A DNA stretch of 64,000 nt, taken from Nitrospina sp. UBA6727. Lineage in GTDB: Bacteria > Nitrospinota > Nitrospinia > Nitrospinales > VA-1. Location of the stretch: contig DKID01000004.1 in assembly GCA_002454045.1 (NCBI GenBank), positions 6,259 through 70,258 on the forward strand, given 5' to 3'. A program made the translations under genes and the position numbers. Shown in pieces: positions 1 through 64,000 of the stretch. The notes below the pieces were generated by a model. The model ran no database searches. It saw nothing but the letters and a program-made list of their open reading frames with translations, and was not told where the DNA came from. How positions within the stretch are numbered: position 1 is the first letter of the stretch; each line of letters starts with the position of its first letter.

Positions 1-709
1 AAAGTATCACCGCGTCAAATTCGTTTTTCAATTCGTTCGCCGATTTGTCGACCCCGATGTTGATGCCGGTCTTAAAGATTACGCCGGATTTTTTCATCAC
101 CTGCAATCGGCGTTTTACAACTTCCTTCTCCAACTTAAAGTGAGGGATGCCGTACATCAAGAGTCCGCCGACACGATCATCTTTTTCGAAAACGGTGACC
201 TCGTGTCCCGCCGCGTTGAGTTGATCCGCGCAGGCCAATCCCGCTGGCCCCGACCCGACAACCGCTATTTTTTTTTCCGTTCGAAACGCAGGTTTGCGCG
301 GCTTGATGAATCCCAACTCAAATCCTTTTTCCGCGATCATCTCTTCGATTTTGCAAATCGTAACCGCCGGTTCCGTGATGCCCAACACGCAAGCACTTTC
401 GCAAGGAGCGGGACATATGCGCCCGGTAAATTCGGGAAAATTGTTGGTCTTCTGCAACAACTCCACCGCCTCTCGATACCGGCCACGATAGACCATGTCG
501 TTCCAGTCGGGAATTAAATTTCCTAGCGGACAGCCGGTGTCGCTTTGACAAAACGGAACTCCGCAATCCATGCACCGAGCTCCTTGCTGCCGATACTTTT
601 CTTCCGGGAACGGAGCGTAGCATTCCTTCTGATCCTTGAGCCGATTTTCAACCGGCCGCACAGACGGCGTCTCTCGCCCGTACTCCATGAATCCTTTTAG
701 CGCACCCAT
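1..709 (-). CDS. gltD: Glutamate synthase small subunit (GltD). Only the N-terminal ~236 codons are present; the ORF runs off the left edge, so it is absent from the ORF track.
   Basis: My own minus-strand translation from ATG 709 reads MGALKGFMEYGRETPSVRPVENRLKDQKECYAPFPEEKYRQQGARCMDCGVPFCQ..CPLGNLIPDWN..RICPAPCESACVLG..KKIAVVGSGPAGLACADQLNAAGHEVTVFEKDDRVGGLLMYGIPHFKL. It has Fe-S Cys clusters plus a GxGxxG dinucleotide fold. It starts 32 nt downstream of the gltB stop, and an AAAGGAA RBS is present. Confidence 0.85.
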   Translation of the reverse strand, partial: MGALKGFMEYGRETPSVRPVENRLKDQKECYAPFPEEKYRQQGARCMDCGVPFCQSDTGCPLGNLIPDWNDMVYRGRYREAVELLQKTNNFPEFTGRICPAPCESACVLGITEPAVTICKIEEMIAEKGFELGFIKPRKPAFRTEKKIAVVGSGPAGLACADQLNAAGHEVTVFEKDDRVGGLLMYGIPHFKLEKEVVKRRLQVMKKSGVIFKTGINIGVDKSANELKNEFDAVIL

Positions 710-741
710 TGAAAATTTTAATTCCTTTCTAGAAATTTTCG

Positions 742-3700
742 TCAGGCGACCAGCGCTGCATTTTTTCTCTTACGTTCTTCCAGCACTCGGCGATAATCTT
801 GCGGATAAACTTTGACGAACTTTGGCAGGGTTTCTTCCCACTCATCAAGCATCTTTTTTGCGACGCGGCTTTGCGTACTTTGAAAGTGTTCCTCAATCGA
901 CTGCTTTAATTGTTGAACATCTTCGGGTTCTTCAACGGCAAGTAGATCGACGATATTTTTGTTGCAGTGAATGGGGAACGTATTGTCTCGGTTGAAAACA
1001 TACGCCAGTCCGCCGCTCATTCCGGCGGCGAAGTTTCTGCCCGTGGAACCGAGAACCACAACGGTTCCTCCCGTCATATATTCGCAACCGTGGTCGCCCA
1101 CCTCTTCCACCACTGCCTGCGCGCCGCTGTTGCGCACGGCGAAACGTTCCCCCGCAATTCCGCGAAAAAATGCTTTTCCGGAAACGGCACCGTAGAGAAC
1201 GGTGTTTCCTATTAAAATATTTTCTTCGGCGACGAGGGTGGAATTTTTCGGCGGATAAATAATCAATCTTCCGCCCGACAAACCTTTTCCCACGTAGTCG
1301 TTGGCATCTCCGGCAAGACGAAAAGTTATCCCCGGCGCAAGGAAAGCCCCGAAGCTTTGGCCCGCGGAGCCTGTAAAATTAAACTGGATCGTGTCCGCCG
1401 GCAATCCTTCTTCCCCGTGCAATTTAGAAATACGATAACTGAGCATCGCCCCGGTGGCTCGGTCGGTGTTACGGATGGAGATATCACCGTGGACCTGAAT
1501 TTTATTTGCGATGGCCGGCTGACTCATCGCTATCAGTTTATGGTCTAACGCGTTGTCCAAGTCGCCGCTCAAATCTTGCGTGCAGACATTTCTCAGCGCC
1601 ACTTTTTCATCCACCGCGGGTTTAAATAAAATTTTACTCACATCCAAACCGCTGGCTTTCCAATGGTCAACCGCTTCTTCTCCTTCGAGCAATTCTACTT
1701 TGCCAATCAGGTCGATGAACTTTCTAATTCCCAATCGCGCCATAATTTCCCGGACTTCTTCCGCGATGAAGCGAAAAAAATTGACGACATAATCCGCCTT
1801 CGCGTCAAACTTTTTTCTGAGGACCGGGTCTTGTGTTGCAATCCCCACCGAGCAAGTATTGAGATGACATTTTCTCATCATGATGCAACCCATCGTAATC
1901 AGGGCGGTGGTGGAAAACCCAAACTCATCGGCGCCAAGGATTCCGCCAATCACAACATCGCGTCCCGTTTTGAGTTGCCCATCCACTTGAACGCGAATGC
2001 GCCCGCGAAGATCGTTGAGTATGAGAACCTGTTGCGTTTCGGAAAGACCAAGTTCCCAAGGAAGTCCCGCGTGTTTGATCGAAGTCTGCGGCGATGCTCC
2101 GGTCCCGCCATCGTGTCCGGCGATCAACACTCCTTCCGCGCGCGCTTTGGAAACTCCCGCCGCGATGGTGCCGACGCCCGCTTCCGCGACGAGTTTGACA
2201 CTCACCCGCGCGTCGGGGTTGGCATTGTGAAGATCAAATATCAGTTGCTGTAAATCTTCGATGGAATAAATATCGTGATGAGGAGGAGGAGAAATCAAAG
2301 CCACGCCCGGCGTTGAGTTGCGAATCTTGGCGATGTACTCGCTGACTTTATGCCCCGGCAACTGACCGCCTTCGCCGGGCTTCGCGCCTTGGGCAATCTT
2401 GATTTGCATTTCGTCGGCGTTCGCCAAATAAAAACTGTTCACCCCGAATCGTCCCGAGGCGACTTGCTTGATTTTGCTACGGCGGGAATCTCCGTTCGCG
2501 TCTGGAATATAGCGCACCGAATCTTCGCCGCCTTCGCCCGTGTTGCTTTTCCCGCCCAGTCGATTCATGGCGATCGCCAACGTCTCGTGGGCTTCGCGGG
2601 AAATCGAACCGATGGACATGGCGCCGGTACAAAAACGTTTGGTGATCGCCGCCGCGGGTTCCACTTCGTCAATGGGAATCGGTGTCGTCGCCTTAAAGTT
2701 GAGTAGTCCCCGCAAAGTACATTGCCGCGTACTTTCTTCGTCGGCGTGTTGGGAAAACTTTTTGTAGGTCGCGTAATCGTTGGTGCGGGTGGCGTGTTGC
2801 AATAATCCGATGGCGTGCGGATTGAGCATATGTTTTTCTTCGCCGCGGCGCCAATGGTAGTCACCGCCAAGTTCCAGTTGCGGAAAAAGTTCGCCGCCGA
2901 AAGCTCGTTGATGTCTCGCCAGCGTCTCCGTTGCCAGCACGTCAAGACCCGCGCCGCTTACTCGGGAAGGGGTGCCGGTAAAGAAACGTTCTATCACGTC
3001 TTCGTTTAATCCAACCGCTTCAAAAATTTGCGCGCCGCGATAACTTTGGATGGTGGAGATTCCCATCTTCGCGATGATTTTGAATAAACCTTTTTTTGTC
3101 GCCTCGATAAAATTATCGACCGCCGCGCGCGCGTCTTGCTTTTCGATATACACCGCTTCGTTCGCGATCTGCACCGCCGTTTCGTAAGCGAGGTAAGGAT
3201 AAACCGCGCCGGCGCCGTAACCAATCAACAACGCGAAGTGCATCATCTCCCGCGCTTCGCCGGTCTCCACAGCCAACCCTACCCGAGTGCGCGTCCTCCC
3301 GCGCAAAAGGTGATGGTGCACTCCAGCGGTGGCGATGAGGCTGGGCAAGGCGGCGTGGTCGGCATCGATTCCCTTGTCGGACAAAACCAAAATGGTGGCG
3401 CCGTCTTCGATCGCTTGCGAAGATTTTTCGCACAACACATCCAAAGCGCGTTCCATTCCTTTTTTCCCTTCGGCGACGGGGAACAAAGTTGAAAGCACGG
3501 CGGTCTTCAAATACTCCTCATCGAGTTTGCGGATTTTCTCCATCTCTTCGCCGGTGAGAATGGGGTGCGCAACTTTTAGTTTGCGGCAATGTTCGGGGCT
3601 CTCTTCCAAAAGGTTTTTTTCTTTTCCGAGCGTCACCTCCATGGACATAACAAGTTCTTCGCGGATGGAGTCGATGGCGGGGTTGGTCACTTGCGCGAAA

Positions 3701-5262
3701 AGTTGCTTGAAGTAATGGAACAACAGTTGCGGCTTTTGCGACAAAACCGCGAGCGGCGTGTCGTTGCCCATCGAGCCGGTCGCTTCCTGCGCGGTTCCAA
3801 TCATGGGGGCGATGATGAACTTGATGTCTTCGAGGGTGTATCCGAACGCGGTCTGACGGGTTAAGAGGGAATCGTAATCTGGCGCGAACTTGTAATTCGT
3901 CGCCGGCAAATCTTTGAGGTTAACCTGATTTTCCGTCACCCATTTTTTATAAGGTTTTTGCGTTACGATTTTAGTTTTCAATTCTTCATCGGAAATGATG
4001 CGCCCTTCGTTGATGTCGATGAGAAACATTTTGCCCGGCTGCAACCTTCCCTTGTAAGCAATGTTGGCTTCGTCCACGGGGAGGACGCCTACTTCGGACG
4101 CCATGATGACGAGCCCGTCTTTGGTCACATAATAACGTGACGGACGCAAACCATTTCGGTCCAGCACCGCGCCGCAAGTTTCGCCGTCGGTGAAAGCGAT
4201 GGAGGCGGGACCGTCCCATGGTTCCATCATGGAAGCGTGGAATTCGTAAAACCCGCGCTTGTCTTCGTCCATCGTTTCGTGCCCGCTCCACGGTTCGGGG
4301 ATCATCATCATCATGGCGTGGGCTAACGAGCGCCCCGTCAAGAACAACATTTCCAATGCTTGATCAAAGTCCGCCGAGTCGCTACCGCCCGGGGCGATGA
4401 CGGGGAGGATGGTGTTGATGTCTTCGAACAAAGGCGACGCAAACATTGACTCGCGGGCGCGCATCCAATTTTGGTTTCCGCGGACTGTATTGATTTCGCC
4501 GTTGTGCGCGATGTAACGAAACGGCTGGGCTCGTCCCCACGATGGAAATGTATTGGTGCTATAACGAGAATGGGCTAACGCCAAAGCCGAAATCATGTTC
4601 AAGTCTTTGAGGTCGAGATAATAAGTTTCCAATTGCGGAGCCATCAGTTGCCCTTTGTAAATTAGGGTCTTGCTGGAAAGACTGCAGGTGTAAAAGTTTT
4701 CGTTGTTGTCATTGAGCCCGGCTTGCCGCACTTCCCACGCGGTGCGTTTGCGAACACAATAAAGCCTGCGTTCAAAAGCCAACTGGTCTTTAACGTCCGC
4801 GCTAGCGCCGACAAAAATTTGTTTGATGACCGGTTCAACGGAACGGGCTTTCACTCCGATCATTGTGTTGTCCACCGGAACATCGCGCCAACCGAGAAGC
4901 ACCAAGCCCGCGGTTGCAACGGCGCGCTCCATGATTTGTTGACCTTGCTTTGCGCCGTCGCCGGGCGGAAGAAAAATATTTCCCACGGCGTATCGCCCAG
5001 CCTCGGGCAACTTGACGCCGACTTGCTCGCTCTGCTCCTGGAAAAACAAATGCGGAATTTGGATGAGAATCCCGGCACCGTCGCCCGTCGCCGAGTCGGA
5101 ACCGCAGGCTCCGCGATGCTCCAGCTTCGTGAGGATTTCCAATCCCTGGGTAATAATTTCGTGAGACTTTTCGCCCTTCATATTCATGACGAACCCCACC
5201 CCGCAACTATCTTTCTCGAAGGCGGGATCATAAAGTCCCTGTTTTTTTGGGAAAGCGTACAT
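742..5262 (-). CDS. gltB: Glutamate synthase large subunit (GltB)
   Basis: The ORF 742..5316 is 1524 aa. It has the Ntn-amidotransferase N-terminus (..FEKDSCGVGFV..), central and FMN domains, and the C-terminal GltB beta-helix region. The preferred start is ATG 5262 (MYAFPKKQGLYDPAFEKDSCGVGF), preceded by AAGGAAA. Confidence 0.95.
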   Translation of the reverse strand: MYAFPKKQGLYDPAFEKDSCGVGFVMNMKGEKSHEIITQGLEILTKLEHRGACGSDSATGDGAGILIQIPHLFFQEQSEQVGVKLPEAGRYAVGNIFLPPGDGAKQGQQIMERAVATAGLVLLGWRDVPVDNTMIGVKARSVEPVIKQIFVGASADVKDQLAFERRLYCVRKRTAWEVRQAGLNDNNENFYTCSLSSKTLIYKGQLMAPQLETYYLDLKDLNMISALALAHSRYSTNTFPSWGRAQPFRYIAHNGEINTVRGNQNWMRARESMFASPLFEDINTILPVIAPGGSDSADFDQALEMLFLTGRSLAHAMMMMIPEPWSGHETMDEDKRGFYEFHASMMEPWDGPASIAFTDGETCGAVLDRNGLRPSRYYVTKDGLVIMASEVGVLPVDEANIAYKGRLQPGKMFLIDINEGRIISDEELKTKIVTQKPYKKWVTENQVNLKDLPATNYKFAPDYDSLLTRQTAFGYTLEDIKFIIAPMIGTAQEATGSMGNDTPLAVLSQKPQLLFHYFKQLFAQVTNPAIDSIREELVMSMEVTLGKEKNLLEESPEHCRKLKVAHPILTGEEMEKIRKLDEEYLKTAVLSTLFPVAEGKKGMERALDVLCEKSSQAIEDGATILVLSDKGIDADHAALPSLIATAGVHHHLLRGRTRTRVGLAVETGEAREMMHFALLIGYGAGAVYPYLAYETAVQIANEAVYIEKQDARAAVDNFIEATKKGLFKIIAKMGISTIQSYRGAQIFEAVGLNEDVIERFFTGTPSRVSGAGLDVLATETLARHQRAFGGELFPQLELGGDYHWRRGEEKHMLNPHAIGLLQHATRTNDYATYKKFSQHADEESTRQCTLRGLLNFKATTPIPIDEVEPAAAITKRFCTGAMSIGSISREAHETLAIAMNRLGGKSNTGEGGEDSVRYIPDANGDSRRSKIKQVASGRFGVNSFYLANADEMQIKIAQGAKPGEGGQLPGHKVSEYIAKIRNSTPGVALISPPPHHDIYSIEDLQQLIFDLHNANPDARVSVKLVAEAGVGTIAAGVSKARAEGVLIAGHDGGTGASPQTSIKHAGLPWELGLSETQQVLILNDLRGRIRVQVDGQLKTGRDVVIGGILGADEFGFSTTALITMGCIMMRKCHLNTCSVGIATQDPVLRKKFDAKADYVVNFFRFIAEEVREIMARLGIRKFIDLIGKVELLEGEEAVDHWKASGLDVSKILFKPAVDEKVALRNVCTQDLSGDLDNALDHKLIAMSQPAIANKIQVHGDISIRNTDRATGAMLSYRISKLHGEEGLPADTIQFNFTGSAGQSFGAFLAPGITFRLAGDANDYVGKGLSGGRLIIYPPKNSTLVAEENILIGNTVLYGAVSGKAFFRGIAGERFAVRNSGAQAVVEEVGDHGCEYMTGGTVVVLGSTGRNFAAGMSGGLAYVFNRDNTFPIHCNKNIVDLLAVEEPEDVQQLKQSIEEHFQSTQSRVAKKMLDEWEETLPKFVKVYPQDYRRVLEERKRKNAALVA

Positions 5263-5434
5263 AGATTTCCTTAACCCGTTGAATTTGGAATGTCCCTTAC
5301 ATCCCGCAGAAACCAAAAACTTTCAGGCGGAAACTTTCCGTCACAAGCAAAAGTCGCAACTAGTGGGAGTCCCTTGGCGCCACCAAGTTCTACATCAAGA
5401 GGCTCTGCGGAGGAACTGATAAATTAATGCGGAT

Positions 5435-5458
5435 ATTATACATAACAAAGTGTATAAT
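5435..5458. promoter_or_regulatory. Perfect 8-bp inverted repeat ATTATACA-N8-TGTATAAT in the divergent gltB/leuA intergenic region. The right arm is also an extended -10 (TGTATAAT) on the + strand.
   Basis: Read directly: 5435-5442 ATTATACA, an 8-nt spacer taacaaag, then 5451-5458 TGTATAAT, the exact reverse complement. The function as operator or promoter is inferred only. Confidence 0.3.
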
Positions 5459-5515
5459 TTGAATAATTAGTGCAAGTTGACGCGAAGGTTTCGGGAAAGC
5501 CAATCAGGGAGCGCA

Positions 5516-5789
5516 GTGATTGTTGATGAAATAATGACCCGCACGGTCATCATCATTAAGTTCGAAGACACGCTTTACAACGCGCAAAGTTTGATGGTTG
5601 AAAACTCCACCCGCCATTTGCCGACTCGTCCGGAAAAATCAACTTGAAGGCATCATCGTCGGCATGTTCTCCTACGCAAAAAATAAAAAGAAGCAAGTCT
5701 ATTATTTTCGCTTAGACCTGTGCGAGACAGACTCTCTAGTCAAAAAGTTGGAAGCCGACGGATTCAAAGTGTCGAACGCCATCGACTGA
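5516..5789 (+). pseudogene. Small CBS-domain (plus ACT-like tail) ORF interrupted by an apparent +1 frameshift
   Basis: The frame from GTG 5516 (GGGAG RBS 4 nt upstream) gives VIVDEIMTRTVIIIKFEDTLYNAQSLMVENSTRHLPTRPEKST* and stops at 5647. The overlapping frame (track ORF 5598..5789) continues ..LVRKNQLEGIIVGMFSYAKNKKKQVYYFRLDLCETDSLVKKLEADGFKVSNAID. Deleting a single base near 5623-5626 joins them as ..RHLP-LVRKNQLEGIIV.., a classic CBS 'hhlPVv..g.lvGIit' core. Confidence 0.45.
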
Positions 5790-5972
5790 AGTCCGGCTTT
5801 TTGAATTTCCCTCTTCCTGATTCCGATGAACTTTGAAAACGTCCCCGGCTCATCAGGCCAAGAGTATCGCCGCTAACGGCGCGTAATATTTTTTAACCAT
5901 TGCCAATAACAACCGAACGCCGTCGCGCCTTAATCCCGTGAACGCTAAACTTTGAAAGGGAACTTTATAACT

Positions 5973-7535
5973 ATGCAACCCGAGAAACTCATTATCTTCG
6001 ACACCACGCTACGAGACGGAGAGCAATGCCCCGGCGCCAGTTTGAACATCAAGGAAAAACTTGAAATCGCCCGGCAACTTGTCCTGCTCAAAGTGGATGT
6101 CATCGAAGCGGGTTTTCCGGTTGCTTCGCCAGGCGACTTCGAAGCGGTCAAACAGATTGCGCAAGAAATCCGCGGATCGAAAATTGCCGGACTTTCCCGC
6201 GCGCTGGAAAAAGATATTACAGCAACGGCGCGCGCTTTGGAAAAAGCCGAGTCGCCGCGCATCCACGTTTTCCTGTCCACATCCAAAATTCATCGCGAAC
6301 ACATGGCGCAAAAAGCCAAAGAAGAAATCGTCGTGATGGGAGTGAACGCCATCCGCTTCGCGCGCAAATATTGCGACGACGTGGAATTCTCCCCGATGGA
6401 CGCGACCCGGACGGAAAAAGATTTTCTCGCCGAGGTGACAAAGGAAGTCATCGCCGCCGGCGCCACCACGGTCAATATTCCCGACACCGTTGGGTACACC
6501 GTTCCCGAAGAATTCGCGGAACTCATCCAGTATCTAAAAACGAATGTCGCCAACATTGACCAAGCCGTCATCAGCGTGCATTGTCATGACGACCTCGGAC
6601 TCGCGGTTTCCAATTCTCTTGCCGCGGTGCAGGCGGGGGCGCGGCAAGTGGAATGCACCATCAACGGCATCGGCGAACGCGCCGGGAACGCCGCCATGGA
6701 AGAAGTCGTCATGGCGGTTAAAACCCGAAAAGATTTTTTCCACCGCGTGTACACCGGAATCGAAACCAAACATATACAGACCTGCAGTAAATTGGTCAGC
6801 AGTTTGACCGGCTTCTTCGTGCAACGCAACAAAGCCATCGTCGGGAAAAACGCTTTCGCGCATGAGTCCGGCATCCACCAGCACGGGTTTCTCAAACGCA
6901 AGGACACCTTTGAGATTATGAACCCGAAGGACATCGGCGGGGAGGAATCGGAATTGGTGATGGGCAAACACTCGGGGCGGAGCGCTCTCATGCACAAGGT
7001 TCAAGGGTTGGGATACAGCCTGAAACAGAATGAACTAGACGAATTGTTCGCGGCGTTCAAAACTCTCGCGGATGAAAAAAAAGAAATCTTTGAGGACGAC
7101 CTTCATACGCTCATCCAGAAGCAAAAGTTTTCGGAGGAACAGTTGAACATCTATAAACTGAGTTCCCTACAATGTAATTTTGAAACTGGAAAAGTGCCGC
7201 AGGCCACGGTGATTCTGGTCGACCGCGATGAGAGCAAGCATTCTTCCAGCGCGAACGGCGATGGTCCCGTCGACGCGATTTACAACGCCATCGACAAAAT
7301 CACGGGTCTCCATTGCAAACTTCTGGACTACCAAGTCATGTCCAAAACCACGGGGCAAGATGCTCAAGGCGAAGTAACCGTTCGCGTTCAGCACGGAAAA
7401 AAAGAGTTGTTGGGAAAAGGCACCGGGGTCAACACGATAGAAGCTAGCGGCATCGCCTACTTGAACGCGATCAATAAATTTCTCGTCAAGTCAGAGTCTG
7501 AGCCAGACAAGGACGGCGAACTGCTGGGACCGTAA
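5973..7535 (+). CDS. leuA: 2-isopropylmalate synthase
   Basis: MQPEKLIIFDTTLRDGEQCPGASL.., the HxH metal site region (ISVHCHDDLG) and the C-terminal LeuA regulatory/dimerisation domain are present. The track ORF starts at TTG 5952. ATG 5973 fits the canonical LeuA N-terminus. Confidence 0.95.
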   Translation: MQPEKLIIFDTTLRDGEQCPGASLNIKEKLEIARQLVLLKVDVIEAGFPVASPGDFEAVKQIAQEIRGSKIAGLSRALEKDITATARALEKAESPRIHVFLSTSKIHREHMAQKAKEEIVVMGVNAIRFARKYCDDVEFSPMDATRTEKDFLAEVTKEVIAAGATTVNIPDTVGYTVPEEFAELIQYLKTNVANIDQAVISVHCHDDLGLAVSNSLAAVQAGARQVECTINGIGERAGNAAMEEVVMAVKTRKDFFHRVYTGIETKHIQTCSKLVSSLTGFFVQRNKAIVGKNAFAHESGIHQHGFLKRKDTFEIMNPKDIGGEESELVMGKHSGRSALMHKVQGLGYSLKQNELDELFAAFKTLADEKKEIFEDDLHTLIQKQKFSEEQLNIYKLSSLQCNFETGKVPQATVILVDRDESKHSSSANGDGPVDAIYNAIDKITGLHCKLLDYQVMSKTTGQDAQGEVTVRVQHGKKELLGKGTGVNTIEASGIAYLNAINKFLVKSESEPDKDGELLGP

Positions 7536-7619
7536 CCAGCGCCGCGGAATAACTTCCATCCTTCCGTTTAATTTGCGAGCGACTTTCGCGCCGAAAATTT
7601 TTCGACAGGAGACGACACC

Positions 7620-8345
7620 ATCTCCAAACGAGATACATTATTCAATCAAGCCGCAACCGCCGCGCCTTTCGAGTTCAACGAGTCGGTGGCAAATGTATTC
7701 GCGGACATGTTGGAACGCAGCGTCCCGATGTATCAAGAATGCCAATCCTTAACGGTGCGTTGGTGCGCCCGATTTGCCAAGCCGAATACCGCCGTCTACG
7801 ACTTGGGTTGTTCGACGGGAACGTTGCTTCTTAAACTGGCGCAAGCGGTGGACAAGGATGAAGGAATCGCCATATTCGGAATCGATAACTCTCAAGCCAT
7901 GCTGGAAAAATCCAGAGAAACGTGCAGAGAATCGCCGGTCCCTTGCAAACTTATCGAGGCAGATTTAAACCAAGGCGTTTCCATTCAAAACGCGTCCGCG
8001 GTGGCGATGAACTACACTCTGCAATTTGTCGCACCGGAAAATCGGGTTCAACTTTTAAAGAATGTGTATGAGGGATTATTACCCGAGGGCGCGTTCGTCC
8101 TCATCGAAAAAATAAAAAGCGGCGTTCCGGAACTAGACCGCGCCTTCATCGAATTTCACCATCAGTTGAAACGAGACCGAGGCTACTCCAATCTGGAAAT
8201 ATCCAAGAAGCGCGAGGCGCTGGAAAACGTACTCATTCCATGGACCGCGGAGGAGAACCGCAACCTCATCAAGCAGGCGGGCTTCCCAGCGGCTGACATA
8301 TTTTTCAAGTGGAACAACTTCGCCGGCTTCATTGCGTTAAAATAG
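7620..8345 (+). CDS. cmoA: Carboxy-S-adenosyl-L-methionine synthase (CmoA, tRNA cmo5U pathway); the start codon is problematic
   Basis: VFADMLERSVPMYQ..VYDLGCSTG..IDNSQAMLE..NYTLQFV..RGYSNLEISKKREALENVLIP..FKWNNFAGFIALK matches my recollection of E. coli CmoA along its whole length. Similarity (SKRDTLF..FEFNESVANVF) continues 22 codons upstream of the first canonical start (GTG 7686). See the findings for the ATC 7620 start hypothesis. Confidence 0.85.
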   Translation: MSKRDTLFNQAATAAPFEFNESVANVFADMLERSVPMYQECQSLTVRWCARFAKPNTAVYDLGCSTGTLLLKLAQAVDKDEGIAIFGIDNSQAMLEKSRETCRESPVPCKLIEADLNQGVSIQNASAVAMNYTLQFVAPENRVQLLKNVYEGLLPEGAFVLIEKIKSGVPELDRAFIEFHHQLKRDRGYSNLEISKKREALENVLIPWTAEENRNLIKQAGFPAADIFFKWNNFAGFIALK

Positions 8346-8425
8346 AAATTATTGTATGATTGGCGACTGACTTTTCACGCCCGCGAACAGGGAGTTTGCG
8401 ACATAAACAAAGAGGAATTTTTCCG

Positions 8426-8620
8426 ATGCCACATTACGATCACACATGCGAAAAATGTAAAAAGGATTTCGTCACGGAAATGAAAATGTCTGAAGTAGAT
8501 AAAAAAAAAGTTTCTTGCCCGGAATGCGGGTCGAAAAAAGTTTCGCGCCACGTGACCAATAATACGTTTTGGAGTGAGAGTGTTGACCGTTACAACTACT
8601 CAAAAACGCAAAATAATTAA
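8426..8620 (+). CDS. FmdB/CxxC_CxxC_SSSS-type zinc-ribbon protein (64 aa)
   Basis: MPHYDHTCEKCKKDFVTEMKMSEVDKKKVSCPECGSKKVSR has two CxxC pairs with the spacing typical of the FmdB putative regulatory zinc ribbon. AGAGGA lies 9 nt upstream of ATG 8426. Confidence 0.7.
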   Translation: MPHYDHTCEKCKKDFVTEMKMSEVDKKKVSCPECGSKKVSRHVTNNTFWSESVDRYNYSKTQNN

Positions 8621-8694
8621 TTCATAATCGCAGAAATCCTGAACGCCAAATAAGTTATAGACACCTCGGAAGAATTTCAAAATCTAAAAATAGT

Positions 8695-8771
8695 CGGGAT
8701 GTAGCGCAGCCTGGTAGCGCACTTGCTTCGGGAGTAAGGGGCCGGAGGTTCAAATCCTCTCATCCCGACCA
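8695..8771 (+). tRNA. tRNA-Pro (anticodon CGG), CCA encoded
   Basis: Hand-folded cloverleaf: acceptor CGGGATG/CATCCCG, D arm GCGC-AGCCTGGTA-GCGC, anticodon arm CTTGC-TTCGGGA-GTAAG, variable GGGCC, T arm GGAGG-TTCAAAT-CCTCT, discriminator A, CCA. It is near-identical in layout to my recollection of E. coli tRNA-Pro(CGG). Confidence 0.9.
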
Positions 8772-8928
8772 GTTTTCTAATTGTCTTCCCCCCTCGCCGC
8801 CGTCACCACCATCGCCGGACTACTTGAACTTGCCGACTCCTCCTCATCCCGTTGAATGATTCCGCGATAGAATATAAAATGAATTGTCTGGAAATCTGTT
8901 CATCCCTGCGATTTAGAAATTACCCTTC

Positions 8929-9840
8929 ATGCCTCAATCCACCACGCGAAACTATTACAAGATTCTCGGCGTTACCCAAAAAACGAACAAGGCGGATATC
9001 AAAAAAAAATACCGCGTGCTGGCGAAACAATATCACCCAGACACCAACTTGGGAAGCAAGGCGGCCGAGGACAAGTTCAAAATTATCTCCGAGGCTTATG
9101 AAATACTCAGCGACACGAAAAAAAGAAAAGCCTATGACCGCGAGAGAGCTTACCGAAAAAAATCTTCGCGGCGACCTAAGAGCCGACCCGATTGGAACAC
9201 GGCGCGCGACGGATTCGGAAGAGAACCCGGCGGCGACAAGCAAGGCTTCGAGGAACCTTTCGCGCAGGAACCGGAGCCGGTCGATCCCGATATGCCGGCC
9301 AGTGGATTTGACTTGCAGTTCATCGTCGATGTCCCCCTCCCCGTCGTGGCGTTGGGAGGAACAATCCCCTACACTTACGAAAAATATGTGCGTTGCGAAG
9401 AATGCGACGGAACCGGAACTTGTGGTGACAGCGAATGTCCAGAGTGTCGCGGCAAACAATTGGTCGTCCGCCCCGTTACCCTTGACGTAAAAATTCCGCC
9501 GGGCGTCGCCGACCAATACACTCTAGCAATTCTCAAGGAAGGCGGCGCGGGAAGAAATGGAGGTCCCCCCGGAACTTTGTATTTGAAAATCCACACCCAA
9601 CCTCACCTAAAATTCAAGCGGGTCAAAAATGACATCATCCAAGAGGTGATCATTTCTTCCAGGCTGGCGGAGGAAGGGGGGCATCTTGAAGTCAAAACCT
9701 TGAACGCCACCACGACCATTCAAGTGGAAAAAGCAACTTTGGTTGGCGAAGAGTTACGCATACCGGGGGAAGGTGCGGCGATGAGTTGGGGGAAAAAGCG
9801 GGGAGACCTCATCATCAAATTTAATATTGAAGATGATTGA
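8929..9840 (+). CDS. J-domain co-chaperone (DnaJ/CbpA family) with a reduced zinc-finger region
   Basis: The J domain is NYYKILGV..KKKYRVLAKQYHPD..AEDKFKIISEAYEILSD. Only two CxxCxGxG-like motifs are present (CEECDGTG, CPECRGKQ). A DnaJ C-terminal beta domain follows. Confidence 0.85.
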   Translation: MPQSTTRNYYKILGVTQKTNKADIKKKYRVLAKQYHPDTNLGSKAAEDKFKIISEAYEILSDTKKRKAYDRERAYRKKSSRRPKSRPDWNTARDGFGREPGGDKQGFEEPFAQEPEPVDPDMPASGFDLQFIVDVPLPVVALGGTIPYTYEKYVRCEECDGTGTCGDSECPECRGKQLVVRPVTLDVKIPPGVADQYTLAILKEGGAGRNGGPPGTLYLKIHTQPHLKFKRVKNDIIQEVIISSRLAEEGGHLEVKTLNATTTIQVEKATLVGEELRIPGEGAAMSWGKKRGDLIIKFNIEDD

Positions 9841-9871
9841 TCACGGTTTTTTCCGTGACTGTTTCCGTGAC
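9841..9871 (+). terminator. Weak hairpin immediately after the dnaJ-like stop codon
   Basis: TCACGG-TTTTTT-CCGTGA (9841-9858) is followed by CTGTTTCCGTGAC. The 3' arm is duplicated (TTTCCGTGAC x2), which allows alternative pairings. The U-tract is poor. Confidence 0.3.
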
Positions 9872-9940
9872 CGCGACCGTCCTTTGTTGATATTTATTTT
9901 CTGGCGGGGAGCGCGACAACGGTTGCGCGCAAAACGAAGT

Positions 9941-10705
9941 TCAACCTTTGCGCGTCTTCACTTCCGACGCGTGTGCTTTAGCCCTCTTCAACATCGCGGC
10001 TCTTTCCTCTGAGGAAAATTCTCTTTGAGGGACGGGCGTTGAGACGTTGGACTTCGGCTTGACCGCGGTCGGTGTCGCCGGCGATTGTTCCGCCGTAGCA
10101 GGAGCGTCCGTCGAATTCTCAGTCGCGGGTTCTGCCGTGGCGACGGGGGCATCCGTCTTCCCGACTGGCGCAGGCGCCGCCTCGTCCTCTTTGCGAATCA
10201 ATCGCATGGACGACCAAACTTCTTGAGTGGGATAAGGTGTGTCGATCCCTATTTTTAAATCCATGCGGATAATTTTTTCATCGGAGCATTCGGTGATCCA
10301 AGTGTTGGACGCACCGCCCGGCGCGAATATTGAATCGATGGGATAGTCCGTCCCATTTTTATCTGCAAGAGATTTCGCGCCGCTCTTGTCGAAAAGAGTC
10401 AACGCCTCGGCTTTATTTGGGATTCGCCAATTATCGTAACCGCCAAACTTTTCTTTATTTTTGTTGACCCAATCCACATACTCCCGATGATCAATCCAGG
10501 TATAAAATTTTTTCGTATCCAGCCAGGCATCGGTCTTCTTCCACATATAACCGCTGTTCGGGTCCGTGATCGTCCCGTCGCCGTTGTCAACGAGAGGCTT
10601 TCCTACGGGGCCGGCCTTTTTCGCCGCCGCCGCTTTTTTCGTCGCCACAAGTTTGGCTTTTTCAGCGGGTGATAACTGGCTGTCAGACGGGGGAGTTTCT
10701 ACCAT
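9941..10705 (-). CDS. DUF1566 (Lcl C-terminal-like) domain protein with a Lys/Ala-rich N-terminus and a Pro/Ala/Thr-rich C-terminal tail
   Basis: ..LVDNGDGTITDPNSGYMWKKTD..WRIPNKAEALTLF.. is the DUF1566 signature. ATG 10705 lies 2 nt after the TGA stop of the upstream ORF, which suggests translational coupling. Confidence 0.7.
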   Translation of the reverse strand: MVETPPSDSQLSPAEKAKLVATKKAAAAKKAGPVGKPLVDNGDGTITDPNSGYMWKKTDAWLDTKKFYTWIDHREYVDWVNKNKEKFGGYDNWRIPNKAEALTLFDKSGAKSLADKNGTDYPIDSIFAPGGASNTWITECSDEKIIRMDLKIGIDTPYPTQEVWSSMRLIRKEDEAAPAPVGKTDAPVATAEPATENSTDAPATAEQSPATPTAVKPKSNVSTPVPQREFSSEERAAMLKRAKAHASEVKTRKG

Positions 10706-10707
10706 CC

Positions 10708-10989
10708 TCAACCTCTGGACACCGAAGAGGATTTAGTCTCTTCTAAAATATCATGCAAATCTTTTCCTGTTCGGGTGATGTTTTTCAAAATTTCACCCAA
10801 CTCGGACGCAGAATAAATATCTAACCGCGAACGAAAGTCCGCTCGATAGTCCGCGGCATTTTTGCGAATCCAATCCACGGCAACTCGTTCCCGAGTTTCG
10901 CGACTCGTGCTGGCGCATTTTTTATCCAGCAGGTTCGCTTGGGATAACCGTATAATTTCACAAATCAAATCTTCTTGAATCTGGCTCAT
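10708..10989 (-). CDS. Hypothetical protein (93 aa)
   Basis: The ORF has an ATG start and its stop abuts the DUF1566 gene start. I recognise no motif. Confidence 0.45.
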   Translation of the reverse strand: MSQIQEDLICEIIRLSQANLLDKKCASTSRETRERVAVDWIRKNAADYRADFRSRLDIYSASELGEILKNITRTGKDLHDILEETKSSSVSRG

Positions 10990-11103
10990 ACCAAAAATTC
11001 TAACACAAAACGCGGTGGAAGATTAGTCTCTACGGTTGCAAAAAAAAACGCCGCGTCATAAATCTTTTTGATAGGAGTGGGCGCGTGGATACGGCGCAAA
11101 CTC

Positions 11104-11928
11104 TTAAGCCGTGCTCTCCGAAGTGCGCGGGTCGAGAACCTCTCGCAAACCGTCTCCTAAAAAATTGAATGAGAGGATGGTTAAAAATATTGCCGACGAA
11201 GGAAATAAAATAAGGTGCGGATAAAACTTGATCGCCGTCCAACCATCATTGGCGAGGCTCCCCCAACTACTAAACGGCGGGGCGATTCCCAACCCGATGA
11301 AGCTCAATGTCGACTCCGCCAAAATCGCCACGGGCACGCGAAAACTCATCGTCACCACTAGGATGCTCAAAATATTAGGGAAAATTTCCCGCACCAAAAT
11401 CCTTGTCGGACTCGCTCCCAAAGCGCGCGCCGCCTGCACGTAGGGAAACTCTTTTATCCGCAAAACTTCTCCGCGCACGAGTCTTGCAACCGTGACCCAA
11501 CTTACCAGCGTCAAGGCGATGAAAACTCCCGCCACCCCACGCCCCATCAACACGGTGATGAGAATAATCATCAACAGGTCCGGCAACGCAAAAACCACAT
11601 CGACCAATCGCATCATCAGGTTATCGGTCCTGCCGCCGACGTAACCCGAGATGGCTCCGTAGATTGTTCCAATCAATAAGGCGAACAAGGTCGTGAACAC
11701 GCCGATGAATAACGACACCCGCGCGCCATAAATCATGCGCGAAAGAAGATCGCGGCCGAGTCGGTCGGTGCCCATCCAATGCTCGAAACTGGGGAACGCC
11801 AAAGTCTTGAGAGTGTCCTGCGTTTCATAAGAATACGGAGCCACCCATGGCGCCAACACCGCCGTCGCCGAAACGATTAGGAGAAAACCGGCGCTCAATT
11901 TGGAAGCGAGAGAAAATCGGTTCATCAT
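11104..11928 (-). CDS. ABC oligopeptide/dipeptide-type permease (OppC/DppC family)
   Basis: ..HWMGTDRLGRDLLSRMIYGARVSLFIGV.. and the BPD_transp_1 core are present. The protein has six predicted TM segments. Confidence 0.9.
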   Translation of the reverse strand: MMNRFSLASKLSAGFLLIVSATAVLAPWVAPYSYETQDTLKTLAFPSFEHWMGTDRLGRDLLSRMIYGARVSLFIGVFTTLFALLIGTIYGAISGYVGGRTDNLMMRLVDVVFALPDLLMIILITVLMGRGVAGVFIALTLVSWVTVARLVRGEVLRIKEFPYVQAARALGASPTRILVREIFPNILSILVVTMSFRVPVAILAESTLSFIGLGIAPPFSSWGSLANDGWTAIKFYPHLILFPSSAIFLTILSFNFLGDGLREVLDPRTSESTA

Positions 11929-11960
11929 TTTATTTTAGATTGGAAAAAATAATTTCTTTA

Positions 11961-13793
11961 TCAACTCGATTCGCAGGGCGGTTGTTCGCCAGAAATCACC
12001 TTCAAAAAACTGGCCGCATAACGCTTCAACTTGGCTTCTCCAACACCGGACAATCCGCCAAACTCTACGGTTGACGCGGGCCTTTTTTGCGCCATTTCTA
12101 ATAATGTACTGTCGTGGAAAATGGTGAATGGAGGGACTTTTTGTTCGTCGGCTAATGCTCGGCGGTGCGCGCGCAAATCCTGAAAAAGAGCCTCATCTGC
12201 ATCATTGTCGAGCGTGACCTTTGGCTTCTTAATTTTTTTATCTCTTGACCGATCTGCTTTTTTACTAAACTGGTCTTCCCTTAACAGTATTTTTTCTTCG
12301 CCGCGTAAAACTCCTTTGCAATTCTCGCCCAAGCGATAACCGCCGTGGCCTTCCATGTCAACAACCAACAAATTTCTTGCTACTAATTGACGGAAAATAG
12401 ATCGCCATTGATTTTTAGAATATTCTTTTCCAATTCCATAAGTTGATATTTTGTCATGCCCGAATTGAATAATTCTGGCGGAATCACTTCCCAGCAAGAC
12501 ATCGATTATGTACACGGCGCCAAATCGTTCGCCTGTTTTATAAACGCATGATAAGGCTTTCTGCGTTGCCACGGTTGCGTCAAAAGACTTTGCCGGTTCC
12601 AGGCAAGTATCACAATTGCCACAAGGGTCCTTTAAACTTTCGCCAAAATATTCAAGTAGAACTTGACGTCTGCACCGCGTTGTTTCGCAGAGGCCAAGCA
12701 GGGCATCGAGTTTTTGTCGCTCTATTCTCTTTTGATCCTCCGAAGCATTCGACGACACAATGAAGTTAATAATCTTCGACAAATCCTCAAGTCCATAAGC
12801 AAGCCATGCATTTGATTTAAGTCCGTCTCGACCAGCACGGCCTGTTTCCTGATAATAAGACTCTATATTTTTAGGCAGGTCCAAGTGGCACACAAAACGT
12901 ACATCGGGTTTGTCAATTCCCATACCAAAAGCAATTGTAGCGACCATGATAATGTTTTCTTCTTTGAGGAATTTATCCTGGTTTGCCGCGCGGTGGTTTT
13001 TATCCATTCCAGCGTGATAGGGCAACGCGTTAAACCCCTCTTTGATTAACCATTCGGCTGTCGCTTCAACCTTACTTCTTGATATGCAATAAACTATCCC
13101 CGAATCCCCGATGTGATTCTCTTCAATAAATTTTAATAGTTTACTTTTTGACTCGTCCTTAGAAACAATCGCGTATTTAATATTCGGTCTGTCAAAGCTG
13201 GAAACAAACAAACGCCCGTCTTTTAGTTCTAAGCGTTCTATTATGTCGCGGCGAGTTGGGCCATCAGCGGTCGCCGTTAACGCGAGCCTCGGTGTGTTGG
13301 GAAAAAGATTTTTCAATACGTTTAATTTTAGATATTCCGGCCGAAAATCATGGCCCCATCGAGAAACACAATGCGCCTCGTCAATTGCGATCAAACTCAA
13401 TTTGCATTTGCTTAAATGATTGAGGAATGCTTCCGCAAGCAGCCTTTCGGGAGACACGTAGACGAGGTCCAGTGAACCCTTTAATAATTTCTGTTCCACT
13501 TCCTTAGCTTCCAAACGGGAGAGCGTTGAGTTTAATACCGATGCTCTAACGCCTAACTGGTTAAGCGATTCAACCTGGTCGCGCATCAAGGCTATCAACG
13601 GAGAAATCACTAATCCCACCCCGTCCCTGTATAACGCGGGAATTTGATAGCAGAGCGATTTACCGCCACCTGTCGGCATTAGCACTAGAGCGTCATCCCC
13701 TGCAATCACATGGTCGATGACTTCATCTTGCAAGCCTAAAAAAGAATCGAAGCCAAAAATATTATTTAAAATTTCTTTAGGTGATTTTCGCAT
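11961..13793 (-). CDS. recQ: ATP-dependent DNA helicase RecQ
   Basis: FGFDSFLGLQDEVIDHV..LVLMPTGGGKSLCYQIPAL, DEAHCVSRWGHDFRPEY, the RecQ Zn-binding Cys cluster (CETTRCRRQ..CGNCDTC) and a C-terminal HRDC domain (LFQDLRAHRRALADEQKVPPFTIFHDSTLLEMA) are all present. Confidence 0.95.
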   Translation of the reverse strand: MRKSPKEILNNIFGFDSFLGLQDEVIDHVIAGDDALVLMPTGGGKSLCYQIPALYRDGVGLVISPLIALMRDQVESLNQLGVRASVLNSTLSRLEAKEVEQKLLKGSLDLVYVSPERLLAEAFLNHLSKCKLSLIAIDEAHCVSRWGHDFRPEYLKLNVLKNLFPNTPRLALTATADGPTRRDIIERLELKDGRLFVSSFDRPNIKYAIVSKDESKSKLLKFIEENHIGDSGIVYCISRSKVEATAEWLIKEGFNALPYHAGMDKNHRAANQDKFLKEENIIMVATIAFGMGIDKPDVRFVCHLDLPKNIESYYQETGRAGRDGLKSNAWLAYGLEDLSKIINFIVSSNASEDQKRIERQKLDALLGLCETTRCRRQVLLEYFGESLKDPCGNCDTCLEPAKSFDATVATQKALSCVYKTGERFGAVYIIDVLLGSDSARIIQFGHDKISTYGIGKEYSKNQWRSIFRQLVARNLLVVDMEGHGGYRLGENCKGVLRGEEKILLREDQFSKKADRSRDKKIKKPKVTLDNDADEALFQDLRAHRRALADEQKVPPFTIFHDSTLLEMAQKRPASTVEFGGLSGVGEAKLKRYAASFLKVISGEQPPCESS

Positions 13794-13840
13794 TTATTGA
13801 AAACTTTGAAATCGCCAACGCGGGATTTATAAAACGCGCC

Positions 13841-14758
13841 TTAGTCAAAATTCACTCTCGGGTCCAACCAACCGTAAACCATATCCACGATCATGTTCGC
13901 GATTACAATCAGCACCGCGTAAACCAGCGTCACTCCCATTATCAAAGGGTAGTCGCGGTTCGTCACAGCGGTGATGAAAAATCGCCCCATCCCAGGAATC
14001 GAAAAGATATATTCAATGACGAAGGAACCGGTGACCAGCCCCGCCGCCAGAGGACCCATCACCGAGACGATGGGATAAATTGAGTTTTTCAAAACATGTT
14101 TGAACATAATCACAGGTTCCGTCAGCCCCTTGGCGCGCGCGGTTCGAATATAATCCGAAGCTAAAATATCTAGCACCGTGGTTCGTGTCAGCCGCGCGAC
14201 ATACCCGGCAAAACCTGCGCCCAGCGCGAACGCCGGCAAAATCATATGACGCGGACCTTCCCACAAAGCCGGGGGAAGCAAGTGCCAATGATGCGAGAAG
14301 ATCCAAACGGACATCGCCGCCAAAACAAAACTAGGCACCGAAATTCCCATCGCCGCCAAAAGCAGAATCGACCGATCCAGCAACGAATTTTTCCAATACG
14401 CCGCAACCATCCCGGCGGGAATCCCCAATCCCAAAACGATCGCAACCGCGCAGAGCCCTAACATAAAAGAGACGGGAAACGTGTCTCGGATAATGTCCGA
14501 AACGTCCCGCCCCAAATATTTGTAAGACGGCCCCAAATCGCCTTGCAATAATTGCTTCATATAAAGAAGATATTGCAGAGGCAGAGGTTTATCGAGATGA
14601 TACTTGGCTTCTATGTTGGCGATGATTTCCGGTGGAAGAATTTTTTCCGTATCGAACGGTCCCCCGGGAACTACATGCATGATGAGGAAGGTGAGCGTCG
14701 CAACCGTAACCAGAACTGGTATTCCCAACAAAACCCGCCTGATAACAAAACGCAACAT
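13841..14758 (-). CDS. ABC oligopeptide/dipeptide-type permease (OppB/DppB family)
   Basis: MLRFVIRRVLLGIPVLVTVATLTFLIMHVVPGGPF..GDLGPSYKY..YIRTARAKGL is present. Confidence 0.9.
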   Translation of the reverse strand: MLRFVIRRVLLGIPVLVTVATLTFLIMHVVPGGPFDTEKILPPEIIANIEAKYHLDKPLPLQYLLYMKQLLQGDLGPSYKYLGRDVSDIIRDTFPVSFMLGLCAVAIVLGLGIPAGMVAAYWKNSLLDRSILLLAAMGISVPSFVLAAMSVWIFSHHWHLLPPALWEGPRHMILPAFALGAGFAGYVARLTRTTVLDILASDYIRTARAKGLTEPVIMFKHVLKNSIYPIVSVMGPLAAGLVTGSFVIEYIFSIPGMGRFFITAVTNRDYPLIMGVTLVYAVLIVIANMIVDMVYGWLDPRVNFD

Positions 14759-14886
14759 GCCAGCATCTTACCACCACCAACATTCGAGAGGAAGAAGGGA
14801 CTCGCTATTCTCGGTGGAAATAATTTTTCCTCTTGATGCGGGTCAGTGGGATATAATGCCAAGCCGTTTTCTTTTCACGGGACACG

Positions 14887-16743
14887 ATGAAATATTCTTC
14901 GTTGACAGAATTCATAACTCGGCTGGAACTTGAAGGGGAACTCTTGCGGGTGAAAGAGCTCGTCTCGCCCATCCTCGAAATTTCGGAAATCACTGACCGT
15001 GTATCCAAACAAACCGGCGGCGGCAAAGCTCTGTTTTTTGAAAACGTCGAAGGCAGTTCCATGCCCGTGCTCATCAACGCTTTTGGTAGTACGAAGCGAA
15101 TGAACATGGCGCTAGGTGTCCGCAATATTGAAGACATCGCCAAACGAATCGAAAGCTATATTAAAATTTCGCCGCCATCCACCCTGCTGGAAAAAGTAAA
15201 ACTCTTGCCCATGCTTTTACAAGCGACGCAGTTTCCGCCCAAACTTACGCAAACCGCTCATCCCCCTTGCCAAGAAGTTGTCCACGTGGACGATGATATT
15301 GATCTGGGGACAATCCCGATCTTGCAATGCTGGCCGCAGGACGCGGGACGATTCATCACCTTCCCCATCGTGATCAATCGCAGCGCCGATAAAAAAATCA
15401 GAAACGTGGGACTTTACCGCATGCAAGTGTACGACCGCAAAACCACCGCCATGCACTGGCACATTCACAAAGACGGCGCGCATTTTTTCCACGAATACCG
15501 CAAACAAAATAAGGTGATGGAAGTTGCGGTCGCGCTCGGCGCCGACCCGGCATCCTGCTATTCCGCCTCCGCTCCTTTGCCTTACGGCGTCGACGAATTT
15601 CTTCTTGCCGGTTTTATCCGCAAGGCAAGCGTGCCGTTAGTGAAATGCAAGACAGTAGATTTGGAAGTTCCAGCCAACGCGGAAATTATTTTGGAAGGCT
15701 ACATCGACCCGTCCGAAACGCGACTGGAAGGACCGTTCGGCGACCACACCGGTTATTACTCGCAAGACGGCGAGTATCCAATCTTTCATCTCACCGCCAT
15801 CACTCATCGCAAGAACCCGGTTTACTTGACGACCATCGTCGGCAAACCGCCGCAAGAAGATTTTTATTTGGGGCGAGCAACCGAGCGCATTTTTCTTCCC
15901 TTGCTCAAAACTCAACTTCCCGAAATCATCGACATGGATATGCCGGCGGAGGGAATCTTTCACAACTGCGTCATCGTTTCTCTCGACAAACGTTACCCGA
16001 TGCAATCGCGAAAACTGATGAATGCTTTGTGGGGACTCGGTCAAATGAGCTTCGTCAAAACCATCGTCACCGTTCCCGCCGATGTCAATGTTCATAACTA
16101 CGAAGAAGTGGCGAAACTTTTGCTCGATGAAGTGGATTTTGCAACCGACCTGTTTTTCTCCGAAGGGATTCTCGATGTTCTCAACCACGCTTCCGACCAA
16201 AAACTATACGGCTCAAAACTAGGCATCGACCTCACCTTGAAAATAGAAGGAGAGCCGGGCTACGAAAAAAAATATCCCGCCGGTAACGATGCCAATGACG
16301 GCGGCGCGCATGACGACGGCAATTCCAAACTTCCCGCCGCGGAAAAAGTGATGGCGGCGTTTAAGGATGTGCGAGCCTGCAAGGTTTTAGAACTTCAAAC
16401 CCGGCGGCGTGTTTTGCTCGTAGCCTTCAACAAAACCGCCGCGCATCAGGGGAAACAATTTATTCATTCGTTTTTGGATCACCCCGATTTTTCTGCCATC
16501 GGAATTGTCGTCGTGCTAGAAGGCCACGTGGATGTTGCGGATACTTCCGCGGTGATGTGGAAATTTTTCAACAACCTCGAACCAAAGCGGGATTTTTATT
16601 TTAACGCTGGACGTTTGGGAATTGATGCAACGCAAAAATTCCGCGACGAAGGTTATCAACAAAACTGGCCAGATGAAATTGAGATGGCGGCGAAAATTAA
16701 AACGCAAGTCGATAAAAAATGGGACGACCTGTTTAAAAAATAA
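14887..16743 (+). CDS. UbiD-family (prenylated-FMN) decarboxylase, long form (618 aa). It is probably the quinone (menaquinone/futalosine-type) biosynthesis decarboxylase.
   Basis: ..LLRVKELVSPILEISEITDRV..GKALFFENVEGS..WPQDAGRFITFP..GLYRMQV..WHIHKDGA.. is UbiD-like. It has a ~120-aa C-terminal extension relative to the ~490-aa UbiD I remember. A perfect TATAAT at 14852-14857 lies 30 nt upstream. Confidence 0.85.
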   Translation: MKYSSLTEFITRLELEGELLRVKELVSPILEISEITDRVSKQTGGGKALFFENVEGSSMPVLINAFGSTKRMNMALGVRNIEDIAKRIESYIKISPPSTLLEKVKLLPMLLQATQFPPKLTQTAHPPCQEVVHVDDDIDLGTIPILQCWPQDAGRFITFPIVINRSADKKIRNVGLYRMQVYDRKTTAMHWHIHKDGAHFFHEYRKQNKVMEVAVALGADPASCYSASAPLPYGVDEFLLAGFIRKASVPLVKCKTVDLEVPANAEIILEGYIDPSETRLEGPFGDHTGYYSQDGEYPIFHLTAITHRKNPVYLTTIVGKPPQEDFYLGRATERIFLPLLKTQLPEIIDMDMPAEGIFHNCVIVSLDKRYPMQSRKLMNALWGLGQMSFVKTIVTVPADVNVHNYEEVAKLLLDEVDFATDLFFSEGILDVLNHASDQKLYGSKLGIDLTLKIEGEPGYEKKYPAGNDANDGGAHDDGNSKLPAAEKVMAAFKDVRACKVLELQTRRRVLLVAFNKTAAHQGKQFIHSFLDHPDFSAIGIVVVLEGHVDVADTSAVMWKFFNNLEPKRDFYFNAGRLGIDATQKFRDEGYQQNWPDEIEMAAKIKTQVDKKWDDLFKK

Positions 16744-16749
16744 TTCACC

Positions 16750-19575
16750 ATGGCACTGGAACACATCACCATAAAAGGCGCGAGGGAACACAACCTTAAA
16801 AACTTGAGCCTCACCCTGCCGCGAGAAAAACTGGTGGTGATAACCGGCTTGAGCGGGTCGGGAAAATCTTCCCTCGCGTTCGACACCATTTACGCCGAAG
16901 GTCAGCGCCGATATGTTGAGTCTTTGTCCGCCTACGCGCGGCAGTTTTTGGAATTGATGGAAAAGCCCGATGTGGATTCCATCGACGGGCTCTCCCCGGC
17001 CATCTCGATTGAACAGAAAACTTCCAGCAAAAATCCACGCTCCACCGTCGGCACGGTGACGGAAATTTATGACTACCTGCGCTTGCTCTACGCCAGAGTC
17101 GGGAAAGTTTTTTGTTACGGTTGCGGGCGACAAGTTACTTCGCAAACCGTGCAACACATCGTCGACCAAATCCAAACAATCCCCATCGGCAAGAAGGTGA
17201 TCCTCCTTTCCCCTGTAGCCCGGAACAAGAAGGGGGAATTCAAAAAAGAAATTCTGGATATGAAAAGAAAAGGATTCATCCGCGCGCGCATCAACGGTGA
17301 AGTCCGCTCCTTGGAAGAAAAAATTATTCTCAACAAAAAATTTAAACACACTCTTGAAATAGTGGTCGACAGATTAGTCATTAAAAAAAATATGGGGCAA
17401 CGACTTGCCGAGTCCGTCGAAACCGCGCTCAATCATGGGGAAGGTTCTTTGGTCGTCGTCATCCTTGAAGATGAGGGCGAACCTCAAGAGTTGTTGTTCA
17501 GCGAAAAATTCGCTTGCAGTTATTGCAACATCAGTTATCCGGAACTGGAGCCGCGCTTATTCTCTTTCAACAATCCGCAAGGAGCATGCGCGCAATGCGA
17601 TGGGCTGGGAGTCAAAATGGTGATTGACCCCGAACTGGTCGTGCCAGACCCGCGACTTTCGGTCCGCGATGGAGCGTTGAAGCCGTGGGAAAAACGCGGC
17701 TCCATTTATTTCCACCAGATGCTGGATACCATCTCCAACCATTTTAAGTTCAAACTCAACACTCCGTTTCAAAAATTATCCAAGAAGACCCGCGACATTC
17801 TTTTATTCGGTTCCGGCAAGGAGTCGGTGAAATATTATTTTGAAAAAGATGGGAGAAAACAATTTTACACCGACACGTTCGACGGCGTAATTCCGGATCT
17901 AAAAAGGCGTTATCACGAAACCGATTCCGCCACCGCCCGCGAAGAAATTGCGCAATACATGCGTCCCCTGCCCTGTCAAACCTGCGGCGGCGACCGGTTG
18001 CGGAAAGAAGCGGTCGCGGTAAAAATTGCCGACCACAACATCGTGGAGGTCACGGCATTCTCCATCGGTCAAGCCTACCAATATTTTCGCAAGTTGACGC
18101 TGTCCCAACAGGAACACAACATCGCCAAGAGAATCGTCAAAGAAATTAAAGAGCGCCTGAAGTTTCTCACCAATGTCGGACTGGAATATCTTTCGCTAAA
18201 CCGTTCCGCCGCAACTTTGTCGGGCGGGGAAAGTCAACGCATCCGCCTCGCTACACAAATCGGTTCTAGTCTGATGGGAGTTTTGTACGTGCTCGATGAA
18301 CCCAGCATTGGACTGCACCAGCGGGACAACGCTCGTCTGCTGAACACCCTCTTCCATTTGCGCGACTTGGGCAACACCGTCATCGTGGTTGAACACGATG
18401 AAGCCACCATCCGCGCGGCTGACTACGTCGTCGACCTTGGTCCCGGGGCGGGCGTTTGCGGCGGCGAAACTATTTTTGCGGGAACGCCTAAAGCTTTGCT
18501 CCGGTGCAAAGATTCTCTGACGGGACAATATCTTTCTGGCAAAAAGAAAATCCCGCTACCTAAAAATCGGCGCAAAGGCAACGGGAAAACACTTGAGATT
18601 CACGGCGCCGGGGAAAATAATCTGAAGGGAATAACCGTAAAAATTCCGCTCGGCTGTTTCGTCTGCGTGACCGGAGTTTCTGGCTCGGGAAAAAGTACAC
18701 TCACCATCGATATTTTATACAAAGCGTTGGCTCGACATTTTTGGAACGCGATGAGCAAGCCGGGCAAGTTCAAAAAAATTCACGGCTTGCAATGGCTCGA
18801 CAAAGTCATCGACATTGACCAGTCGCCAATAGGAAGAACGCCGCGGTCTAATCCCGCCACCTATACCGGCGTGTTCACCCTTGTCCGCGAATTGTTTAGC
18901 CAGGTTCCCGAGTCGCGAGTCCGCGGTTACAAACCGGGACGGTTCAGTTTTAATGTCAGAGGGGGAAGGTGCGAGGCTTGCCGGGGAGACGGCGTCATCA
19001 AAATTGAAATGCATTTTTTGCCCGACGTGTTCGTCACTTGCGAAGTTTGCCAGGGGAAACGATTCAACCGGGAAACGTTGGAAATTCTTTATAAAGGAAA
19101 AAATATCGCCGACGTGTTGAATATGACGGCGGAGGAAGCGAAGGAATTTTTCACCAACATTCCTTCCGTCAAAAATAAATTGCAGACCATCACCGAAGTC
19201 GGATTGGATTATATAAGGTTAGGCCAGCAAGCCACCACCTTATCCGGCGGGGAAGCGCAACGCGTCAAACTTTCAAAAGAGTTGAGCAAACGTAGCACCG
19301 GCAGGACGTTGTATATTCTTGACGAGCCGACGACGGGACTGCATTTCGCCGACATCGAAAACCTGTTGCGCGTTCTCGATAGGTTGGTGGACACCGGCAA
19401 TACGGTGATCATCATCGAACATAATATGGACGTAATCAAAACCGCCGACCACATCATCGACCTTGGGCCAGAAGGCGGCGACGGCGGTGGACGAGTTCTC
19501 GCGGAAGGCACGCCGGAAAAGATCGCGAAAACTAAAACCTCTTACACGGGAAGATATTTGAAGGAATATCTTTGA
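16750..19575 (+). CDS. uvrA: Excinuclease ABC subunit A
   Basis: The protein is 941 aa. [59 protein letters not shown] is present, with two ABC modules, zinc-finger Cys clusters and LSGGE signatures. Confidence 0.97.
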
Positions 19576-19583
19576 AGTTTTAC

Positions 19584-20063
19584 CTAAGGTTTTATATAGA
19601 GATACCCTTGTTCCTGCAAATCAGCAATGCGCTTCACCGCCACAGGATGTTTTGTCGGGATAAAACCCGGCTCCAGAGTATCCAGAGGTTTACCAAATAA
19701 CTTCATCGAAACCTGGCACATTTCCGGTTGCACCCCCTTGTCAATGATCATGGCGAGCTTCTTTTTCAAAACAGGGTCAATGGTTTCTCTATCAAAAAGT
19801 TTCAGAGCCGGACCGTGGACGACCACCTTGATATCAATCTTATCCGGTCCTCCTTCCGCCTCCATATGCTTATTGATCAAGGCCATGGCATATTTGGCAA
19901 CGCCAACATCTGAACCGTCAATGTGATACAAAACCTTGAGCCTACCCTTATCATCACGGTTGCTCGCGGCTTCTGCAACGGAAGACAGAAAAAACAAACA
20001 TATAATTGCTACGATAAGTTGGGAACCCCAACCCATTCGACTATTTTTCATGGAATCCCCCAT
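19584..20063 (-). CDS. DsrE/DsrF-like family (COG1416-type) protein with an N-terminal signal peptide
   Basis: A hydrophobic leader (..LIVAIICLFFLSSVAEA) is followed by KVLYHIDGSD..KVVVHGPALKLF..LQEQGYLYIKP, the pattern I associate with COG1416. ATG 20051 is an alternative start. Confidence 0.55.
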   Translation of the reverse strand: MGDSMKNSRMGWGSQLIVAIICLFFLSSVAEAASNRDDKGRLKVLYHIDGSDVGVAKYAMALINKHMEAEGGPDKIDIKVVVHGPALKLFDRETIDPVLKKKLAMIIDKGVQPEMCQVSMKLFGKPLDTLEPGFIPTKHPVAVKRIADLQEQGYLYIKP

Positions 20064-20177
20064 TGAAAATTATCTAAATAATTTCTCGGTGTCTTATCAC
20101 TTTTTATGAAAACCTGCAAGGGATATAAAAATGGGGAAAATAGGAGATTTGTATGAGGAAGGTCTAACTGGACGGTA

Positions 20178-21997
<1,820 letters not shown>

Positions 21998-22034
21998 TCA
22001 TTCCCCTCCACGGATTTCAGTATGCTTCGCGCCG

Positions 22035-22901
22035 TCAACCTTGCAAGGCTTCGGCACCGTTTACGATTTCTATCAATTCCTTTGTGATGTAAGCCTGCCT
22101 GGCTTTGTTGTAAGTCAGCGTCAAGCCGTCGATCATTTCCCCCGCGTTGCGAGTGGCGCTATCCATCGCCGTCATCCGCGCGCCGTGTTCGCTGGCGCTG
22201 GATTCCAGAAACGCGCGATACACCTCGACCGTCATGTAACGCTTCAACAGTTTATCCAAAATCGTCTCTTCATCCGGCTCGTAAATATAATCCACGATGA
22301 ACGCGTCGTCGTCTTGCGCCATTTTTTCCGGGACGATCGGGAGCAATTGTTCGACAACAATTTCTTGTTGCATCACGGATTTAAATTCGTTGTAAATCAT
22401 AAAAACTTTGTCGACCTTTTTTTCCGAAAACAAAGCGGCGAGATTATCGCCGATCGCCTGCGCCTTCAAGTAATCGAAATCTTTCGTCCAGCCGATGATC
22501 TCCTGCGTGATGTTCACCGAACGGTTGCGGAAAATATCGTTGCCCTTTTTGCCGGCGATGATCAATGAGTTTTCAATCTTCGCGTTGTCGTGAAGGTAGT
22601 CGAGCGTTTTACGAATGATGCTACTGTTAAAACCGCCGCACAAACCTTTGTCCGCGGTGATGATGAGAAGCAAGTGTCGGCTCCCGTCCCGCGCATCCAG
22701 CAAAGGGTGCAAGTCATTGTTGCACCGCGCCGCCAAATGATTTAGCACGCCCATCATCTTGACCGCGTAAGGCCGCGCCCGCAAAATCGCCTGCTGGGCT
22801 TTGCGCAGTTTTGACGCGGAAACCAGCTTCATCGCCTTGGTCGTTTGCTGAGTATTTTTCACGCTCTGGATGCGTCTCTTAATATCTTTCAGATTGGGCA
22901 T
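22035..22901 (-). CDS. atpG: F1 ATP synthase gamma subunit
   Basis: MPNLKDIKRRIQSVKNTQQTTKAMKLVSASKLRKAQ and the C-terminal ITKELIEIVNGAEAL are present. Confidence 0.97.
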   Translation of the reverse strand: MPNLKDIKRRIQSVKNTQQTTKAMKLVSASKLRKAQQAILRARPYAVKMMGVLNHLAARCNNDLHPLLDARDGSRHLLLIITADKGLCGGFNSSIIRKTLDYLHDNAKIENSLIIAGKKGNDIFRNRSVNITQEIIGWTKDFDYLKAQAIGDNLAALFSEKKVDKVFMIYNEFKSVMQQEIVVEQLLPIVPEKMAQDDDAFIVDYIYEPDEETILDKLLKRYMTVEVYRAFLESSASEHGARMTAMDSATRNAGEMIDGLTLTYNKARQAYITKELIEIVNGAEALQG

Positions 22902-22904
22902 GGC

Positions 22905-24413
22905 TCAACTTTTGAAAAGACCTTTGAATTCTTCGATAGCAGTTTTTAACTGACCTTCGGTGTCATCATCGAATTTCCCCGCCGCCGAAATTTTTTCCAT
23001 CAACGCGTTGTGTTTTTCCTCCATATAATTAAGCAGGCCGCTCTCAAACTTTTTGATGTCGGCGACGGGAATGTCGTCCACCAGTCCGCGCACGCCGGAG
23101 AAGATGGAAATGATTTGTTGAACCACGCTCAACGGTTTGTACTGATCCTGCTTGAGCAATTCCACCAGCCGTTCGCCACGGCGGAGTTGCGCTTGGGTCG
23201 CGGCGTCTAAGTCGCTGCCGAACTGCGCGAAGGCCGCCATCTCGCGGTATTGCGCAAGGTCTAAGCGCAAACTTCCGGCGACATGTTTCATCCCTTTGAT
23301 CTGCGCCGCACCGCCGACGCGGGACACCGAAAGTCCAACGTTGATCGCGGGACGTATCCCGGAAAAAAACAAATCGGTCTCGAGAAAAATTTGTCCGTCC
23401 GTAATCGAAATCACGTTGGTCGGAATATATGCGGAGACGTCGCCCGCCTGAGTTTCTATAATCGGCAACGCCGTCATGGAACCCGCGCCGAGTTCGTCGC
23501 TGACTTTCGCCGACCGTTCTAACAATCGCGAATGCAAAAAGAACACGTCGCCGGGATATGCTTCCCGCCCGGGAGGCCGCCGCAACAGGAGCGATAGTTG
23601 CCGATAGGCCGCCGCTTGTTTGGTGAGGTCGTCATAAACGATTAGGCAATGTTGCCCGTTGTCGCGGAAATATTCGCCCATGGCGCAACCGGAATAAGGC
23701 ACGATGAACTGCATCGGCGCTGGGTCGCTCGCCGAAGCCGAAATCACGATGGTGTATTTCATCGCGTCGTGTTGCTCCAACGTTTTCACCACTCGGGCGA
23801 CGGTGGATCGTTTTTGTCCGACCGCGACATAAATGCAAAACATGTTCTGTCCTTTTTGGTTGATAATCGTGTCGATGGCGATGGCGGTCTTCCCCGTTTG
23901 TCGGTCGCCGATGATCAACTCCCGCTGTCCGCGGCCGATGGGAATCATCCCGTCAATCGACTTGATCCCCGTCTGCATAGGTTCGTGCACTGACTTTCGG
24001 TCGATGACGCCGGGCGCGATCCTTTCGATGGGACCGGACTTTTTTGTTTTGATCGGTCCCTTGCCGTCGATGGGACGGCCTAAACCATCGACGACGCGGC
24101 CGACCATTTCGGGTCCGACGGGGACTTCCATGATGCGTCCCGTTCGCTTGACTTCGTCGCCTTCTTTCACATCATCGTCGCGACCGAGAAGCACCGCGCC
24201 GACGTTGTCTTCTTCAAGATTCAAAACCATGCCGGCGAGGCCGCCGCGGAATTCCAGCAGTTCGCCCGACATGGCTTTTCCGAGACCATGTATCCGCGCA
24301 ATTCCATCGCCGGCGGAAATCACCCGGCCGGTTTCTTTGAGTTCAATCTCCCCTTCAAAACCTTCGATCTGTTTTTGGATTAAGGAACTGATTTCATCAG
24401 CTCGTAAATTCAC
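22905..24413 (-). CDS. atpA: F1 ATP synthase alpha subunit (GTG start)
   Basis: GDRQTGKT and ..[20 protein letters not shown]-type motifs are present. The GTG start follows the atpH TAA stop directly, with GAGGAGG upstream. Confidence 0.98.
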
Positions 24414-24965
24414 TTAGGCTACCTCCTCTTCTTCTATCGTTCGTTTCAAGATACCCAAACGGTTGCGAATGGTGTCGTCCGCCACTTGGTCGCCGATGCG
24501 CAAGATGATGCCGCCGATCAACGACTCGTCCACCTCGGTGTGGATCAAAATAGTTTTCCCGGAAATTTTATTCAGCGCGGTTTTCAAACGGGCGATGTTC
24601 TCGCTGGTGAGTGGATGGGAAGAGATGACGTGAACCCGCGTTCGGTTTAGTCGGCGGTCCACGACTTTTTCGAAGTGCTCGACGATTTTTTCTAAATACA
24701 AAATCCTGCCGCGCTCGTTGAGCAAAATTATCATATTGGAAACTTCGTCTTCCACCGCAAGCCGACTGCATAGTTCCCGAACAAGGTTCTTTTTCTTCGC
24801 CGTCGTTATGGAAGGATGCGCAAAAAAGCGTGCTAACTGTTTTTCGTTTTTGATGGCTCCCGCAAAGGCTCGCAAGTTTTCCAAAGCCTTTTCCAACGCG
24901 CCCGTATCTAAAATGTTCGCCGACAGGGCTTCGGCATATCTTTTTCCAATTTGATTTTCCAGCAT
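24414..24965 (-). CDS. atpH: F1 ATP synthase delta (OSCP) subunit
   Basis: The position in the operon fits, and the 183-aa OSCP-like sequence begins IGKRYAEAL. Confidence 0.9.
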   Translation of the reverse strand: MLENQIGKRYAEALSANILDTGALEKALENLRAFAGAIKNEKQLARFFAHPSITTAKKKNLVRELCSRLAVEDEVSNMIILLNERGRILYLEKIVEHFEKVVDRRLNRTRVHVISSHPLTSENIARLKTALNKISGKTILIHTEVDESLIGGIILRIGDQVADDTIRNRLGILKRTIEEEEVA

Positions 24966-24988
24966 CGTTCAGCCTTAACTTTATGGCG

Positions 24989-25513
24989 TCAATTTCTCTG
25001 TTTTTCCAGTTCCTCGATCACTTGCTCAATGGACTCCGCGACCAGCCTTTTTTTATCCGCGTCATCCAAAACTTTTTTCAGGAACTTCTCCGTGGAGGCG
25101 ACCGTCAAGGTCGCGGCGTAACTGCGGATTTCCTGTAGCAACTTGTTGCGCGAACTTTGGATTTCCTGTTCCGCATCTTTTTGAATCTGCCGAACTTTTG
25201 CTTCGGTTTCGCGGAGGTTTTTCGCCTGCAGTTTTTTGGCTTCCTCGTTAGCCAACTGTACAATCATCTCGGCTTTGCCGTGCGCGGCTTGTAGCGTTTC
25301 CTCCAGTTCTTTTTTAATTTCTTGCGCTTCTTTTTTTATTCTTTCGGCGTCTTCGATATCGCCGCGAATTTTTTTTTCGCGTTCTTCTAAAGCATTTAAG
25401 ATTGGAGGGAAGGCAAATTTCTTAAGGAGGTAAAACAAAATCCCGAAAGAGATCAGCGACCAGAAAATTAGCGAACTAAAAAAATGGACGTCTTCAAATT
25501 GCGGCATATCCAA
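24989..25513 (-). CDS. atpF: Fo ATP synthase b subunit
   Basis: It has a single N-terminal TM segment followed by a long charged coiled coil (..PPILNALEEREKKIRGDIEDAERIKKEAQ..). Confidence 0.9.
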   Translation of the reverse strand: MDMPQFEDVHFFSSLIFWSLISFGILFYLLKKFAFPPILNALEEREKKIRGDIEDAERIKKEAQEIKKELEETLQAAHGKAEMIVQLANEEAKKLQAKNLRETEAKVRQIQKDAEQEIQSSRNKLLQEIRSYAATLTVASTEKFLKKVLDDADKKRLVAESIEQVIEELEKQRN

Positions 25514-25586
25514 TCCTTAAAAAAGTTTGTTCAACTTCGCCCGACATAAATTTTATGCGGGGAAGCGGCGCCCGTCATCGCTCGCT

Positions 25587-25808
25587 TTACGGCATGATGA
25601 TGAAGGCGATGACCAGCGCGTACAGTGCGATTGCTTCGACTAGCGCAAAACCAATCCAGCAATATTTTGCGACTCGTACTTCGCAATTAGGCTGACGTCC
25701 AACTGTCTCGATGGTCTTCGCAAAAATATAGGCGATGCCCAGCGCGGCTCCAAAAAATCCGGCGGCGCACAAACCCATTCCAATTAACGCGGCAGCTTCT
25801 GGACTCAT
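25587..25808 (-). CDS. atpE: Fo ATP synthase c subunit
   Basis: The 73-aa hairpin has a GRQP loop and a carboxylate in ALVEAIALY. Confidence 0.93.
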   Translation of the reverse strand: MSPEAAALIGMGLCAAGFFGAALGIAYIFAKTIETVGRQPNCEVRVAKYCWIGFALVEAIALYALVIAFIIMP

Positions 25809-25842
25809 TTTTTTCCTCCTACGTGGTTTGTGTTAAAAAAAA

Positions 25843-26574
25843 TTAATGCAACTTGATGACGTCGCCGATGTAAACACAGGTCAGCGTCGTGAAGATATAA
25901 GCCTGAATCAACGCGATGGCGATTTCCAATCCGTTAATTGCAATCGTAAATCCAAAAGGCAACCAGCCGAGCCACAACGGCCCGGTCATGGCGAGCCCGA
26001 ACAGCACGGCGAGCACGGTGTGTCCCGCCGTCATATTGGCGAACAAACGAACCGCGAGCGAGATGGGACGCGCCAGCATGCTGATAATTTCAATGGGAAC
26101 TATCAAGGGGATTATGATCTTGGGAACTCCCGGCGGTACCAAAATTCCAAAAAAGTTTATGCCGTGCCGACGGAATCCAATCACCAAGGTTAGAATAAAA
26201 ATGCCGACGGCGAACGCGCCGGTCACCGCTAGTTGACTGGTGATGGTGTAAGAGCCCGGCACCAGTCCAATCAAATTGCAAGCCAGAATAAATAGGAATA
26301 GCGTGGCGATGAACGGGATATATTTTTTGCCTTCCTCTTCGCCGATAAACTCGAAGACCATGTTGCGTATAAATTCCAGGGCGACTTCCAAAACGCTCTG
26401 CAGTTTTCCCGGCACGGGAGAAACACCGCGGCTTACCGCCAACGTGAATGTTCCGACAACGATGGCCAATCCTGCCCACATCGCCACGACGGCGTTGTTG
26501 ATGGAAAGGTCTAGTCCTCCTATGTGAATCGGGATGATGGTATGAATTTTGAAATGATCCAGCGGGCTTTCCAT
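25843..26574 (-). CDS. atpB: Fo ATP synthase a subunit
   Basis: SLAVRLFANMTAGH (the essential Arg motif) is present, and the protein is polytopic. Confidence 0.95.
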   Translation of the reverse strand: MESPLDHFKIHTIIPIHIGGLDLSINNAVVAMWAGLAIVVGTFTLAVSRGVSPVPGKLQSVLEVALEFIRNMVFEFIGEEEGKKYIPFIATLFLFILACNLIGLVPGSYTITSQLAVTGAFAVGIFILTLVIGFRRHGINFFGILVPPGVPKIIIPLIVPIEIISMLARPISLAVRLFANMTAGHTVLAVLFGLAMTGPLWLGWLPFGFTIAINGLEIAIALIQAYIFTTLTCVYIGDVIKLH

Positions 26575-26593
26575 GGTTTACGTTTGGCTTAAG

Positions 26594-26827
26594 TCAGGAA
26601 TTATTATCGTCGTCGTCTTCCACGTCCAACCGCATCGCCGCGCGATAAACGTTCAGACACCCTGCGGCTCCGCCCAAAATAATCCCGACCGCCAAGCCCC
26701 AGGGTCGGGTGTCGAAAAATTGATCCGTGCCGTAACCTAGCAAGGCACCGATCAACGTGGCCACCGTCAGTTCAGTTCCCAATCTGAACGCCACCTGCAT
26801 ACCTTGACGGAGACTGTTTTTCATCAA
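26594..26827 (-). CDS. Small membrane protein of the AtpI/AtpZ (ATPase_gene1) type at the head of the atp operon
   Basis: The protein is 77 aa with two hydrophobic helices (..LTVATLIGALLGYGTDQFFDTRPWGLAVGIILGGAAG..), and its position fits. Confidence 0.65.
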   Translation of the reverse strand: MMKNSLRQGMQVAFRLGTELTVATLIGALLGYGTDQFFDTRPWGLAVGIILGGAAGCLNVYRAAMRLDVEDDDDNNS

Positions 26828-26918
26828 CTTAATGTTTGGGTGGAATCAACCAGCGGGAAATCGGGCTCATCATACCTCAACGTTTTTTGAATTTAATAAA
26901 TTTTAAGGGGCTGTATTC

Positions 26919-27245
26919 CTAGCAAGGGAGGGTGCCGTGTTCAAGTTCGTAAGCCTCAAGTGGAATCATATCGATGGCGTCCCAAGGGCAGCCTTCCAGG
27001 AGAGTATCCATCGGACCTTTGCTGATACATTTTTTACAACCGATGCACAGCAAAGGATCTACATAGACGAGGTTAAAAGCTGGGGCCGCCTCGTTCTCTA
27101 CTTCAAACATACAGTTGTCGACTGGACACTCGGTGATGCAGATGGGCGACCCAGCGCAACCGGTACAGGCTTCGTTGATAACAGCCAATATCTTGGGCTT
27201 GCGTTTTCTTTGTACGCTACGTTTCACTTTCTCTTTGGTCGCCAT
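26919..27245 (-). CDS. 4Fe-4S dicluster ferredoxin-like protein (108 aa)
   Basis: CTGCAGSPICITECP and CIGCKKC..GCPWDAI cysteine motifs are present. Confidence 0.8.
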   Translation of the reverse strand: MATKEKVKRSVQRKRKPKILAVINEACTGCAGSPICITECPVDNCMFEVENEAAPAFNLVYVDPLLCIGCKKCISKGPMDTLLEGCPWDAIDMIPLEAYELEHGTLPC

Positions 27246-27369
27246 AAATCAATCTTGCTGAAATCAAGTTAACGAGGTGCTACCGCGATTAACAAACCGT
27301 GGAATTATAACCACAAACAACTCGTCATTTCAATAGCGGATTGCCGCGGACGACCACGGCTCTTTTTAA

Positions 27370-27398
27370 TTTACACCCGCGAACCTCTGTATTAAGAT
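27370..27398 (+). promoter_or_regulatory. Candidate sigma70-type promoter for the holB operon
   Basis: TTTACA (27370-27375) - 17 nt - TAAGAT (27393-27398), about 90 nt upstream of ATG 27491. This is a pattern match only. Confidence 0.3.
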
Positions 27399-27490
27399 AG
27401 CCCAAGCGAGTTCGGGATGAACCTGGCTCCATGAACGAGTCGCAGCGATGGCGCGGTGACGACGGCGGCGGTGAGGTTGATATTTTTGCC

Positions 27491-28510
27491 ATGTCATTCA
27501 AATCAGTTTTAGGACAGTCGCAGCCGAAAAAAATACTGATGAACGCTCTCCGAAACGGCAGTGTCGCGCACGCCTATCTGTTCTACGGACAAGAAAGTAT
27601 CGGAAAAAAAAAGTTGGCCATCGCTTTAGCAAAATCTCTTAACTGCAAACAACCTGACCCGCTGGATGCCTGCGGCGAGTGCGAGTCCTGCTTGAAAATT
27701 GAGCGGCGTGTTCATCCCGACTTCTTTTTTATCGAGCCTGCAAAAAGTACTCCCACGTCCCGGGAAGCAGTCATCAAAATTGAAACGATTCGCGAACTAC
27801 AAAAAAAATTAGCCTACCTACCTTACGAAGGAAAAACAAAAGTCGTGGTAATCGATTCCGCCGACCTCTTAAATCACCAAGCGTCAAACTCCTTTCTAAA
27901 AACGTTGGAGGAACCGCCAAGTTCAACCGTGCTGATACTCATCTCGTCCAATCCTCACAAACTATTGCCGACCCTTCTTTCCCGGTGTCAAGGAATACAG
28001 TTTCATCGCCTGCATTCTTCAGACGTCAGAAAAATAATTCAATCGAAGATTGCGGCGGCGGGCGAATCGTTGACAGAATCGGAACTTGATTTTCATGCGC
28101 AACGGTCGCAAGGAAGCGTGAACCGGGCGTTGGCGGAGAACTTCGCGGAGACGGAAGTTTTACGAGAGCAACTGCTGGAAGTTTTGGAAAAAGTTTCTTT
28201 CGACCGTATGGACATCGTGTTCGCCTTTGCAAAAACATGGGCAAAGCAAACAGAACAACTGCAATCCGTGTTGAACGAATTATCGGGTTTGATTCGCGAC
28301 TTAGCCTTCCACCGCGCCGGTTGCGTTCCATCGAATATTCAAAGCGACGACCTATCGGTTAGAATGATGGAGGTGGCGCAAACCCGCAGTCTACAAGCCT
28401 GGCTGGGTCGATTCATCGCCGTCCGCAACACCCATGCCGCTTTGTCTGGCAACGCCAACGCGCAACTATTTCTGGAAAACATGCTCATCGAATTTTGTGA
28501 AGCCGCGTAG
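27491..28510 (+). CDS. holB: DNA polymerase III delta-prime subunit
   Basis: ..VAHAYLFYGQESIGKKKLAIALAKSLNC..CGECESC..HPDFFFIEP.. is present. The track ORF starts at 27431. ATG 27491 (MSFKSVLGQ..) fits HolB N-termini better. Confidence 0.85.
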   Translation: MSFKSVLGQSQPKKILMNALRNGSVAHAYLFYGQESIGKKKLAIALAKSLNCKQPDPLDACGECESCLKIERRVHPDFFFIEPAKSTPTSREAVIKIETIRELQKKLAYLPYEGKTKVVVIDSADLLNHQASNSFLKTLEEPPSSTVLILISSNPHKLLPTLLSRCQGIQFHRLHSSDVRKIIQSKIAAAGESLTESELDFHAQRSQGSVNRALAENFAETEVLREQLLEVLEKVSFDRMDIVFAFAKTWAKQTEQLQSVLNELSGLIRDLAFHRAGCVPSNIQSDDLSVRMMEVAQTRSLQAWLGRFIAVRNTHAALSGNANAQLFLENMLIEFCEAA

Positions 28511-28515
28511 AATCT

Positions 28516-29376
28516 ATGAACACTGCCGCCAAAGAAACTCCCCCTGCCGCCCAGCGACCGCCGAGGTTTCTCATCGGAGTGCGGGTCATCGCCCAGACTA
28601 AATCGGAACTTTATAATCCGGGAGACTTGCGGCTAAAAGTGGGGGCGACGGTGATGGTCAACACCCGGCAAGGTTTGAAGATGGGCGTGGTGGCTTCGAA
28701 CAAGATTCCCAATTTTCGCCAAGACGAAACCTTCAACCAAATATTACGCACCGCTAACGACAACGATTGCCAAGCAGAAAACCGACGGCATCGCGTCGAG
28801 GAAAAAGCCAAGACTTTATGCCGCGAAAAAATTGCGGAGTTGAAACTGCCGATGAACCTGAGCCGAGTAGTACATCAGCCGCACATGAACAAGACGATTT
28901 TTTTCTTCACCGCCGAAGGTCGGGTGGACTTCCGTCAACTGATCCGCGACCTTGCGTCAAACCTTCACCACCGCATTGAGATGAGGCAAGTCGGAGTGCG
29001 CGACGAAGCCAAAGTCATCGGAGGTTATGGAGTGTGCGGGGAAACGCTTTGCTGTTCCACCTGGCTACCAAACTTTACGCCGGTGACCGTGAAGATGGCC
29101 AAGAACCAGGGGATAGCACTCAACCCCAGCAAAATTTCCGGCGTCTGCGGACGGCTCATGTGCTGCTTACAATATGAACACGACAACTACAAAGCCCTCG
29201 TTAAAAACTTGCCTAGAGTCGACAGCCAAGTGCAAACTCTGGAAGGACCCGGTCGGGTCATCAGGAATGAAATTCTTGAACAACGTGTCGTCGTTCTGCT
29301 GGAAGATGGAAGTACAATAACCTGTCGCCTGGACGAACTACCGAAGCATCAGAATTCTCAAAAACTCGGAACCTGA
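28516..29376 (+). CDS. PSP1 C-terminal domain protein (YaaT/RicT-like)
   Basis: ..VCGRLMCCLQYEHDNY.. is present. The holB-yaaT-type adjacency resembles the one I recall from Bacillus. Confidence 0.85.
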   Translation: MNTAAKETPPAAQRPPRFLIGVRVIAQTKSELYNPGDLRLKVGATVMVNTRQGLKMGVVASNKIPNFRQDETFNQILRTANDNDCQAENRRHRVEEKAKTLCREKIAELKLPMNLSRVVHQPHMNKTIFFFTAEGRVDFRQLIRDLASNLHHRIEMRQVGVRDEAKVIGGYGVCGETLCCSTWLPNFTPVTVKMAKNQGIALNPSKISGVCGRLMCCLQYEHDNYKALVKNLPRVDSQVQTLEGPGRVIRNEILEQRVVVLLEDGSTITCRLDELPKHQNSQKLGT

Positions 29377-29387
29377 AAAACCGTTCT

Positions 29388-31301
29388 ATGCAACAAAAAA
29401 AGTTTTACATCACCACCCCCATTTATTACGTCAACGATGTCCCCCACATAGGCCACGCCTACACCACCATCGCGGCGGATGTGGCCGCGCGCTATCAACG
29501 CCTCGAAGGAGCCGACGTCTTTTTCCTGACCGGCACCGACGAGCACGGGCAAAAAGTCCAGCAGGCCGCCGACGAATTTGGCGTGAGCCCGCAGGAACAT
29601 GTCGACAAACTTCATCAGCGATTCAAAGAACTCTGGGTGCGGCTCAACATTTCCAACAACGATTTCATCCGCACCACCGAGGAGCGGCATAAAAAATTAG
29701 TGCGCGACATTCTTCGGCAACTTCACTCCAAAGATGAGATTTACCGCGACAGTTATGAAGGCTGGTATTGCACGCCCTGCGAACGGTTCTGGACCGAGAA
29801 AGACTTGGCGGAAGGAAACTGCCCGGAATGCCAACGCAAAGTGGACAAGATCAAAGAACATAATTATTTTTTTCGCATGAAAAAATATCAGCGCTGGCTA
29901 GTCGAGAAAATTAAAAACGATCCGCATTTCATCTTGCCCGCTTCGCGAAAAAATGAAGTGCTCGGTTTCCTGGAAAAACCGCTGGAAGATTTATGCATCT
30001 CGCGCCCCAAGTCCAGACTTGCGTGGGGCATCCCCCTTCCCTTTGACGAAGATTACGTCACCTATGTCTGGTTCGACGCCCTGATCAACTACATCTCCAT
30101 TCACGGTTCGCTGGACGATATTAAAACATCCAAATTCTGGCCCGCCGATCACAACATGGTAGGCAAAGATATTCTCACCACGCACGCGGTATATTGGTCC
30201 ACCATGCTCAAAGCCATTGGACTGGAACCACCCAAAAATATTTTCGCGCACGGATGGTGGACCGTGAACGGACAAAAGATGTCGAAATCATTACAAAATG
30301 TTGTGGAGCCCAACCAGTTGATCGACCAGTTCGGAGTTGACGTCATCCGTTATTTTCTTCTTCGAGAAGTTCCTTTCGGATTAGACGGCGACTTCTCGCA
30401 CAAAGCCCTCATCGGCAGACTGAACAGCGATTTGGCCAACAACCTCGGCAACTTGCTGAATCGAACCGTCAACATGATGAAAAAATATTGCGGCGGAATT
30501 ATTCCAGTTCCCGCAACGGTCGCCGCCGAAGATAATTCGTTAACCGAAAAATCCGCCGAAGTGATTGCCGAGGTACGCAAACTTTATAACGAACTGGCGT
30601 ACAATAAAATCCTGCAAAAAATTTGGGAACTGGTGGACGCCACCAATCAATACATCGACAAAACCGGCCCCTGGAATCTCGCAAAAACCGACGCGGGAAA
30701 TGAGCGGCTGAAAACCGTGATGTACAACTCCGCGGAATCGCTGCGCGTTTTGGGAATCTTGTTGAATCCGTTCATGCCGCAAAGCACCGAGTCATTGATG
30801 AAACAACTCGGCGTCGCAACCGCCATCGAAGAACAGGGGATGAACTCCATCGACAAATGGGGCGGATTAAAATCCGGAAGCCAGACGCAAAAAGCCAACC
30901 CGTTGTTTCCGCGAATCGAAGACAAGCAAGCGGAAAAAATTCTCGCCGAAATCTCTGCGCCGAAAAAAGACGCAGCGCATCAAATCACCATCGACGAGTT
31001 TATGAAGATGGAATTAAGAACCGGCAAAATTATGGCGGCGGAAAAAGTTAAAAAGTCAAAAAAACTTATTCAACTAAAAATCGACATCGGCACCGAAACC
31101 CGGCAAGTGCTGGCGGGCATCTCCGCAAGTTATGAACCGGCGGACTTGGTTGGGCGAACGGTCATCATCGTCGCCAATCTCAAACCCGCCAAGTTGATGG
31201 GCATCGAGTCGCAAGGCATGGTGCTTGCCGCAGGCGATGGCGACACGATCATGCTGGCTGGATTCGATCAGGAACCGGGACAAGGGATTCGAGTAAGATG
31301 A
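29388..31301 (+). CDS. metG: Methionyl-tRNA synthetase with a C-terminal tRNA-binding (Trbp111/EMAP-like) domain
   Basis: The HIGH motif (PHIGHAYT), Zn knuckles (CTPCERF..CPECQ), KMSKS and the C-terminal ..KLIQLKIDIGTETRQVLAGI.. are present. Confidence 0.97.
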   Translation: MQQKKFYITTPIYYVNDVPHIGHAYTTIAADVAARYQRLEGADVFFLTGTDEHGQKVQQAADEFGVSPQEHVDKLHQRFKELWVRLNISNNDFIRTTEERHKKLVRDILRQLHSKDEIYRDSYEGWYCTPCERFWTEKDLAEGNCPECQRKVDKIKEHNYFFRMKKYQRWLVEKIKNDPHFILPASRKNEVLGFLEKPLEDLCISRPKSRLAWGIPLPFDEDYVTYVWFDALINYISIHGSLDDIKTSKFWPADHNMVGKDILTTHAVYWSTMLKAIGLEPPKNIFAHGWWTVNGQKMSKSLQNVVEPNQLIDQFGVDVIRYFLLREVPFGLDGDFSHKALIGRLNSDLANNLGNLLNRTVNMMKKYCGGIIPVPATVAAEDNSLTEKSAEVIAEVRKLYNELAYNKILQKIWELVDATNQYIDKTGPWNLAKTDAGNERLKTVMYNSAESLRVLGILLNPFMPQSTESLMKQLGVATAIEEQGMNSIDKWGGLKSGSQTQKANPLFPRIEDKQAEKILAEISAPKKDAAHQITIDEFMKMELRTGKIMAAEKVKKSKKLIQLKIDIGTETRQVLAGISASYEPADLVGRTVIIVANLKPAKLMGIESQGMVLAAGDGDTIMLAGFDQEPGQGIRVR

Positions 31302-32689
31302 TCATCGACACTCACGCGCATATTGATGGCGCCGATTACGACGAAGACCGCGAAGCAGTTATCGAGCGCGCCCGCGAAAATGGCGTCAAGTACATAGTCA
31401 ATGTCGGTTGCGATGTTGAAAGCAGTTATCGTTCGATGGAGTTGGCGGAGCAGTATGATTTTATGTACGCCACCGCCGGCGTCCACCCGCACGATGTTAA
31501 GTCCATCGACGCAAACACGTACGCCCACTTGCGGCAACTTTTGTTGCACCCGAAAGTAATTGCCCTCGGCGAAATTGGTCTCGACTTCTTCAAAAATTAT
31601 TCGCCGCAAGATGTCCAACGCGCTCACTTCCGCAACCAAATTCAGATGGCGCGCGAAATGAACAAGCCCATCATCATTCATTGTCGCGACGCCAACGAAA
31701 ACACCATCGCCATCCTCTCCGAGTTTTACCCGAAAGAACCAAACGCGCGGTCGGGAATTTTCCACTGTTTTTCTGGCGATCAAAAGTTGGCCGACAAAGC
31801 GTTGGAGATGGGATTTTATATTTCTTTTTCCGGGTCGGTAACATTCAAAAAAGCAGACAACCTGCGGGCGGTGGCGAAAACTATTCCCGCAGACCGACTG
31901 TTCGCCGAGACGGACTGCCCTTACCTGACGCCCGTCCCGCACCGCGGCAAACGCAACGAACCGGCGTATGTAAACTTCACCGTGGAAAAACTTGCGGAAA
32001 TCCGCGGACTAAAAATTGACGACGTGCAACGCACCATGGCTCTCAACTTTTTCGAACTTTTTGGAATTGGAGAAAATGCTAGCACCGGAACCATCTCGTA
32101 CAAAATCCGCAACTCACTTTATCTGAACCTGACGCAACGGTGCACGGCGGATTGCGTTTTCTGCACCCGTCTAACCAAGCCGGTCGTGCAAGGTTATAAC
32201 TTGGCGTTGCAACGAGAACCGTCCGCGCAAGAAGTGTGGGAGTCAATCGACGACGTTAAAAATTACGCCGAGGTTGTCTTCTGCGGATTCGGCGAGCCGA
32301 CGTTGCGGTTGGACGTCATCAAGGAAGTGGCGCGGAAAATAAAAGATGGCGGCGGGCGTGTGCGGCTCAACACCAACGGGCACGGCAACGTCATCAACAA
32401 GCGCAACATTCTTCCCGAGTTATCGGGACTGATCGATGAAATCTCGGTGAGCCTCAACGCCGATACTTCGGAAACCTACGACGAAATCTGCCAGCCTTTG
32501 CCCATGCTCAAAAACGGAATCTACGAAAAGATTAAAGAGTTCATCGCGGAAGCCAAGAAATATATTCCCGAAGTACAAGCCACCATCGTCACGCATCAAA
32601 AAGACGTGGACGAGACGAAGTGCGAAACCATCGTCAATGAAAAGTTCGGCGTGAAATATCGGGCGCGAAGATACAACATCGTCGGCTAA
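31298..32689 (+). CDS. TatD-family metal-dependent hydrolase fused to a C-terminal radical-SAM domain
   Basis: The N-terminal half is MIIDTHAHIDG..GEIGLDF..IIHCRDA..ETDCPYLTP (TatD). The C-terminal ~200 aa carries LTQRCTADCVFC (CxxxCxxC, nt 32141-32164) and ..FCGFGEPTL... Its start overlaps the metG stop as ATGA. Confidence 0.85.
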   Translation: MIIDTHAHIDGADYDEDREAVIERARENGVKYIVNVGCDVESSYRSMELAEQYDFMYATAGVHPHDVKSIDANTYAHLRQLLLHPKVIALGEIGLDFFKNYSPQDVQRAHFRNQIQMAREMNKPIIIHCRDANENTIAILSEFYPKEPNARSGIFHCFSGDQKLADKALEMGFYISFSGSVTFKKADNLRAVAKTIPADRLFAETDCPYLTPVPHRGKRNEPAYVNFTVEKLAEIRGLKIDDVQRTMALNFFELFGIGENASTGTISYKIRNSLYLNLTQRCTADCVFCTRLTKPVVQGYNLALQREPSAQEVWESIDDVKNYAEVVFCGFGEPTLRLDVIKEVARKIKDGGGRVRLNTNGHGNVINKRNILPELSGLIDEISVSLNADTSETYDEICQPLPMLKNGIYEKIKEFIAEAKKYIPEVQATIVTHQKDVDETKCETIVNEKFGVKYRARRYNIVG

Positions 32690-32796
32690 CTCATCACGCG
32701 GTCAGCGGCGCAACGGTGATGACGGCGGCGCGCGAAAATTTTTCAGCAGCGACGGTGCAGACGCCATCGCCACGTTCCTCGATTGGCATATTAAAA

Positions 32797-33246
32797 ATGA
32801 ACGACATCGACCATCCCGACAGTCCGCAAGAAAAAAATAATTCCGCAGCGCGGCGCGGGCTTGGGTGGGTGTCGCTGGGCGCGGGTCTTGCTGGGTTGAG
32901 CGTCATGCTCGGCGCGTTCGGCGCGCATTCTTTAAAGGCGCACTTGGTGGAAAAAAAACTCGCCACCTTCCACACCGCCACCGACTACCTCGGTTATCAC
33001 GCTTTAGGGCTGGTCGCCATCGGCGTTCTCATATATTTGCTCGGCGGGAAAACTGCTCGCAAGTTGCGATGGTCTGCCGTTTGGATGAGTGCTGGAATCG
33101 TTTTCTTCTGCGGCAGTTTGTTCGGACTGGTGTTTGACGGTCCGCGGTTTCTCGGTCCCATCACTCCGCTGGGCGGATTCTGCTTTATGGTCGGCTGGTT
33201 CACGTTGGCTTTCGCTTTGCTGAAACACGAACGGCGCAGCGAGTAG
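32797..33246 (+). CDS. DUF423 (YgdD/TMEM256-like) membrane protein
   Basis: ..GLAGLSVMLGAFGAHSLK..TATDYLGYHALGLV.. is present. ATG 32797 is preferred over the track start 32716. Confidence 0.75.
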   Translation: MNDIDHPDSPQEKNNSAARRGLGWVSLGAGLAGLSVMLGAFGAHSLKAHLVEKKLATFHTATDYLGYHALGLVAIGVLIYLLGGKTARKLRWSAVWMSAGIVFFCGSLFGLVFDGPRFLGPITPLGGFCFMVGWFTLAFALLKHERRSE

Positions 33247-33277
33247 CCGCGCGCCTTTTGCGGTCGCCGTTGTTCGT

Positions 33278-34279
33278 CTAGGGAAGGACGGGCAGTGTCA
33301 CTAAAATTGGTTCTCCGTCCAGGGCTTTCAAAAACTCCACCAAATCTTTTTTCTCCTGACTGCTTAGTTCTAGCGGAGTGATGAACGGACTCAAGTTTTC
33401 CTTCGTATTCCCGCCGTAGTCGTAGAGGTTGATCACGTCTGTCAACGTGGCTACGGTTCCATTGTGCATATAAGGAGCGGACTTGGTAATGTCCCGCAAC
33501 CCCGGCGTCTTGAAGGCTCCCTTGTCGAAGTCATCTTTGCTTTCGTTGTAGCGTCCTAAGTCGGATTTCAATGGTCCCGCGGCACTGACGCCGATGTTAT
33601 GAAATCCGCTGTCGGTGAACGCCGGACCATTGTGGCAGATGGAACATTTGGCTTTACCAAAAAACAGTTCCATCCCATTCACCGCGGAAGCGGACATCGC
33701 GCTTTTGTCCCCCGCCCAATATTTATCGTAACTGGAATTTTTAGAAACTATCGAGCGTTCAAAGGTGGCAATCGCTTTGGCAATGTTATCCACAGTCAAC
33801 GAGTCTTTTCCGAAGACCGCGTCGAAACGATTTACATAACCGGGAAGGGCTTTCAATTCGCGAACCAACTCGTCGAAGTTCTGATTCATTTCATCGGGCG
33901 CGGCGATGGGTCCGCTCGCTTGCTCTTCTAGTGATTTTGCGCGACCATCCCACATTTGCAATTCGAAATAACCACTGTTGATTACCGTCGGCGCGTGTCG
34001 GCCCAACTCCTTTTGGCCATTGCCTAAGGAGCGGGGAAGACCGTCGCTCCAGCCTAATCCGGGATTGTGGCAAGTAGCGCAACTGATCCAGTTGCTGCCA
34101 GAAAGTCGCGGGTCAAAATAAAGCATCTTCCCCAACTCTTCTTTTTCTTGCGACCATGCATTGTCAGCGGGATGCTTCATTTCCGGGACGGGGTCGTAGA
34201 ATGAATCTTCTTCGGCAAAAATTCCAACGGGGGAAAAACTAACTGCACAAAAAATTGCGATGAGCCAAGCGCGTTTCAT
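33278..34279 (-). CDS. Di-haem cytochrome c peroxidase (CcpA/MauG family), periplasmic
   Basis: It has a signal peptide and two CxxCH motifs (CATCHNPGLGWSDG, CSICHNGPAFTD), plus ..PGLRDI..APYMHNG... Confidence 0.9.
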   Translation of the reverse strand: MKRAWLIAIFCAVSFSPVGIFAEEDSFYDPVPEMKHPADNAWSQEKEELGKMLYFDPRLSGSNWISCATCHNPGLGWSDGLPRSLGNGQKELGRHAPTVINSGYFELQMWDGRAKSLEEQASGPIAAPDEMNQNFDELVRELKALPGYVNRFDAVFGKDSLTVDNIAKAIATFERSIVSKNSSYDKYWAGDKSAMSASAVNGMELFFGKAKCSICHNGPAFTDSGFHNIGVSAAGPLKSDLGRYNESKDDFDKGAFKTPGLRDITKSAPYMHNGTVATLTDVINLYDYGGNTKENLSPFITPLELSSQEKKDLVEFLKALDGEPILVTLPVLP

Positions 34280-34336
34280 AAAATAATTCTCCTGATTAAA
34301 CTTTTTTGTTACGGGTTATTGTGTTCTGGAAATATA

Positions 34337-34804
34337 TTAATGACAACTTCCGAGTCCGCGTTTTTCCAAATATTTCTGGTGATAATCTTCCGCCGCGTAG
34401 TATTTCGCCGCCGGAGTAATTTCCGTGACGATGGCGGAATGAAAACGCCTCGACTCGTCAGCCTTCGCCTTCGACGCTTCTGCGGAGGCTTGCTGCTCTG
34501 GGGAATGATAAAAAATTGCGGAGCGATACTGCGTTCCTCTATCGGGACCTTGCCGGTTTAATGTCGTGGGGTCGTGGCAACTCCACAACACATTGAGCAA
34601 CTCTTCATACGAAACGACGGCGGAGTCAAATTCAACTCGAACCACTTCGGCGTGCCCGGAACGTCCGGTGCAAACTTGTTCGTAAGTTGGGTCTTCAGTT
34701 GTCCCGCCCGCGTAACCCACCGAGGTGGAGATGACCCCCGCCGTTTTTTGAAAAGTCAATTCCACTCCCCAGAAACATCCCGCGCCGAAAGTAGCGACCG
34801 CCAT
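34337..34804 (-). CDS. msrA: Peptide methionine-(S)-S-oxide reductase
   Basis: ATFGAGCFWGVE..GYAGG..GHAEVV..DP..NRQG.D.G.QYRS is present. Confidence 0.95.
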   Translation of the reverse strand: MAVATFGAGCFWGVELTFQKTAGVISTSVGYAGGTTEDPTYEQVCTGRSGHAEVVRVEFDSAVVSYEELLNVLWSCHDPTTLNRQGPDRGTQYRSAIFYHSPEQQASAEASKAKADESRRFHSAIVTEITPAAKYYAAEDYHQKYLEKRGLGSCH

Positions 34805-34819
34805 ATTCTTCCCTCCTCC

Positions 34820-34993
34820 TTAACCGCGACTTCGGTTATAAAATCTGTAGCAATAGCCCAGAAGAATTATGACCGCGAACGCCAAGACGGTGAAATGAAA
34901 TTTGTATTCGACGGAATACCAACTCGGAGAAAAACGCACCGTGCCGTTAATCTTGCGGGAATAATGCTTCAACGCTTCGCCGTATTCTATCAT
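34820..34993 (-). CDS. Possible small membrane protein (57 aa). It is below the ORF-track size cut-off.
   Basis: My own translation is MIEYGEALKHYSRKINGTVRFSPSWYSVEYKFHFTVLAFAVIILLGYCYRFYNRSRG*. It has one hydrophobic helix. Its TAA stop sits inside the msrA RBS (TAAGGAGG). I recognise no family. Confidence 0.3.
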   Translation of the reverse strand: MIEYGEALKHYSRKINGTVRFSPSWYSVEYKFHFTVLAFAVIILLGYCYRFYNRSRG

Positions 34994-35200
34994 CAAGTGA
35001 ACGGGGAACCGATCTTGCCCGTGATTTTCCTTCCGAAAAACGCAACATGAAATTTATCTTAACATTCCGCCGACCGCAGGAACAACCAGCAAAAACTTTT
35101 CGCGCCGCGCCGTGCCACCGACCGCGGCAGAGAATTTTGGACGCCGGCGCGAAAAATTGTTATCATCCGCAATGGTCCAAACTTCAATAGGAGAATCGTC

Positions 35201-35947
35201 ATGGATGTTCTAATAATCCTGCTGGTATTGCTCGCCTTGCTAATGTTCAGCACGTTCAAAGTTTTGCGCGAATACGAAAGAGGTGTGATTTTTTTATTCG
35301 GAAGATTCTGGAAAGTGAAAGGTCCGGGAATCATCATCGTCATCCCCGGAGTCCAAAAAATGGTCAAGGTAAGTTTGCGCACGGTGGTCATGGATGTGCC
35401 GCCGCAGGACATCATCACCAAAGATAACGTCACCGTGAAAGTCAACGCCGTCATCTATTTTCGCGTGGTGGATTCCAGAAAAGCGATCATCGAAGTGGAA
35501 GACTATCTTTACGCAACTTCCCAACTTTCGCAAACTACTTTGCGGAGTATTCTCGGACAGAGCACGCTGGACGATTTGTTGTCCAATCGGGAAGACATCA
35601 ACGCGCATCTGCAAAGAGTCATCGATGAACAAACCGAACCGTGGGGAGTGAAAGTCGCCAACGTAGAAGTCAAGAACGTTGACCTGCCGCAAGAAATGCA
35701 ACGCGCCCTGGCGAAGCAGGCAGAAGCCGAGCGCGAAAGGCGCGCCAAGGTCATCAACGCGCAAGGCGAGTTTGAAGCGGCGCAGAAAACTTGCGACGCC
35801 GCCGACCTTATCGGCGCGCATCCTCCCGCTTTGCAGTTACGCTTTTTCCAAACTTTGCTCGACCTTTCTTCCGGCGAGGGGACGCACACTTATCTCCCCA
35901 TCCCGATTGAATTGTTCGACTCGCTTCGCAAAGGGAAAGACGCTTAG
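35201..35947 (+). CDS. SPFH/band-7 (stomatin/QmcA-like) membrane protein
   Basis: An N-terminal TM segment is followed by ..[50 protein letters not shown].. and a C-terminal AEAERERRA coiled coil. Confidence 0.9.
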
Positions 35948-35962
35948 GCGCGCGGCGCGAAA

Positions 35963-37084
35963 CTAAGGGCGCAAAAGGTGAATCAAATTTCCCGCGGCGT
36001 AAACGCGGACGACCGCCAAAGAATCTTGCAACAACTCCACCAATATCGGGAAAGCCTCCGCGCCGCCCATCATCCCTACCGCTCGCACCGCCGCCGTGCG
36101 AACCCGAGAGTGGTCGTCCCGCAACGCCGTCTTCAGCAGACTTACGCGGCCGAGAATTTTCGTTTCTCCCAAAACCCGCGCGGTGGCACTACGCACGCCA
36201 AAGTCAGGATGCCGCAACAAATCCGCAAACACGTTCTGGCAAGAGTCGGAATCCATGCGGCTCAACGCCACCGCCGCCGCGAGCCTCACCATCCCGTCAT
36301 CGTCCACGCATAAGGGAAGCAAATCCGACTGCGCCGCGCGAAGGTTGCCCATCGCCAACGCCGCCGCGTACCGAACTGACGCGTTGTCCCGCGCGATCAA
36401 TTCCCTGAGTTTCGGCAACATTTCCGCCGTGGCTTTTCCCGCGACCGCTTTCAAACTGTAGAACACCATCTCCGGTTCCGCGTGGTCAAACAACTTCGCC
36501 AGATGCGGCAAAACTTCGCGGGTGCCAATCTTGCCAAGGTATCCAATCGCCTGATACCTACGGTCGGCGACGGGATGCGTAAGCGGCGCCAACACGTTTT
36601 GAAGATATTTTTTTTCGCCGCGCTTGACCAGTCCCGACGAAGCCGCCATGCGCATCGGCACGTCGTAAGATTTTAGAAACGCGCGCACTTCATCCACCGC
36701 GTCGGGTCCGCCTTCATCGCCAAGTATTTCAACCGCCGCGCTGCGAACCCAGATGTCGGCGTCGTCCGTCATCCTGCGCGCCGCCCGCAACACATCGGCG
36801 CGGGAAACTTTTTGCAATCCTTGCAACGCAAACAAGCGCGCCGTCGGATAAACATCTTCCGTCGCCGCGTTGAGCAACGGGACGAGTTGCGCGTCGCGGG
36901 ATTCCCCCGCCGCCCGCGCCGCGGCGGCTCTCACAAACGCTTGCTCATTTTTATAGGCGTTGCGCAAAACCGCCACGCTGGTTGCGCGGATTTTCTCGAC
37001 CACCGCGGCGGTTGGGGAGTCGGCAAATCCCATCGCGGGGACGGCGAAAAGAACCAGCAGGCAAGCCGCCGTTGGACGCGTCAT
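35963..37084 (-). CDS. HEAT/PBS-lyase-repeat protein with a signal peptide
   Basis: Repeated ..VR.AAA.ALG.. units are present. ATG 37084 overlaps the upstream GT2 stop as ATGA. The leader is MTRPTAACLLVLFAVPAMGFA. Confidence 0.75.
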   Translation of the reverse strand: MTRPTAACLLVLFAVPAMGFADSPTAAVVEKIRATSVAVLRNAYKNEQAFVRAAAARAAGESRDAQLVPLLNAATEDVYPTARLFALQGLQKVSRADVLRAARRMTDDADIWVRSAAVEILGDEGGPDAVDEVRAFLKSYDVPMRMAASSGLVKRGEKKYLQNVLAPLTHPVADRRYQAIGYLGKIGTREVLPHLAKLFDHAEPEMVFYSLKAVAGKATAEMLPKLRELIARDNASVRYAAALAMGNLRAAQSDLLPLCVDDDGMVRLAAAVALSRMDSDSCQNVFADLLRHPDFGVRSATARVLGETKILGRVSLLKTALRDDHSRVRTAAVRAVGMMGGAEAFPILVELLQDSLAVVRVYAAGNLIHLLRP

Positions 37085-37932
37085 CGACGAGGCTCCGCCA
37101 CGCAACGCGAATATCCGGCGATTAAGTTTTGATAATATTTTTTCTCGCGATTTTTACCGCGCTTGCCGAAGCCGTGAATAAGGATTTCGCATTTTTCAAT
37201 CATCATCGTCACGACGCGGTTTCGTTGCTCGTCGTCCAGTTGGTTTTCTTGCAACAATTTTTCCAGCGCGAAAACCCGCCAGCGATCCATCCCCCAATAT
37301 TTGCGCGACAACTGGTCGTCGTGTCCGCCGCGTTTGGTGATTAATTTTTCGTCGATGCAATGGAACGGATAACGTTGCGCGATGCGTAGCCACAAATCAT
37401 AATCTTCGCACACCCGCATGGACTCATCGAAGCCGCCGATGTTGCTCAACATTTTTGTGCGCAGCAACACCGACGACGGGCTGACGATGCACAACGGCAA
37501 ACAATATTGAAAAACATCGCCGGAATATTTTCGGTGCTTGTTCGCCGGGTTCACCCGCGTCCCGTTGCGAATCCATATCTCGTCCGTATAAACCACTTGC
37601 GAATCCGGGCGGCGTTCCATCCATTTGATTTGCGCCGCCAACTTGCGCGGTTCCCACAAATCGTCCGAGTCGAGAAACGCGATGTAGTTTCCGCGCGCCG
37701 CCACCACGCCGCGGTTGCGGGCAAAAGAGACGCCGCGGTTTTTCTCCAGCCGAATTAGTTTTACCGCGGGGAACCGTCCCACCAAAACGGCGGTGTCGTC
37801 CGTGGAGCCGTCATCCACCACGATCAATTCAAAGTCGGCGAAACTTTGCGCCAGAACGGAGCGGAGCGAATCCTCCAAACAATAACCTCTGTTGAATGTT
37901 GGGATGATGACGGAGACCAGCGGTTTCGACAT
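37081..37932 (-). CDS. Family-2 glycosyltransferase
   Basis: VSVIIPTFNRGYCLEDSLRSVLAQSFADFELIVVDDGSTDDT and ..FLDSDD.. are present. ATG 37932 is preferred over the track start 38130. Confidence 0.85.
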   Translation of the reverse strand: MSKPLVSVIIPTFNRGYCLEDSLRSVLAQSFADFELIVVDDGSTDDTAVLVGRFPAVKLIRLEKNRGVSFARNRGVVAARGNYIAFLDSDDLWEPRKLAAQIKWMERRPDSQVVYTDEIWIRNGTRVNPANKHRKYSGDVFQYCLPLCIVSPSSVLLRTKMLSNIGGFDESMRVCEDYDLWLRIAQRYPFHCIDEKLITKRGGHDDQLSRKYWGMDRWRVFALEKLLQENQLDDEQRNRVVTMMIEKCEILIHGFGKRGKNREKKYYQNLIAGYSRCVAEPRR

Positions 37933-38157
37933 TATTTTTTGCGCGTTGCATGACGACGAGTTCAGCCCGCGGTAATCGCGTCCGCGAACGCCGCAAACCG
38001 TTGCCGTCAAAATTAAAGAACGCAAGCATATCACAGCCGCCGCCGCGCCATAAATGCCTTGACAAAGCGCCGCGGTTTTCATAACAATGATTGTTTTGTG
38101 TAAGGGAGCGGATTTAAAAACAGCGGGCAACGGCGCGGTTCACTACTCAGGTTTGCT

Positions 38158-39171
38158 ATGGAATTCGAAGACGTTACGCAAGATTTAAAAAGCGATCTCG
38201 CCAGGGTTGAAGAGGCGATAAGTCAGAACTATAAATCAGATGTGCCGCTCATTCCGGGCATCAGTTCCTACCTGATGAGTTGCGGCGGCAAGCGCATCCG
38301 CCCCATGCTCGTCCTTCTCGCCGCCAAACTTTGCGGGCGCGAAACCGATGACACCGTTGTCAAACACGGGTGCGCCATTGAGTACCTTCACGCCGCTACT
38401 TTGCTCCACGACGACGTGGTGGACGAGACGACGGTTCGGCGCGGGAAAGAAACCGTCAACGCCAAGTGGGGGAGCGACGCCAGCATTCTCGTCGGCGACT
38501 TTCTCATCTCCCGCGCCATCCTAATTTTGGCGAAAGACTGCGAGCGCAAAATCATCCAAGCCGTCACCGAAGCGACGAAAGTTCTCGTCGAAGGCGGCAT
38601 CTTCGAATACACCGAAGCCCGCAACATAGAAGTTGGCGAACGGCACATCCTCAACGTCATCTACCGCAAAACTTCGTCCATGATTTCCGTCAGCGCGCGA
38701 CTCGGATGCCTGCTCGCCAACGCGACCGAGCAACAAGAAACCGCCATCATTTCCTTCGGCGACGATTTCGGCATGGCTTTTCAATTGATGGATGACGCGC
38801 TCGACTACGACGCCGATGAAGCTCTGCTAGGGAAACCGCCGGGGACAGATTTTAAGGAAGGCCACGTCACTCTGCCGTTGCATCATCTTTATAACAATGC
38901 AGACCGGCCGCTGAAAAAAGAAATCGAAGCCTTCATCAAAAACGAAAACATCACGGAAAAAGATTTGCGATACATCGTCGGACAAATGCATCAACATAAA
39001 TCCATCGACTACACCCTGAACCTCGCCTGCTTCTACAGCGACCGCGCCAAATCGCATCTCAAAAAAGCCGACTTCCCGGCGCCGCAATATCTTGAGCACC
39101 TCACCGCCGTGGCAGATTATATTTGCAGTCGGCACGCAGGAAGCAGCACCGCGGCTCTATCGCCAAAGTGA
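38158..39171 (+). CDS. Long-chain polyprenyl-diphosphate synthase (IspB/HepT-like)
   Basis: Two Asp-rich motifs are present (LLHDDVVDE and QLMDDALDY), along with ..GKRIRP... Confidence 0.9.
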   Translation: MEFEDVTQDLKSDLARVEEAISQNYKSDVPLIPGISSYLMSCGGKRIRPMLVLLAAKLCGRETDDTVVKHGCAIEYLHAATLLHDDVVDETTVRRGKETVNAKWGSDASILVGDFLISRAILILAKDCERKIIQAVTEATKVLVEGGIFEYTEARNIEVGERHILNVIYRKTSSMISVSARLGCLLANATEQQETAIISFGDDFGMAFQLMDDALDYDADEALLGKPPGTDFKEGHVTLPLHHLYNNADRPLKKEIEAFIKNENITEKDLRYIVGQMHQHKSIDYTLNLACFYSDRAKSHLKKADFPAPQYLEHLTAVADYICSRHAGSSTAALSPK

Positions 39172-40547
39172 AAACCATTACATCCCTTAAAAAATGCGGC
39201 GCGATTTTTCTGGCGTGTTGCCTGTTGCTGCTTTTTAGTTGCCCGATAGTTTTTGCGACTTCCGACGACGACGCAAAATCTCACTATCAAGAAGCAATGA
39301 AACTGAGTCGGCAACAGAAGTGGAACGACGCCATCGCCACGTTCACGAAAGCCGCCGAACTCGCGCCGCAAGACGGATTGATTCAAGCGAACCTCGGCGT
39401 CGCCTTCAGTCAAACGGGAATGCACAAGGAAGCCCTGCTCTCCTTCGAAAAAGCTTTGCGGCTGGGGTATGACTCTCCCGGCTTGCGTTACAACCGCGGA
39501 GTTTCCTTCGCCCGCGTCAAGTTGCTGGACGAGGCTGTGCGGGAATTGGAGACGGCGTTGAACATGGACCGCAGAATGGTGAAAGCGGAATATGATCTTG
39601 GGGTTGTATACAATTTGCGGGGAGAACGCGGGAAGGCGTTAGACAAAGTTGAAACTTTGTTCAAGAGAAATAATAAACTTTCGAAAAAACTATTTGACCA
39701 GATTGCATCCGATTACAAGGTCGTTTCCGTGGACGACGGCGGAACTTTGAAGGGCCGCGTCACGCTTTCCGGGCGAGTTCCCAAGGCTCGTTCTTTCCAT
39801 CTAATCCACTCGCCGAACATCGAATTCTGCGCGAGGATATCGGATGGAAAAGGTCACCGACTGCTGTTCGATTTCACCGTTTCACACAATCGAGGACTGA
39901 AAGATACCATCATCTATTTGGCGAACGTTGAAAAAGGGAAACCGTTTTCGCCGAAAATGCAAACCTTTCACATCGACCGTTGCCGAGCCAACCGTTACGT
40001 AATCGGCGCCAAAAACGGCGAGAACATTTTGTTGGAAAATACAGACCCCGTCCAGCACGAGATAGTTACTTATGAAATCCGCAACATTTATTCGGACCAG
40101 ACCAGCAACCGTCCGCTTCCCGAAAAATCTAGTCAGATGCGAAATGTTTTTGTGCGCAACGACGCGGAGGAATTCATCATCAAATGCAATCTCCATCCCT
40201 TCATCCAAACCCACGCGTATCTGGTGCAAAATCCTTATTACACGGTTTCGGATTCGGACGGCAACTTCAGCATCGCAAATATTCTCCCTGGCGACTACGA
40301 GGTGATCGCGTGGCATCCTTATATTCCGGAGCAAAGAGCGCGGGTCACCATTCCCGAAAAGGGCGAAGCCAATCTGAATTTTGATTTTAAGGGAGAGGAC
40401 GAAAGAAGAAAGTTGTATCAGGATGATATCGAAGGCTATCGATTCAACACTTGGTTTTCCAGTAAGAAAAAATTTTACGGCGGCCCGAGGATTGATGACC
40501 CCGTCGAAGAGTTGCAGGCATTTTGCGATGAAGACCACCTGTGCTGA
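39168..40547 (+). CDS. Secreted TPR-repeat protein fused to an amicyanin-like cupredoxin and a CarboxypepD_reg-like beta-sandwich module (paralogue A)
   Basis: GTG 39168 overlaps the upstream TGA stop as GTGA. The leader is KTITSLKKCGAIFLACCLLLLFSCPIVFA, followed by TPR-like repeats (res ~52-175 of the track ORF). The C-terminal half aligns with ORFs 53197 and 56823: ..GTLKGRV..PNIEFCA..GLKD..GKPF..NTDPVQHE..CNLHPFI..VQNPYYTVSDSDGNFSI..LPGDYEVIAWH. Confidence 0.7.
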   Translation: MKTITSLKKCGAIFLACCLLLLFSCPIVFATSDDDAKSHYQEAMKLSRQQKWNDAIATFTKAAELAPQDGLIQANLGVAFSQTGMHKEALLSFEKALRLGYDSPGLRYNRGVSFARVKLLDEAVRELETALNMDRRMVKAEYDLGVVYNLRGERGKALDKVETLFKRNNKLSKKLFDQIASDYKVVSVDDGGTLKGRVTLSGRVPKARSFHLIHSPNIEFCARISDGKGHRLLFDFTVSHNRGLKDTIIYLANVEKGKPFSPKMQTFHIDRCRANRYVIGAKNGENILLENTDPVQHEIVTYEIRNIYSDQTSNRPLPEKSSQMRNVFVRNDAEEFIIKCNLHPFIQTHAYLVQNPYYTVSDSDGNFSIANILPGDYEVIAWHPYIPEQRARVTIPEKGEANLNFDFKGEDERRKLYQDDIEGYRFNTWFSSKKKFYGGPRIDDPVEELQAFCDEDHLC

Positions 40548-40582
40548 TAGCCGACGGCCATAAACAATTCCGTCGCCCGCTG

Positions 40583-41221
40583 CTAATAATCCTCGACGGT
40601 TTCACGAATCACCACCGCGTTTAATTTGTACTGACTTCTTGCCAATCTCGCCGCCTGCCGCGCTTTTTCCTCATCCGCGTACCTTCCCAGAAAAACCCGG
40701 TGCCAGGTTCCAGAATGATCGCCAACTTCCGCGCGCGTTAAAAATGCGTCGAAACCTTTTTCTTGCAGACGCATTTTCAAAGCGCCCGCGCGCGCCGCGT
40801 CCCGGAACGAACTCACCTGAACGGCGTAAGAGTGTCTCTCTTTAATTTTAGTTTTAGGTTTAGACGGCGACCCCGACGGCGCTTGTTTTTCAACGGGCAA
40901 AGTTAAACGAGCGGTCTCAACTTCAGCAGGCATCGCCGGCGCAGTCGTGGGAAGTGCGGTTGGCAACAACTTGCCGTCGAGTCCCACATGCCGGGTCATG
41001 GTGGGGTCGTTCAAAGTTTCAAAGAAAGTATAAACCCGCGGCGCGGATTCGGTCGTAGCAACTTTTTCGCGGTCGCGGTCGCGGTTGAGTTTGGGTTTGA
41101 CGGCGCGCAATTTTTTCGCGGACGCCTCCTCTTTCTGGAACCCGACTAATGAATTGATTTCCGAAAAATGCAATCCCACCGCCGCCGCCACCAAAAAAAT
41201 CATTACAAGGATAAGTCTCAT
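40583..41221 (-). CDS. SPOR-domain (peptidoglycan-binding) protein
   Basis: An N-terminal TM segment is present, and the C-terminal ..YAVQVSSFRDAARAGALKMRLQEKGFDAFLTRAEVGDHSGTWHRVFLGRYADEEKARQAA.. is a SPOR domain. Confidence 0.8.
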   Translation of the reverse strand: MRLILVMIFLVAAAVGLHFSEINSLVGFQKEEASAKKLRAVKPKLNRDRDREKVATTESAPRVYTFFETLNDPTMTRHVGLDGKLLPTALPTTAPAMPAEVETARLTLPVEKQAPSGSPSKPKTKIKERHSYAVQVSSFRDAARAGALKMRLQEKGFDAFLTRAEVGDHSGTWHRVFLGRYADEEKARQAARLARSQYKLNAVVIRETVEDY

Positions 41222-41360
41222 AAATTAATCGCACTCGCTAAAATTAATATTTTCCACGACGGCGTGACAGTCGTGTCGTTACCGCCGCCGCCATCACTGT
41301 CGCCACCGTGTCACCGGCGGCGTCACCATCGTCATCGTCGCGTTGGTCGCGGCGCAGCGG

Positions 41361-43025
41361 TTACATTTTTTCCGGTGCCGAAATCCCCAGCAACGCAAAA
41401 CCATTTCGGATGGTAATTCGTATCGCATCCAGCAAAAATAAACGAGCAAGTGTAAGCGCTTTGTCATCGGAGATAACTCGGTGCCTGCTGTAGTAGCTAT
41501 GAAACCGGGAGACCATGTCAAGCAAGTAATGGGAAATCCGATGCACCTCTAAAGCTTGAGCGCTTTTTTCCACCACTTCAGGAAAAGCGAGCACCGCGCG
41601 GATAATCCCCAACTCTTCCTCTTCATTCAGAAGGGCGAGATTCACCGCGTCAGAACTGCTCCATACCACTCCGCTTTCTTCGGCGGCGCGAAAGATATTG
41701 CATATTCGGGCGTGCGCGTATTGAATATAAAAGACTGGATTTTCCGGAGTTTCTTTCTTCGCTAACTCCAGATCAAAATCCAAGTGCGTGTCGGAACTAC
41801 GCATTAGAAAATAATATCGCGCTACATCGACACCCACCTCGCTCACCACATCCGCCAAAGTTTTGAACTCGCCGGCGCGGGTGGACATCGATACTTTTTT
41901 GCCGGCTCGCAAAAGGCTGACGAACTGCACCAAAAGAATCGTGAAGGTTTTCTCGTCAAACCCCATTGCTTTCAAAACAGCTTCCATCCGCGGCACATAA
42001 CCGTGATGGTCGGCGCCCATCAGGTCGATAATCTTTTTGAATCCGCGGTCAATTTTATTCTGATGATAAGCGATGTCTGAACAAAAATAAGTTTTCTCCC
42101 CGGTTTGTTTGACGATGACTCGGTCTTTGTCGTCATTGAACGCGGAGGATTTTAGCCAGACGGCGCCGTCTTTTTCATAGACGTGACCCTTGCCCCGCAA
42201 CCATTCGATGGCCGTCGCTACCGAATTATTTTCGTAAAGAGATTGCTCGCTGAACCAGTTGTCGAAAGTTACGCGAAACTCCGCCAAGTCTTTTTTGATT
42301 CCTTTAAGAATATTATCCTTCGCGTACTTTCTAAAAAAAGGAAGGCATTCCTCTTCCGGCTTATTCAAAAACTCGTCGCCCTTCTGCGCAACGATTTGGT
42401 CGGCGATGTCTTTAATGTATTCGCCGCGGTAATGGTCGTCGGGAAACTCCACGGCTTTCCCCAGCAGTTCACGGTAACGGAGCCAAGTAGATTTGCCGAG
42501 AAGGTTCATCTGATTTCCCACGTCGTTGATGTAGTATTCGGTGCTTAAATCGTAACCGGCTTTTTTTAGAATTCGCCCGAGAACGTCCCCGACCGCGGCA
42601 CCCCGCCCATGCCCGACGTGCAAGGGTCCCGTGGGATTTGCGCTGACAAACTCGATCATAACTTTAACGCCTTGTCCAACATTCGTCTTGCCAAAATCAT
42701 CGCGCTGTTTAACAACACTTCTTAACCGTTCCATAAAAAATTCACGGGACATTTTGAGGTTGATGAATCCCGGCGCCGCGATTTCCACCTGCCTCAAATC
42801 ATCACTGCCATTTTTAAGATGGCGGACAACACTTTCCGCGATCGCTTGCGGATTCTTGCGCTCGCTCCGCGCCAACGTCATGGCGACGTTCGTTGAAAAA
42901 TCCCCCATCTTTTCGTCCTTGGGTTTTTCCACCACGACTTCCGGAAACGGAGAAAGTTTCAACTCTCCCGCTCGCCGAGCTTTCTCCAAGGCATCGTGAA
43001 TGATTATTTTTATCGCGGTTTTCAT
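41361..43025 (-). CDS. argS: Arginyl-tRNA synthetase
   Basis: ..VSANPTGPLHVGHGR.., ..MSTR.G.. and a C-terminal DALR anticodon-binding domain are present. The protein is 554 aa. Confidence 0.97.
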   Translation of the reverse strand: MKTAIKIIIHDALEKARRAGELKLSPFPEVVVEKPKDEKMGDFSTNVAMTLARSERKNPQAIAESVVRHLKNGSDDLRQVEIAAPGFINLKMSREFFMERLRSVVKQRDDFGKTNVGQGVKVMIEFVSANPTGPLHVGHGRGAAVGDVLGRILKKAGYDLSTEYYINDVGNQMNLLGKSTWLRYRELLGKAVEFPDDHYRGEYIKDIADQIVAQKGDEFLNKPEEECLPFFRKYAKDNILKGIKKDLAEFRVTFDNWFSEQSLYENNSVATAIEWLRGKGHVYEKDGAVWLKSSAFNDDKDRVIVKQTGEKTYFCSDIAYHQNKIDRGFKKIIDLMGADHHGYVPRMEAVLKAMGFDEKTFTILLVQFVSLLRAGKKVSMSTRAGEFKTLADVVSEVGVDVARYYFLMRSSDTHLDFDLELAKKETPENPVFYIQYAHARICNIFRAAEESGVVWSSSDAVNLALLNEEEELGIIRAVLAFPEVVEKSAQALEVHRISHYLLDMVSRFHSYYSRHRVISDDKALTLARLFLLDAIRITIRNGFALLGISAPEKM

Positions 43026-43114
43026 TCAGGCTTCATCGTGAAAAAAATATAATCTAATGAGAAATATGAAGCGGGGAAATGATGGGGATTGATGCAGGTG
43101 CCGGGCAGGTGGGG

Positions 43115-43432
43115 TCAATCTTTTTGGTCGCGGCGGACGGTCGCCACTTCTTTTTCCATTTGCTCTTCTAAGGTTTTCTTATCCGATAGAAACTGCTGCC
43201 CCAGTTCCGCCTTCGCGGCTTCCATCTCTTCGAGAGGAACTCGGTCCGACAATTTGCGGAGTTTATCTTGAAACGTTACATCCTTGTCGGCAATCCTGGC
43301 GGCGTATTCGTTGCGGATTCCAGCGATTTCATGCTTTTGTTTTTTCGTCAGCCTCTTCTGATTTTTCAACTCGGGCGCCAACTTGTCCGAACGCTCCATG
43401 CTTAGTTCCCAAGCACTTTTTAATCCCGACAT
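43115..43432 (-). CDS. Hypothetical charged/coiled-coil protein (105 aa)
   Basis: The ORF has an ATG start and lies upstream of argS on the same strand. I recognise no motif. Confidence 0.45.
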   Translation of the reverse strand: MSGLKSAWELSMERSDKLAPELKNQKRLTKKQKHEIAGIRNEYAARIADKDVTFQDKLRKLSDRVPLEEMEAAKAELGQQFLSDKKTLEEQMEKEVATVRRDQKD

Positions 43433-43556
43433 CTCTACGCCTCAAAAAAAATTTTCACCGCGATATTGTAAAGGAATCATCAACCGGACTCAATAGGCAT
43501 ATCCTGCGTTTGCTACTAATTTAAATGCAACGGGACCCAGTTCAGAAGTTTACTGA

Positions 43557-43623
43557 CCGAGGATAAAAGGATTTGAACCCTCAATACTTCCATTTTATTT
43601 TCCCCCGCTACGGGGAATCTCGG
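43557..43623 (-). other. 67-nt structured element with a tRNA T-arm-like core (GGTTCAAATCC) and 5-bp complementary ends. It may be a tRNA-derived remnant.
   Basis: The minus-strand sequence reads CCGAG-ATTCCCCGTAGCGGGGGAAAATAAAATGGAAGTATTGAGGGTTCAAATCCTTTTATC-CTCGG. It has a hairpin (TCCCCG..CGGGGA) and a T-loop-like TTCAAAT, but no D or anticodon arm, so it is not a functional tRNA by my folding. Confidence 0.25.
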
Positions 43624-43699
43624 TTATTAAAAATTTTTAGTAGTATTTTGGAGCGTGTGGGGACTATATTATAACTAGTTATCGCAATTCCAAATTACA

Positions 43700-43969
43700 A
43701 TGAATAAAGCAAATAAAAACAAACTATTTCTTACTATCCTGATTTTTGCTGTATGCCTTTTTTCAGTAAATCTTTCCTCAGCATCCATGCACCATATGGA
43801 TAACTCCGACTGCATAATGCAAACGATATGTAGCAACTGTTTTATCTCTGCAGAAACCCCCTCCCATGATTTGGATTTTTCGGGTTCAGTTGTGTCGCAA
43901 GTTTTGGAAATCCAAATTTCAGTCCAGATCAATCGAACAGCTCCTCCCTCTCCCCCTCCAAAAATTTAA
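43700..43969 (+). CDS. Small secreted hypothetical protein with a His/Met/Cys-rich motif, immediately upstream of the CopA-type MCO
   Basis: The signal peptide is MNKANKNKLFLTILIFAVCLFSVNLSSA, followed by SMHHMDNSDCIMQTICSNC.. and a Pro-rich C-terminus. The region is AT-rich. The antisense ORF 43675..43932 has no comparable features. Confidence 0.4.
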   Translation: MNKANKNKLFLTILIFAVCLFSVNLSSASMHHMDNSDCIMQTICSNCFISAETPSHDLDFSGSVVSQVLEIQISVQINRTAPPSPPPKI

Positions 43970-44125
43970 TTTTCTCACTATTAACCATAAAAGTTTATTC
44001 ACCCTTTCGTTACCGTTTTGTCTAATTGCGCCTTTTTTCAGTATCTTAAATTAGGCTTTCTACGCTTACTGTTGGGATCTTGTCCAGCCGAGATTAGAGG
44101 AAATTGATTTAAAGGATCTAGCGTT

Positions 44126-46156
44126 ATGAAAAGATTAATTTATAGTTCATTCCTCCTGTTAACGCTCACCGGAATATTCGTGCCTTCCTGCTTCGCGGGC
44201 ATAGTCGAATATGATCTCAATATCAACTACAAGACCCTGAATATCACGGGCAAGAATGTAAGGGCCATGGCCTTAAATGATTCGGTCCCTGGCCCTACAC
44301 TACGCTTTCGTGAAGGGGATATAGCCCGAATCCGTTTCAAAAACAGCATGGATGTGGCAACATCTGTTCATTGGCATGGGATTCTTTTACCCTACCGCCA
44401 GGATGGCGTCCCTTATGTAGCCAATCCACCCATTGAACCAGGCGAAACAAAAGCTTTCGAGTTTCCTATTAAACAATCGGGCACCTATTGGTTTCATTCC
44501 CATACCGGCTTGCAAGAACAACGCGGTGTTTACGGATCTATCGTTATCACTCCCAAAGAGGGGGAACGGGTCTCCTCAGACAAAGATGAAGTAATAGTTT
44601 TATCCGATTGGACCAATGAAAACCCGAATGAGATATTGCGCACTTTAAAAAGTGGCAGTGACTATTACAGCTTAAAAAATGGCACCATGCAAAGCCTGTT
44701 GGGGGCGGCAAAGGAAGGTGCCCTCATGGATGTAACTAAACGCAGTTTAATGCGTATGCCGGCTATGGATGTTTCAGACGTTGTCTACGACTCCTTTCTT
44801 GCCAACGGAAAAGAGGAAACAACGATTCTAGCCAAGCCTGGGGAAAAAGTGCGCCTGCGTTTTATCAATTCTGCCACAGCCACTTATTTCTATCTTCAAT
44901 TTGCCGGTGGCCCGGTGCAAATCGTTTCTGCTGATGGTAAAGATGTCCAGCCGGTAAACGTAAATCGTTTTCTCATGGCTATCGCAGAGACCTATGACCT
45001 TCTTGTTACGGTACCTGAAAATGGTTCTTATGAGTTCCGAGCAACGGCTCAGGATGGCTCCGGGCACACATCTATCTTTATAGGCAGTGGAAAACGCATA
45101 TTGGCTCCCAACGTCCCTGAACCCAACCTCTATAAGATGAAAATGTCCATGAACCATGGCGCCGGCAAGAAAATGATGAACATGGATTCAAAGAATGCGG
45201 GTAATGAGCGTCCATTGTCCCCATACAAAAAACTGCGGTCTGTTGGCAAATCAACTTTACCCGAGAAAAATCCCACGCGAGAGGTGGTGCTCACTCTAAC
45301 AGGGGATATGGAGCGTTACATATGGTCCATCAATGGAGAAATCATTTCAGCTGATAATGTGATACGAATTCGCCATGGTGAGAATGTGAAATTTATACTT
45401 ATTAACAAAACAATGATGCACCACCCGATGCATCTGCATGGACATTTCTTTCGCGTTCTCAATGGACAAGGAGACTACTCGCCTCTCAAACACACCGTGG
45501 ATGTTCCTCCTTTGACTACACAAACCATCGAGTTTGAGGCCGATGAATACAATGACTGGTTCTTTCACTGTCATATCCTCTACCATGCAAGAGCTGGGAT
45601 GGCGCGTGTGGTCAGTTATGAGGACAAAGAATTGGACATGGACCTCAAAAAAATCCGTCATAAACTCTACAAAGATCCTTGGTATTCCACGATAACTGCA
45701 ACCGCCCAATCCCATATGACAGACGGCGCCGCGGTTTTCAGCAACTCCAAAAATATTCTAAGTACAACGTGGCAAGTCGGTTGGGAACGGGTTGACAAGA
45801 CAGAGCACGATGTGGAATTGGCTTATGACCGCTACCTCAACCGTTTTTTCAATGTGTTTGCCGGGGTAAACTTTACCAACGACTATGAACGCGGCATTTT
45901 TGGAATGCGATATCTTCTTCCATTTAATGTTGACAGCACGGTAAGAGTAGATAGCGAGGGAGAGTTTCGCGTTGAGTTAGAGCAAGGATTACAGTTAACC
46001 AGCCGCTTTGGGATTTTTGGCGATGTAGAATATGACACCGAGTCCAAGGAGGAGTGGTTGCTTGGCGGGAAATATATCCTGTCAAAAAACATGGCTCTGA
46101 CTGGCCAATACCATTCAGATTTCGGTGCGGGTGCCGGAATGGAATTTCGATACTAA
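44126..46156 (+). CDS. copA: CopA/PcoA-type three-domain multicopper oxidase fused to a CopB-like outer-membrane C-terminal domain
   Basis: The MCO copper motifs are HWHG, WFHSH, HPMHLHGHFF and HCHILYHARAGM. A Met-rich insert (MKMSMNHGAGKKMMNMD) is present. The last ~176 aa (nt 45626-46153) read ..AYDRYLNRFFNVFAGVNFTND..GMRYLLPFNVDSTVRVDSEGEFRVELEQGLQLTSRFGIFGDVEY..GAGAGMEFRY. This matches my recollection of the CopB/PcoB family core and ends in an aromatic OMP-type terminus. Confidence 0.8.
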   Translation: MKRLIYSSFLLLTLTGIFVPSCFAGIVEYDLNINYKTLNITGKNVRAMALNDSVPGPTLRFREGDIARIRFKNSMDVATSVHWHGILLPYRQDGVPYVANPPIEPGETKAFEFPIKQSGTYWFHSHTGLQEQRGVYGSIVITPKEGERVSSDKDEVIVLSDWTNENPNEILRTLKSGSDYYSLKNGTMQSLLGAAKEGALMDVTKRSLMRMPAMDVSDVVYDSFLANGKEETTILAKPGEKVRLRFINSATATYFYLQFAGGPVQIVSADGKDVQPVNVNRFLMAIAETYDLLVTVPENGSYEFRATAQDGSGHTSIFIGSGKRILAPNVPEPNLYKMKMSMNHGAGKKMMNMDSKNAGNERPLSPYKKLRSVGKSTLPEKNPTREVVLTLTGDMERYIWSINGEIISADNVIRIRHGENVKFILINKTMMHHPMHLHGHFFRVLNGQGDYSPLKHTVDVPPLTTQTIEFEADEYNDWFFHCHILYHARAGMARVVSYEDKELDMDLKKIRHKLYKDPWYSTITATAQSHMTDGAAVFSNSKNILSTTWQVGWERVDKTEHDVELAYDRYLNRFFNVFAGVNFTNDYERGIFGMRYLLPFNVDSTVRVDSEGEFRVELEQGLQLTSRFGIFGDVEYDTESKEEWLLGGKYILSKNMALTGQYHSDFGAGAGMEFRY

Positions 46157-46220
46157 GCCGTATTGATTCTATCTGAATAGATTGTTTTATTTATGCCCGT
46201 TTGCTATTCTGAGCCCTAGC

Positions 46221-46949
46221 ATGGAAACGTCTAAGCGAGAGCCTCTTTTAAGAGAATTAAAAGATTACCTCATCCATTTGAAGGACGCGGGGTATGTAGA
46301 AATTCCATGCGAAGCAGAGTTGCTGAAAAATTCCGCGCAGGCAACCGACTCTCCGAAACGCCCGTCACCCTCAAACGAAATGGCTGATAATAAATCCTTG
46401 ACGGCAGTGCGAAAAGAATTAGGCGACTGCACCCGTTGCAAACTTTCCACGAGCAGAAAAAATATCGTGTTCGGCGCGGGCAATCCCAACGCCAGTCTTG
46501 TCTTCGTCGGGGAAGGACCAGGCGCCGATGAGGACGAACAGGGGTTCCCATTCGTAGGTAGGGCGGGGAAAAAACTGACGGAGATTATTGAAAAAGGAAT
46601 GGGGCTGAATCGGGAAAAGGACACCTACATCTGCAACATCGTCAAGTGTCGCCCGCCGGGCAACCGCGACCCCGAAGCGGATGAAATTTCCGCCTGCAAA
46701 CCTTTTCTGATTCAGCAATTAAAAGCCATCAAACCCAAAGTCATCGTCGCTTTGGGGAAGCCCGCCGCGTCAACCCTTTTGGGACGGAACGTGCCGATCA
46801 CCAAGGAGCGTGGGACTTGGCACGAATACGAAGGCGTCAAGCTGATGCTCACCTACCACCCCGCCTATCTGATTCGGTTTCCTACTTTGGAAAACCGCAA
46901 AGCCGTCCACGAAGATGTCAAAAAAGTTCTACAAGAATTGAAAAAATAA
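46221..46949 (+). CDS. Family-4 (Fe-S) uracil-DNA glycosylase
   Basis: ..CTRCKLSTSRKNIVFGAGNPNASLVFVGEGPGADEDEQGFPFVGRAGKKL..CNIVKCRPPGNR.P..E...C..F.. is present. ATG 46221 is preferred. Confidence 0.9.
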   Translation: METSKREPLLRELKDYLIHLKDAGYVEIPCEAELLKNSAQATDSPKRPSPSNEMADNKSLTAVRKELGDCTRCKLSTSRKNIVFGAGNPNASLVFVGEGPGADEDEQGFPFVGRAGKKLTEIIEKGMGLNREKDTYICNIVKCRPPGNRDPEADEISACKPFLIQQLKAIKPKVIVALGKPAASTLLGRNVPITKERGTWHEYEGVKLMLTYHPAYLIRFPTLENRKAVHEDVKKVLQELKK

Positions 46950-47051
46950 ACTCGGCGCGGAAAGTCGGCGGGAAATATGAATGACGGTGGCGCGGTTCGC
47001 GGTGGCGCGGCGCGATGGTGACGATGACCGCGATGACGGCGGGCGCGATGC

Positions 47052-47825
47052 TTATCGTTTCAGAATGCTCTGCGAAAAATAGCGGGCGGGGATGTCGATG
47101 TCAAATTCAATGTTGTCAAACTTGTAAACCGTTCGAGTATTTTCCTTAAGCATATCGCGAAAAATCATGGTGCGGGGAAACAAACGGTCGCCGATTTTTT
47201 CGTAATCCTCGAACAGGACTCTCTTCAAAAGTTTTCCGCTTTTAGCAAAACGTTCTTCTTTGAGGACGATGTTCTCCCCCTGATTGATCCATACCTGGCG
47301 AGTCTGGTAAGTCGTTTTTTTATCCCGGGCGAGCAAATTCAAAATGGCGCAACGAACGCCCGCGAAATCTTCGAAGCCCTGCGCAGAAAAAGTTGCGCGA
47401 TAAGAGTGGCTCAACTTGTGGTCTTCCATCATGTCTTCGTAAGACAAATCACTTCCCAACATTGACTGTCTGAGCAGATGGCCGGCGATCAGTATTTTCC
47501 TGTCGGTGCGCGGAGTGTACATCCAAAGTTTGTCGCCAATCTTGAGCATCTTCGTTCCCTTTTCGCGCGCCGGCGATTTGTAATAACTATACGAACGCGT
47601 GAAACCTTCCATCCACGAATCCTGGGTCAGCGTGCGTGTTTTTCGTCCGTTGTCAATGATGAGTCGGCCCGAAACAAATTTTGTTTCCGCCCAAAGATTT
47701 TCGTCCACCAACTCTAAAAGTTTTTGCGCGCTTATTTCTTCCGTAGCGCCAAGGCTTACAAAATAAAAAAAGAGTGACGGGAAAATCCCGGCGGCGAAAG
47801 TAATTTTATTTTTTACAGCCATCAT
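47052..47825 (-). CDS. LolA-like outer-membrane lipoprotein-sorting family protein
   Basis: A signal peptide is present. The C-terminal ..VWINQGENIVLKEERFAKSGKLLKRVLFEDYEKIGDRLFPRTMIFRDMLKENTRTVYKF.. is the pattern I associate with the LolA_like (outer membrane lipoprotein-sorting) family. Confidence 0.75.
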   Translation of the reverse strand: MMAVKNKITFAAGIFPSLFFYFVSLGATEEISAQKLLELVDENLWAETKFVSGRLIIDNGRKTRTLTQDSWMEGFTRSYSYYKSPAREKGTKMLKIGDKLWMYTPRTDRKILIAGHLLRQSMLGSDLSYEDMMEDHKLSHSYRATFSAQGFEDFAGVRCAILNLLARDKKTTYQTRQVWINQGENIVLKEERFAKSGKLLKRVLFEDYEKIGDRLFPRTMIFRDMLKENTRTVYKFDNIEFDIDIPARYFSQSILKR

Positions 47826-47830
47826 AATTT

Positions 47831-49132
47831 TTAACCCGCTTCCAGTTCGCGGAACAAGTTGGCTTCCGAACGTTTGAAAATTGCCAGGCTGGCGACAAGG
47901 GTTCCGGCGACACTGGCGAAAACGCCGGGCACGATACCCTGCACGACGGCGCCCGCCGTGAGTCTTGCGCGGACGACATCGTTGATCATTACGCCCGACT
48001 GAGCGAAGTTGTCCCCCATGTTAATCCCCACTTCCTGCAAGAACAAAGTAAATCCCATCCCGAAAACGGCGCCCGCCGCCGCGCCGAAAATTCCCGTTAT
48101 CAATCCCTCTATCGCAAGGTTGAATATCAGTTTCCAATGCGACTCACCGAACGCAAGACGAAGTCCCATCTCGCCGTAGCGGTGAATGCCGTTTAGAATG
48201 CCGGCGTTCCACAGCACCAAAATCATAAGAAAAATAAAAATGCCGACAACAAACTTTTTGACGATCCAAAACTTATCCATGATTGCGCCGAAATTCTGCT
48301 GATCTCTGATGCTGAGGACGATGGGGAAATCATCCCCCGCCCAGTCTTGCGGCGAAGCCCGCACCCAATCCGCCAACTTTGTGTTCATACTTTTTTTGAC
48401 TTCTTCATAATAATCGAAACCCGCGCTAGGCGGGAAGTAGCCCAGCCAATCTGTAACCATGTTTTCCATATAAAAAGTATTCTGGGCATCGGCAAGATCA
48501 ATCAGCACCATTTTTTTATCCATCGCGGCGACGCCGAACCGAACCAAACCTGCGATTTGATAATTGTCCGTCACCAGTCCGCCGTCGAAAGACTGACCGA
48601 TCAATGTCACCGACTCTCCAACCGCAACGTCGAGAACTTCCGCCAGTTGAATCCCCATCAACATTTCGTTGGATCCTTTGGGGAAGGTTCCCGCGATGAG
48701 CGAGGATTTTAGTCGGAGGCGTCGTATCTCGTTGGAGCGCGGCGATTTCAAATCCATCGCCATTCCCACCACCGGAGTTTGCGAGCGTGTTTCGCCCTGT
48801 TCATCGGGGACGTCCAAGATCGCCGCCCAACGAATTCTCGGCGACCAATCCATGTTCGGCGCAGAGTGCTTCGTCAACCAGTCGCGGATTTCCCGTTGGT
48901 TGGTTAGAGCGCGATCCATCGGGCGCAAATGTTCCTCCTCGTAATAAAGCCGATTTACCAAACGCAAATGTCCCGAGTCGAAACTGGCGGTCATGTCGAT
49001 CATGCCCATGAAAACTCCCTCCATGAATCCCACCAAGGAAATGACCAAGGCGACGCCGACCGCCACGACGGTGAACGGAAATATAAATCGTGATTTGTCG
49101 CGGAACAATCCGCGGAACCAAAAACCAATCAA
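47831..49132 (-). CDS. FtsX/MacB-type ABC permease (LolC/E-like), copy 2
   Basis: It has four TM segments, a large periplasmic loop and a C-terminal FtsX domain. Its TTG start overlaps the upstream TGA stop as TTGA. Confidence 0.85.
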   Translation of the reverse strand: MIGFWFRGLFRDKSRFIFPFTVVAVGVALVISLVGFMEGVFMGMIDMTASFDSGHLRLVNRLYYEEEHLRPMDRALTNQREIRDWLTKHSAPNMDWSPRIRWAAILDVPDEQGETRSQTPVVGMAMDLKSPRSNEIRRLRLKSSLIAGTFPKGSNEMLMGIQLAEVLDVAVGESVTLIGQSFDGGLVTDNYQIAGLVRFGVAAMDKKMVLIDLADAQNTFYMENMVTDWLGYFPPSAGFDYYEEVKKSMNTKLADWVRASPQDWAGDDFPIVLSIRDQQNFGAIMDKFWIVKKFVVGIFIFLMILVLWNAGILNGIHRYGEMGLRLAFGESHWKLIFNLAIEGLITGIFGAAAGAVFGMGFTLFLQEVGINMGDNFAQSGVMINDVVRARLTAGAVVQGIVPGVFASVAGTLVASLAIFKRSEANLFRELEAG

Positions 49133-50301
49133 GTGATCGCCTTTCCCCGCAAAGCCAAAGCGGGATCCATCCGCGCAATTTTCTTCACCAACGCCCAGGC
49201 GGAAACGATGACTAAAACTAGAACGATGACGACGGAGACTAAAATTTCCCGCGGCTGATAATCGGGATAGATCGTCTCCCGAACTGGGAACGAAGCTTCG
49301 CTCAAATGCGTCACGTCAATCCCGACTCCCTGAAACCAAACGAAAAAAGGAACGCCAAGAATCGCCGCCAGCGCCAAAGCCCACAACGCAGCGATTGCGC
49401 CTTCCAACATAAATATTTTGACGACGCGGCGGGCGTCCATACCCAAAGCCATCAAGGTTCCGATTTCTTTTTGCCTCTTGAAAATATTTAGGACTTGCGT
49501 GTTGAACACACTGGTGCAGACCAAAACCATCAACACTCCCCAAAGAATTTTGGAATTGATTCGGTCCTGATTTAGCAGGGCGAGAAGATCTGCCATGAGT
49601 ACTTCTATTCCGTGAAACTCAAATCCAGGCACCGCGCCCAAATACTCGCGAACCGCTACCCAACTCACTTCGCCGTCACGGCCGGTCATGGAACGCAAAT
49701 GATCCAGCCGCAACCAAACTACGCCGGCGTCAATCCGCGGATTAACGAAGTCGCCCACGTCCACGATTAAAATATCGCGGGCATCGACGGCGCCGCCTTT
49801 GTCGCGCCATTTCAAAACCACCGTGTCGCCTTTTTTCAAACGTGCTTTGTTCGCCATCTTGACACCCACCACCGCGGGAATTATTTCCGGCGCCGACTTG
49901 CCCGAAAAAGATTTCAATCCCGCCAACGGTAAATGAAGAAGAGACTGCTGCATCGCGATTCCCCGCAACTGGACTGGGAATAATCGGCGGCCAGGAAAAA
50001 GTTGTCCTTGCTGGACCAACACCTCCGCTTTGTTTCTTGCCGAAAGATTTTTCAACACTTCGGGCACGGGCGCCGTGATGTCTTCCCATTTTGTCGGCGT
50101 GAGAATGTCAAACCCGGGCGCTCGATAATGACCGCCGCCAACATCCGTCGACACCAAATTCCGCGTGGCTTGGGCTTGGAATCCATTCAACAAGGACAGC
50201 ATGAAAATGATAGCGATGATTGCCAGCGCCGTTATCAGCACATTCAGAAAAGCCCGCAGACCTTGACGGCGGAAATTTTTGCTCGCGATATTCCAGTTCA
50301 A
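49129..50301 (-). CDS. FtsX/MacB-type ABC permease (LolC/E-like), copy 1
   Basis: NWNIASKNFRRQGLRAFLNVLITALAI.. and a C-terminal FtsX domain are present. TTG 50301 overlaps the ATPase TGA stop as TTGA, so I prefer it over the track start 50337. Confidence 0.85.
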   Translation of the reverse strand: MNWNIASKNFRRQGLRAFLNVLITALAIIAIIFMLSLLNGFQAQATRNLVSTDVGGGHYRAPGFDILTPTKWEDITAPVPEVLKNLSARNKAEVLVQQGQLFPGRRLFPVQLRGIAMQQSLLHLPLAGLKSFSGKSAPEIIPAVVGVKMANKARLKKGDTVVLKWRDKGGAVDARDILIVDVGDFVNPRIDAGVVWLRLDHLRSMTGRDGEVSWVAVREYLGAVPGFEFHGIEVLMADLLALLNQDRINSKILWGVLMVLVCTSVFNTQVLNIFKRQKEIGTLMALGMDARRVVKIFMLEGAIAALWALALAAILGVPFFVWFQGVGIDVTHLSEASFPVRETIYPDYQPREILVSVVIVLVLVIVSAWALVKKIARMDPALALRGKAIT

Positions 50302-51008
50302 GTTTCTATCTCCGCGCCGTCGCGGCGTTTGTCCCAACTCACCTTGCCGTCTTCCAGCCGAACTTCCCGTCGGATATAACGAGTTACTTTTTCGTCGTGA
50401 GTGGAAAAAATCACCGCCGCTTTGTATTCGCGATTGAGTTCCCGCATCAGTTCTAAAATCTGTAGCGAGTTCTCCGAATCGAGATTGGCAGTCGGCTCAT
50501 CGGCGAGAATGAGCAGAGGGTCTTTGACCAATGCCCGGGCTATCGCCACCCTTTGACATTGTCCGCCCGACAACTGTGCCGGTTTTTTGCTGATGTGCTC
50601 CGTCAAACCTACTTTGGCGACCATGCTCTCAACCCGTTCGCGGACGCAACTTTCTTTCCGTCCATTCAAGATTAACGGGAAGAGAATATTTTCATAAACC
50701 GAGTAAACCGGTAGCAGATTAAAAGTTTGGAAAATGAAACCAATGTTTTCCCTGCGATACGCCGCCAACTGGCTCCGCCCCATGTTTCCCAAACTGGCTC
50801 CATTGAAAAAAACTTCGCCGGTGGTTGGGCGGTCTAATCCTCCGATTAAATTCAACAGAGTAGTTTTCCCGGAACCGGAAGGTCCGACGAATGACATGAA
50901 CGCGCCCTCGCCCACCGCCATGCTGACGTCGTTCAGGGCGGTGAAGTTTTCTTCCCCAACGCGATAAACTTTTGAGACTCGTTCAAGCGTGATCAAAGTT
51001 TCATTCAT
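50298..51008 (-). CDS. ABC transporter ATP-binding protein (LolD/MacB-ATPase family)
   Basis: Walker A GPSGSGKTT, Q-loop, LSGGQCQRVAIARAL and Walker B LILADEPT are present. Confidence 0.95.
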   Translation of the reverse strand: MNETLITLERVSKVYRVGEENFTALNDVSMAVGEGAFMSFVGPSGSGKTTLLNLIGGLDRPTTGEVFFNGASLGNMGRSQLAAYRRENIGFIFQTFNLLPVYSVYENILFPLILNGRKESCVRERVESMVAKVGLTEHISKKPAQLSGGQCQRVAIARALVKDPLLILADEPTANLDSENSLQILELMRELNREYKAAVIFSTHDEKVTRYIRREVRLEDGKVSWDKRRDGAEIET

Positions 51009-51020
51009 CCCGCGATATTC

Positions 51021-52268
51021 CTAAAAATAATTCACCAGCGTTAAACCTAATGAAGATTCCGTCCCGTTGAAGCGATCCGTTTTGTGAAACAAACGCCCGT
51101 CTTTTTTTCCCGACTTCAAACTGCCGCCTACCTGCCCGTGAAGATAGAGAAACAAAGCGTCGGTCAGCGCGTATTCAATTTGCGGGACGAGACGAAAACT
51201 TTTATCGCGCAAATCATAAAATCCGAACAGTTGCCACTGAATATCAATTCCCACCGGCTGGTCGAGAGTAATCCCGATTTGCTGAAAGGTTCGCCGCTTC
51301 CCCGCGTCGGCGGGGTCGACATCGTCGGAACCGAAATTTTTTTGTCGGGTGGTGAGGAAATATTCCGCCAAAACATGCAAACCTTCACCGATGGCAAAAG
51401 TATAATCCGCCCCGAAAACCGTGTCGAATTGAATCGGTTTAGAAGGCTTCGTTGCTATGTCCAAACGGCTTTCGTGCCAAAAGCCAAATCTTTTTTCCCC
51501 CTTCAAATGATAGCCGACCTGCACCATCTCATGATTGAAACCCGGCAAATCATCCAAGTCGGATTTCGGATGATACTGAAACACCGCGCCCGTTTCGACA
51601 CCGCCGACCAGCATCTCGCCGCGCATTCCAAAAATCCAGGCGTTACCTTTTTTCGCCGGAAGTAGCCAGCCTTCAACAAGAGACGTCGCGGACAAAAAAT
51701 GGGTGGCGCGCACTCCGTCAACGCCTCGGGTTTCCAGGACGACACCGGCGACATTGCGTGTATCAAAAAATCCTAGCGGGCGAAATATCGTTGCGGAACC
51801 AAAAATAATTTTTTGTCGTCCGCCCCTGATTTTGAATTTTTCGTTATCCAAGCGGAGCCATGCCCGGAAAAAATCCACATCCGTTCCCGAGCGAAGTCCC
51901 GATTGCACGCTGGGACCATCCGCCTGTTTCGCATCGGCGGATAATTCATAATCAAGAACCCAGCCGTCTTTTTCGATCAAGCCACCCAGCACGCCCAGTC
52001 GCAACTCTAACTCGCTATCAAAATTTTTATGGGAAGGCGGGCTGTCAACGAGGTTGCGGCCCATCTTTAACCTGCCTTCAAAATCCACATCAAGCGCCCA
52101 TGAAGTAGAGTCGGGCAAAAGCAAAAACGCTAGCAGAAGCAAAAACGCTAGCAGAAGCAAAAACTTTGGGAGCTTCTTTTTCAATTTACACGGTTGGGTT
52201 TGAGTAGGAGGAAAATTGTTCGGCGCTAGACACTCGCGCGGCGAAGTGAGTTTTTGGAGTCGCCGCAA
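51021..52268 (-). CDS. Predicted outer-membrane beta-barrel protein heading the Lol-like ABC operon
   Basis: It has alternating amphipathic beta-strand patterns throughout and a C-terminal ..LGLTLVNYF (aromatic terminus). The signal-peptide-like core is KFLLLLAFLLLLAFLLLPDSTSWA. The start is uncertain: TTG 52268 or in-frame TTG 52184, which gives MKKKLPKF... Confidence 0.6.
   Translation of the reverse strand: MRRLQKLTSPRECLAPNNFPPTQTQPCKLKKKLPKFLLLLAFLLLLAFLLLPDSTSWALDVDFEGRLKMGRNLVDSPPSHKNFDSELELRLGVLGGLIEKDGWVLDYELSADAKQADGPSVQSGLRSGTDVDFFRAWLRLDNEKFKIRGGRQKIIFGSATIFRPLGFFDTRNVAGVVLETRGVDGVRATHFLSATSLVEGWLLPAKKGNAWIFGMRGEMLVGGVETGAVFQYHPKSDLDDLPGFNHEMVQVGYHLKGEKRFGFWHESRLDIATKPSKPIQFDTVFGADYTFAIGEGLHVLAEYFLTTRQKNFGSDDVDPADAGKRRTFQQIGITLDQPVGIDIQWQLFGFYDLRDKSFRLVPQIEYALTDALFLYLHGQVGGSLKSGKKDGRLFHKTDRFNGTESSLGLTLVNYF
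52121..52164. repeat. Perfect 18-bp tandem repeat (2.4 copies) inside the signal-peptide region of the beta-barrel gene
   Basis: The unit gcaaaaacgctagcagaa occurs at 52121-52138 and 52139-52156, with a partial copy at 52157-52164. It encodes LLLLAF-LLLLAF on the minus strand. Confidence 0.9.
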
Positions 52269-52355
52269 TTCTTGAATCGTAAAACAAGTGACTCAATTTC
52301 GCGGCGCGCGATGACGGCACGCAGTGTCGCGGTTAGCCGATGAACGGCTTCCCGG

Positions 52356-52841
52356 TCAAAGCATTTTTTTAATATGCGACACCAATTGATTAGCACTGAC
52401 GGCCGGAGCCCGCGCGTTCAAAATACCCTTTTGGTCGATGATTAAAACGGTGGGCATGTCCCGTTGCGAGTAAGCCTGATAAACATTCTTCGTCGGGTCA
52501 ATCAAATAAGGGAACCGTGTATTTTCTGGAAACTTGCTTAGATACCTCGCGACGGCTTCTCGAGAATCTCCGTTGGTGTTGATCCCCAATATCGCCACTT
52601 GCTCCTCGCTCAACTGGTCTCTCACTTTATTAAATTCCATAGCCTGCTTCATGCACGGAACACAAATATGGAACATGCCGATTAAAACCACCTTGCCCTT
52701 AAAGTCCGACAACGCCACCTGTTTTCCATCCATGGACTGCAAAGAAAATTTGGGAGCTTGCTCGCCCGGTGAAGGAGGTCCCGCAAAAGTTGGGACGACC
52801 GCTAAAATCAGGAAGGCTAACGACAGAAATATTTTTCGCAT
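52356..52841 (-). CDS. TlpA/ResA-like periplasmic thiol:disulfide oxidoreductase
   Basis: The leader is MRKIFLSLAFLILAVVPTFA. The redoxin fold carries a CVPC active site (..GMFHICVPCMKQ..). ATG 52841 with ACGGAG RBS is preferred over the track start 52919. Confidence 0.85.
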   Translation of the reverse strand: MRKIFLSLAFLILAVVPTFAGPPSPGEQAPKFSLQSMDGKQVALSDFKGKVVLIGMFHICVPCMKQAMEFNKVRDQLSEEQVAILGINTNGDSREAVARYLSKFPENTRFPYLIDPTKNVYQAYSQRDMPTVLIIDQKGILNARAPAVSANQLVSHIKKML

Positions 52842-53196
52842 GACGCACTCCGTTTTATGAAAACATTTTATCAGAAAATCCGCTCTTAGAAAGAGAGCAA
52901 CTTTTACCATTGAGTCCATCTTAAATCAGAGCAAACTAATTTGAAAGAGATTTCAAAGACACGGGAAAAGCAACGTCCGTCGGCTGAAACTCTCCCTTGA
53001 CTTGTCACTGATTTTATACTAAAAGCGGGGGCAATCCGTTGACTCTCCTAGGCGTTGCACTGCGATGCGGGCTTTGATTTTAAGATAATAGTTGTCGTCT
53101 CGAAGCACCACATTCTTTGCGGTACGTCCCTCGGAATATCCTTTTTTCATCGCGTCAGGTTACAGCAGGCAGTCAAATTTATAAAAGGTTTTGAGT

Positions 53197-54054
53197 ATGA
53201 AAGAAGCATCGCTCTTCCCCAAAGTGTTGTTCGCTCTGGCCAGTTTGTTGGCTCTCTCCCTTCCAGCTTTTGCCTACCAGGAAATCAATGTGCAAAACGG
53301 AGGGACAATACAAGGGAAAACCAAAATGTTCGGCGGGATGCCGTTTCCCCGTCACTACCATTTGGTTTTATTCCCCAACATCGACATGTGTGCGGAAGTA
53401 GATACCGACGACGAAATGAACCGAGTCCTTGATGACTTCAAAGTTTCGCGGGACGGGGGACTCAAAGATGTGGTCGTCGCTCTGGAACATGTCGAAGCCG
53501 GGAAACCGTTCAACAAAGAACCGATAATGATCACTTCTGAAAACTGTAAATTTTTTCCAGACGTTAACGTGATTCGACAAGGAGAAACTTTTAAGATCGA
53601 CAATCTCGACGCGGTCATGCACAACAGCCAGGTCTATCAAAAAGAAAGAGGGAAAATCCTGCTAAACATTCCCATCCCCGCCGAGGAAGTTTCGGACGGG
53701 ACAGTCAATTTCGAAAAAAATTATAAGATCATGCAGATGATTTGCGGGATGCACGAGTTTATGCAGACCTGGGGGTTGAGGGTGCAAAATCCCTATTACT
53801 TCATAACCGAACTAGATGGAAACTTCCGCATCGGAGATGTTCCGCCGGGAGAATATATCGTTACCGCCTGGCACTATTTGATGAAGCCGCAGAAAAGAAA
53901 AATTAAAATCATCGGCGGCGAAACAATTAACCTGAATTTCGATTTCGATGGCGACAAGGTTGTCCGGCCTGTTTACGAAACCATCAAATCTGGAAGAATC
54001 AAAAAAGACGCGGTGTACCCGGGAACTGCAAAAGGAAAAGAATTGGGACGCTAG
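53197..54054 (+). CDS. Secreted amicyanin-like cupredoxin plus CarboxypepD_reg-like beta-sandwich protein (paralogue B)
   Basis: The leader is MKEASLFPKVLFALASLLALSLPAFA. Candidate type-1 Cu ligands are ..NLDAVMHN.. and CGMHEFM (C-x2-H-x2-M, nt 53743-53763). The C-terminal part is ..VQNPYYFITELDGNFRIGDVPPGEYIVTAWH.. Confidence 0.7.
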   Translation: MKEASLFPKVLFALASLLALSLPAFAYQEINVQNGGTIQGKTKMFGGMPFPRHYHLVLFPNIDMCAEVDTDDEMNRVLDDFKVSRDGGLKDVVVALEHVEAGKPFNKEPIMITSENCKFFPDVNVIRQGETFKIDNLDAVMHNSQVYQKERGKILLNIPIPAEEVSDGTVNFEKNYKIMQMICGMHEFMQTWGLRVQNPYYFITELDGNFRIGDVPPGEYIVTAWHYLMKPQKRKIKIIGGETINLNFDFDGDKVVRPVYETIKSGRIKKDAVYPGTAKGKELGR

Positions 54055-54055
54055 T

Positions 54056-55960
54056 TTGAAGCCATCGAAAAAACCCGGCACTCTCCAGCGGCTCGGTATA
54101 TTTCATCTGCCCATTTTATACACCGTGGCAATGTCCGCCGCCGCGTGGGGATTCCCCCCCCCTCCCCCCCCCGAAGACGTCCCCAAAACTTTCACCCTGA
54201 AAAATAAACAGGTCGCCCTTCATAACCTGAGCAATCCTTATGAAGATGACCCCGACGCCATTGCCGACGGCGGCGCCTTATACACAGCGCATTGTCTTTT
54301 CTGCCACGGTGATTTGCTCGACGGCAACGGTCTGTTCGGAAAAAGTTTTTTCCCGCCGCCCGCAGATTTTACCCGACGCGACTCCATCCTCTCTCGACCG
54401 CAGGCTTATACTTTCTGGCGCATCATGAAGGGAGGCAAAGGGCTTCCGGAAAAATACGAACCGTGGAACTCCGCCATGCCAGCGTGGGAAGAGGCGTTGA
54501 GCGCGAACGACGTTTGGAAAATCATCACCTATATTTATCAGACGACACGGCAACGGCGCGCCAAACCTGGGCAACAAGCACCGCCGTCGATGAAAAGAGG
54601 CAAGCAGATTTACTTGGAAAAATGCGCCAACTGTCACGGTGAAAAAGGAAAAGGCGATGGACCGTCCGCCGATTACTTCATGCCGCAACCGAGAAACCTG
54701 ACCAAGGGCCATATCAAAATTCGCTCCACTCCATTTGGGAAAATTCCGACCGACGCAGATTTATTCGACACCATCACCAACGGGATGCAAGGAACCACCA
54801 TGCCCGGCTGGAAACATCTCCCCGAAAATGACCGCAAGAGTCTGGTGATATACGTCAAGTCTTTGTCGCGAAAGTTTGCGAAGTTTGAGAAGAACGGCAA
54901 AACTCATAAGACCGTGAGGATAAACGCGGCGCCGACTTTGTCCCGCGAAAGTGTGGCGCGGGGGAAAAAAATGTTTATGGTTCATTGCTCCGGCTGCCAC
55001 GGCGTTGAAGGGCGCGGCGATGGAGCAACCACCCAACGCATCGTAGATTATTCGTCCAGCGCCATCTGGCCCAGAAACCTGCGCCAACCGTGGACCTTTC
55101 GCGGCGGCAGTTCCCGCAACGATATTTTCAAAACTCTGCGCACCGGTCTTTCCACCACCGCCATGCCTAAGTTTTCAACGAGAGTTTTCAACGACGAACA
55201 AATCTGGGACGTCGTCAACTTCGTCAGCACATTGTCCGCCGCCGCCGAGCCGAAACCGCAAACCCACATTCACGCCAAGAAAATTGCGGGGAAAATTTCA
55301 GACGACCGCGCCGCGTCCGTTTGGAAAAACGTTCAAGCCAACTACATTCCATTAGGAGGCCAACTGCAGACAAAACCGAAATCCTATTTTCCCACCGTCC
55401 AAAGTTTAACCGTGCAAGCGGTACACGACGGCGAAGAAATTGCACTTCACATCCATTGGGATGACCCGTCCCTCGACCCAGCACTAAAAGCGTTTGCGGC
55501 GGTTGCGGAATCTCCGCCGCCGCCTCTTCCCGATGACACCATGCGAAGAACGGACGAACCTTCGGAACCCGTCGTCCCCGAATACCCCGACGCCATCGCG
55601 GTACAATTTCCCGTTAATCTAGACACGCCGCGAAAACCTTATTTTCTTAATGGCGACGCCGACCATCCCGTGAACTTGTGGCGATGGACGACCGCCACCA
55701 ACGAAGCCGAAGAGATGAACGCGAACGGATTAGAAAATTGGCGCGCGCAAAAAGATTCAGCGGTTCGCGCCAAAGGTAATTTTCGGTTCGGGAAATATTC
55801 GCTGATTTTGAAACGCGCGCTGACGGGGGATGACGAAGACATTCAGTTTCAAATCGGCAGACCCATTCCCATCGCCTTCAACGTTTGGGACGGATACCAC
55901 GGCGAGACCGGCAACAAAAAATCCATCTCCAGTTGGTTCACCCTCCTGCTGGACGAGTAA
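54056..55960 (+). CDS. Tri-haem c-type cytochrome fused to a C-terminal EB_dh/DOMON-like (type-II DMSO-reductase gamma-subunit-like) domain
   Basis: Three CxxCH motifs are present (CLFCH, CANCH, CSGCH), each followed by an MPAW/MPGW/MPKF-type Met region. The C-terminal ~230 aa read ..DAIAVQFPV..PYFLNGD..PVNLWRW..ILKRAL..IPIAFNVWDGYHGETGNKKSISSW.., which resembles the ethylbenzene-dehydrogenase gamma family. The proposed start, TTG 54056, lies 1 nt after the upstream TAG stop and gives the leader KPSKKPGTLQRLGIFHLPILYTVAMSAAAWG. Confidence 0.8.
   Translation: MKPSKKPGTLQRLGIFHLPILYTVAMSAAAWGFPPPPPPEDVPKTFTLKNKQVALHNLSNPYEDDPDAIADGGALYTAHCLFCHGDLLDGNGLFGKSFFPPPADFTRRDSILSRPQAYTFWRIMKGGKGLPEKYEPWNSAMPAWEEALSANDVWKIITYIYQTTRQRRAKPGQQAPPSMKRGKQIYLEKCANCHGEKGKGDGPSADYFMPQPRNLTKGHIKIRSTPFGKIPTDADLFDTITNGMQGTTMPGWKHLPENDRKSLVIYVKSLSRKFAKFEKNGKTHKTVRINAAPTLSRESVARGKKMFMVHCSGCHGVEGRGDGATTQRIVDYSSSAIWPRNLRQPWTFRGGSSRNDIFKTLRTGLSTTAMPKFSTRVFNDEQIWDVVNFVSTLSAAAEPKPQTHIHAKKIAGKISDDRAASVWKNVQANYIPLGGQLQTKPKSYFPTVQSLTVQAVHDGEEIALHIHWDDPSLDPALKAFAAVAESPPPPLPDDTMRRTDEPSEPVVPEYPDAIAVQFPVNLDTPRKPYFLNGDADHPVNLWRWTTATNEAEEMNANGLENWRAQKDSAVRAKGNFRFGKYSLILKRALTGDDEDIQFQIGRPIPIAFNVWDGYHGETGNKKSISSWFTLLLDE
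54154..54172 (+). repeat. C9-T-C9 homopolymeric tracts inside the cytochrome gene (these encode PPPPPP)
   Basis: Counted directly: C x9 at 54154-54162, T at 54163, C x9 at 54164-54172. Confidence 0.95.
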
Positions 55961-56103
55961 CCGCCGGCGTGGCGACGACATGGGCGGGACAAAAAAACGA
56001 AGCCGCGCGAACAAGAGTTTGAGTTTCTGATTTTTTGGTACCGACTAAAGATACGAACTGCAACGCAGTGACTATTCCAAAACCAAAATTTTTGCGGGGT
56101 TTG

Positions 56104-56310
56104 CTAAGGCTGGTTATTGCTCGTGGAGGTGTCTGATAGTTCCTTTAGTTCGCCCCACAATAAATTAACCTCATCAGAAAGGCTGTCTACTGTTTCATTA
56201 ATTTTTCTTATATAGACAAAAATAACCAGTGCGGCGATAGTAGGTATCCCCACAGCAATCACCGCCATCAATATGGAAATAATTTGCAGGTAGATGTCGA
56301 GGTTCATCAT
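56104..56310 (-). CDS. Small single-TM hypothetical protein (68 aa), AT-rich
   Basis: MMNLDIYLQIISILMAVIAVGIPTIAALVIFVYI.. is followed by an acidic tail. Its start abuts the stop of the upstream 76-aa ORF. Confidence 0.4.
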   Translation of the reverse strand: MMNLDIYLQIISILMAVIAVGIPTIAALVIFVYIRKINETVDSLSDEVNLLWGELKELSDTSTSNNQP

Positions 56311-56541
56311 TTAGCCTCGCTGTCTTCGGGTAGGCCTTCCTCTTTCGGTTTGCTCTCTCTCCCATTTTAGGGCGGCGGCGATAGTTGTCGCGCTACCCAC
56401 TTTCGTTATGTGTCCGTCGTCCCCATACGTTTGTTGGTGTTCCTGTTCGCGCCTTTCGGGGTCATTGGTTATACCGGTATGAAGAATCTTATTTCCTTGC
56501 TTGAAGTGGTATTTGTAGGTGTCTCTTGACATAGTCGCCAC
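56311..56541 (-). CDS. Small GIY-YIG-like (URI-domain, COG2827-type) protein (76 aa)
   Basis: YKYHFKQGNKILHTGITNDPERREQEHQQ..KWEREQ follows the GIY..YIG..R..H..E spacing of mini GIY-YIG proteins. GAGGTG lies 6 nt upstream of the ATG. Confidence 0.5.
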   Translation of the reverse strand: MATMSRDTYKYHFKQGNKILHTGITNDPERREQEHQQTYGDDGHITKVGSATTIAAALKWEREQTERGRPTRRQRG

Positions 56542-56674
56542 CTCTTTTCATTGACTGGAAAAACAATTTAGCGTGTCAGATAACCGCACGTTTGTCAAGT
56601 GTTTTCACTATTGTAAAAGGTGTGTTGAGAGGCAAGGTCACGGCGTGACGGCGGCGTGGTAGCGGGTGGAAAAA

Positions 56675-56711
56675 CAGCACCGGGACTGGTGTCCCGGTGC
56701 TGTATTTTTTT
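56675..56711. terminator. Strong, potentially bidirectional rho-independent terminator
   Basis: A perfect 12-bp stem CAGCACCGGGAC / GTCCCGGTGCTG has a 4-nt loop (TGGT). It is flanked by AAAAA on the left and TATTTTTTT on the right. It lies ~110 nt downstream of the paralogue-C stop on the minus strand. Confidence 0.7.
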
Positions 56712-56822
56712 CGAGGATGCCTTGAATAAATGCGAGGTCTTATCTTGCGGCATTTTACGCGCCGCTTTATTGAACGGGCTAATGCCTTGCGCATTTTTTT
56801 ACGCGGTGCTCTTGAAAATTTT

Positions 56823-57635
56823 CTACTTGGCGGTCAGCGTGAAATTGGCTTTTGCCTCGCCATCACTGACTGTGATGTCCATCGTGGATTCGCCAACATA
56901 GGGTTGCCACGCGGTCACTTTGTACTTGCCGGCGGGAATCCCGTCAATTTTGAAGGCGCCGTCAGCACCTGTGAGGGCGTAGTAAGGATTCCACACGATG
57001 CGCGCGTCGGCTTCCATGAAGTTGTGTTGGTCGCATTGTAGAAAAAAATGTTTGTCTTTCTTTTTCTTGAACCGCGCAATATTTTTGGTGACGTCTGCGA
57101 CGTCGCCTTTGTTTGGCAACGGTTTGTTGAACAGTGTTTTGCGGCTCGCACCGGCTATCGAATACCCGTGCGGATTGTGGAGAATGTCGGGGTCATGGTT
57201 CACAATTTTCACTAGGCCGCCTGCTTTTTTCTCGGCTTTGGAAGGTTTGCGGATGACGCCCATTTTTTGTCTGATGTCGCATTTCTCGAAATCGAAAACC
57301 ATCTTGCCGCCGTCGCCCCAAGGCTTGCCGGATTCAATATTTTCGATGAAGACGACGGCGTCTTTCAACTTGCCGTCGGTGGCTGTGACTTTGACGCGGG
57401 GTCTTATCCCGCCTTCTTTGGTGTCGGGATGCGTGACGCAGAACTCAACGTTTTTGCCTTTGTTCAAGTCTTCCATGATGGGCGCCATCACTTTGCCTTT
57501 GACCATGACGGTGCCGCTGATGGAACCTGCGCCGGCGGAACTTTCTTTGTATTTATATTTCGCCGCAAAACTAGTGGAAACTGCCAACGCTATCGTCAGC
57601 GAAGCAACCACCGCACCTAAAACAATCTTCTTCAT
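56823..57635 (-). CDS. Secreted amicyanin-like cupredoxin plus CarboxypepD_reg-like beta-sandwich protein (paralogue C)
   Basis: ATG 57635 has an AGGAGG RBS. The leader is MKKIVLGAVVASLTIALAVSTSFA. Candidate Cu ligands are ..NHDPDILHN.. and CDQHNFM (nt 57015-57035). The C-terminal part is ..VWNPYYALTGADGAFKIDGIPAGKYKVTAWQ... It starts 59 nt downstream of the giant MCO. Confidence 0.7.
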   Translation of the reverse strand: MKKIVLGAVVASLTIALAVSTSFAAKYKYKESSAGAGSISGTVMVKGKVMAPIMEDLNKGKNVEFCVTHPDTKEGGIRPRVKVTATDGKLKDAVVFIENIESGKPWGDGGKMVFDFEKCDIRQKMGVIRKPSKAEKKAGGLVKIVNHDPDILHNPHGYSIAGASRKTLFNKPLPNKGDVADVTKNIARFKKKKDKHFFLQCDQHNFMEADARIVWNPYYALTGADGAFKIDGIPAGKYKVTAWQPYVGESTMDITVSDGEAKANFTLTAK

Positions 57636-57694
57636 TTCTTTTTTTCCTCCTAATAGAAATTCAAAAATACATCGCACACGTTCGTCTGTGCTTA

Positions 57695-60600
57695 TCACAT
57701 CGCCCGCTCATCGTCCTTGGTTCGGGAAGCGGATTTTTCTACTTCTTGCTGCGGCTGGGACGCAGTCTTCACGCCCTTCATCGTCGCTTTGCCCAACGGC
57801 AAAATGGAGCGGTCGCCTTCTGGCAACACTTTGAAATATCCCCATTGGCCTGCTTGCTGATACGGCGTTCTCGCGTTCAACCATAAGTAGGTGCCGGGAT
57901 TATTATAGGTTCCGCCGGCGGTGGTGTAGGCTTGAATATACTCGGCGGCGCCGAATTGCTCGGCGTCGATCATGTCGGAACCTTCTTGGTCCATGTGACG
58001 ACGCCACTGGTGACCGTCTAGATTGAACACTTGGTTCTGCTCGTTATGCGCGCCGAAAATGTTGATCATGATTCGGTCTCCGGCGTGGGCTTTCAACGTC
58101 GGTGTCGCCGGGTCGGAATCCGCCGCGACGCAAGCCGTGAACATATTGCCCAATTCGCAACCTTCATCTTCGCGATAGAGCCACGGCTCCAAGCGATAGT
58201 TGACGCCCGTCAAGCCCGCCACGTTTTGCAGGTAAGGCATGAAGGACGTACCGATGATGTTGTCCTCGTCTTGAAAATACAAAGCGAAGTCGCGGTAGTT
58301 ATCGATGTTCGCATTTTCGGGATACGACTTATCGATGATGACGTCGGCTTTCCAGGAATTGCCGAGCGAAATATCTTTCCCGGTCTCGGGGTCGCGATAC
58401 ACCGAACCGCGCGGGCCGATGATGATGCCGCCGTATAAACCGTCGCGGATGTTCGTCGTTAGGTTGCCGAAATCCCACAGCAACGCGCCGTTGATTTTGA
58501 ACCCGGGGTGCGCGTAGAACGTATAGTTTTTCGATTTGCCCGGCGCCACCGTTTGGTCGCCGCGGTTATTCCCCACGTTGATGCCTTGGGAATCTTTGGG
58601 GTCAAACGCGATGTTGTTCGCGTGGATGGACACCCTGCCTTCTTTCAGGCGGTTGGTCAATTTGATTTTGACGCAGTCGCCGATGTTGACGCGCAAGGTC
58701 AACGGATGCGGCATGTGTCCTTCTTCCGCCGCCTGCTTGACTTCGCCTTCCAGCGTAAAAATTTTCGCGCTGGCATTGGCAAGCAGAAGTTTGCGTTCAA
58801 AGTCAACTTCAATTTCATCTTCCGCGTTGGGATGAAACTTCAATGCTTTGTCGATGGCGATGACGCTGAATTTTTTAACCGGCGCACTTTTCGCGCACAA
58901 AGTCTTCTTAACTTTTTTCTTGAAGTCTTCGTTGCCGGGGAGAACCTGTAAATCTTTTTGCATCTCATCATGCACGCGGATAATCCCCCAACTCCCTTCG
59001 GACAACTTGGAAGTTCGCCCGTTATAGTACAGATAGTCGCCGGCCATTTGCTGGAAGCCGCCGGCTTTGGTGGGCAGGTCGTAGCGTTCGGCAATGCCGA
59101 CATGAATCGTGTTCGTCACGCGGGAGTCGCGGTCGTATCGTTCCGGCCGATAACCATGCCCCGACACCGCAAAAGTGTGGGTCTCGTTTTGCATGCCCGC
59201 CAAAAGTCGGAAGACGATGTTGTCGCCGACATAAGCCCTCAACATGGGCGTGGAGGGGTCGCCGTGTGTCTTGCTGTGGAACACTTTGGAGGCGTCTTTG
59301 TTGCTCGCAAGTCGCGACGCCAACGAGGCGGCTCTGAAATTAAAAGCGCCGCCGGTGGTGTGAGTCCCGCCGTTCAGCAGCGGGAAGGCGACTTCCAACA
59401 TGTCGGAGGGCATCTGAAAAGAAATCGACTGCCCCGCGGCGATGGCGTTCTCGCGCGTTAGTCCCGGCGGATTTCCCGCGGTCACCAACTGCGCGGTGTG
59501 CGGGACGGTGTCGTTCACTTGCGCCACCAATTCGCGGAAACTTCCTTGCGTGTTGTAGCCGACAATTTCGGTGCTGTGAATGTCGGCCACTGGGCCGCTG
59601 CGAATTTGCTTGCCGGTTTTCGGGTCGTGATAGGTGGACCCCCACGGTTCGGCAATCGTGGAGCCGATGCCGCCGTGTGGCCAAGTGGTCGCGCCGAAAG
59701 CGTGGTCGTGCCAAAACACTAAACCTAAATCGACGTCCACCCACCAGCGGTAACGCACATATTCAGTCGTGACAATCTGTCCTTTTTTGTGCGTGTGCGT
59801 CATTCCCTCGGTGAACTTAATTGTGTACTTGCCGTCTTTGGATGGACCTTTGTTCGGGTCGGGCGAGATGCTTTTAATCCAGCGGGCGTCTTTCCCGTTC
59901 GGGACTTCAATGCCGACGATGATGTCGGCGCCGACGTGGTAGGTGGGCGAATGTTCCGCCATCTGAATTTGGATTGTGTCGTCGCCGGGTTTCGTCGCCT
60001 TCAACAATTTGGCATTCATCGGCACCGGCATGCCGACGTGATGCCCGTCTTTCATTTTCTTGGTGAACTGTTTGTAAGACCGCATCGATTGGTCGTAGGA
60101 AAAACCGGTGATGACGCCGTCGGAGGCTTGATTGTCAAACTGGAAAAAGTGCGGATGAATGTTCACCTTGGACATTTGGAAGTTGGTGAAATCGTCGTCG
60201 TCCCATTCGCTGGACAACAACACGTCAACGCAGTCATACACGTTGGCGCGGATGACCAGCGGATAAGCCTTCTTCGGGTCGGCTTTCACCGCCGCCATAT
60301 CTTCATCGATGACGTAGATCAAACCGTATTTGTCGATGACCGGCGCGGTCTTCCCGACTTGCCCGGTAAGTTCAATCGGCGTGTTGATGAAATGCAGATT
60401 GTATTGTTTGCGCCCGGCGCCTTTCGGACAAAGGCTCCATCGCCCCTGCTCGCCCGGTTTTGCCGGCGCGCTACTTTCTATGTTCGCGGCGGAACGCCCG
60501 CTGCCGGATTCCGTCTTGGCGATGATCTCGTCGTCCGTCTGCAAATGGAATGGTTCCAGCCATGGCGCGCCGCCGTGATGACGGGCGAACGGAACGCGCT

Positions 60601-62647
60601 TGCCAAAATGCGGGGCTAGATGCGGCCACGCTAGTTTGCCGTGCTGGTCAAACTGGATCGGATGACGCTTGCCGGGATGCGGCGATTTGTACTTCGGCCA
60701 CTCGACCACCGTTTCCCGCTCGGACAAAACCCGATTGCCCTTCCAAGCGTAATCCCACACCGAGCCGTCATACGCCTTAATCTGTTTGATCGGGTCGTCG
60801 TGGTGACCGGGCTGCCCCTGCGGCGGGAGCATATACTTCACCCAATCTTTGATGTTGACCACGGGAATTTCTTTGCTCCAATCGCTTTTGCCTTTGCCGA
60901 CAATTTTGAATTTCTTGCCGAACCAATCCATCGTCTTGCCGACGAGTTTGTCGGACGATTGTCCATGCGGAATTCTCCCGGCACGGTCGGGCAGTTCTAG
61001 CAACGGACGCATGACGTCGGTGCTACCCGTCGGATAGTTGCCGTCTTGCAGGACGTTATACACCCGCCAATATCCCCACATCCCCGCGACATAATGATGC
61101 GCAACGTGGCAATGAAATAGGAAGTCGCCCGCCAAACGCTGACAAAGTCCGGAGCCGCATTCGGTTTCCAAATCCATCACTTCCGAGGGACCAATCACCT
61201 GCACGTCGACGCGGTCGGAAGTCGTCCGGATGACGGGATACTTCACGGGGCCGTCGTAACCCGCCGTGGTCAAGTTGAGCAACTGTTGCTTTTCGCGTTG
61301 CGGGGAACGTGTCCAGCGGATGGTTCCGCCGTGCGGATGGTGGGAATGGAACACCTCGCCGCCGCCGTGCACAAGGCGAAACTTGGCGGGGTCGCCTAAG
61401 TAGGAACGCGGAATCGTGGTCGGAGCGTCGCCGAAGGTGTAGGAGCTGTACGCCAGCGACTCGTCTTCAAAATGAAATTTCTTTTCCTGCACGGCGAGAT
61501 TATTGATGCCGAACGGCTCGGAGCGAAAGTTTAAGGCGCGCGCCGATGGACGGTATGCGTCCGTCTGCGGGTCGCGTTGCGGAATCATTTCGCCGTGGCG
61601 GTTGAGCGGACGAAATGATTCGTCGCCGACTTCGTGATACATCAGGGTAAATTCGCGGAAATCTTTGGCGTCGTCGTTGACGATCATCGCCATCCAACCG
61701 CTTTCCAGGGGACCGCCGGTCCACGGGTCTAGGTAGCGGGAACCGCGCGGCTCAACGATGAACGTCCCGATTAATCCCAGTGAGGAAGGGTCGCGGCCGG
61801 CGTGATTTTGGATCATGTGCCCGCCTTCCTGTTCGTCAATCGGAACATACCATTCGTATTCTTGCGTCTCGCCCGCCGCCACGATGGAGCCCGGCGTGGC
61901 CGCCGTGTTGGGCTGACCGGTGGAACTGATGATCATCGCGGAACCGTTTATCTGAAAACCGGCGTCTTCATCTTCCAACTGATTGGTGAATTTTACGCGG
62001 ACGCATTCTCCTTGATTGCCGCGGATGACCAAGGGTTGGATGGCGTCGCCTTGGAGTCCGTTGGAAACCGCGCCGGGGTCTAACCCGTCTTCACGCGCCG
62101 CCGCGTTCTTTTTTTCTTCGGCGCGAACTTTCTCGATGTCTTGTTCCAGAATGTACATGTAACCGGGATAATAATCGCCCCATTGGTTGAGGGTAATTTC
62201 CACGTTGATGGCGGCGACGTTATATTGTTTCGTGGGGATGTTGCTGGGACAGTGCGCGCCTCTGTACACTTTGGCGGCGGCGTCGGTGGGACCGAGGAGA
62301 TAACTTTGCCCTAACTGGTGAGCAGCCCATGAGTCGTTGAATCCCCCGCCCGTTGCGGCCGGGCTGGCGTGCTCTTTTAATTTGGATTTTAACTGGTCCA
62401 TAACTTTCATCATGGTGTTGTCCAGTTTTTCCTGATTGCCTTCCAGTCCCGACATCAAATCTTCATGCGCGAGTTGCTTCTCAAGTTTTTCCAACCACGC
62501 CGGTTTTTCCACCGCGGAGTTGGCGGAACCGTGACCGTCATGGTCCATCGAAACCGCGCCGACGGGGGCGCCGAATCCCAACGCCGAAAGCGAAAGAGTG
62601 ACCGCTAACGCACAAAAGTTTTTCCATCCTTTTTTGACACCAAACAT
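57695..62647 (-). CDS. Giant (1650 aa) secreted multicopper-oxidase-like protein built from three tandem MCO-like modules
   Basis: It has a Sec-type leader (..FCALAVTLSLSALGFGAPVGA) and a canonical T1/T3 motif HCHVAHHYVAGM (res 512-523, nt 61079-61114). Other motifs are HSHHPH (434-439), HPH (831-833) and WHDH (979-982). Module-opening and module-closing motifs each recur three times (see findings). Confidence 0.85.
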   Translation of the reverse strand: MFGVKKGWKNFCALAVTLSLSALGFGAPVGAVSMDHDGHGSANSAVEKPAWLEKLEKQLAHEDLMSGLEGNQEKLDNTMMKVMDQLKSKLKEHASPAATGGGFNDSWAAHQLGQSYLLGPTDAAAKVYRGAHCPSNIPTKQYNVAAINVEITLNQWGDYYPGYMYILEQDIEKVRAEEKKNAAAREDGLDPGAVSNGLQGDAIQPLVIRGNQGECVRVKFTNQLEDEDAGFQINGSAMIISSTGQPNTAATPGSIVAAGETQEYEWYVPIDEQEGGHMIQNHAGRDPSSLGLIGTFIVEPRGSRYLDPWTGGPLESGWMAMIVNDDAKDFREFTLMYHEVGDESFRPLNRHGEMIPQRDPQTDAYRPSARALNFRSEPFGINNLAVQEKKFHFEDESLAYSSYTFGDAPTTIPRSYLGDPAKFRLVHGGGEVFHSHHPHGGTIRWTRSPQREKQQLLNLTTAGYDGPVKYPVIRTTSDRVDVQVIGPSEVMDLETECGSGLCQRLAGDFLFHCHVAHHYVAGMWGYWRVYNVLQDGNYPTGSTDVMRPLLELPDRAGRIPHGQSSDKLVGKTMDWFGKKFKIVGKGKSDWSKEIPVVNIKDWVKYMLPPQGQPGHHDDPIKQIKAYDGSVWDYAWKGNRVLSERETVVEWPKYKSPHPGKRHPIQFDQHGKLAWPHLAPHFGKRVPFARHHGGAPWLEPFHLQTDDEIIAKTESGSGRSAANIESSAPAKPGEQGRWSLCPKGAGRKQYNLHFINTPIELTGQVGKTAPVIDKYGLIYVIDEDMAAVKADPKKAYPLVIRANVYDCVDVLLSSEWDDDDFTNFQMSKVNIHPHFFQFDNQASDGVITGFSYDQSMRSYKQFTKKMKDGHHVGMPVPMNAKLLKATKPGDDTIQIQMAEHSPTYHVGADIIVGIEVPNGKDARWIKSISPDPNKGPSKDGKYTIKFTEGMTHTHKKGQIVTTEYVRYRWWVDVDLGLVFWHDHAFGATTWPHGGIGSTIAEPWGSTYHDPKTGKQIRSGPVADIHSTEIVGYNTQGSFRELVAQVNDTVPHTAQLVTAGNPPGLTRENAIAAGQSISFQMPSDMLEVAFPLLNGGTHTTGGAFNFRAASLASRLASNKDASKVFHSKTHGDPSTPMLRAYVGDNIVFRLLAGMQNETHTFAVSGHGYRPERYDRDSRVTNTIHVGIAERYDLPTKAGGFQQMAGDYLYYNGRTSKLSEGSWGIIRVHDEMQKDLQVLPGNEDFKKKVKKTLCAKSAPVKKFSVIAIDKALKFHPNAEDEIEVDFERKLLLANASAKIFTLEGEVKQAAEEGHMPHPLTLRVNIGDCVKIKLTNRLKEGRVSIHANNIAFDPKDSQGINVGNNRGDQTVAPGKSKNYTFYAHPGFKINGALLWDFGNLTTNIRDGLYGGIIIGPRGSVYRDPETGKDISLGNSWKADVIIDKSYPENANIDNYRDFALYFQDEDNIIGTSFMPYLQNVAGLTGVNYRLEPWLYREDEGCELGNMFTACVAADSDPATPTLKAHAGDRIMINIFGAHNEQNQVFNLDGHQWRRHMDQEGSDMIDAEQFGAAEYIQAYTTAGGTYNNPGTYLWLNARTPYQQAGQWGYFKVLPEGDRSILPLGKATMKGVKTASQPQQEVEKSASRTKDDERAM

Positions 62648-62763
62648 TTCTGCCTCCTAAAAATAGTGCGCTAAAAATGGCTACACGAAAACCGCCGATG
62701 CTATTCTTCGCAAACTTTGCGGCGAACCCGCCGTATCATTTCGGATAGACAACCCTACCAAAT

Positions 62764-64000
62764 TTATTTTGCTCTCGCAAGTTCCAGATGGAATTTGTCG
62801 CCATTTCTCCAAACCAGCAGAAAGAGCGGGCTTCCTTCCCGAACTTTTTCCACTAGCCCGCCGAATTTGCGGCGACTTTCCACGGTCTCGCCGTTGACCG
62901 CGACGATTAAATCCCCCGACCGCAATCCCTTGGAAGTGGCGGGGCTTGCCGGGTCAACTCGCACCACCAAAGCCCCGGCGGGCAGGTTCGTCCCATTTTC
63001 GGAATCCGCCACGGTGAACCCCAGTCCCAGTTCCGACGACTGCACCGGCGGCAAAGTCGCCAACTGCGTCATCCTCTTTTTCCGCGACTCCAATTTGACG
63101 GGCACCACTTTGTACTTGTCCTCACGGAGAATATCCAGGTTGATGGTCTGCCCCGGCGTGATTGCGCCAATCACCCGGATCATGCTGTTCGGCGAGTTGA
63201 TGGCTAATCCGCCAATCTTCAAAATGATGTCCCCGACGCGGAGCCCCGCCACGTCCGCCGGGTCTCCCTCAAAAATAGAATTGATGACGACGCCTTCGCC
63301 CGCCCGCGCCTTCGCCAGCCGCTTCGCCACGTCCTCCGAAACCGGGTCGATGCCGACGCCGAGCCAGCCGCGGCGCACCTCGCCGTGTTCCACCAACTGC
63401 TCCACCACATGCTTGACCATGTTCGACGGAATGGAAAAGCCGATGTTCTGCGCGTAGTTGATGATCGCCGTGTTGATGCCAATTACTTCCCCCCTGATGT
63501 TGAGCAACGGGCCGCCGCTGTTGCCCGGATTGATGGAGGCGTCCGTCTGGATGAAATCTTCGTAGCGGGAAAGATTGACGTTCTCCCGCTTCAGTCCGCT
63601 GACGATGCCAAAAGTTGTGGTGTCGTTGAGCCCGTAAGGATTCCCCACCGCGACCACCAACTGCCCGACGCGGACTTCGCTGGAGTCGCCAAACTTAACT
63701 TCGGCAAGCGGCGTCGCGGATGAAATGTGAACGACCGCCAAGTCGGTGTCTTCGTCAACGCCCAACACTTCGCCGACAATCACCCGACCGTCCGTGAGAG
63801 TCACCTTGATGCTCTCGACGCCGCGCACCACGTGGCTGTTGGTAACGACGAAACCACGCGCGGCGTCATAGATCACCCCCGCGCCGGCGTTGACCGGTGG
63901 TCGCCCGCGGCCGGGCAGTCCTTGCGAGACGGCACCGTCGGCGACATGGGGCGACAGGCTGACGACCGCGGGACGAACTCGGTCGGCGAGTTCCACCAAC
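62764..64000 (-). CDS. htrA: HtrA/DegP-family periplasmic serine protease with two PDZ domains. The N-terminus lies beyond the right window edge.
   Basis: ..TDASINPGNSGGPLLN.. carries the catalytic Ser. PDZ1 is ..GVVINSIFEGDPADVAGLRVGDIILKIGG.. and PDZ2 is ..ALVVRVDPASPATSKGLRSGDLIVAVNGE... The ORF is open to the window end. Confidence 0.9.
   Translation of the reverse strand, partial: LVELADRVRPAVVSLSPHVADGAVSQGLPGRGRPPVNAGAGVIYDAARGFVVTNSHVVRGVESIKVTLTDGRVIVGEVLGVDEDTDLAVVHISSATPLAEVKFGDSSEVRVGQLVVAVGNPYGLNDTTTFGIVSGLKRENVNLSRYEDFIQTDASINPGNSGGPLLNIRGEVIGINTAIINYAQNIGFSIPSNMVKHVVEQLVEHGEVRRGWLGVGIDPVSEDVAKRLAKARAGEGVVINSIFEGDPADVAGLRVGDIILKIGGLAINSPNSMIRVIGAITPGQTINLDILREDKYKVVPVKLESRKKRMTQLATLPPVQSSELGLGFTVADSENGTNLPAGALVVRVDPASPATSKGLRSGDLIVAVNGETVESRRKFGGLVEKVREGSPLFLLVWRNGDKFHLELARAK

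Follow-up and report, generated by a model that had tools for sequence, protein, structure and literature searches.

Copper resistance systems such as E. coli pco, P. syringae cop and Caulobacter pcoAB pair a multicopper oxidase (CopA/PcoA) with an outer-membrane protein (CopB/PcoB) encoded by a second gene. PcoB forms a β-barrel of 12 strands, both termini of which are periplasmic (PMC9210255); it is said to accompany PcoA always. The N-terminal tail of PcoB stabilises PcoA (PMC12509749), which suggests docking of the two proteins. The direction in which copper passes through PcoB is disputed, both uptake (PMC9210255) and efflux (PMC12509749) having been put forward. Fused PcoA-PcoB proteins were mentioned in one sentence in 2012 for five Legionella species (PMC3548706). 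An N-terminal redox domain fused covalently to a C-terminal outer-membrane barrel is also found in Cyc2 of iron oxidisers (PMC5566968). In the cutFOG locus of R. capsulatus, the gene for a Tat-exported multicopper oxidase is preceded by a leader ORF for a small protein, CutF, with a Sec signal peptide, a CxxxC motif and the C-terminus GPPPRL (PMC9973294, PMC8456105).

In the window analysed here, a 64,000-nt stretch of DNA from Nitrospina sp. UBA6727, the oxidase type and the oxidase-barrel pairing of the two-gene systems recur, but in one polypeptide. The gene (44126..46156, + strand) encodes a signal peptide, a three-domain multicopper oxidase, a short linker and a CopB-like β-barrel. As claimed in a first-pass annotation made from the sequence, it is a single ORF with an ATG start and no internal stop codon (676 aa plus stop). 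All in all, it is very probable that a CopA-type oxidase and a CopB-like outer-membrane barrel are truly fused here. Because the Legionella fusions were reported in 2012, the protein is a divergent short-barrel form of an already known fusion, and none of the findings is categorically new. The architecture is widespread, and the distinctiveness first attributed to it was not borne out.

Residues 26–497 constitute a complete CopA/PcoA-type three-domain multicopper oxidase, as had been annotated: every motif quoted was found, and a search of the Cu-oxidase families, which had been proposed as a check, returned three Pfam domains. The first cupredoxin domain (Cu-oxidase_3, residues 33–145; 44222..44560, +; E 3e-43) carries HWHG (82–85) and WFHSH (122–126), with histidines that are invariant in 32 orthologues. 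It is followed by domain 2 (Cu-oxidase, residues 155–310; 44588..45055, +; E 3.8e-20) and by domain 3 (Cu-oxidase_2, residues 382–500; 45269..45625, +; E 1.6e-37), which contains HPMHLHGH (433–440) and HCHILYHARAGM (481–492), again with invariant ligands. All four copper-ligand motifs (HxH, HxH, HxxHxH and HCHxxxHxxxxM) are present, and the copper ligands are unchanged throughout the alignment of the 32 orthologues. TIGR01480 (copper_res_A) was by far the best NCBIfam family, at 439.7 bits narrowly short of its curated cut-off of 478.95. The Met-rich loop, also annotated previously, was located at residues 336–353 (YKMKMSMNHGAGKKMMNM; 45131..45184, +), as in the CopA/PcoA/CueO cuprous oxidases. 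It is the least conserved stretch of the mature protein (identity 0.49), and its reading as a loop that binds Cu(I) draws on what is established for CueO and PcoA. Its three cupredoxin domains, full set of copper ligands, Met-rich loop and best family, TIGR01480, mark the protein as most likely a CopA/PcoA-type cuprous oxidase, the activity being predicted.

By inspection, the first 24 residues form a Sec-type signal peptide (MKRLIYSSFLLLTLTGIFVPSCFA/G; 44126..44197, +). The absence of a twin-arginine motif, noted before, was confirmed: there is no RR in the leader, whereas the unfused oxidases PcoA and Halomonas CopA have the Tat motifs SRRTFLKG and SRRRLLKG. A Tat-like regular expression matched 2 of 140 full-length fused proteins, and both matches were judged spurious on inspection. 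The leaders of the fused family are, as read from their sequences, Sec-type throughout and not Tat-type. Fusion goes together with a change of export route from Tat to Sec.

Oxidase and barrel are joined by a linker (YEDKELDMDLKKIRHKLYKDPWY, residues 498–520; 45617..45685, +) that is short and varies rather little in length across the family: for most of 182 proteins the HCH motif lies 191–222 residues from the C-terminus (median 196). It is conserved as protein, with a mean identity of 0.64 among orthologues, and a helix within it is predicted solely in low-confidence models. PcoB has a disordered His/Met-rich N-terminal tail; the window protein has instead these ~22 residues, which show no enrichment in His or Met.

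The C-terminal ~176 aa pointed out in the first-pass annotation (nt 45626–46153, ending in GMEFRY) are present, and the CopB-like character ascribed to them was upheld at the level of the family. The barrel module proper (residues 521–676; 45686..46153, +) scored below the gathering threshold of 27 bits for Pfam CopB (PF05275), both with the tail alone (21.6 bits) and with the whole protein (17.2 bits). The HMMER search that had been suggested thus fell short of the threshold for the single sequence, while 28 of 63 members of the tail family gave a CopB match (E ≤ 0.1; best 7e-7), and the other weak Pfam matches among these members were outer-membrane barrel families. When the 63-sequence tail profile was compared with a CopB/PcoB alignment, hhalign gave a probability of 96.6% (E 6e-10, 112 columns; tail residues 59–167, profile columns 64–175, against PcoB 139–270), with reversed controls at 2.3% and 3.8%. 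The top natural PDB match of the profile was PcoB (7pge; E 0.0026). In addition, tblastn matches ran on from Halomonas copA into the annotated copB without a change of frame. The barrel is thus homologous to CopB/PcoB. With a single-sequence Pfam score under the gathering threshold, it is a divergent, shorter CopB subfamily and not a canonical CopB, with ~155 aa and trimmed loops as against ~215 aa in CopB/PcoB.

The alternating hydrophobicity profile suggests 10–12 amphipathic β-strands with very short turns within ~156 aa. The C-terminal strand GAGAGMEFRY (residues 667–676; 46124..46153, +) resembles a β-signal, with G-x-G, alternating hydrophobic residues and a terminal aromatic, as the earlier description of a barrel-like terminus had it. 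G669 and G671 are invariant among 63 diverse tails, and the last residue is F, Y or W in 138 of the 140 full-length fused proteins. Alignments of diverse tails contained no conserved stretch of 7–10 columns. Structure prediction gave a pLDDT of 33 for the tail from a 7-sequence alignment and of 50 for the full-length protein from 32 close orthologues, the tail lying below 50 everywhere; these models are too poor to lend support to the barrel or to its number of strands.

The fusion is kept in orthologues, a survey of which had been recommended. More than 100 homologues with 63–100% identity cover 97–100% of the protein, some of them on contigs of 2.7 and 3.25 Mb, and in 24 of 31 independent genome loci, retrieved with an alignment of the closer homologues, oxidase and tail lie within one ORF of at least 665 codons. 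Because the fused ORF is conserved in independent assemblies, a lost stop codon or frameshift is very unlikely. The barrel is conserved to much the same degree as the oxidase domains, with a mean pairwise identity of 0.68 against 0.72–0.78, and many barrel positions are invariant across the 32 orthologues. The loci with the fused ORF belong to Nitrospinota, Methylococcales, Nitrospirota/Thermodesulfovibrionia, Verrucomicrobiaceae, Planctomycetota, Alphaproteobacteria and Halieaceae. Verrucomicrobiota, Fusobacteriota and many plasmids of Bacteroidota share this architecture. Genera with plasmid-borne fusions are Spirosoma, Hymenobacter, Flavobacterium, Ornithobacterium and Ilyobacter. The tail family comprises 317 clusters at 50% identity and is nearly always C-terminal to a multicopper oxidase. 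Only four representatives (P0211, P0268, P0279, P0286) look like true standalone barrels, each preceded by a leader of its own. Three further 'standalone' tails of 185 aa (P0121, P0128, P0134) are truncated gene calls starting at an internal Met of HARAGMARVV.

Among the fused proteins, L. fallonii WP_084602265.1 (locus L036) likewise has an N-terminal multicopper oxidase and a C-terminal CopB-type barrel in a single ORF. Its barrel, however, is of the canonical CopB kind (186 aa matched by Pfam at 86 bits), and the protein, 958 aa in length, contains a Met-rich repeat, (NMKMDS)n, that is very long. The window protein falls into a different and larger set, with a short barrel that Pfam CopB does not call.

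Upstream on the same strand lies a CutF-like leader ORF of 89 aa (43700..43969, +), identified from the ORF list and from its conservation 5' of the MCO-barrel orthologue in seven Nitrospinota loci (L004, L008, L010, L011, L012, L013 and L028). Like CutF, it combines a Sec-type signal peptide (MNKANKNKLFLTILIFAVCLFSVNLSSAS, judged by inspection) with a Cys motif (MHHMDNSDC-x5-C-x2-C), here followed by a variable middle part and a polyproline end (..PPSPPPKI before the stop, PPPKI as compared with GPPPRL of CutF), and a multicopper oxidase gene lies immediately downstream. In the alignment of the 7 homologues M-D, three Cys and P-P-K are invariant. When compared with the published rules for CutF-like proteins, the ORF is shorter than 150 aa and has a signal peptide, PP is found in the last 15 residues, and a same-strand metal-homeostasis gene, the MCO-barrel gene, follows within 1000 nt, at a distance of 156 nt (43970..44125, +). 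In contrast to CutF, the CxxxC motif is absent, the invariant motif being C-x5-C-x2-C, and neither Pfam (E ≤ 0.1, including DUF2946) nor NCBIfam gave a match. The rule set accepts Cys-containing variants, and DUF2946 itself has CxxC (PMC9973294, PMC8456105). Further differences from cutFOG are the Sec export of the oxidase and the host, which lies outside Pseudomonadota.

A putative Shine-Dalgarno sequence, AAAGGA (44112–44117, +), is found in the spacer. A hairpin shielding it was looked for: the spacer fold was not more stable than shuffled sequences (z +0.56), and no conserved RNA structure was seen across five loci, which aligned poorly. Therefore, the SD-shielding stem-loop of the cutF-cutO type is unsupported here. 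Promoter and terminator scans around the fused gene returned sites no more commonly than in shuffled sequences. Judged by analogy with CutF, the leader probably makes translation of the oxidase responsive to copper in the periplasm, by way of a ribosome pause that depends on its Cys residues and is mediated by its polyproline stretch.

No further cop/pco genes were detected in the window by tblastn, pcoCDRSE neighbours as in pco systems being absent, and the neighbours of the fused gene are housekeeping genes (argS and a family-4 uracil-DNA glycosylase). Hence, the copper-resistance role is deduced from family membership and not from context. The literature describes a 'multicopper oxidase' of Nitrospina, MnxG-like and located in the nxr cluster, as similar to the Mn oxidase of Bacillus SG-1. 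Going by this description, we regard it as a different protein.

Several other explanations were weighed against that of a tethered periplasmic oxidase. An artefactual fusion, in which adjacent copA and copB were joined because a stop codon or frameshift between them was lost through an error in sequencing or assembly, is conceivable in principle: in Halomonas sp. THAF12 the two genes lie in the same frame, apart by only a stop codon and 9 nt, so that a single error could mimic a fusion. Given that the ORF is continuous in over 100 independent assemblies as well as in finished plasmids from cultured strains, that the linker is conserved at the protein level and that the second internal signal peptide which a separate CopB has is lacking, this can practically be dismissed. 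The earlier suggestion of a lipobox leads to a lipoprotein anchored via Cys22 (..VPSC..), with the tail as an accessory domain. VPSC is loosely lipobox-like, and a lipobox regular expression matched 2 of the 140 family members. Yet the closest orthologues have Gly or Ser in place of the Cys (APSGFAG, ASSSAG, PSSFAG), distant ones lack it, and there is no conserved [LVI][ASTVI][GAS]C; Pro at position −2, as in VPSC, is atypical of a lipobox. Moreover, C-F-A/G suits cleavage by signal peptidase I under the −3/−1 rule, with the fold of the mature oxidase starting 2–3 residues further on, and we find lipid anchoring scarcely credible. It is also very improbable that the tail is a soluble β-rich periplasmic domain, metal-binding or Fn3-like, with a convergent resemblance to CopB. 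The sub-threshold Pfam score and the low-confidence 3-D models would be in keeping with it, as would P0187, a repeat protein of 4678 aa that weakly matches profile positions ~28–96 about 30 times. These matches (0–16 bits per repeat, with very high bias), however, look like an Fn3-type motif summed across 30 repeats, and P0187 was set aside as a repeat artefact. A soluble domain is at odds with the gap between the hhalign result and its reversed controls, with secondary Pfam and PDB matches that are all transmembrane barrels, and with the strict hydrophobic alternation and the GxGxxFxF-type end with its terminal aromatic.

A different topology would place the oxidase on the cell surface, with an autotransporter (type Va)- or Cyc2-like barrel, the linker running through the pore, and extracellular Cu(I), Fe(II) or Mn(II) as substrate. 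The order of Sec leader, N-terminal passenger, short and possibly helical linker and C-terminal barrel is that of type Va autotransporters, canonical CopB of Halomonas weakly matches the Pfam Autotransporter beta-domain (E 1.6e-6), and NCBI names some canonical CopB proteins 'autotransporter domain-containing'. One proposal in the literature sees PcoAB as a unit of porin and MCO that oxidises metals, for which Cyc2 provides the precedent of a fused redox domain and porin (PMC5566968), and the fused family is found in Nitrospinota, Nitrospirota and Methylococcales. The likeness to Cyc2 is an analogy only: Cyc2 carries heme c and not four coppers, its redox domain is thought to lie inside the barrel, and the barrel families are unrelated. 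Within the tail family itself, the autotransporter domain (PF03797) was matched by only 1 of 63 members (E 0.0024), and not by the window tail, as against 28 of 63 for CopB. In the split system, PcoA is periplasmic and stabilised by the periplasmic tail of PcoB (PMC12509749), and the pore of PcoB is funnel-shaped, open and electronegative, with no helix plug (PMC9210255). In addition, the linker is near the lower length limit for spanning a barrel, and the Met-rich loop and the CopA-type signature are traits of cuprous oxidases. Surface exposure thus seems unlikely, and quite unlikely when combined into the proposal that the fused protein is a self-inserting, surface-facing metal oxidase rather than a periplasmic detoxifier, its synthesis being gated in Nitrospinota by the CutF-like copper-sensing leader. 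If true, a multicopper oxidase counterpart to the Cyc2 cytochrome-porin or to an autotransporter would act on the surface of nitrite oxidisers, methanotrophs and Bacteroidota, oxidising Cu(I), Fe(II) or Mn(II) outside the cell.

We favour, with some reserve as to the whole, a Sec-exported cuprous oxidase and a CopB-like barrel in one chain, with periplasmic orientation and a function in copper handling. The single polypeptide would consist of a CopA/PcoA-type oxidase, a linker of ~22 residues and a small C-terminal outer-membrane β-barrel, a remote, loop-trimmed homologue of CopB/PcoB. According to this model, the unfolded chain would pass the inner membrane via Sec and the barrel would be inserted by BAM with both ends periplasmic, as in PcoB, while the oxidase would fold and take up copper in the periplasm, tethered at the periplasmic mouth of the barrel. 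Oxidation of Cu(I) at this position is the most likely function, the orientation being an extrapolation from PcoB. The fusion would thereby hard-wire the partnership of PcoA and PcoB, for which other bacteria rely on a pair of genes coupled in translation and on PcoB's disordered N-terminal tail.

As to how PcoA and PcoB cooperate, a covalent fusion that is natural, widespread and strongly conserved provides 'Rosetta-stone' evidence for joint action of the oxidase and the barrel as a single physical unit. Cultured Spirosoma, Hymenobacter, Ilyobacter and Ornithobacterium offer a simpler, single-polypeptide system for studying topology and transport direction. As at least ~300 clusters (at 50% identity) are not called by Pfam CopB, the annotation of these proteins goes no further than 'multicopper oxidase domain-containing'. 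With Sec export the oxidase must fold and load its four coppers in the periplasm, and the fused protein hence also bears on the maturation of multicopper oxidases. The CutF-like leader, finally, would take the regulatory design of CutF to Nitrospinota and to a Sec-exported oxidase.

The open reading frame at 44126..46156 (+) runs through 676 codons without interruption. The first-pass annotation had described it as a single ORF carrying an oxidase and a tail; this was confirmed, and all of the motifs it quoted from the sequence were found. The oxidase part comprises the three Pfam multicopper oxidase (MCO) domains Cu-oxidase_3 (residues 33–145), Cu-oxidase (155–310) and Cu-oxidase_2 (382–500), with a Met-rich stretch (336–353) between domains 2 and 3. 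The top NCBIfam model was TIGR01480 (‘copper resistance system multicopper oxidase’; 439.7 bits, slightly below the cut-off of 478.95), and none of the copper ligands varies among 32 aligned orthologues.

A survey of orthologues for the same fusion gave a clear positive result. More than 100 homologues were retrieved from 5.8 billion proteins at 63–100% identity and 97–100% query coverage, mostly from Nitrospina/Nitrospinota MAGs and some from contigs of 2.7 and 3.25 Mb. Scanning species-representative genomes with the tail profile yielded 31 loci. In 24 of these, oxidase and tail share a single reading frame of 665 codons or more; the others are mostly contig-end fragments or visibly broken assemblies. 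The barrel is about as conserved among orthologues as the oxidase (mean pairwise identity 0.68 and 0.72–0.78, respectively, with 0.64 for the linker). Given the continuous ORF in homologues and genome loci and the conservation of the barrel, a lost stop codon or frameshift behind the fusion is very unlikely.

The proposal that the tail (residues ~521–676) is a CopB-like outer-membrane barrel found support in profile comparisons. In the Pfam search the Cu-oxidase domains were recovered as anticipated, but CopB matched the tail alone only weakly (21.6 bits, E 1.7e-4), under its threshold of 27; OMP_b-brl matched too. With a profile of 63 diverse tails, the top natural match in the PDB was PcoB (7pge, E 0.0026). 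The PDB matches also include de novo designed transmembrane barrels, one of them with 179 residues and a deposited name, TMB12sol9_3, that suggests 12 strands. Pfam CopB was matched by 28 of the 63 tails (best 7e-7), and the remaining weak matches were to outer-membrane barrel families without exception. Aligned by hhalign against 13 non-redundant CopB/PcoB sequences, the tail profile gave 96.6% probability (E 6e-10) over tail residues 59–167 (profile columns 64–175) and PcoB 139–270, as against 2.3% and 3.8% when either alignment was reversed. Averaged over the family, the tails show strict hydrophobicity alternation in 10–12 segments with short polar turns between them, the final segment being GxGxGΦxFxF/Y, and the C-terminal residue is Y, F or W in 138 of 140 full-length fused proteins. 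From these sequence comparisons we conclude that the tail is distantly homologous to the CopB/PcoB barrel and has trimmed loops (~156 aa vs ~215 aa), although it falls below what Pfam asks of a canonical member. PcoB is a 12-stranded barrel with both termini in the periplasm (PMC9210255), and by analogy 12 strands are plausible for the tail as well.

A seven-tail profile searched against 1.84 billion cluster representatives returned 317 clusters at E ≤ 1e-3. MCO motifs lie upstream in the same chain in at least 56 of the 148 newly retrieved best matches examined; the rest are mostly short fragments, and only four look complete and standalone. These four (P0211, P0268, P0279 and P0286; 175–219 aa, each with its own signal peptide) seem to be minimal CopB-like barrels without an oxidase. 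The summed match of a further protein, P0187 (4678 aa), was judged spurious: it consists of ~30 weak matches of 0–16 bits each, with very high bias, at tail-profile positions ~28–96, and the repeats resemble an Fn3-type motif (W..V..A..Y.[IL]D[IV]A.D..F).

The fused protein begins with a Sec-type signal, MKRLIYSSFLLLTLTGIFVPSCFA↓G. Its end had been flagged as possibly lipobox-like, a reading that was rejected: the closest orthologues have Gly or Ser in place of the Cys, distant ones lack it, and C-F-A↓G agrees with a signal peptidase I site. The reported lack of a twin-arginine motif held across the family, in which a Tat-like pattern occurs in only 2 of 140 full-length fused proteins, both spurious on inspection. 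In contrast, twin-arginine motifs are clear in PcoA (..SRRTFLKG..) and Halomonas CopA (..SRRRLLKG..), and the fusion thus goes together with a change of export route, from Tat to Sec. This change makes sense since an outer-membrane barrel must arrive at BAM unfolded; folding and copper loading of the oxidase would then take place in the periplasm.

The same architecture occurs outside Nitrospinota in Methylococcales, Thermodesulfovibrionia/Nitrospirota, Verrucomicrobiaceae, Planctomycetota, Alphaproteobacteria and Halieaceae, and on plasmids of cultured Spirosoma, Hymenobacter, Fibrella, Pontibacter, Mucilaginibacter, Flavobacterium, Ornithobacterium and Ilyobacter, where some fusions adjoin P-type ATPases, metal sensors or two-component systems. 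The annotation of all these proteins says no more than ‘multicopper oxidase (domain-containing protein)’. A fused PcoA-PcoB of Legionella was noted in 2012 (PMC3548706), and the L. fallonii protein WP_084602265.1 (958 aa; plasmid II, 4040–6916 of locus L036) has an MCO fused to a CopB domain that is canonical (86 bits in Pfam), unlike the divergent short barrel of the Nitrospina protein. It also carries a very long tandem Met-rich repeat, (NMKMDS/NMKTDS)n, and no signal peptide follows the annotated start, so that the true start may lie further upstream. From the Legionella precedent, therefore, the MCO-barrel architecture itself is already known, and the Nitrospina protein belongs to a larger, divergent set with a short barrel, of which no description was found in the literature searched. 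The first-pass reading as a fused oxidase-barrel is supported; its distinctiveness is tempered by the wide distribution and the 2012 precedent. How small the step between split pair and fusion can be is seen in Halomonas sp. THAF12 (plasmid pTHAF12_a, locus positions 3836–6403): a tblastn match to the fused protein runs from copA on into the annotated copB because the two share a frame and are separated solely by a stop codon and 9 nt. The Halomonas CopB, however, retains its own signal peptide.

No further cop/pco genes were found in the 64-kb window by tblastn. Around the fused gene lie argS, a small conserved ORF, a family-4 uracil-DNA glycosylase (46182–46949, +; TIGR00758, 189 bits) that shares the oxidase strand and begins 25 nt past the oxidase stop codon, and a LolA-like outer-membrane lipoprotein-sorting gene (47052–47825, −); the latter two have no evident copper connection. 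Copper handling by the fused protein is therefore inferred from family membership, to which the context adds no support. At gathering threshold, Rfam matched the window only at a single tRNA gene (8695–8768, +).

Directly upstream of the oxidase gene lies a secreted Cys-rich ORF of 89 aa (43700–43969, +), kept in the same position at seven Nitrospinota loci. In the alignment, a signal peptide is followed by the invariant motif M-D-x2-[DE]-C-x5-C-x2-C and, after a variable middle, by a terminal P-P-K that is likewise invariant (here PPSPPPKI). The ORF fits the published rules for CutF-like proteins: it is shorter than 150 aa, has both a signal peptide and a Cys motif, carries PP among its last 15 residues and is followed on its strand by a metal gene (PMC9973294, PMC8456105). 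In R. capsulatus, copper binding to the nascent exported CutF lengthens a polyproline pause, and the ribosome-binding site of the oxidase gene becomes accessible (PMC9973294, PMC8456105). The terminus closely resembles the GPPPRL end of that CutF, but the Cys spacing differs, as does the Sec export of the downstream oxidase. The ORF matched neither DUF2946 nor any other curated family, and no hairpin shielding a Shine-Dalgarno sequence was detected downstream. By analogy, we give an even chance to its being a CutF-like copper-sensing leader.

At one of the 31 loci, on the Nitrospinales MAG chromosome OZ242182.1 (L031), all that is left of the barrel in the syntenic slot (argS, 105-aa ORF ... 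UDG) is its final 47 codons. It looks as if the rest of the gene had been replaced by a different envelope cassette of ~4 kb (2075–6141, −), encoding a 145-aa secreted His/Cys protein (terminus ..IDHPPRFA) followed by 376-aa, 199-aa and 274-aa proteins, the second of which looks thioredoxin/TlpA-like from its WCGAC motif. Like the MCO-barrel locus, the cassette is headed by a small Cys-containing protein with a C-terminal PP.

PcoB is reportedly always found with PcoA, and the two genes are translationally coupled in Caulobacter (PMC9210255 / PMC12509749); the N-terminal tail of PcoB, which is disordered, stabilises PcoA, and it has been proposed that the two proteins dock (PMC12509749). [quoted passage not shown] The acidic pore residues E187 and E207 of PcoB align with D603 and E619 (hhalign), positions weakly conserved across the tails. 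The main alternative is an oxidase that faces outward, autotransporter-like or Cyc2-like (PMC5566968). The order of parts favours it, as do the weak matches of canonical CopBs to the Autotransporter model; the tail, however, gave no such matches and the biology of the split system is periplasmic, which makes an outward orientation improbable.

The fusion is evidence for a physical coupling of PcoA and PcoB. Further value lies in the Tat-to-Sec switch and in an unannotated family of short CopB-like barrels, to which the putative CutF-like leader is an additional finding.

Follow-up and report, generated by a model that had tools for sequence, protein, structure and literature searches.

A tri-haem cytochrome c–EB_dh protein from an uncultured Nitrospinaceae nitrite oxidiser, with asparagine at a haem-ligand position and a cupredoxin-like partner

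The tri-haem cytochrome c–EB_dh protein analysed here belongs to a type that is already known, which has been annotated as 'alternative NxrC' in Nitrospina since 2013 and which forms a widespread Nitrospinota family. The new detail, as read from alignments to solved structures, is that one of the two usual haem-binding residues of the EB_dh domain is always replaced. Moreover, the constant partner of the protein is, to judge from its predicted copper ligands, an amicyanin-like copper protein and not a molybdoenzyme. The best reading of these sequences is that the protein of this uncultured Nitrospinaceae nitrite oxidiser would be Sec-exported and periplasmic, with a role in electron transfer, and on balance we lean towards a relay that carries high-potential electrons through the periplasm together with its cupredoxin, and away from the gamma subunit of a molybdoenzyme encoded next to it. 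In the ocean, nitrite is oxidised mainly by Nitrospinae, and what is at stake is the electron path from NXR to oxygen, above all where a lineage has no canonical haem-copper oxidase (PMC8026999). Existing candidates for this path are the alt_NxrC proteins, whose 'haem b-binding' label comes from a Pfam match alone. Our findings do not overturn current views.

The open reading frame spanning positions 53948-55960 (+) of the window (the whole 64-kb stretch of DNA that was analysed) is real according to the open reading frame listing, and its likely start codon is the TTG at 54056, one base past the stop of the upstream gene, which gives a protein of 634 aa. The public gene call uses instead the ATG at 54131 (Met26) and yields 609 aa, a start that we disfavour because the hydrophobic N-terminus needed for the export of a c-type cytochrome would go. 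In addition, homologues of 629-651 aa cover 100% of the longer (634-aa) form in the alignment. About 989 homologues were found, nearly all of them in Nitrospinota. The N-terminal segment displays low conservation in the family (0.36), and its residues 17-29 form a helix with low pLDDT in the AlphaFold model. The coordinates of the gene, its domains and its neighbours are collected in Table 1.

Table 1. Features of the tri-haem cytochrome c–EB_dh locus, given as positions in the 64-kb window
Feature	Position	Strand	Details and basis
Thiol-disulfide oxidoreductase, AhpC/TSA-Redoxin fold	52356..52919	-	CVPC active-site motif; divergent; Pfam
Upstream partner, 287 aa	53191..54054	+	Signal peptide, predicted amicyanin-like type-1 copper domain, C-terminal CarboxypepD_reg/NOMO-like beta-sandwich
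Tri-haem cytochrome c–EB_dh gene, alt_NxrC4 type	54056..55960	+	634 aa; ORF, Pfam and homologues
Predicted N-terminal signal peptide or membrane anchor (MKPSKKPGTLQRLGIFHLPILYTVAMSAAAWG), then poly-proline linker (FPPPPPPEDVP)	54056..54190	+	Read from sequence
Cytochrome c domain 1	54221..54550	+	CLFCH 54293-54307; presumed distal Met141 (SAMPAW) 54476-54478; Pfam
Cytochrome c domain 2	54587..54871	+	CANCH 54623-54637; presumed distal Met249 (TTMPGW) 54800-54802; Pfam
Cytochrome c domain 3	54938..55240	+	CSGCH 54986-55000; presumed distal Met370 (TAMPKF) 55163-55165; Pfam
EB_dh (PF09459) beta-sandwich domain	55313..55924	+	Asn532 codon 55649-55651; Lys622 codon 55919-55921
Family-specific insertion in the EB_dh domain, ~28 aa relative to EbdC	55478..55582	+	Conserved proline-rich SPPPPLPDD
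291-aa paralogue of the upstream cupredoxin-like protein	56823..57698	-	Cys222-x2-His-x2-Met; BLASTP, copper ligands, synteny
MnxG-like multicopper oxidase, 1650 aa	57695..62647	-	Convergent with the tri-haem gene; Pfam Cu-oxidase domains

The first-pass annotation had described three class-I cytochrome c units followed by a C-terminal EB_dh domain, and Pfam recovered exactly this architecture, with three stretches of cytochrome c matches (Cytochrome_CBB3 at 5.9e-35 and Cytochrom_C at 1.5e-32) ahead of EB_dh. The haem motifs lie at residues 80 (CLFCH), 190 (CANCH) and 311 (CSGCH). Indeed, the attributes of class I c-type cytochromes (CXXCH, a distal Met and the cytochrome c fold) are borne out by the three Pfam stretches and by sequence and structure matches to 6h5l_B, and the CXXCH and Met-Pro motifs of all three are invariant in an alignment (A1) of 46 sequences, including C80, C83, H84, M141 and P142 of domain 1. 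Since each domain combines CXXCH with a conserved Met-Pro, His/Met ligation and a high potential are expected, with Met141, Met249 and Met370 as the presumed distal haem ligands. Domain 1 is matched best by the 294-aa cytochrome c that bd-like oxidase clusters encode as a protein of its own (43% identity, E 5.5e-18). For haem domains 2-3, the best match of solved structure is the Kuenenia dihaem cytochrome Kustc0457 (6H5L chain B), to which residues 180-393 align with E 3.8e-39 (32% identity in the Foldseek alignment, TM 0.79). Kustc0457, which partners the octahaem HAO-like Kustc0458 of anammox bacteria, has neither the EB_dh domain nor the third haem domain of our protein. As a related example, the haems of Kustd1711, a dihaem cytochrome of an nxr cluster in which blue copper proteins are also encoded, have potentials of about +350 mV (PMC11791136).

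The first-pass annotation had made the assignment of the last third of the protein depend on a significant EB_dh profile hit, and this hit was obtained: PF09459 matches residues 420-623 with 76.8 bits against a cutoff of 33.3 (E 3.5e-21), and the profile is covered in full (positions 1-236 of 236). The AlphaFold model has an overall pLDDT of 75.5, with the EB_dh domain mostly at 80-95, and its top Foldseek matches are 2ivf_C, 7b04_C and 6h5l_B. The EB_dh fold is thus held in common with EbdC (2IVF chain C; E 7e-14, TM 0.79 normalised to the target) and with Kuenenia NxrC (7B04 chain C; E 1e-12, TM 0.59-0.61), and the motifs PxF..G-D and K-x-x-S-x-W of these two subunits are conserved. Unlike them, our EB_dh domain makes up the last third of a tri-haem cytochrome c and bears the extra proline-rich insert, at which the EbdC alignment steps from query 474/chain 81 to query 510/chain 89; conservation of the insert motif is 0.83, and pLDDT is low at residues 495-501.

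The ligands of haem b in Kuenenia NxrC are Met155 and Lys305, as in EBDH (PMC8387239), and EbdC has the same Lys/Met ligation (PMC8840923). In our alignments to both chains, Lys622 stands opposite EbdC Lys201 and NxrC Lys305, and Asn532 stands opposite EbdC Met108 and NxrC Met155, so the Lys position is kept and the ligand Met becomes Asn. The reading in the first-pass annotation that F-L-N-G occupies the place of a Met-bearing ligand motif, with a Lys retained further on, was therefore accurate on both counts. N532 and K622 are invariant in 121/121 closest relatives, and few 9-mers of the domain are as well conserved as KPYFLNGDA and KKSISSWFT. Asn also occupies the Met-ligand position in every scorable tri-haem orthologue of our set of loci. 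The second position is Lys in 65 of the 70 scorable orthologues, and it is Met (3) or Arg (2) in more divergent tri-haem ones, which weakens models in which the Lys ligand is essential.

When the wider cytochrome c–EB_dh superfamily was considered (150 representatives), the first ligand position was mostly shared among Met (38), Leu (28), Phe (20), Asn (11) and Gly (10), and the second among Arg (47), Met (24) and Lys (22). Such free variation at both ligand positions makes the 'haem b-binding' label unsafe. In sequence terms, the invariant Asn532 is consistent with an EB_dh domain that would bind its cofactor differently or not at all, as the first-pass annotation had supposed. If haem b were present in the Asn/Lys pocket, its ligation would have to be other than Met/Lys, e.g., a Lys-only five-coordinate haem. 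With the Met ligand lost in every member of the alt_NxrC4 group and no ligand pair conserved across the superfamily, the cofactor assignment needs experiment.

The closest described protein is alt_NxrC4 of N. gracilis 3/211 (NITGRv1_620040). In the passages of Lücker et al. 2013 that concern it (PMC3578206), it is a predicted periplasmic protein of 642 aa with three haem c sites and a 'DMSO reductase-like haem b domain', and its gene cluster includes a multicopper oxidase; a 'possible manganese oxidase' of 1634 aa (NITGRv1_620037) lies three locus tags away and reportedly belongs to a conserved cluster in Nitrospira defluvii. Our protein, from the MAG of another, uncultured Nitrospinaceae species, resembles alt_NxrC4 in size (634 versus 642 aa), in its three haem c sites and single EB_dh-type domain, in its predicted periplasmic location, in its Nitrospinota host and in having a multicopper oxidase of about 1640 aa encoded a few genes away. 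From architecture and neighbourhood as tabulated in PMC3578206, we infer that the two are orthologous. Passages that a term search of that paper brought up make no mention of the Asn-for-Met substitution. The definition of an alt_NxrC (one to three CXXCH motifs and an EB_dh-type domain in a Nitrospinota, Nitrospirota or anammox genome) describes our protein as well. Note that the N. gracilis genome encodes four NxrC and four alt_NxrC proteins, and that both of its nxrAB operons contain their own nxrC in the gene lists of PMC3578206; 'orphan' EB_dh paralogues are what one usually finds in nitrite oxidisers. A Kuenenia counterpart, UniProt Q1PZE8, was considered and dropped, as mapping locus numbers from the papers did not establish the match.

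More distant relatives are the dihaem cytochrome c–EB_dh proteins of bd-like oxidase clusters. They comprise the 'alternative NxrC' proteins known from Nitrospira, Nitrospina and anammox bacteria as well as homologues from other phyla, and they share 33-37% identity with our protein over haem domains 2-3 and EB_dh. Their ligand pairs are R/M, M/K, M/R, D/K and N/K, and their clusters also encode the cupredoxin-sandwich family of our upstream partner. In Nitrospirota and proteobacterial MAGs, the gene order is cupredoxin (twice), bd-like oxidase, cytochrome c, cytochrome c, dihaem-EB_dh. In such clusters the first cytochrome c is separate and a bd-like oxidase subunit is adjacent, whereas in our locus this cytochrome is part of the fusion protein and a bd-like oxidase is not among the neighbours. 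As far as sequence comparison goes, our gene probably arose when two neighbouring genes fused, one for a monohaem cytochrome c and the other for a dihaem cytochrome c–EB_dh protein. The link to bd-like oxidases comes from these distant homologues, at the identities given above.

A cupredoxin gene lies immediately 5' of the tri-haem gene in 58/58 loci. This pair is kept in deep-branching Nitrospinia, in which everything else nearby differs, and the two genes, presumably co-transcribed, appear to form a fixed two-gene module. The upstream protein had been called cupredoxin-like in the first-pass annotation, and the family alignment agrees: His144, Cys185 and His188 are invariant and Met191 is found in 125/127 sequences. 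The family profile, compared with PDB sequences, matched amicyanin (E 1.2e-3 to 5e-3) over amicyanin residues 18-104 of 105, with all four copper ligands aligned to what we take to be His53, Cys92, His95 and Met98 of amicyanin. The 287-aa partner is therefore predicted, from a marginal E-value (~1e-3) together with the ligand alignment, to be an amicyanin-like type-1 copper protein. It has the amicyanin pattern His-Asn ... Cys-x2-His-x2-Met, to which it adds an N-terminal region with two conserved cysteines and the C-terminal CarboxypepD_reg/NOMO-like sandwich; a disulfide Cys67-Cys119 is probable. Its Pfam matches are weak and confined to the C-terminal part, with no cupredoxin family among them, and phmmer against the PDB gave chance matches only. 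The AlphaFold model of this partner has a pLDDT of 53 (below 50 at residues 104-199), and the alignment behind it is shallow because none of the available homologues is less than 79% identical.

A search for molybdopterin or NxrA/B-like ORFs found none in the 64-kb window and none in the 10 kb that flank the tri-haem gene on each side in the source contig. The first-pass annotation's observation that alpha and beta subunit genes are missing from the neighbourhood is thereby upheld, and its concern that a cognate pair might lie just outside the window is ruled out for 10 kb on each side of the gene. Likewise, no nxrA/B-like gene was seen beside the tri-haem gene in about 78 loci. Unlike EbdC and NxrC, our protein is thus not encoded beside alpha/beta subunit genes, and of the attributes of a type II DMSO-reductase gamma subunit it has the Lys ligand and lacks both the Met ligand and the adjacency to alpha/beta genes.

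The giant multicopper oxidase encoded downstream matches MnxG (9bxa_A in the PDB, E 5.4e-94) and has an HCH and several HxH motifs. Among the 26 loci with enough flanking sequence, such an oxidase was found downstream within 10 kb in 21 and was absent from this range in 5. The gene of the 291-aa cupredoxin-like paralogue follows directly downstream of the oxidase gene in the same orientation, and the two cupredoxin-like proteins share 31% identity (BLASTP, E 1e-24) with conserved copper ligands. The upstream cupredoxin and the frequently neighbouring oxidase are therefore concrete candidate partners for a protein of the marine nitrogen cycle.

In the electron relay that we favour, the three c haems would form a haem wire fused to a beta-sandwich of the EB_dh fold, and the module would pass high-potential electrons in the periplasm from a donor to an oxygen-reducing enzyme. 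On the basis of synteny and of the physiology of nitrite oxidisers, the ultimate donor would be nitrite via NXR, and the acceptor either the neighbouring MnxG-like oxidase or a bd-like oxidase from another part of the genome. The proposal made for the alt_NxrC proteins in the passages of PMC3578206 on N. gracilis, and discussed for Nitrospira (PMC6606698), is that of an alternative gamma subunit of NXR, in which the EB_dh domain would dock on NxrB, replacing NxrC or beside it, and electrons would run from the iron-sulfur cluster FS4 through its own c haems to a cytochrome c or an oxidase. The homology of the domain to Kuenenia NxrC and EbdC in both sequence and fold speaks for this proposal, which we nevertheless consider unlikely, since the Met ligand of the NxrB-fed haem is Asn in every orthologue, the nxrAB operons of N. 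gracilis already have an nxrC each, and in about 78 loci the gene never stands beside nxrAB but always after the cupredoxin gene. Moreover, the EB_dh domain is no closer to NxrC (40.5 bits) than to EbdC (44.4 bits). We are also doubtful that the protein is the dedicated redox partner of the MnxG-like oxidase, where two cupredoxins and the tri-haem protein would link type-1 copper to the respiratory chain, electrons being either fed into a copper-based terminal oxidase or carried away from the oxidase. This role would fit the convergent arrangement with the oxidase and its own cupredoxin, which extends to orthologues down to about 46% identity, the presence of one of the paralogous cupredoxins in each transcription unit, and, in the passages of PMC3578206, the same juxtaposition in N. 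gracilis and the reported place of the oxidase in the conserved cluster of Nitrospira defluvii. In addition, among the Nitrospinae oxidoreductases in Pacific metaproteomes, MnxG ranks second in abundance (PMC9477243). However, the tri-haem gene and the oxidase gene are not co-transcribed in a single operon because they are convergent, in several lineages the gap between them holds an extra 4-9 kb or the oxidase is missing from the 10-kb range, deep-branching Nitrospinia retain the cupredoxin and cytochrome pair only, and the distant homologues go with bd-like oxidases without a multicopper oxidase. Known MnxG, furthermore, has the small subunits MnxE and MnxF as partners and is not known to require a cytochrome.

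As for the EB_dh domain itself, we hold it possible, at clearly less than an even chance, that it is haem-free and serves as a binding or docking module (CBM9-like, DOMON-type) that places the tri-haem wire on a partner or surface. The loss of the Met ligand in all orthologues, the Met or Arg at the Lys position in some of them, and the non-ligating residues at both positions in many of the superfamily representatives would accord with such a module, as would the CBM9 modules that come next after EbdC and NxrC among the structural matches of the model. Against this reading, sugar-binding residues were not identified in the domain, its most conserved part surrounds both ligand positions, which suggests a specific bound ligand and not a generic surface, and the Lys is kept in nearly all scorable orthologues. 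The loss of a canonical ligand could also point to decay, but a remnant that acts as a linker only is barely credible and was ruled out, given 40 invariant columns at residues 405-634 in alignment A1 (46 sequences, down to about 49% identity), a mean column conservation of 0.66, comparable to that of the cytochrome domains, the full-length Pfam match and the mostly confident model. A more far-reaching idea, which we regard as improbable, is that the Asn/Lys pocket would hold a haem b with an open or weak sixth site, Lys-ligated like the catalytic haems of NrfA type, or another cofactor, and that the module would link the respiratory chain to the MnxG-like oxidase. If this were true, the module would be more than a passive wire, and the oxidase would be a respiratory enzyme, i.e., a low-oxygen copper-based terminal oxidase or an energy-conserving metal oxidase.

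On the other side of the cupredoxin gene, the thiol-disulfide oxidoreductase gene occupies its divergent position in 49/54 loci, and its product may help to mature the haem or copper proteins encoded beside it. Finally, in a promoter and terminator scan of positions 52800-57000, promoter-like sites were no commoner than in shuffled sequence, and one strong hairpin was found at 56674-56703.

The first-pass annotation had described the gene at 54056-55960 as three haem c units fused to an EB_dh domain, and this proved right in every structural detail when Pfam and the motif positions were considered. Indeed, a full-length Pfam match to EB_dh (PF09459, residues 420-623) scored 76.8 bits (cutoff 33.3), and N-terminal to it lie three Pfam cytochrome c stretches, with the haem motifs CLFCH (residue 80), CANCH (residue 190) and CSGCH (residue 311). 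The ORF list of the window holds a single long plus-strand frame at this site (53948-55960), giving a 634-aa product from TTG 54056, directly after the upstream gene's stop at 54054, with an N-terminus that runs from a lysine-rich stretch through a hydrophobic helix to seven prolines. Public annotation of the same DNA (GCA_002453875.1, contig DKHT01000032.1) starts at Met26 (window position 54131; 609 aa), which is probably mis-called, since the signal peptide needed by a c-type cytochrome would be lost. Because homologues of 629-651 aa show 100% coverage of the longer form and the export signal would otherwise be deleted, 54056 was taken as the start. The EB_dh domain also contains a family-specific insert (residues 475-509), absent from the ethylbenzene dehydrogenase (EBDH) gamma subunit EbdC; this insert, with the conserved proline-rich motif SPPPPLPDD, is modelled with low confidence and may be a docking element.

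Using phmmer against PDB sequences, the C-terminal domain aligned to EbdC (2ivf_C, E 7e-11) and to NxrC, the gamma subunit of Kuenenia nitrite oxidoreductase (NXR; 7b04_C, E 1e-9). Counting through these alignments placed Asn532 opposite EbdC Met108 and NxrC Met155, and Lys622 opposite EbdC Lys201 and NxrC Lys305, so that the earlier remark that the Met ligand site reads F-L-N-G, with the Lys retained, was borne out. The EbdC ligand numbers Met108/Lys201, which we take to be those of Kloer et al. 2006, agree with the alignment. The haem b ligands of NxrC are Met155 and Lys305, 'as in EBDH' (Chicano et al., PMC8387239), and the EbdC haem has Lys/Met ligation (PMC8840923). For an AlphaFold model based on 46 members of the family (pLDDT 75.5, pTM 0.76), the best PDB fold matches in Foldseek were 2ivf_C, 7b04_C and, for a dihaem cytochrome, 6h5l_B, with CBM9 modules next. 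When the query and its 120 best homologues (identity no lower than 50%) were aligned with MAFFT, Asn532 and Lys622 were invariant (121/121), and KPYFLNGDA and KKSISSWFT were both within the top five conserved 9-mers of the domain; Asn-for-Met is therefore a fixed, selected character of the family. Decay of the domain was rejected on the same invariance and the conservation of these 9-mers. Every scorable orthologue from GTDB genomes has the Asn; at the second ligand position 65 keep Lys, 3 have Met and 2 have Arg.

When the EB_dh domain by itself was searched exhaustively with HMMER, 1085 cluster representatives were recovered at E ≤ 1e-3. Most of the best 150 (P0121-P0270) are 450-800 aa long and carry two or three CXXCH motifs on the N-terminal side of the domain. 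In the family-HMM alignment of these best 150, the scaffold around the ligand columns is kept (P-Y-F-x-x-G-D and x-S-x); the canonical Met position is occupied by Met (38), Leu (28), Phe (20), Asn (11), Gly (10), Tyr (8) and fewer others, and the canonical Lys position by Arg (47), Met (24), Lys (22), His (12), Gly (10), Cys (9) and fewer others. As both columns are highly variable, a canonical Met/Lys pair is exceptional in cytochrome c–EB_dh fusions, and the many residue pairs in this set (Met/Met, Met/Arg, Met/Cys, Met/His, Leu/Arg, Phe/Arg, Gly/Arg, His/His, Asn/Lys) suggest several functionally distinct subfamilies under one Pfam label. For such fusions, 'haem b-binding domain' is a label inherited from Pfam, not a demonstrated property; Asn-for-Met, and the fact that the ligand pair is in general not conserved in these fusions, are useful, experimentally testable corrections to current annotation.

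The absence of a molybdoenzyme partner nearby, also remarked on earlier, was confirmed for the window and for the source contig within 10 kb of the gene. The 64-kb window contains no ORF of the molybdopterin or NxrB type; its larger genes are housekeeping (gltB, leuA, recQ, ubiD, uvrA, ATP synthase operon, metG, argS), and it also encodes a three-domain multicopper oxidase (MCO), an HtrA protease and a LolA-like protein together with an ABC system of the MacB/FtsX type. In the source contig, the 10 kb beyond the target add nothing but HtrA, a PAPS reductase and an outer-membrane beta-barrel, and thus contain no cognate alpha/beta pair. Synteny was counted over 71 non-redundant Nitrospinota loci, with those having enough flank as denominators: the gene of the 287-aa operon partner lies directly upstream on the same strand in 58/58, a redoxin with a CVPC motif, which may serve maturation of haem or copper proteins, is divergent upstream in 49/54, and an MnxG-like oxidase is convergent downstream in 21/26 within 10 kb (16/26 within 3 kb). 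In a deep-branching Nitrospinia MAG nothing but the two-gene pair remains, and its context is unrelated; the constant unit is therefore the cupredoxin-like gene together with the tri-haem gene.

Features of the window and of two compared loci
Position (strand)	Feature	Remarks
31298-32689 (+)	463-aa ORF	Complete TatD_DNase (residues 3-256) and Radical_SAM (277-440); unusual fusion if the ORF is real
33278-34279 (-)	Dihaem cytochrome c peroxidase (CCP_MauG)	
39123-40547 (+)	Third cupredoxin-sandwich paralogue	N-terminal TPR repeats fused; copper motif C-N-L-H-P-F-I, axial Met replaced by Ile; adjoins polyprenyl synthetase gene
44126-46156 (+)	Second, ordinary 676-aa three-domain MCO	8 kb upstream of target; all three Cu-oxidase Pfam domains match strongly
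47052-52268 (-)	LolA-like protein, two FtsX/MacB-type permeases, ABC ATPase, 415-aa protein without Pfam match	In many Nitrospinota loci, syntenic with the genes for redoxin, cupredoxin and cytochrome
52356-52919 (-)	Thioredoxin-fold redoxin with CVPC	Conserved divergently upstream of the cupredoxin/cytochrome pair
53191-54054 (+)	287-aa cupredoxin-like protein	
54056-55960 (+)	Tri-haem cytochrome c–EB_dh protein (target)	
55478-55582 (+)	Insert in EB_dh domain	
56104-56541 (-)	Two small ORFs, 68 aa (hydrophobic) and 76 aa	In 860-bp gap between convergent genes; likewise called as genes in the public record
56674-56703	Strong 13-bp GC-rich hairpin, then T-run	In the same gap
56823-57698 (-)	291-aa amicyanin-like/CarboxypepD_reg protein	After giant MCO in same orientation
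57695-62647 (-)	Giant 1650-aa MCO	Homologous to MnxG (PDB 9bxa, E 5.4e-94)
L071, 12242-13831	ABC-3 (Znu/Mnt-type) metal transporter	Deep-branching Nitrospinia; after cupredoxin/tri-haem pair, replacing MCO
L078, 12152-14485	Two tandem CCP paralogues	Proteobacterial bd-like cluster; after dihaem-EB_dh gene; further along, arsenite-oxidase-like large subunit (Rieske_3 + Molybdopterin)

The cupredoxin-like nature of the operon partner, proposed in the first-pass annotation, is supported at the level of conserved His/Cys/His/Met residues and an amicyanin profile match, its predicted structure being poor. Cys67, Cys119, Asp140, His144, Cys185 and His188 are conserved in 127 family sequences, and Met191 in 125/127. 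A profile of 18 diverse members matched many amicyanin entries (E 1e-3 to 5e-3) over residues 18-104 of 105, with H-N ... C-x2-H-x2-M in register; for the C-terminal 80 residues, the matches are NOMO/CarboxypepD_reg sandwiches. With 31% identity (E 1e-24), the 287-aa protein is a paralogue of the 291-aa protein beside the MnxG-like oxidase. Note that many relatives have two giant MCOs, the second then followed by a ~426-aa cytochrome c in place of the cupredoxin (L002, L004, L041, L056).

Named homologues of the target are nearly all from Nitrospina, Nitrospinaceae or Nitrospinota, and one, from Ca. Nitromaritima, is named 'Triheme cytochrome c'. According to Lücker et al. 2013 (PMC3578206), N. 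gracilis has four NxrC and four 'alternative NxrC' proteins, among which alt_NxrC2 and alt_NxrC4 are predicted periplasmic soluble carriers; a conserved gene cluster includes a multicopper oxidase, and NITGRv1_620037 is a 1634-aa multicopper oxidase, a 'possible manganese oxidase'. The window protein agrees with alt_NxrC4 in length, domains and neighbourhood, and we regard it as a further member of this known, uncharacterised family; the feature first noticed is real and was accurately described, and its family is already annotated in the Nitrospina literature. In the same paper, both nxrAB operons of N. gracilis have their own nxrC, so that no alpha/beta pair would be left waiting for a protein of this type.

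Judged by its sequence, the target carries a signal for export and three sites for haem c, whose distal Met-Pro motifs are conserved; its EB_dh fold has a conserved, non-canonical pocket, and it is obligatorily paired with a type-1-copper-like protein. We infer that this pair would form a high-potential periplasmic relay, nitrite-derived electrons entering at ~+430 mV; the related nxr-cluster cytochrome Kustd1711 has ~+350 mV, and its cluster encodes blue copper proteins too (PMC11791136). Candidate acceptors or donors would be the adjacent MnxG-like oxidase, a bd-like oxidase or NXR itself, among which we make no choice. The idea that the target is an alternative gamma subunit of NXR is weakened, since the Met ligand is lost, nxrAB linkage was found in none of the loci compared and dedicated nxrC genes exist. 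A role as redox partner of the neighbouring MnxG-like oxidase is attractive, given that this enzyme, abundant in the ocean (PMC9477243), comes with a paralogous cupredoxin of its own; however, the two genes are convergent and their linkage is not universal.

Homologues with 33-37% identity occur in MAGs of Nitrospirota, 'Deltaproteobacteria' and Pseudomonadota, in clusters ordered as two cupredoxin-sandwich genes, a cytochrome bd-like oxidase subunit I, cytochromes c of 383 aa and then 294 aa, and a dihaem cytochrome c–EB_dh gene. This conserved 'bd-like oxidase' cluster has been discussed in connection with Nitrospira, Nitrospina and anammox bacteria. Haem domain 1 of the target is closest to the cytochrome of 294 aa that is encoded separately there (43% identity, E 5.5e-18), and for the remainder the alignment is with the dihaem-EB_dh protein (37% over 483 aa, E 1e-87). 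The tri-haem protein thus looks as if these neighbouring genes had been fused and had parted from the bd-like oxidase; that the fused form has a narrow distribution argues for fusion and not fission as the direction.

Follow-up and report, generated by a model that had tools for sequence, protein, structure and literature searches.

What kind of enzyme is encoded by a 1650-codon gene of Nitrospina sp. UBA6727 in which the copper-ligand motifs of a multicopper oxidase (MCO) appear in reverse order, and what might this enzyme oxidize? The window analyzed here, a stretch of 64,000 nucleotides, carries the gene on its minus strand, together with a start signal and a predicted leader:

57695..62647, minus strand: coding sequence of the MCO, by our reading a six-domain oxidase of the MnxG family; 1650 codons plus stop (57695-57697), 1650 aa, from ORF translation
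62653..62658, minus strand: Shine-Dalgarno sequence AGGAGG of the MCO gene, five bases 5' of the ATG, from sequence reading
62555..62647, minus strand: predicted Sec-type signal peptide, residues 1-31, with cleavage after VGA read by eye from the sequence

We propose, with a probability of roughly 0.85 and on the strength of sequence comparison, that the product belongs to the MnxG family and combines a six-domain architecture with one surviving catalytic unit. The gene is the MnxG-type oxidase already noted in marine nitrite-oxidising Nitrospina, and an identical copy is annotated in GCA_002453875.1. Its orthologue in Nitrospina gracilis 3/211, the 'putative multicopper oxidase' P0053, is 78% identical over 97% of the length, has all ligands and Cys identical, and has been described as a periplasmic MnxG-like oxidase (Lucker et al., 2013; PMC3578206). 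Orthologues with 55-87% identity are found in Nitrospinota and Nitrospirota. ORFs read antisense to the gene, the longest of 276 aa, gave no match in Pfam, and an Rfam scan of 55900..63000 returned zero matches; nothing concealed on the opposite strand came to light.

Three signatures occur three times each in the translation, and regular expressions find them at exactly the residues that the earlier note had listed: C[PA]x5K[QK][YF] at C133, C740 and C1251 only, PLx[IL]RxNxx[ED]CV with its Cys at C215, C806 and C1325, and GxWG[YI]x[RK]V at 522, 1218 and 1600. The three modules proposed from these signatures are confirmed by BLASTP of module against module (E 3e-12 for modules 1 and 2, 1e-17 for 1 and 3, and 5e-17 for 2 and 3, with 22-26% identity); judging from these alignments, they are true paralogues, not chance likenesses. 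The modules, each a pair of cupredoxin domains, are delimited as follows:

61058..62251, minus strand: module 1, cupredoxin domains 1 and 2, residues 133-530; aligns to MnxG 3-378, supported by internal homology
58970..60430, minus strand: module 2, cupredoxin domains 3 and 4, residues 740-1226; aligns to MnxG 466-632 and 663-784
57824..58897, minus strand: module 3, cupredoxin domains 5 and 6, residues 1251-1608; Pfam and 9bxa_A matches

The Pfam model Cu-oxidase_3 matches the MCO with 50 bits, above its cut-off. Module 1 shows Cu-oxidase_3 in domain 1 and a weak Cu-oxidase_2 match in domain 2, module 2 a weak Cu-oxidase match at residues 1132-1211, and module 3 Cu-oxidase_3 at residues 1307-1413. 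When the domains were scanned singly, five of the six were detected, weakly, with E 1e-6 and 6e-4 for domains 5 and 6. The cupredoxin nature of the modules, on which the initial suggestion depended, is thus visible to domain models, and the fold search returned only MCO and cupredoxin proteins, as befits a member of the MCO superfamily.

Furthermore, a phmmer search against solved structures retrieved MnxG of Bacillus (9bxa_A) with E 5.4e-94; by this similarity and its 1650 aa (more than 800 aa), the protein falls among the MnxG-like six-domain oxidases. The alignment consists of seven stretches, six of them colinear and one that places the C-terminal module of MnxG (1073-1214) on query domain 4. 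Module 3 by itself finds 9bxa_A with E 4e-66, in alignments with each of the three modules of MnxG. The homology is colinear over all three modules of MnxG, and therefore six cupredoxin domains are assigned to the MCO. With the AlphaFold2 model as the query (residues 125-1245, orthologue alignment of 40 sequences, N-terminal extension mostly outside; mean pLDDT 66.6, pTM 0.64), Foldseek placed 9bxa first (E 1e-42) at a TM-score of only 0.26 and ~18% identity, with factor V, factor VIII and ceruloplasmin, all of six domains, next in rank. The resemblance to MnxG, correctly perceived from the letters alone, is thus recovered by both searches, but its description as "analogy, not homology" to the MnxG/MofA class was too cautious given the phmmer result: by sequence similarity, the MCO is homologous to Bacillus MnxG.

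The Pseudomonas putida-type MnxG, represented by the NCBIfam equivalog NF041487 (1894 model positions compared with 1650 residues here), shares the superfamily and the motif order. With 120 bits where the cut-off is 3100, the MCO lies outside this equivalog; its best match is query 405-538, the region of motifs L3 and L4. Given the 120 of 3100 bits and the ~18% identity in Foldseek, the transfer of a Mn substrate by homology is weak.

The copper ligands fall into four motifs:

61331..61348, minus strand: motif L3, H434-S-H-H437-P-H439; aligns to MnxG HVFHYH, invariant in 114/114
61079..61114, minus strand: motif L4, H512-C513-H514-x3-H518-x4-M523; invariant in 114/114
60149..60157, minus strand: motif L1, H831-P-H833, two predicted His ligands of the trinuclear cluster (TNC); aligns to MnxG HIH, invariant
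59702..59713, minus strand: motif L2, W-H980-D-H982, two predicted TNC His; aligns to MnxG FHDH, invariant

The HxxHxH pattern of canonical MCOs comprises the type-1 His and two TNC His, and by this pattern H434 would be the type-1 His, and H437 and H439 TNC ligands. In L4, H512 and H514 read as TNC His, and C513, H518 and M523 as type-1 ligands; a regular expression finds HCH once in the MCO, at 512. In the 9bxa chain, the residue aligned with H518 at the HCHxxxH position is an Ala; given that the entry is entitled 'Mnx H340A', this Ala is probably residue 340. None of the 12 copper ligands (8 TNC His and 4 type-1) varies among the 114 orthologues, which come from two phyla, so that both the type-1 set characteristic of the MCO superfamily (H434, C513, H518 and M523; 114/114) and the four HxH pairs (H437/H439, H512/H514, H831/H833 and H980/H982) are complete.

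Regular expressions place the C-terminal-type motifs only in module 1 and the N-terminal-type motifs only in module 2, as originally claimed, and the internal alignment agrees that the N-terminal sites of module 1 have no His and that module 3 is degenerate: FQINGS and MIQNHAG in module 1, and IHAN, LWDF and a position without HCH in module 3, align to true ligand motifs. The equivalents in module 3 are degenerate in every orthologue and, because all its ligand positions are affected, this module appears to be scaffold only. Given that C-terminal-type motifs lie in module 1 and N-terminal-type motifs in module 2, the TNC would have to form between domains 2 and 3. The suggestion that the trinuclear His would come from the C-terminal part of module 1 and the N-terminal part of module 2 has gained support from the invariance of these ligands, and alignment to the solved MnxG suggests that the eight TNC His converge on one site. 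In the AlphaFold2 model, residues 429-527 (L3/L4) have pLDDT below 50 and are drawn as helices, a quality too poor for His-His distances.

Motif positions and internal alignment thus locate the TNC between domain 2 and domain 3, and the only mononuclear site in domain 2, which is the MnxG-like arrangement; the protein is not of the ceruloplasmin type, as domain 1 has no HxH motifs and domains 4 and 6 have no HCH. Compared with laccases and ceruloplasmin, the MCO does have its C-terminal-type motifs ahead of the N-terminal-type ones, and one could imagine a true lineage-specific permutation that created a new kind of MCO. We reject this barely credible scenario: in the alignment, the solved Bacillus MnxG has the identical order, and the internal alignment shows the modules as paralogues in colinear register, without trace of shuffling. 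In the family set of 397 clusters (50% identity, E <= 1e-30), HxxHxH followed by one HCH and then, ~400 aa on, by [WFY]HxH is found in nearly all of the ~85 long distant cluster representatives. The domain 2/3 TNC with a domain 2 type-1 site has been reported for all bacterial MnxG-like six-domain oxidases, and the TNC of algal Fox1 is likewise at d2/d3 (Vasin et al., 2013; PMC3600357). The order is normal for the family because the cluster lies at the interface of modules 1 and 2, not at that of the first and last domains as in ceruloplasmin and laccases. Hence the earlier note was right about the reversed order, yet this order is no permutation specific to the MCO: it is the published, normal layout of the MnxG-like family, correct but ordinary. 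A vestigial His set in domain 1 (d6/d1 site) is kept only in the Nitrospirota relatives, and such second-site remnants fit loss rather than permutation. We prefer to see in the layout a six-domain ring with three equivalent inter-module sites, of which one has been differentially retained.

Each module of the MCO resembles one subunit of the two-domain laccases of the SLAC type, and module 3 matches several of these enzymes at E ~1e-5. SLAC-type laccases are homotrimers with three clusters at the subunit interfaces, whereas the MCO joins the three units in a single polypeptide and has kept one site of the three. Six cupredoxin domains in three two-domain modules likewise make up ceruloplasmin, hephaestin and factors V and VIII, but ceruloplasmin has its TNC at domains 1/6 and type-1 sites in domains 2, 4 and 6, in contrast to the domain 2/3 cluster and one type-1 site of the MCO. 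A catalytically dead, structural cupredoxin-repeat protein resembling factor V could account for the four of six domains without any ligands and for the scarce detection of the domains by Pfam MCO models; however, the invariance of the 8 + 4 ligands in 114 orthologues of two phyla and the abundant expression in the ocean (PMC9477243) leave next to no room for it.

In the Mnx complex of Bacillus sp. PL-12, the Mn(II) oxidase subunit MnxG (9bxa chain A) also has six cupredoxin domains; its domain 2 bears the same single HxxHxH...HCHxxxHxxxxM set, its domain 3 then HxH and HDH, and in both proteins the C-terminal half of module 2 and module 3 are copper-less. The Nitrospina protein is longer (1650 aa compared with 1227 aa), owing to the following regions:

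62252..62554, minus strand: N-terminal extension of ~100 aa, residues 32-132, with a His-rich DHDGHG stretch at its start; not in Bacillus MnxG
60431..61057, minus strand: segment between modules 1 and 2, residues 531-739, with a conserved His-rich core and a GKRxPF motif; ~215 aa compared with ~90 aa in Bacillus MnxG
60545..60685, minus strand: His-rich core of this segment, residues 655-701, 8 His in 47 residues
59768..60085, minus strand: domain-3 insertion of ~105 aa, residues 856-960, predicted to be beta-rich; absent from Bacillus MnxG

The MnxG alignment begins at MCO residue 140 and is gapped between residues 855 and 961, and Pfam detected no significant match in any of the three larger regions (N-terminal extension, inter-module segment, domain-3 insertion). 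The N-terminal extension reads as helix-prone, and the N-termini of the orthologues are likewise His-rich. The coordinates first given for the His-rich linker, residues 655-701, proved correct; in this core, H701 is invariant among the orthologues, and H676, H680 and H691 are conserved in at least 90%. The pattern G[KR]RxP[FYWL] occurs in 20 of 84 distant representatives, ~130-270 aa (mostly 140-190) beyond HCH. AlphaFold2 confidence is low throughout 531-739; the domain-3 insertion is modeled as beta strands, mostly with pLDDT ~80-90.

Ten Cys of the mature protein are invariant among 114 sequences with 55-87% identity, so that the ligand His and the module Cys both pass the orthologue alignment that had been suggested for them. 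We infer five disulfides from the sequence, C133-C215, C497-C502, C740-C806, C1251-C1325 and C1497-C1506. The predicted Sec leader and the five invariant Cys pairs set this MCO apart from Bacillus MnxG, which, at the one such position covered by the alignments shown, has Ile in place of C215 (DIV compared with ECV). Inspection of the leader found no twin arginine, as stated at the outset, and a loose RRx[FGAVML][LIVMA] pattern matches the first 45 residues of only 2 of 113 full-length orthologues. Tat export, and with it assignment to the Tat-exported CueO type, was therefore rejected, and a periplasmic location of the MCO appears likely.

The MCO gene is flanked by genes for an HtrA-type protease and a 270-aa cupredoxin. 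Among the flanking genes, none similar to MnxE or MnxF was found, so that the locus does not conform to the MnxEFG organization; MnxE and MnxF belong to the Bacillus Mnx complex and, to judge from the title 'Mnx H340A complex', their chains are probably also contained in entry 9bxa. The MCO instead has an amicyanin-like partner gene:

56823..57635, minus strand: partner gene, 270 aa, predicted secreted amicyanin-like blue-copper domain followed by a C-terminal CarboxypepD_reg-like beta-sandwich, from Pfam and fold comparison
56674..56703, no strand assigned: perfect 13-bp hairpin, candidate end of a two-gene operon, ~120 nt past the partner gene, from a consensus scan

By sequence reading, the partner starts with the ATG at 57635, which is preceded by AGGAGG and leaves a 59-nt spacer to the MCO gene. 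An alternative 291-aa ORF overlapping the MCO stop, which would imply translational coupling, was rejected, given that the AGGAGG-ATG at 57635 yields the publicly annotated 270-aa product. A sequence search of the partner against the PDB found zero chains at E <= 10; its AlphaFold2 model has a mean pLDDT of 90, and the top Foldseek matches are amicyanins. H153, C201, H204 and M207 (His...Cys-x2-His-x2-Met) are invariant in 9 distant homologues. Among the 72 MCO genes that could be evaluated, 57, in two phyla, have the partner on their 3' side, in 52 cases within 400 bp; it is missing next to second tandem MCO copies and in one Nitrospinota clade.

In the reading we prefer, a MnxG-family enzyme with one catalytic unit, the product would be a Sec-exported periplasmic MCO made of three paralogous two-domain modules. 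Type-1 copper would be bound in domain 2 by H434, C513, H518 and M523, and the trinuclear cluster between domain 2 (H437, H439, H512, H514) and domain 3 (H831, H833, H980, H982), with domains 1, 4, 5 and 6 serving as copper-less scaffold. Electrons would enter singly at the type-1 site and pass over the Cys-His bridge to the cluster, where O2 would be reduced to water. The electron donor could be Mn(II), oxidised to Mn(III), the likeliest candidate but a tentative assignment to which we give somewhat less than even odds; published accounts likewise treat a Mn function as unconfirmed (PMC9477243). If so, the amicyanin-like protein would be an associated redox partner.

Alternatively, the MCO could be the O2-reducing end of a short periplasmic path, with the type-1 site oxidising the amicyanin-like partner in O2 scavenging or as an alternative terminal oxidase. 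The partner would in turn receive its electrons from cytochromes associated with nitrite oxidoreductase or, in the case of Manganitrophus, from cytochromes that oxidise Mn(II). We consider this path unlikely, if far from negligible. It would explain the retention of the gene pair across two phyla and the complete, invariant type-1 ligands and cupredoxin fold of the partner. The neighborhood also encodes a second, paralogous cupredoxin and a tri-haem c/NxrC-like protein, matching the NXR-associated cluster of N. gracilis (PMC3578206), and in metaproteomes the oxidase correlates with NxrA in low-oxygen water (r = 0.64) and negatively with O2 (PMC9477243). However, a soluble oxidase would conserve no energy, and the adjacent partner is not universal. 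Moreover, we know of no precedent for a cupredoxin as the physiological donor of a six-domain MCO, and oxidation of the partner is compatible with Mn(II) oxidation, not exclusive of it. It is a long shot that the MCO and its partner form an unrecognised periplasmic electron-transfer module, common to the nitrite oxidisers Nitrospina and Nitrospira and to the Mn(II) lithotroph Manganitrophus, that couples the main energy substrate to very low O2. Such a module might act as a copper-only terminal oxidase fed via the cupredoxin, or as the missing entry point for Mn(II), with electrons partly diverted through the cupredoxin into the respiratory chain.

A role in metal homeostasis, as in CueO, CopA or ceruloplasmin, with detoxification of periplasmic Cu(I) or Fe(II), seems quite improbable to us. 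Methionine-rich segments are typical of CueO/CopA enzymes, and none was seen by eye in the MCO translation. Among the relatives characterised by experiment, the closest is a Mn oxidase, and a dedicated CopA-type oxidase is already encoded at 44126..46156 of the window (NCBIfam copper_res_A, 440 bits). This CopA-like oxidase and a thioredoxin/SCO-like redoxin lie within 15 kb of the MCO, a proximity that would rather suit metal homeostasis, as would the DUF4149/CopD-like genes near the Nitrospirota orthologues and the ferroxidase activity of ceruloplasmin and other six-domain relatives (PMC3600357).

The copper-motif layout itself adds nothing new; the increments are the Sec-type leader, the five invariant Cys pairs, the conserved partner gene and the domain-1 His vestige confined to Nitrospirota. 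The enzyme is of environmental importance: in the mesopelagic Pacific, few Nitrospinae oxidoreductases are as abundant as its orthologues, and Nitrospinae MnxG ranks second among them in Pacific metaproteomes (Saunders et al., 2022; PMC9477243). Orthologues are also within the core genome of the sole known Mn(II) chemolithoautotrophs (PMC9040806). Whether nitrite oxidisers link the nitrogen and manganese cycles of the sea through an enzyme could be read from the true electron donor, for which the candidates are Mn(II), the blue-copper protein encoded alongside, or yet another donor. Handles for such experiments are provided by the ligand map, by the predicted disulfides together with Sec export, and by the conserved partner gene.

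The synteny around N. gracilis P0053 is the same as in the window: HtrA, MCO, cupredoxin-like protein, NxrC-like cytochrome, cupredoxin-like protein, redoxin and ABC transporter. The two loci differ 3' of the partner gene, where N. gracilis encodes a 424-aa cytochrome c and the window has two small unrelated ORFs.

The multicopper oxidase (MCO) encoded on the minus strand of the window, already called in assembly GCA_002453875.1 (contig DKHT01000032.1) and with Nitrospinaceae as its nearest named relatives, belongs, by sequence homology, to the giant bacterial multicopper oxidases of the MnxG family. In a phmmer search against solved structures, it matched MnxG of Bacillus sp. PL-12 (9bxa_A) at E 5.4e-94, so that the resemblance regarded in the earlier note as mere analogy reflects homology instead. 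Six of the seven aligned stretches are colinear, and the seventh pairs the C-terminal module of MnxG (1073-1214) with domain 4 of MCO; module 3 by itself reaches E 4e-66 and aligns with each of the three MnxG modules. A fold search also placed 9bxa at the top, ahead of the six-domain factor V, ceruloplasmin and factor VIII; its query was an imperfect MCO model, covering residues 125-1245 and of low quality in the copper-ligand region around residues 429-527. The Pfam multicopper oxidase models are weak on this protein (Cu-oxidase_3, 50 bits for the whole MCO). When the domains were scanned singly, five of the six were detected, marginally, and domain 3 was missed, probably because of a 105-residue insertion. 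Together with the MnxG homology, these scans bear out a cupredoxin basis for the modules, each of which is a cupredoxin pair, six domains in all.

The gene and its motifs, the latter located with regular expressions, are as follows.

57695..62647, minus strand: MCO open reading frame, 1650 residues
5 bases upstream of the MCO ATG, minus strand: canonical AGGAGG, seen in the sequence
MCO residues C133, C740, C1251: "module opening" motif
MCO residues C215, C806, C1325: Cys of PLx(I/L)RxNxx(E/D)CV
MCO residues 522, 1218, 1600: closing motif GxWG(Y/I)x(R/K)V
MCO residues 434-439: HSHHPH
MCO residue 512: HCH, the sole one in MCO, followed by H518 and M523
MCO residues 831-833: HPH
MCO residues 979-982: WHDH

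Every motif reported from the first look at the sequence was recovered at its residue. The threefold repeat is real rather than a chance pattern, given that the modules are pairwise 22-26% identical (BLASTP E 3e-12, 1e-17 and 5e-17), and in the inter-module alignment FQINGS and MIQNHAG of module 1, as well as IHAN and LWDF of module 3, which has no HCH, indeed lie opposite true ligand motifs. Following the canonical logic of MCO motifs, we take HxxHxH (434-439) to supply the type-1 His and two His of the trinuclear copper cluster, HCHxxxHxxxxM (512-523) two cluster His along with the type-1 Cys, His and Met, and HPH (831-833) and HDH (980-982) the other four cluster His. The four motifs align residue for residue with HVFHYH, HCHLYP(A)FGIGM, HIH and HDH of MnxG. 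The 9bxa entry is titled "Mnx H340A" and the solved chain correspondingly carries an Ala, opposite H518 of MCO; we infer that this Ala is MnxG residue 340, in which case the H518 position is the residue that the depositors chose to mutate. All 12 copper ligands, including the eight His of the proposed cluster, are invariant in MCO and 113 full-length relatives (55-87% identical). Judging from the alignment to MnxG and this invariance, the cluster would have to form between domain 2, the C-terminal domain of module 1, and domain 3, the N-terminal domain of module 2, as originally proposed.

The order of these motifs was described in the earlier note as permuted; the order itself holds, but it is not peculiar to this protein, being a published hallmark of the MnxG family. 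An analysis of 23 prokaryotic MnxG-like proteins reported this layout for the bacterial six-domain oxidases, placed the cluster of algal Fox1 at the same position, and read that position as one of three ancestral inter-module sites that has been kept (Vasin, Klotchenko and Puchkova 2013, PMC3600357). To gauge how general the order is, all of 1.84 billion cluster representatives were searched with HMMER; at E <= 1e-30 the family comprised 397 clusters (50% identity), rising to 1168 at E <= 1e-10. Nearly all of the ~85 listed representatives of at least 1100 aa have HxxHxH followed by a single HCH 50-110 residues on, with [WFY]HxH usually ~230-800, typically ~400, residues past HCH; one protein is without HCH and one has a second HCH.

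In Nitrospirota orthologues (loci L001, L002 and L005, proteins P0069-P0120), domain 1 still carries LHIHGS and HSH, the two motifs of HxH type with four His between them, and domain 6 keeps one His where HCH would stand (equivalent to MCO residues 226-236, 276-287 and 1585-1604). These His are lost in Nitrospinota, including MCO. The set looks like a vestige of a second trinuclear site, between domains 6 and 1, or possibly of a different metal site, and the sequence pattern fits stepwise loss from a multi-site ancestor.

A Sec-type leader is present on MCO and nearly all orthologues. Besides the type-1 ligand C513, the mature protein has ten Cys, all invariant among MCO and the 113 relatives. 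These make up five local pairs, of which each odd-numbered domain has one (133/215, 740/806 and 1251/1325), whose conservation the earlier note had called for checking; the other two are 497/502 and 1497/1506. Half of the module pair, (D/E)-C-(V/I/L/M), also occurs in 68 of 78 distant representatives. Bacillus MnxG, at the sole aligned position visible, has Ile opposite C215 (DIV versus ECV). We infer from the sequence that disulfides form after Sec export and that copper is loaded in the periplasm, which would explain the absence of a Tat motif that the earlier note had called unusual. Compared with Bacillus MnxG, MCO has an additional N-terminal extension of ~100 residues, His-rich at its start, an inter-module segment of ~215 residues, and a ~105-residue insertion in domain 3 (residues 856-960; 59768..60085, minus strand), which is predicted, mostly confidently (pLDDT ~80-90), to be a beta-rich subdomain and matched no Pfam family. 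The "His-rich linker" is more than a loose connector, with H701 invariant and conservation of at least 90% at H676, H680 and H691. Its core motif GKRxPF is shared by 20 of the 84 distant representatives, where it lies ~130-270 (mostly 140-190) residues past HCH.

MCO is linked in an operon to a blue-copper protein, the product of the next gene downstream.

56823..57635, minus strand: partner gene, 270 aa, same strand as MCO after a 59-nt spacer
56674..56703: perfect 13-bp inverted repeat with a 4-nt loop, ~120 nt past the partner gene, T-run on the plus strand

The listed 291-aa partner ORF begins too early. The 270-aa product is secreted, with an amicyanin-like domain N-terminal to a CarboxypepD_reg-like beta-sandwich; it was modelled with high confidence (pLDDT 90), amicyanins being the best structural matches, and His...Cys-x2-His-x2-Met is invariant in nine homologues of 26-64% identity. 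Among the MCO genes of GTDB species representatives of Nitrospinota and Nitrospirota, 57 of the 72 evaluable have the partner within 2.5 kb downstream, 52 of them within 400 bp. Those that lack it are mostly second copies in tandem MCO loci, found in 13 genomes (L016, L018, L020, L023, L025, L029, L030, L038, L041, L042, L048, L052 and L072); several of those inspected have the order MCO-partner-MCO, the second MCO usually having no partner of its own. The window has a single MCO copy. Lying between the MCO operon and the NxrC-like gene, which converge, the inverted repeat may terminate transcription in both directions.

The MCO orthologue group has been noted since 2013: the Nitrospina gracilis orthologue was described as a periplasmic multicopper protein like the Mn oxidase of Bacillus SG-1, conserved in Nitrospira, with a speculated role in Mn(III) production against reactive oxygen species (Lucker et al. 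2013, PMC3578206).

In a standard MCO cycle, the type-1 copper of domain 2 would carry out four one-electron oxidations, the Cys513-His bridge would carry the electrons to the cluster at the interface of domains 2 and 3, and O2 would be reduced there to two waters. One candidate donor is Mn(II), which in dissolved form is elevated at the top of the oxygen-deficient zone. We tentatively favor Mn(II), with a probability of about 0.4: Bacillus MnxG, the nearest experimentally characterised relative found, is a Mn oxidase; the clade belongs to the core genome of a Mn(II) lithotroph (two novel MCOs are listed in the Manganitrophaceae core genome [Yu et al. 2022, PMC9040806], and a Manganitrophus orthologue, P0074, is 59% identical to MCO); and "MnxG", which ranks second in abundance among Nitrospinae oxidoreductases in Pacific metaproteomes, reaches its maximum at the top of the oxygen-deficient zone (Saunders et al. 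2022, PMC9477243, who regard the Mn function as unconfirmed). The main rival, somewhat unlikely in our estimate, would have the co-encoded cupredoxin as the donor, making MCO a copper-only O2-reducing branch of the NXR-linked electron chain; this reading and donation by Mn(II) could both hold. A role as cuprous oxidase or ferroxidase appears improbable, given that the window already encodes a dedicated CopA-type oxidase and that no Met-rich segment was seen by eye in the MCO translation. The environmental abundance and the conserved blue-copper partner make MCO a worthwhile biochemical target.

The surroundings of the operon include the following.

56104..56541, minus strand: two small ORFs, 76 and 68 aa
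54131..55960, plus strand: 609-aa protein (the listed 670-aa ORF begins too early)
53191..54054, plus strand: secreted partner paralogue, 31% identical to the partner
47052..52919: block syntenic in N. gracilis, adjoining the MCO cluster
44126..46156, plus strand: three-domain CopA-type copper-resistance oxidase (NCBIfam copper_res_A, 440 bits)

The small ORFs, the 68-aa one with a hydrophobic helix, had no NCBIfam match and lie at the place of a 424-aa cytochrome c gene of N. gracilis, which they may replace as an insertion. The 609-aa protein is the counterpart of the 'alternative NxrC' in the Nitrospina NXR-associated cluster; in it, three c-type haem domains are fused to a haem-b domain resembling NxrC/EbdC (DMSO-reductase type II gamma subunit). 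The paralogue has the same two domains as the partner, including the invariant His...Cys-x2-His-x2-Met; Pfam detects the C-terminal domain alone in both, and the public annotation is merely 'carboxypeptidase regulatory-like'. The syntenic block encodes a LolA-like protein, two FtsX/MacB-type permeases, an ABC ATPase, an unannotated 415-aa protein and a TlpA/redoxin-type thioredoxin. At its C-terminus the CopA-type oxidase is extended by ~170 residues that weakly match CopB, an outer-membrane copper resistance protein, and it could be a CopA-CopB fusion.
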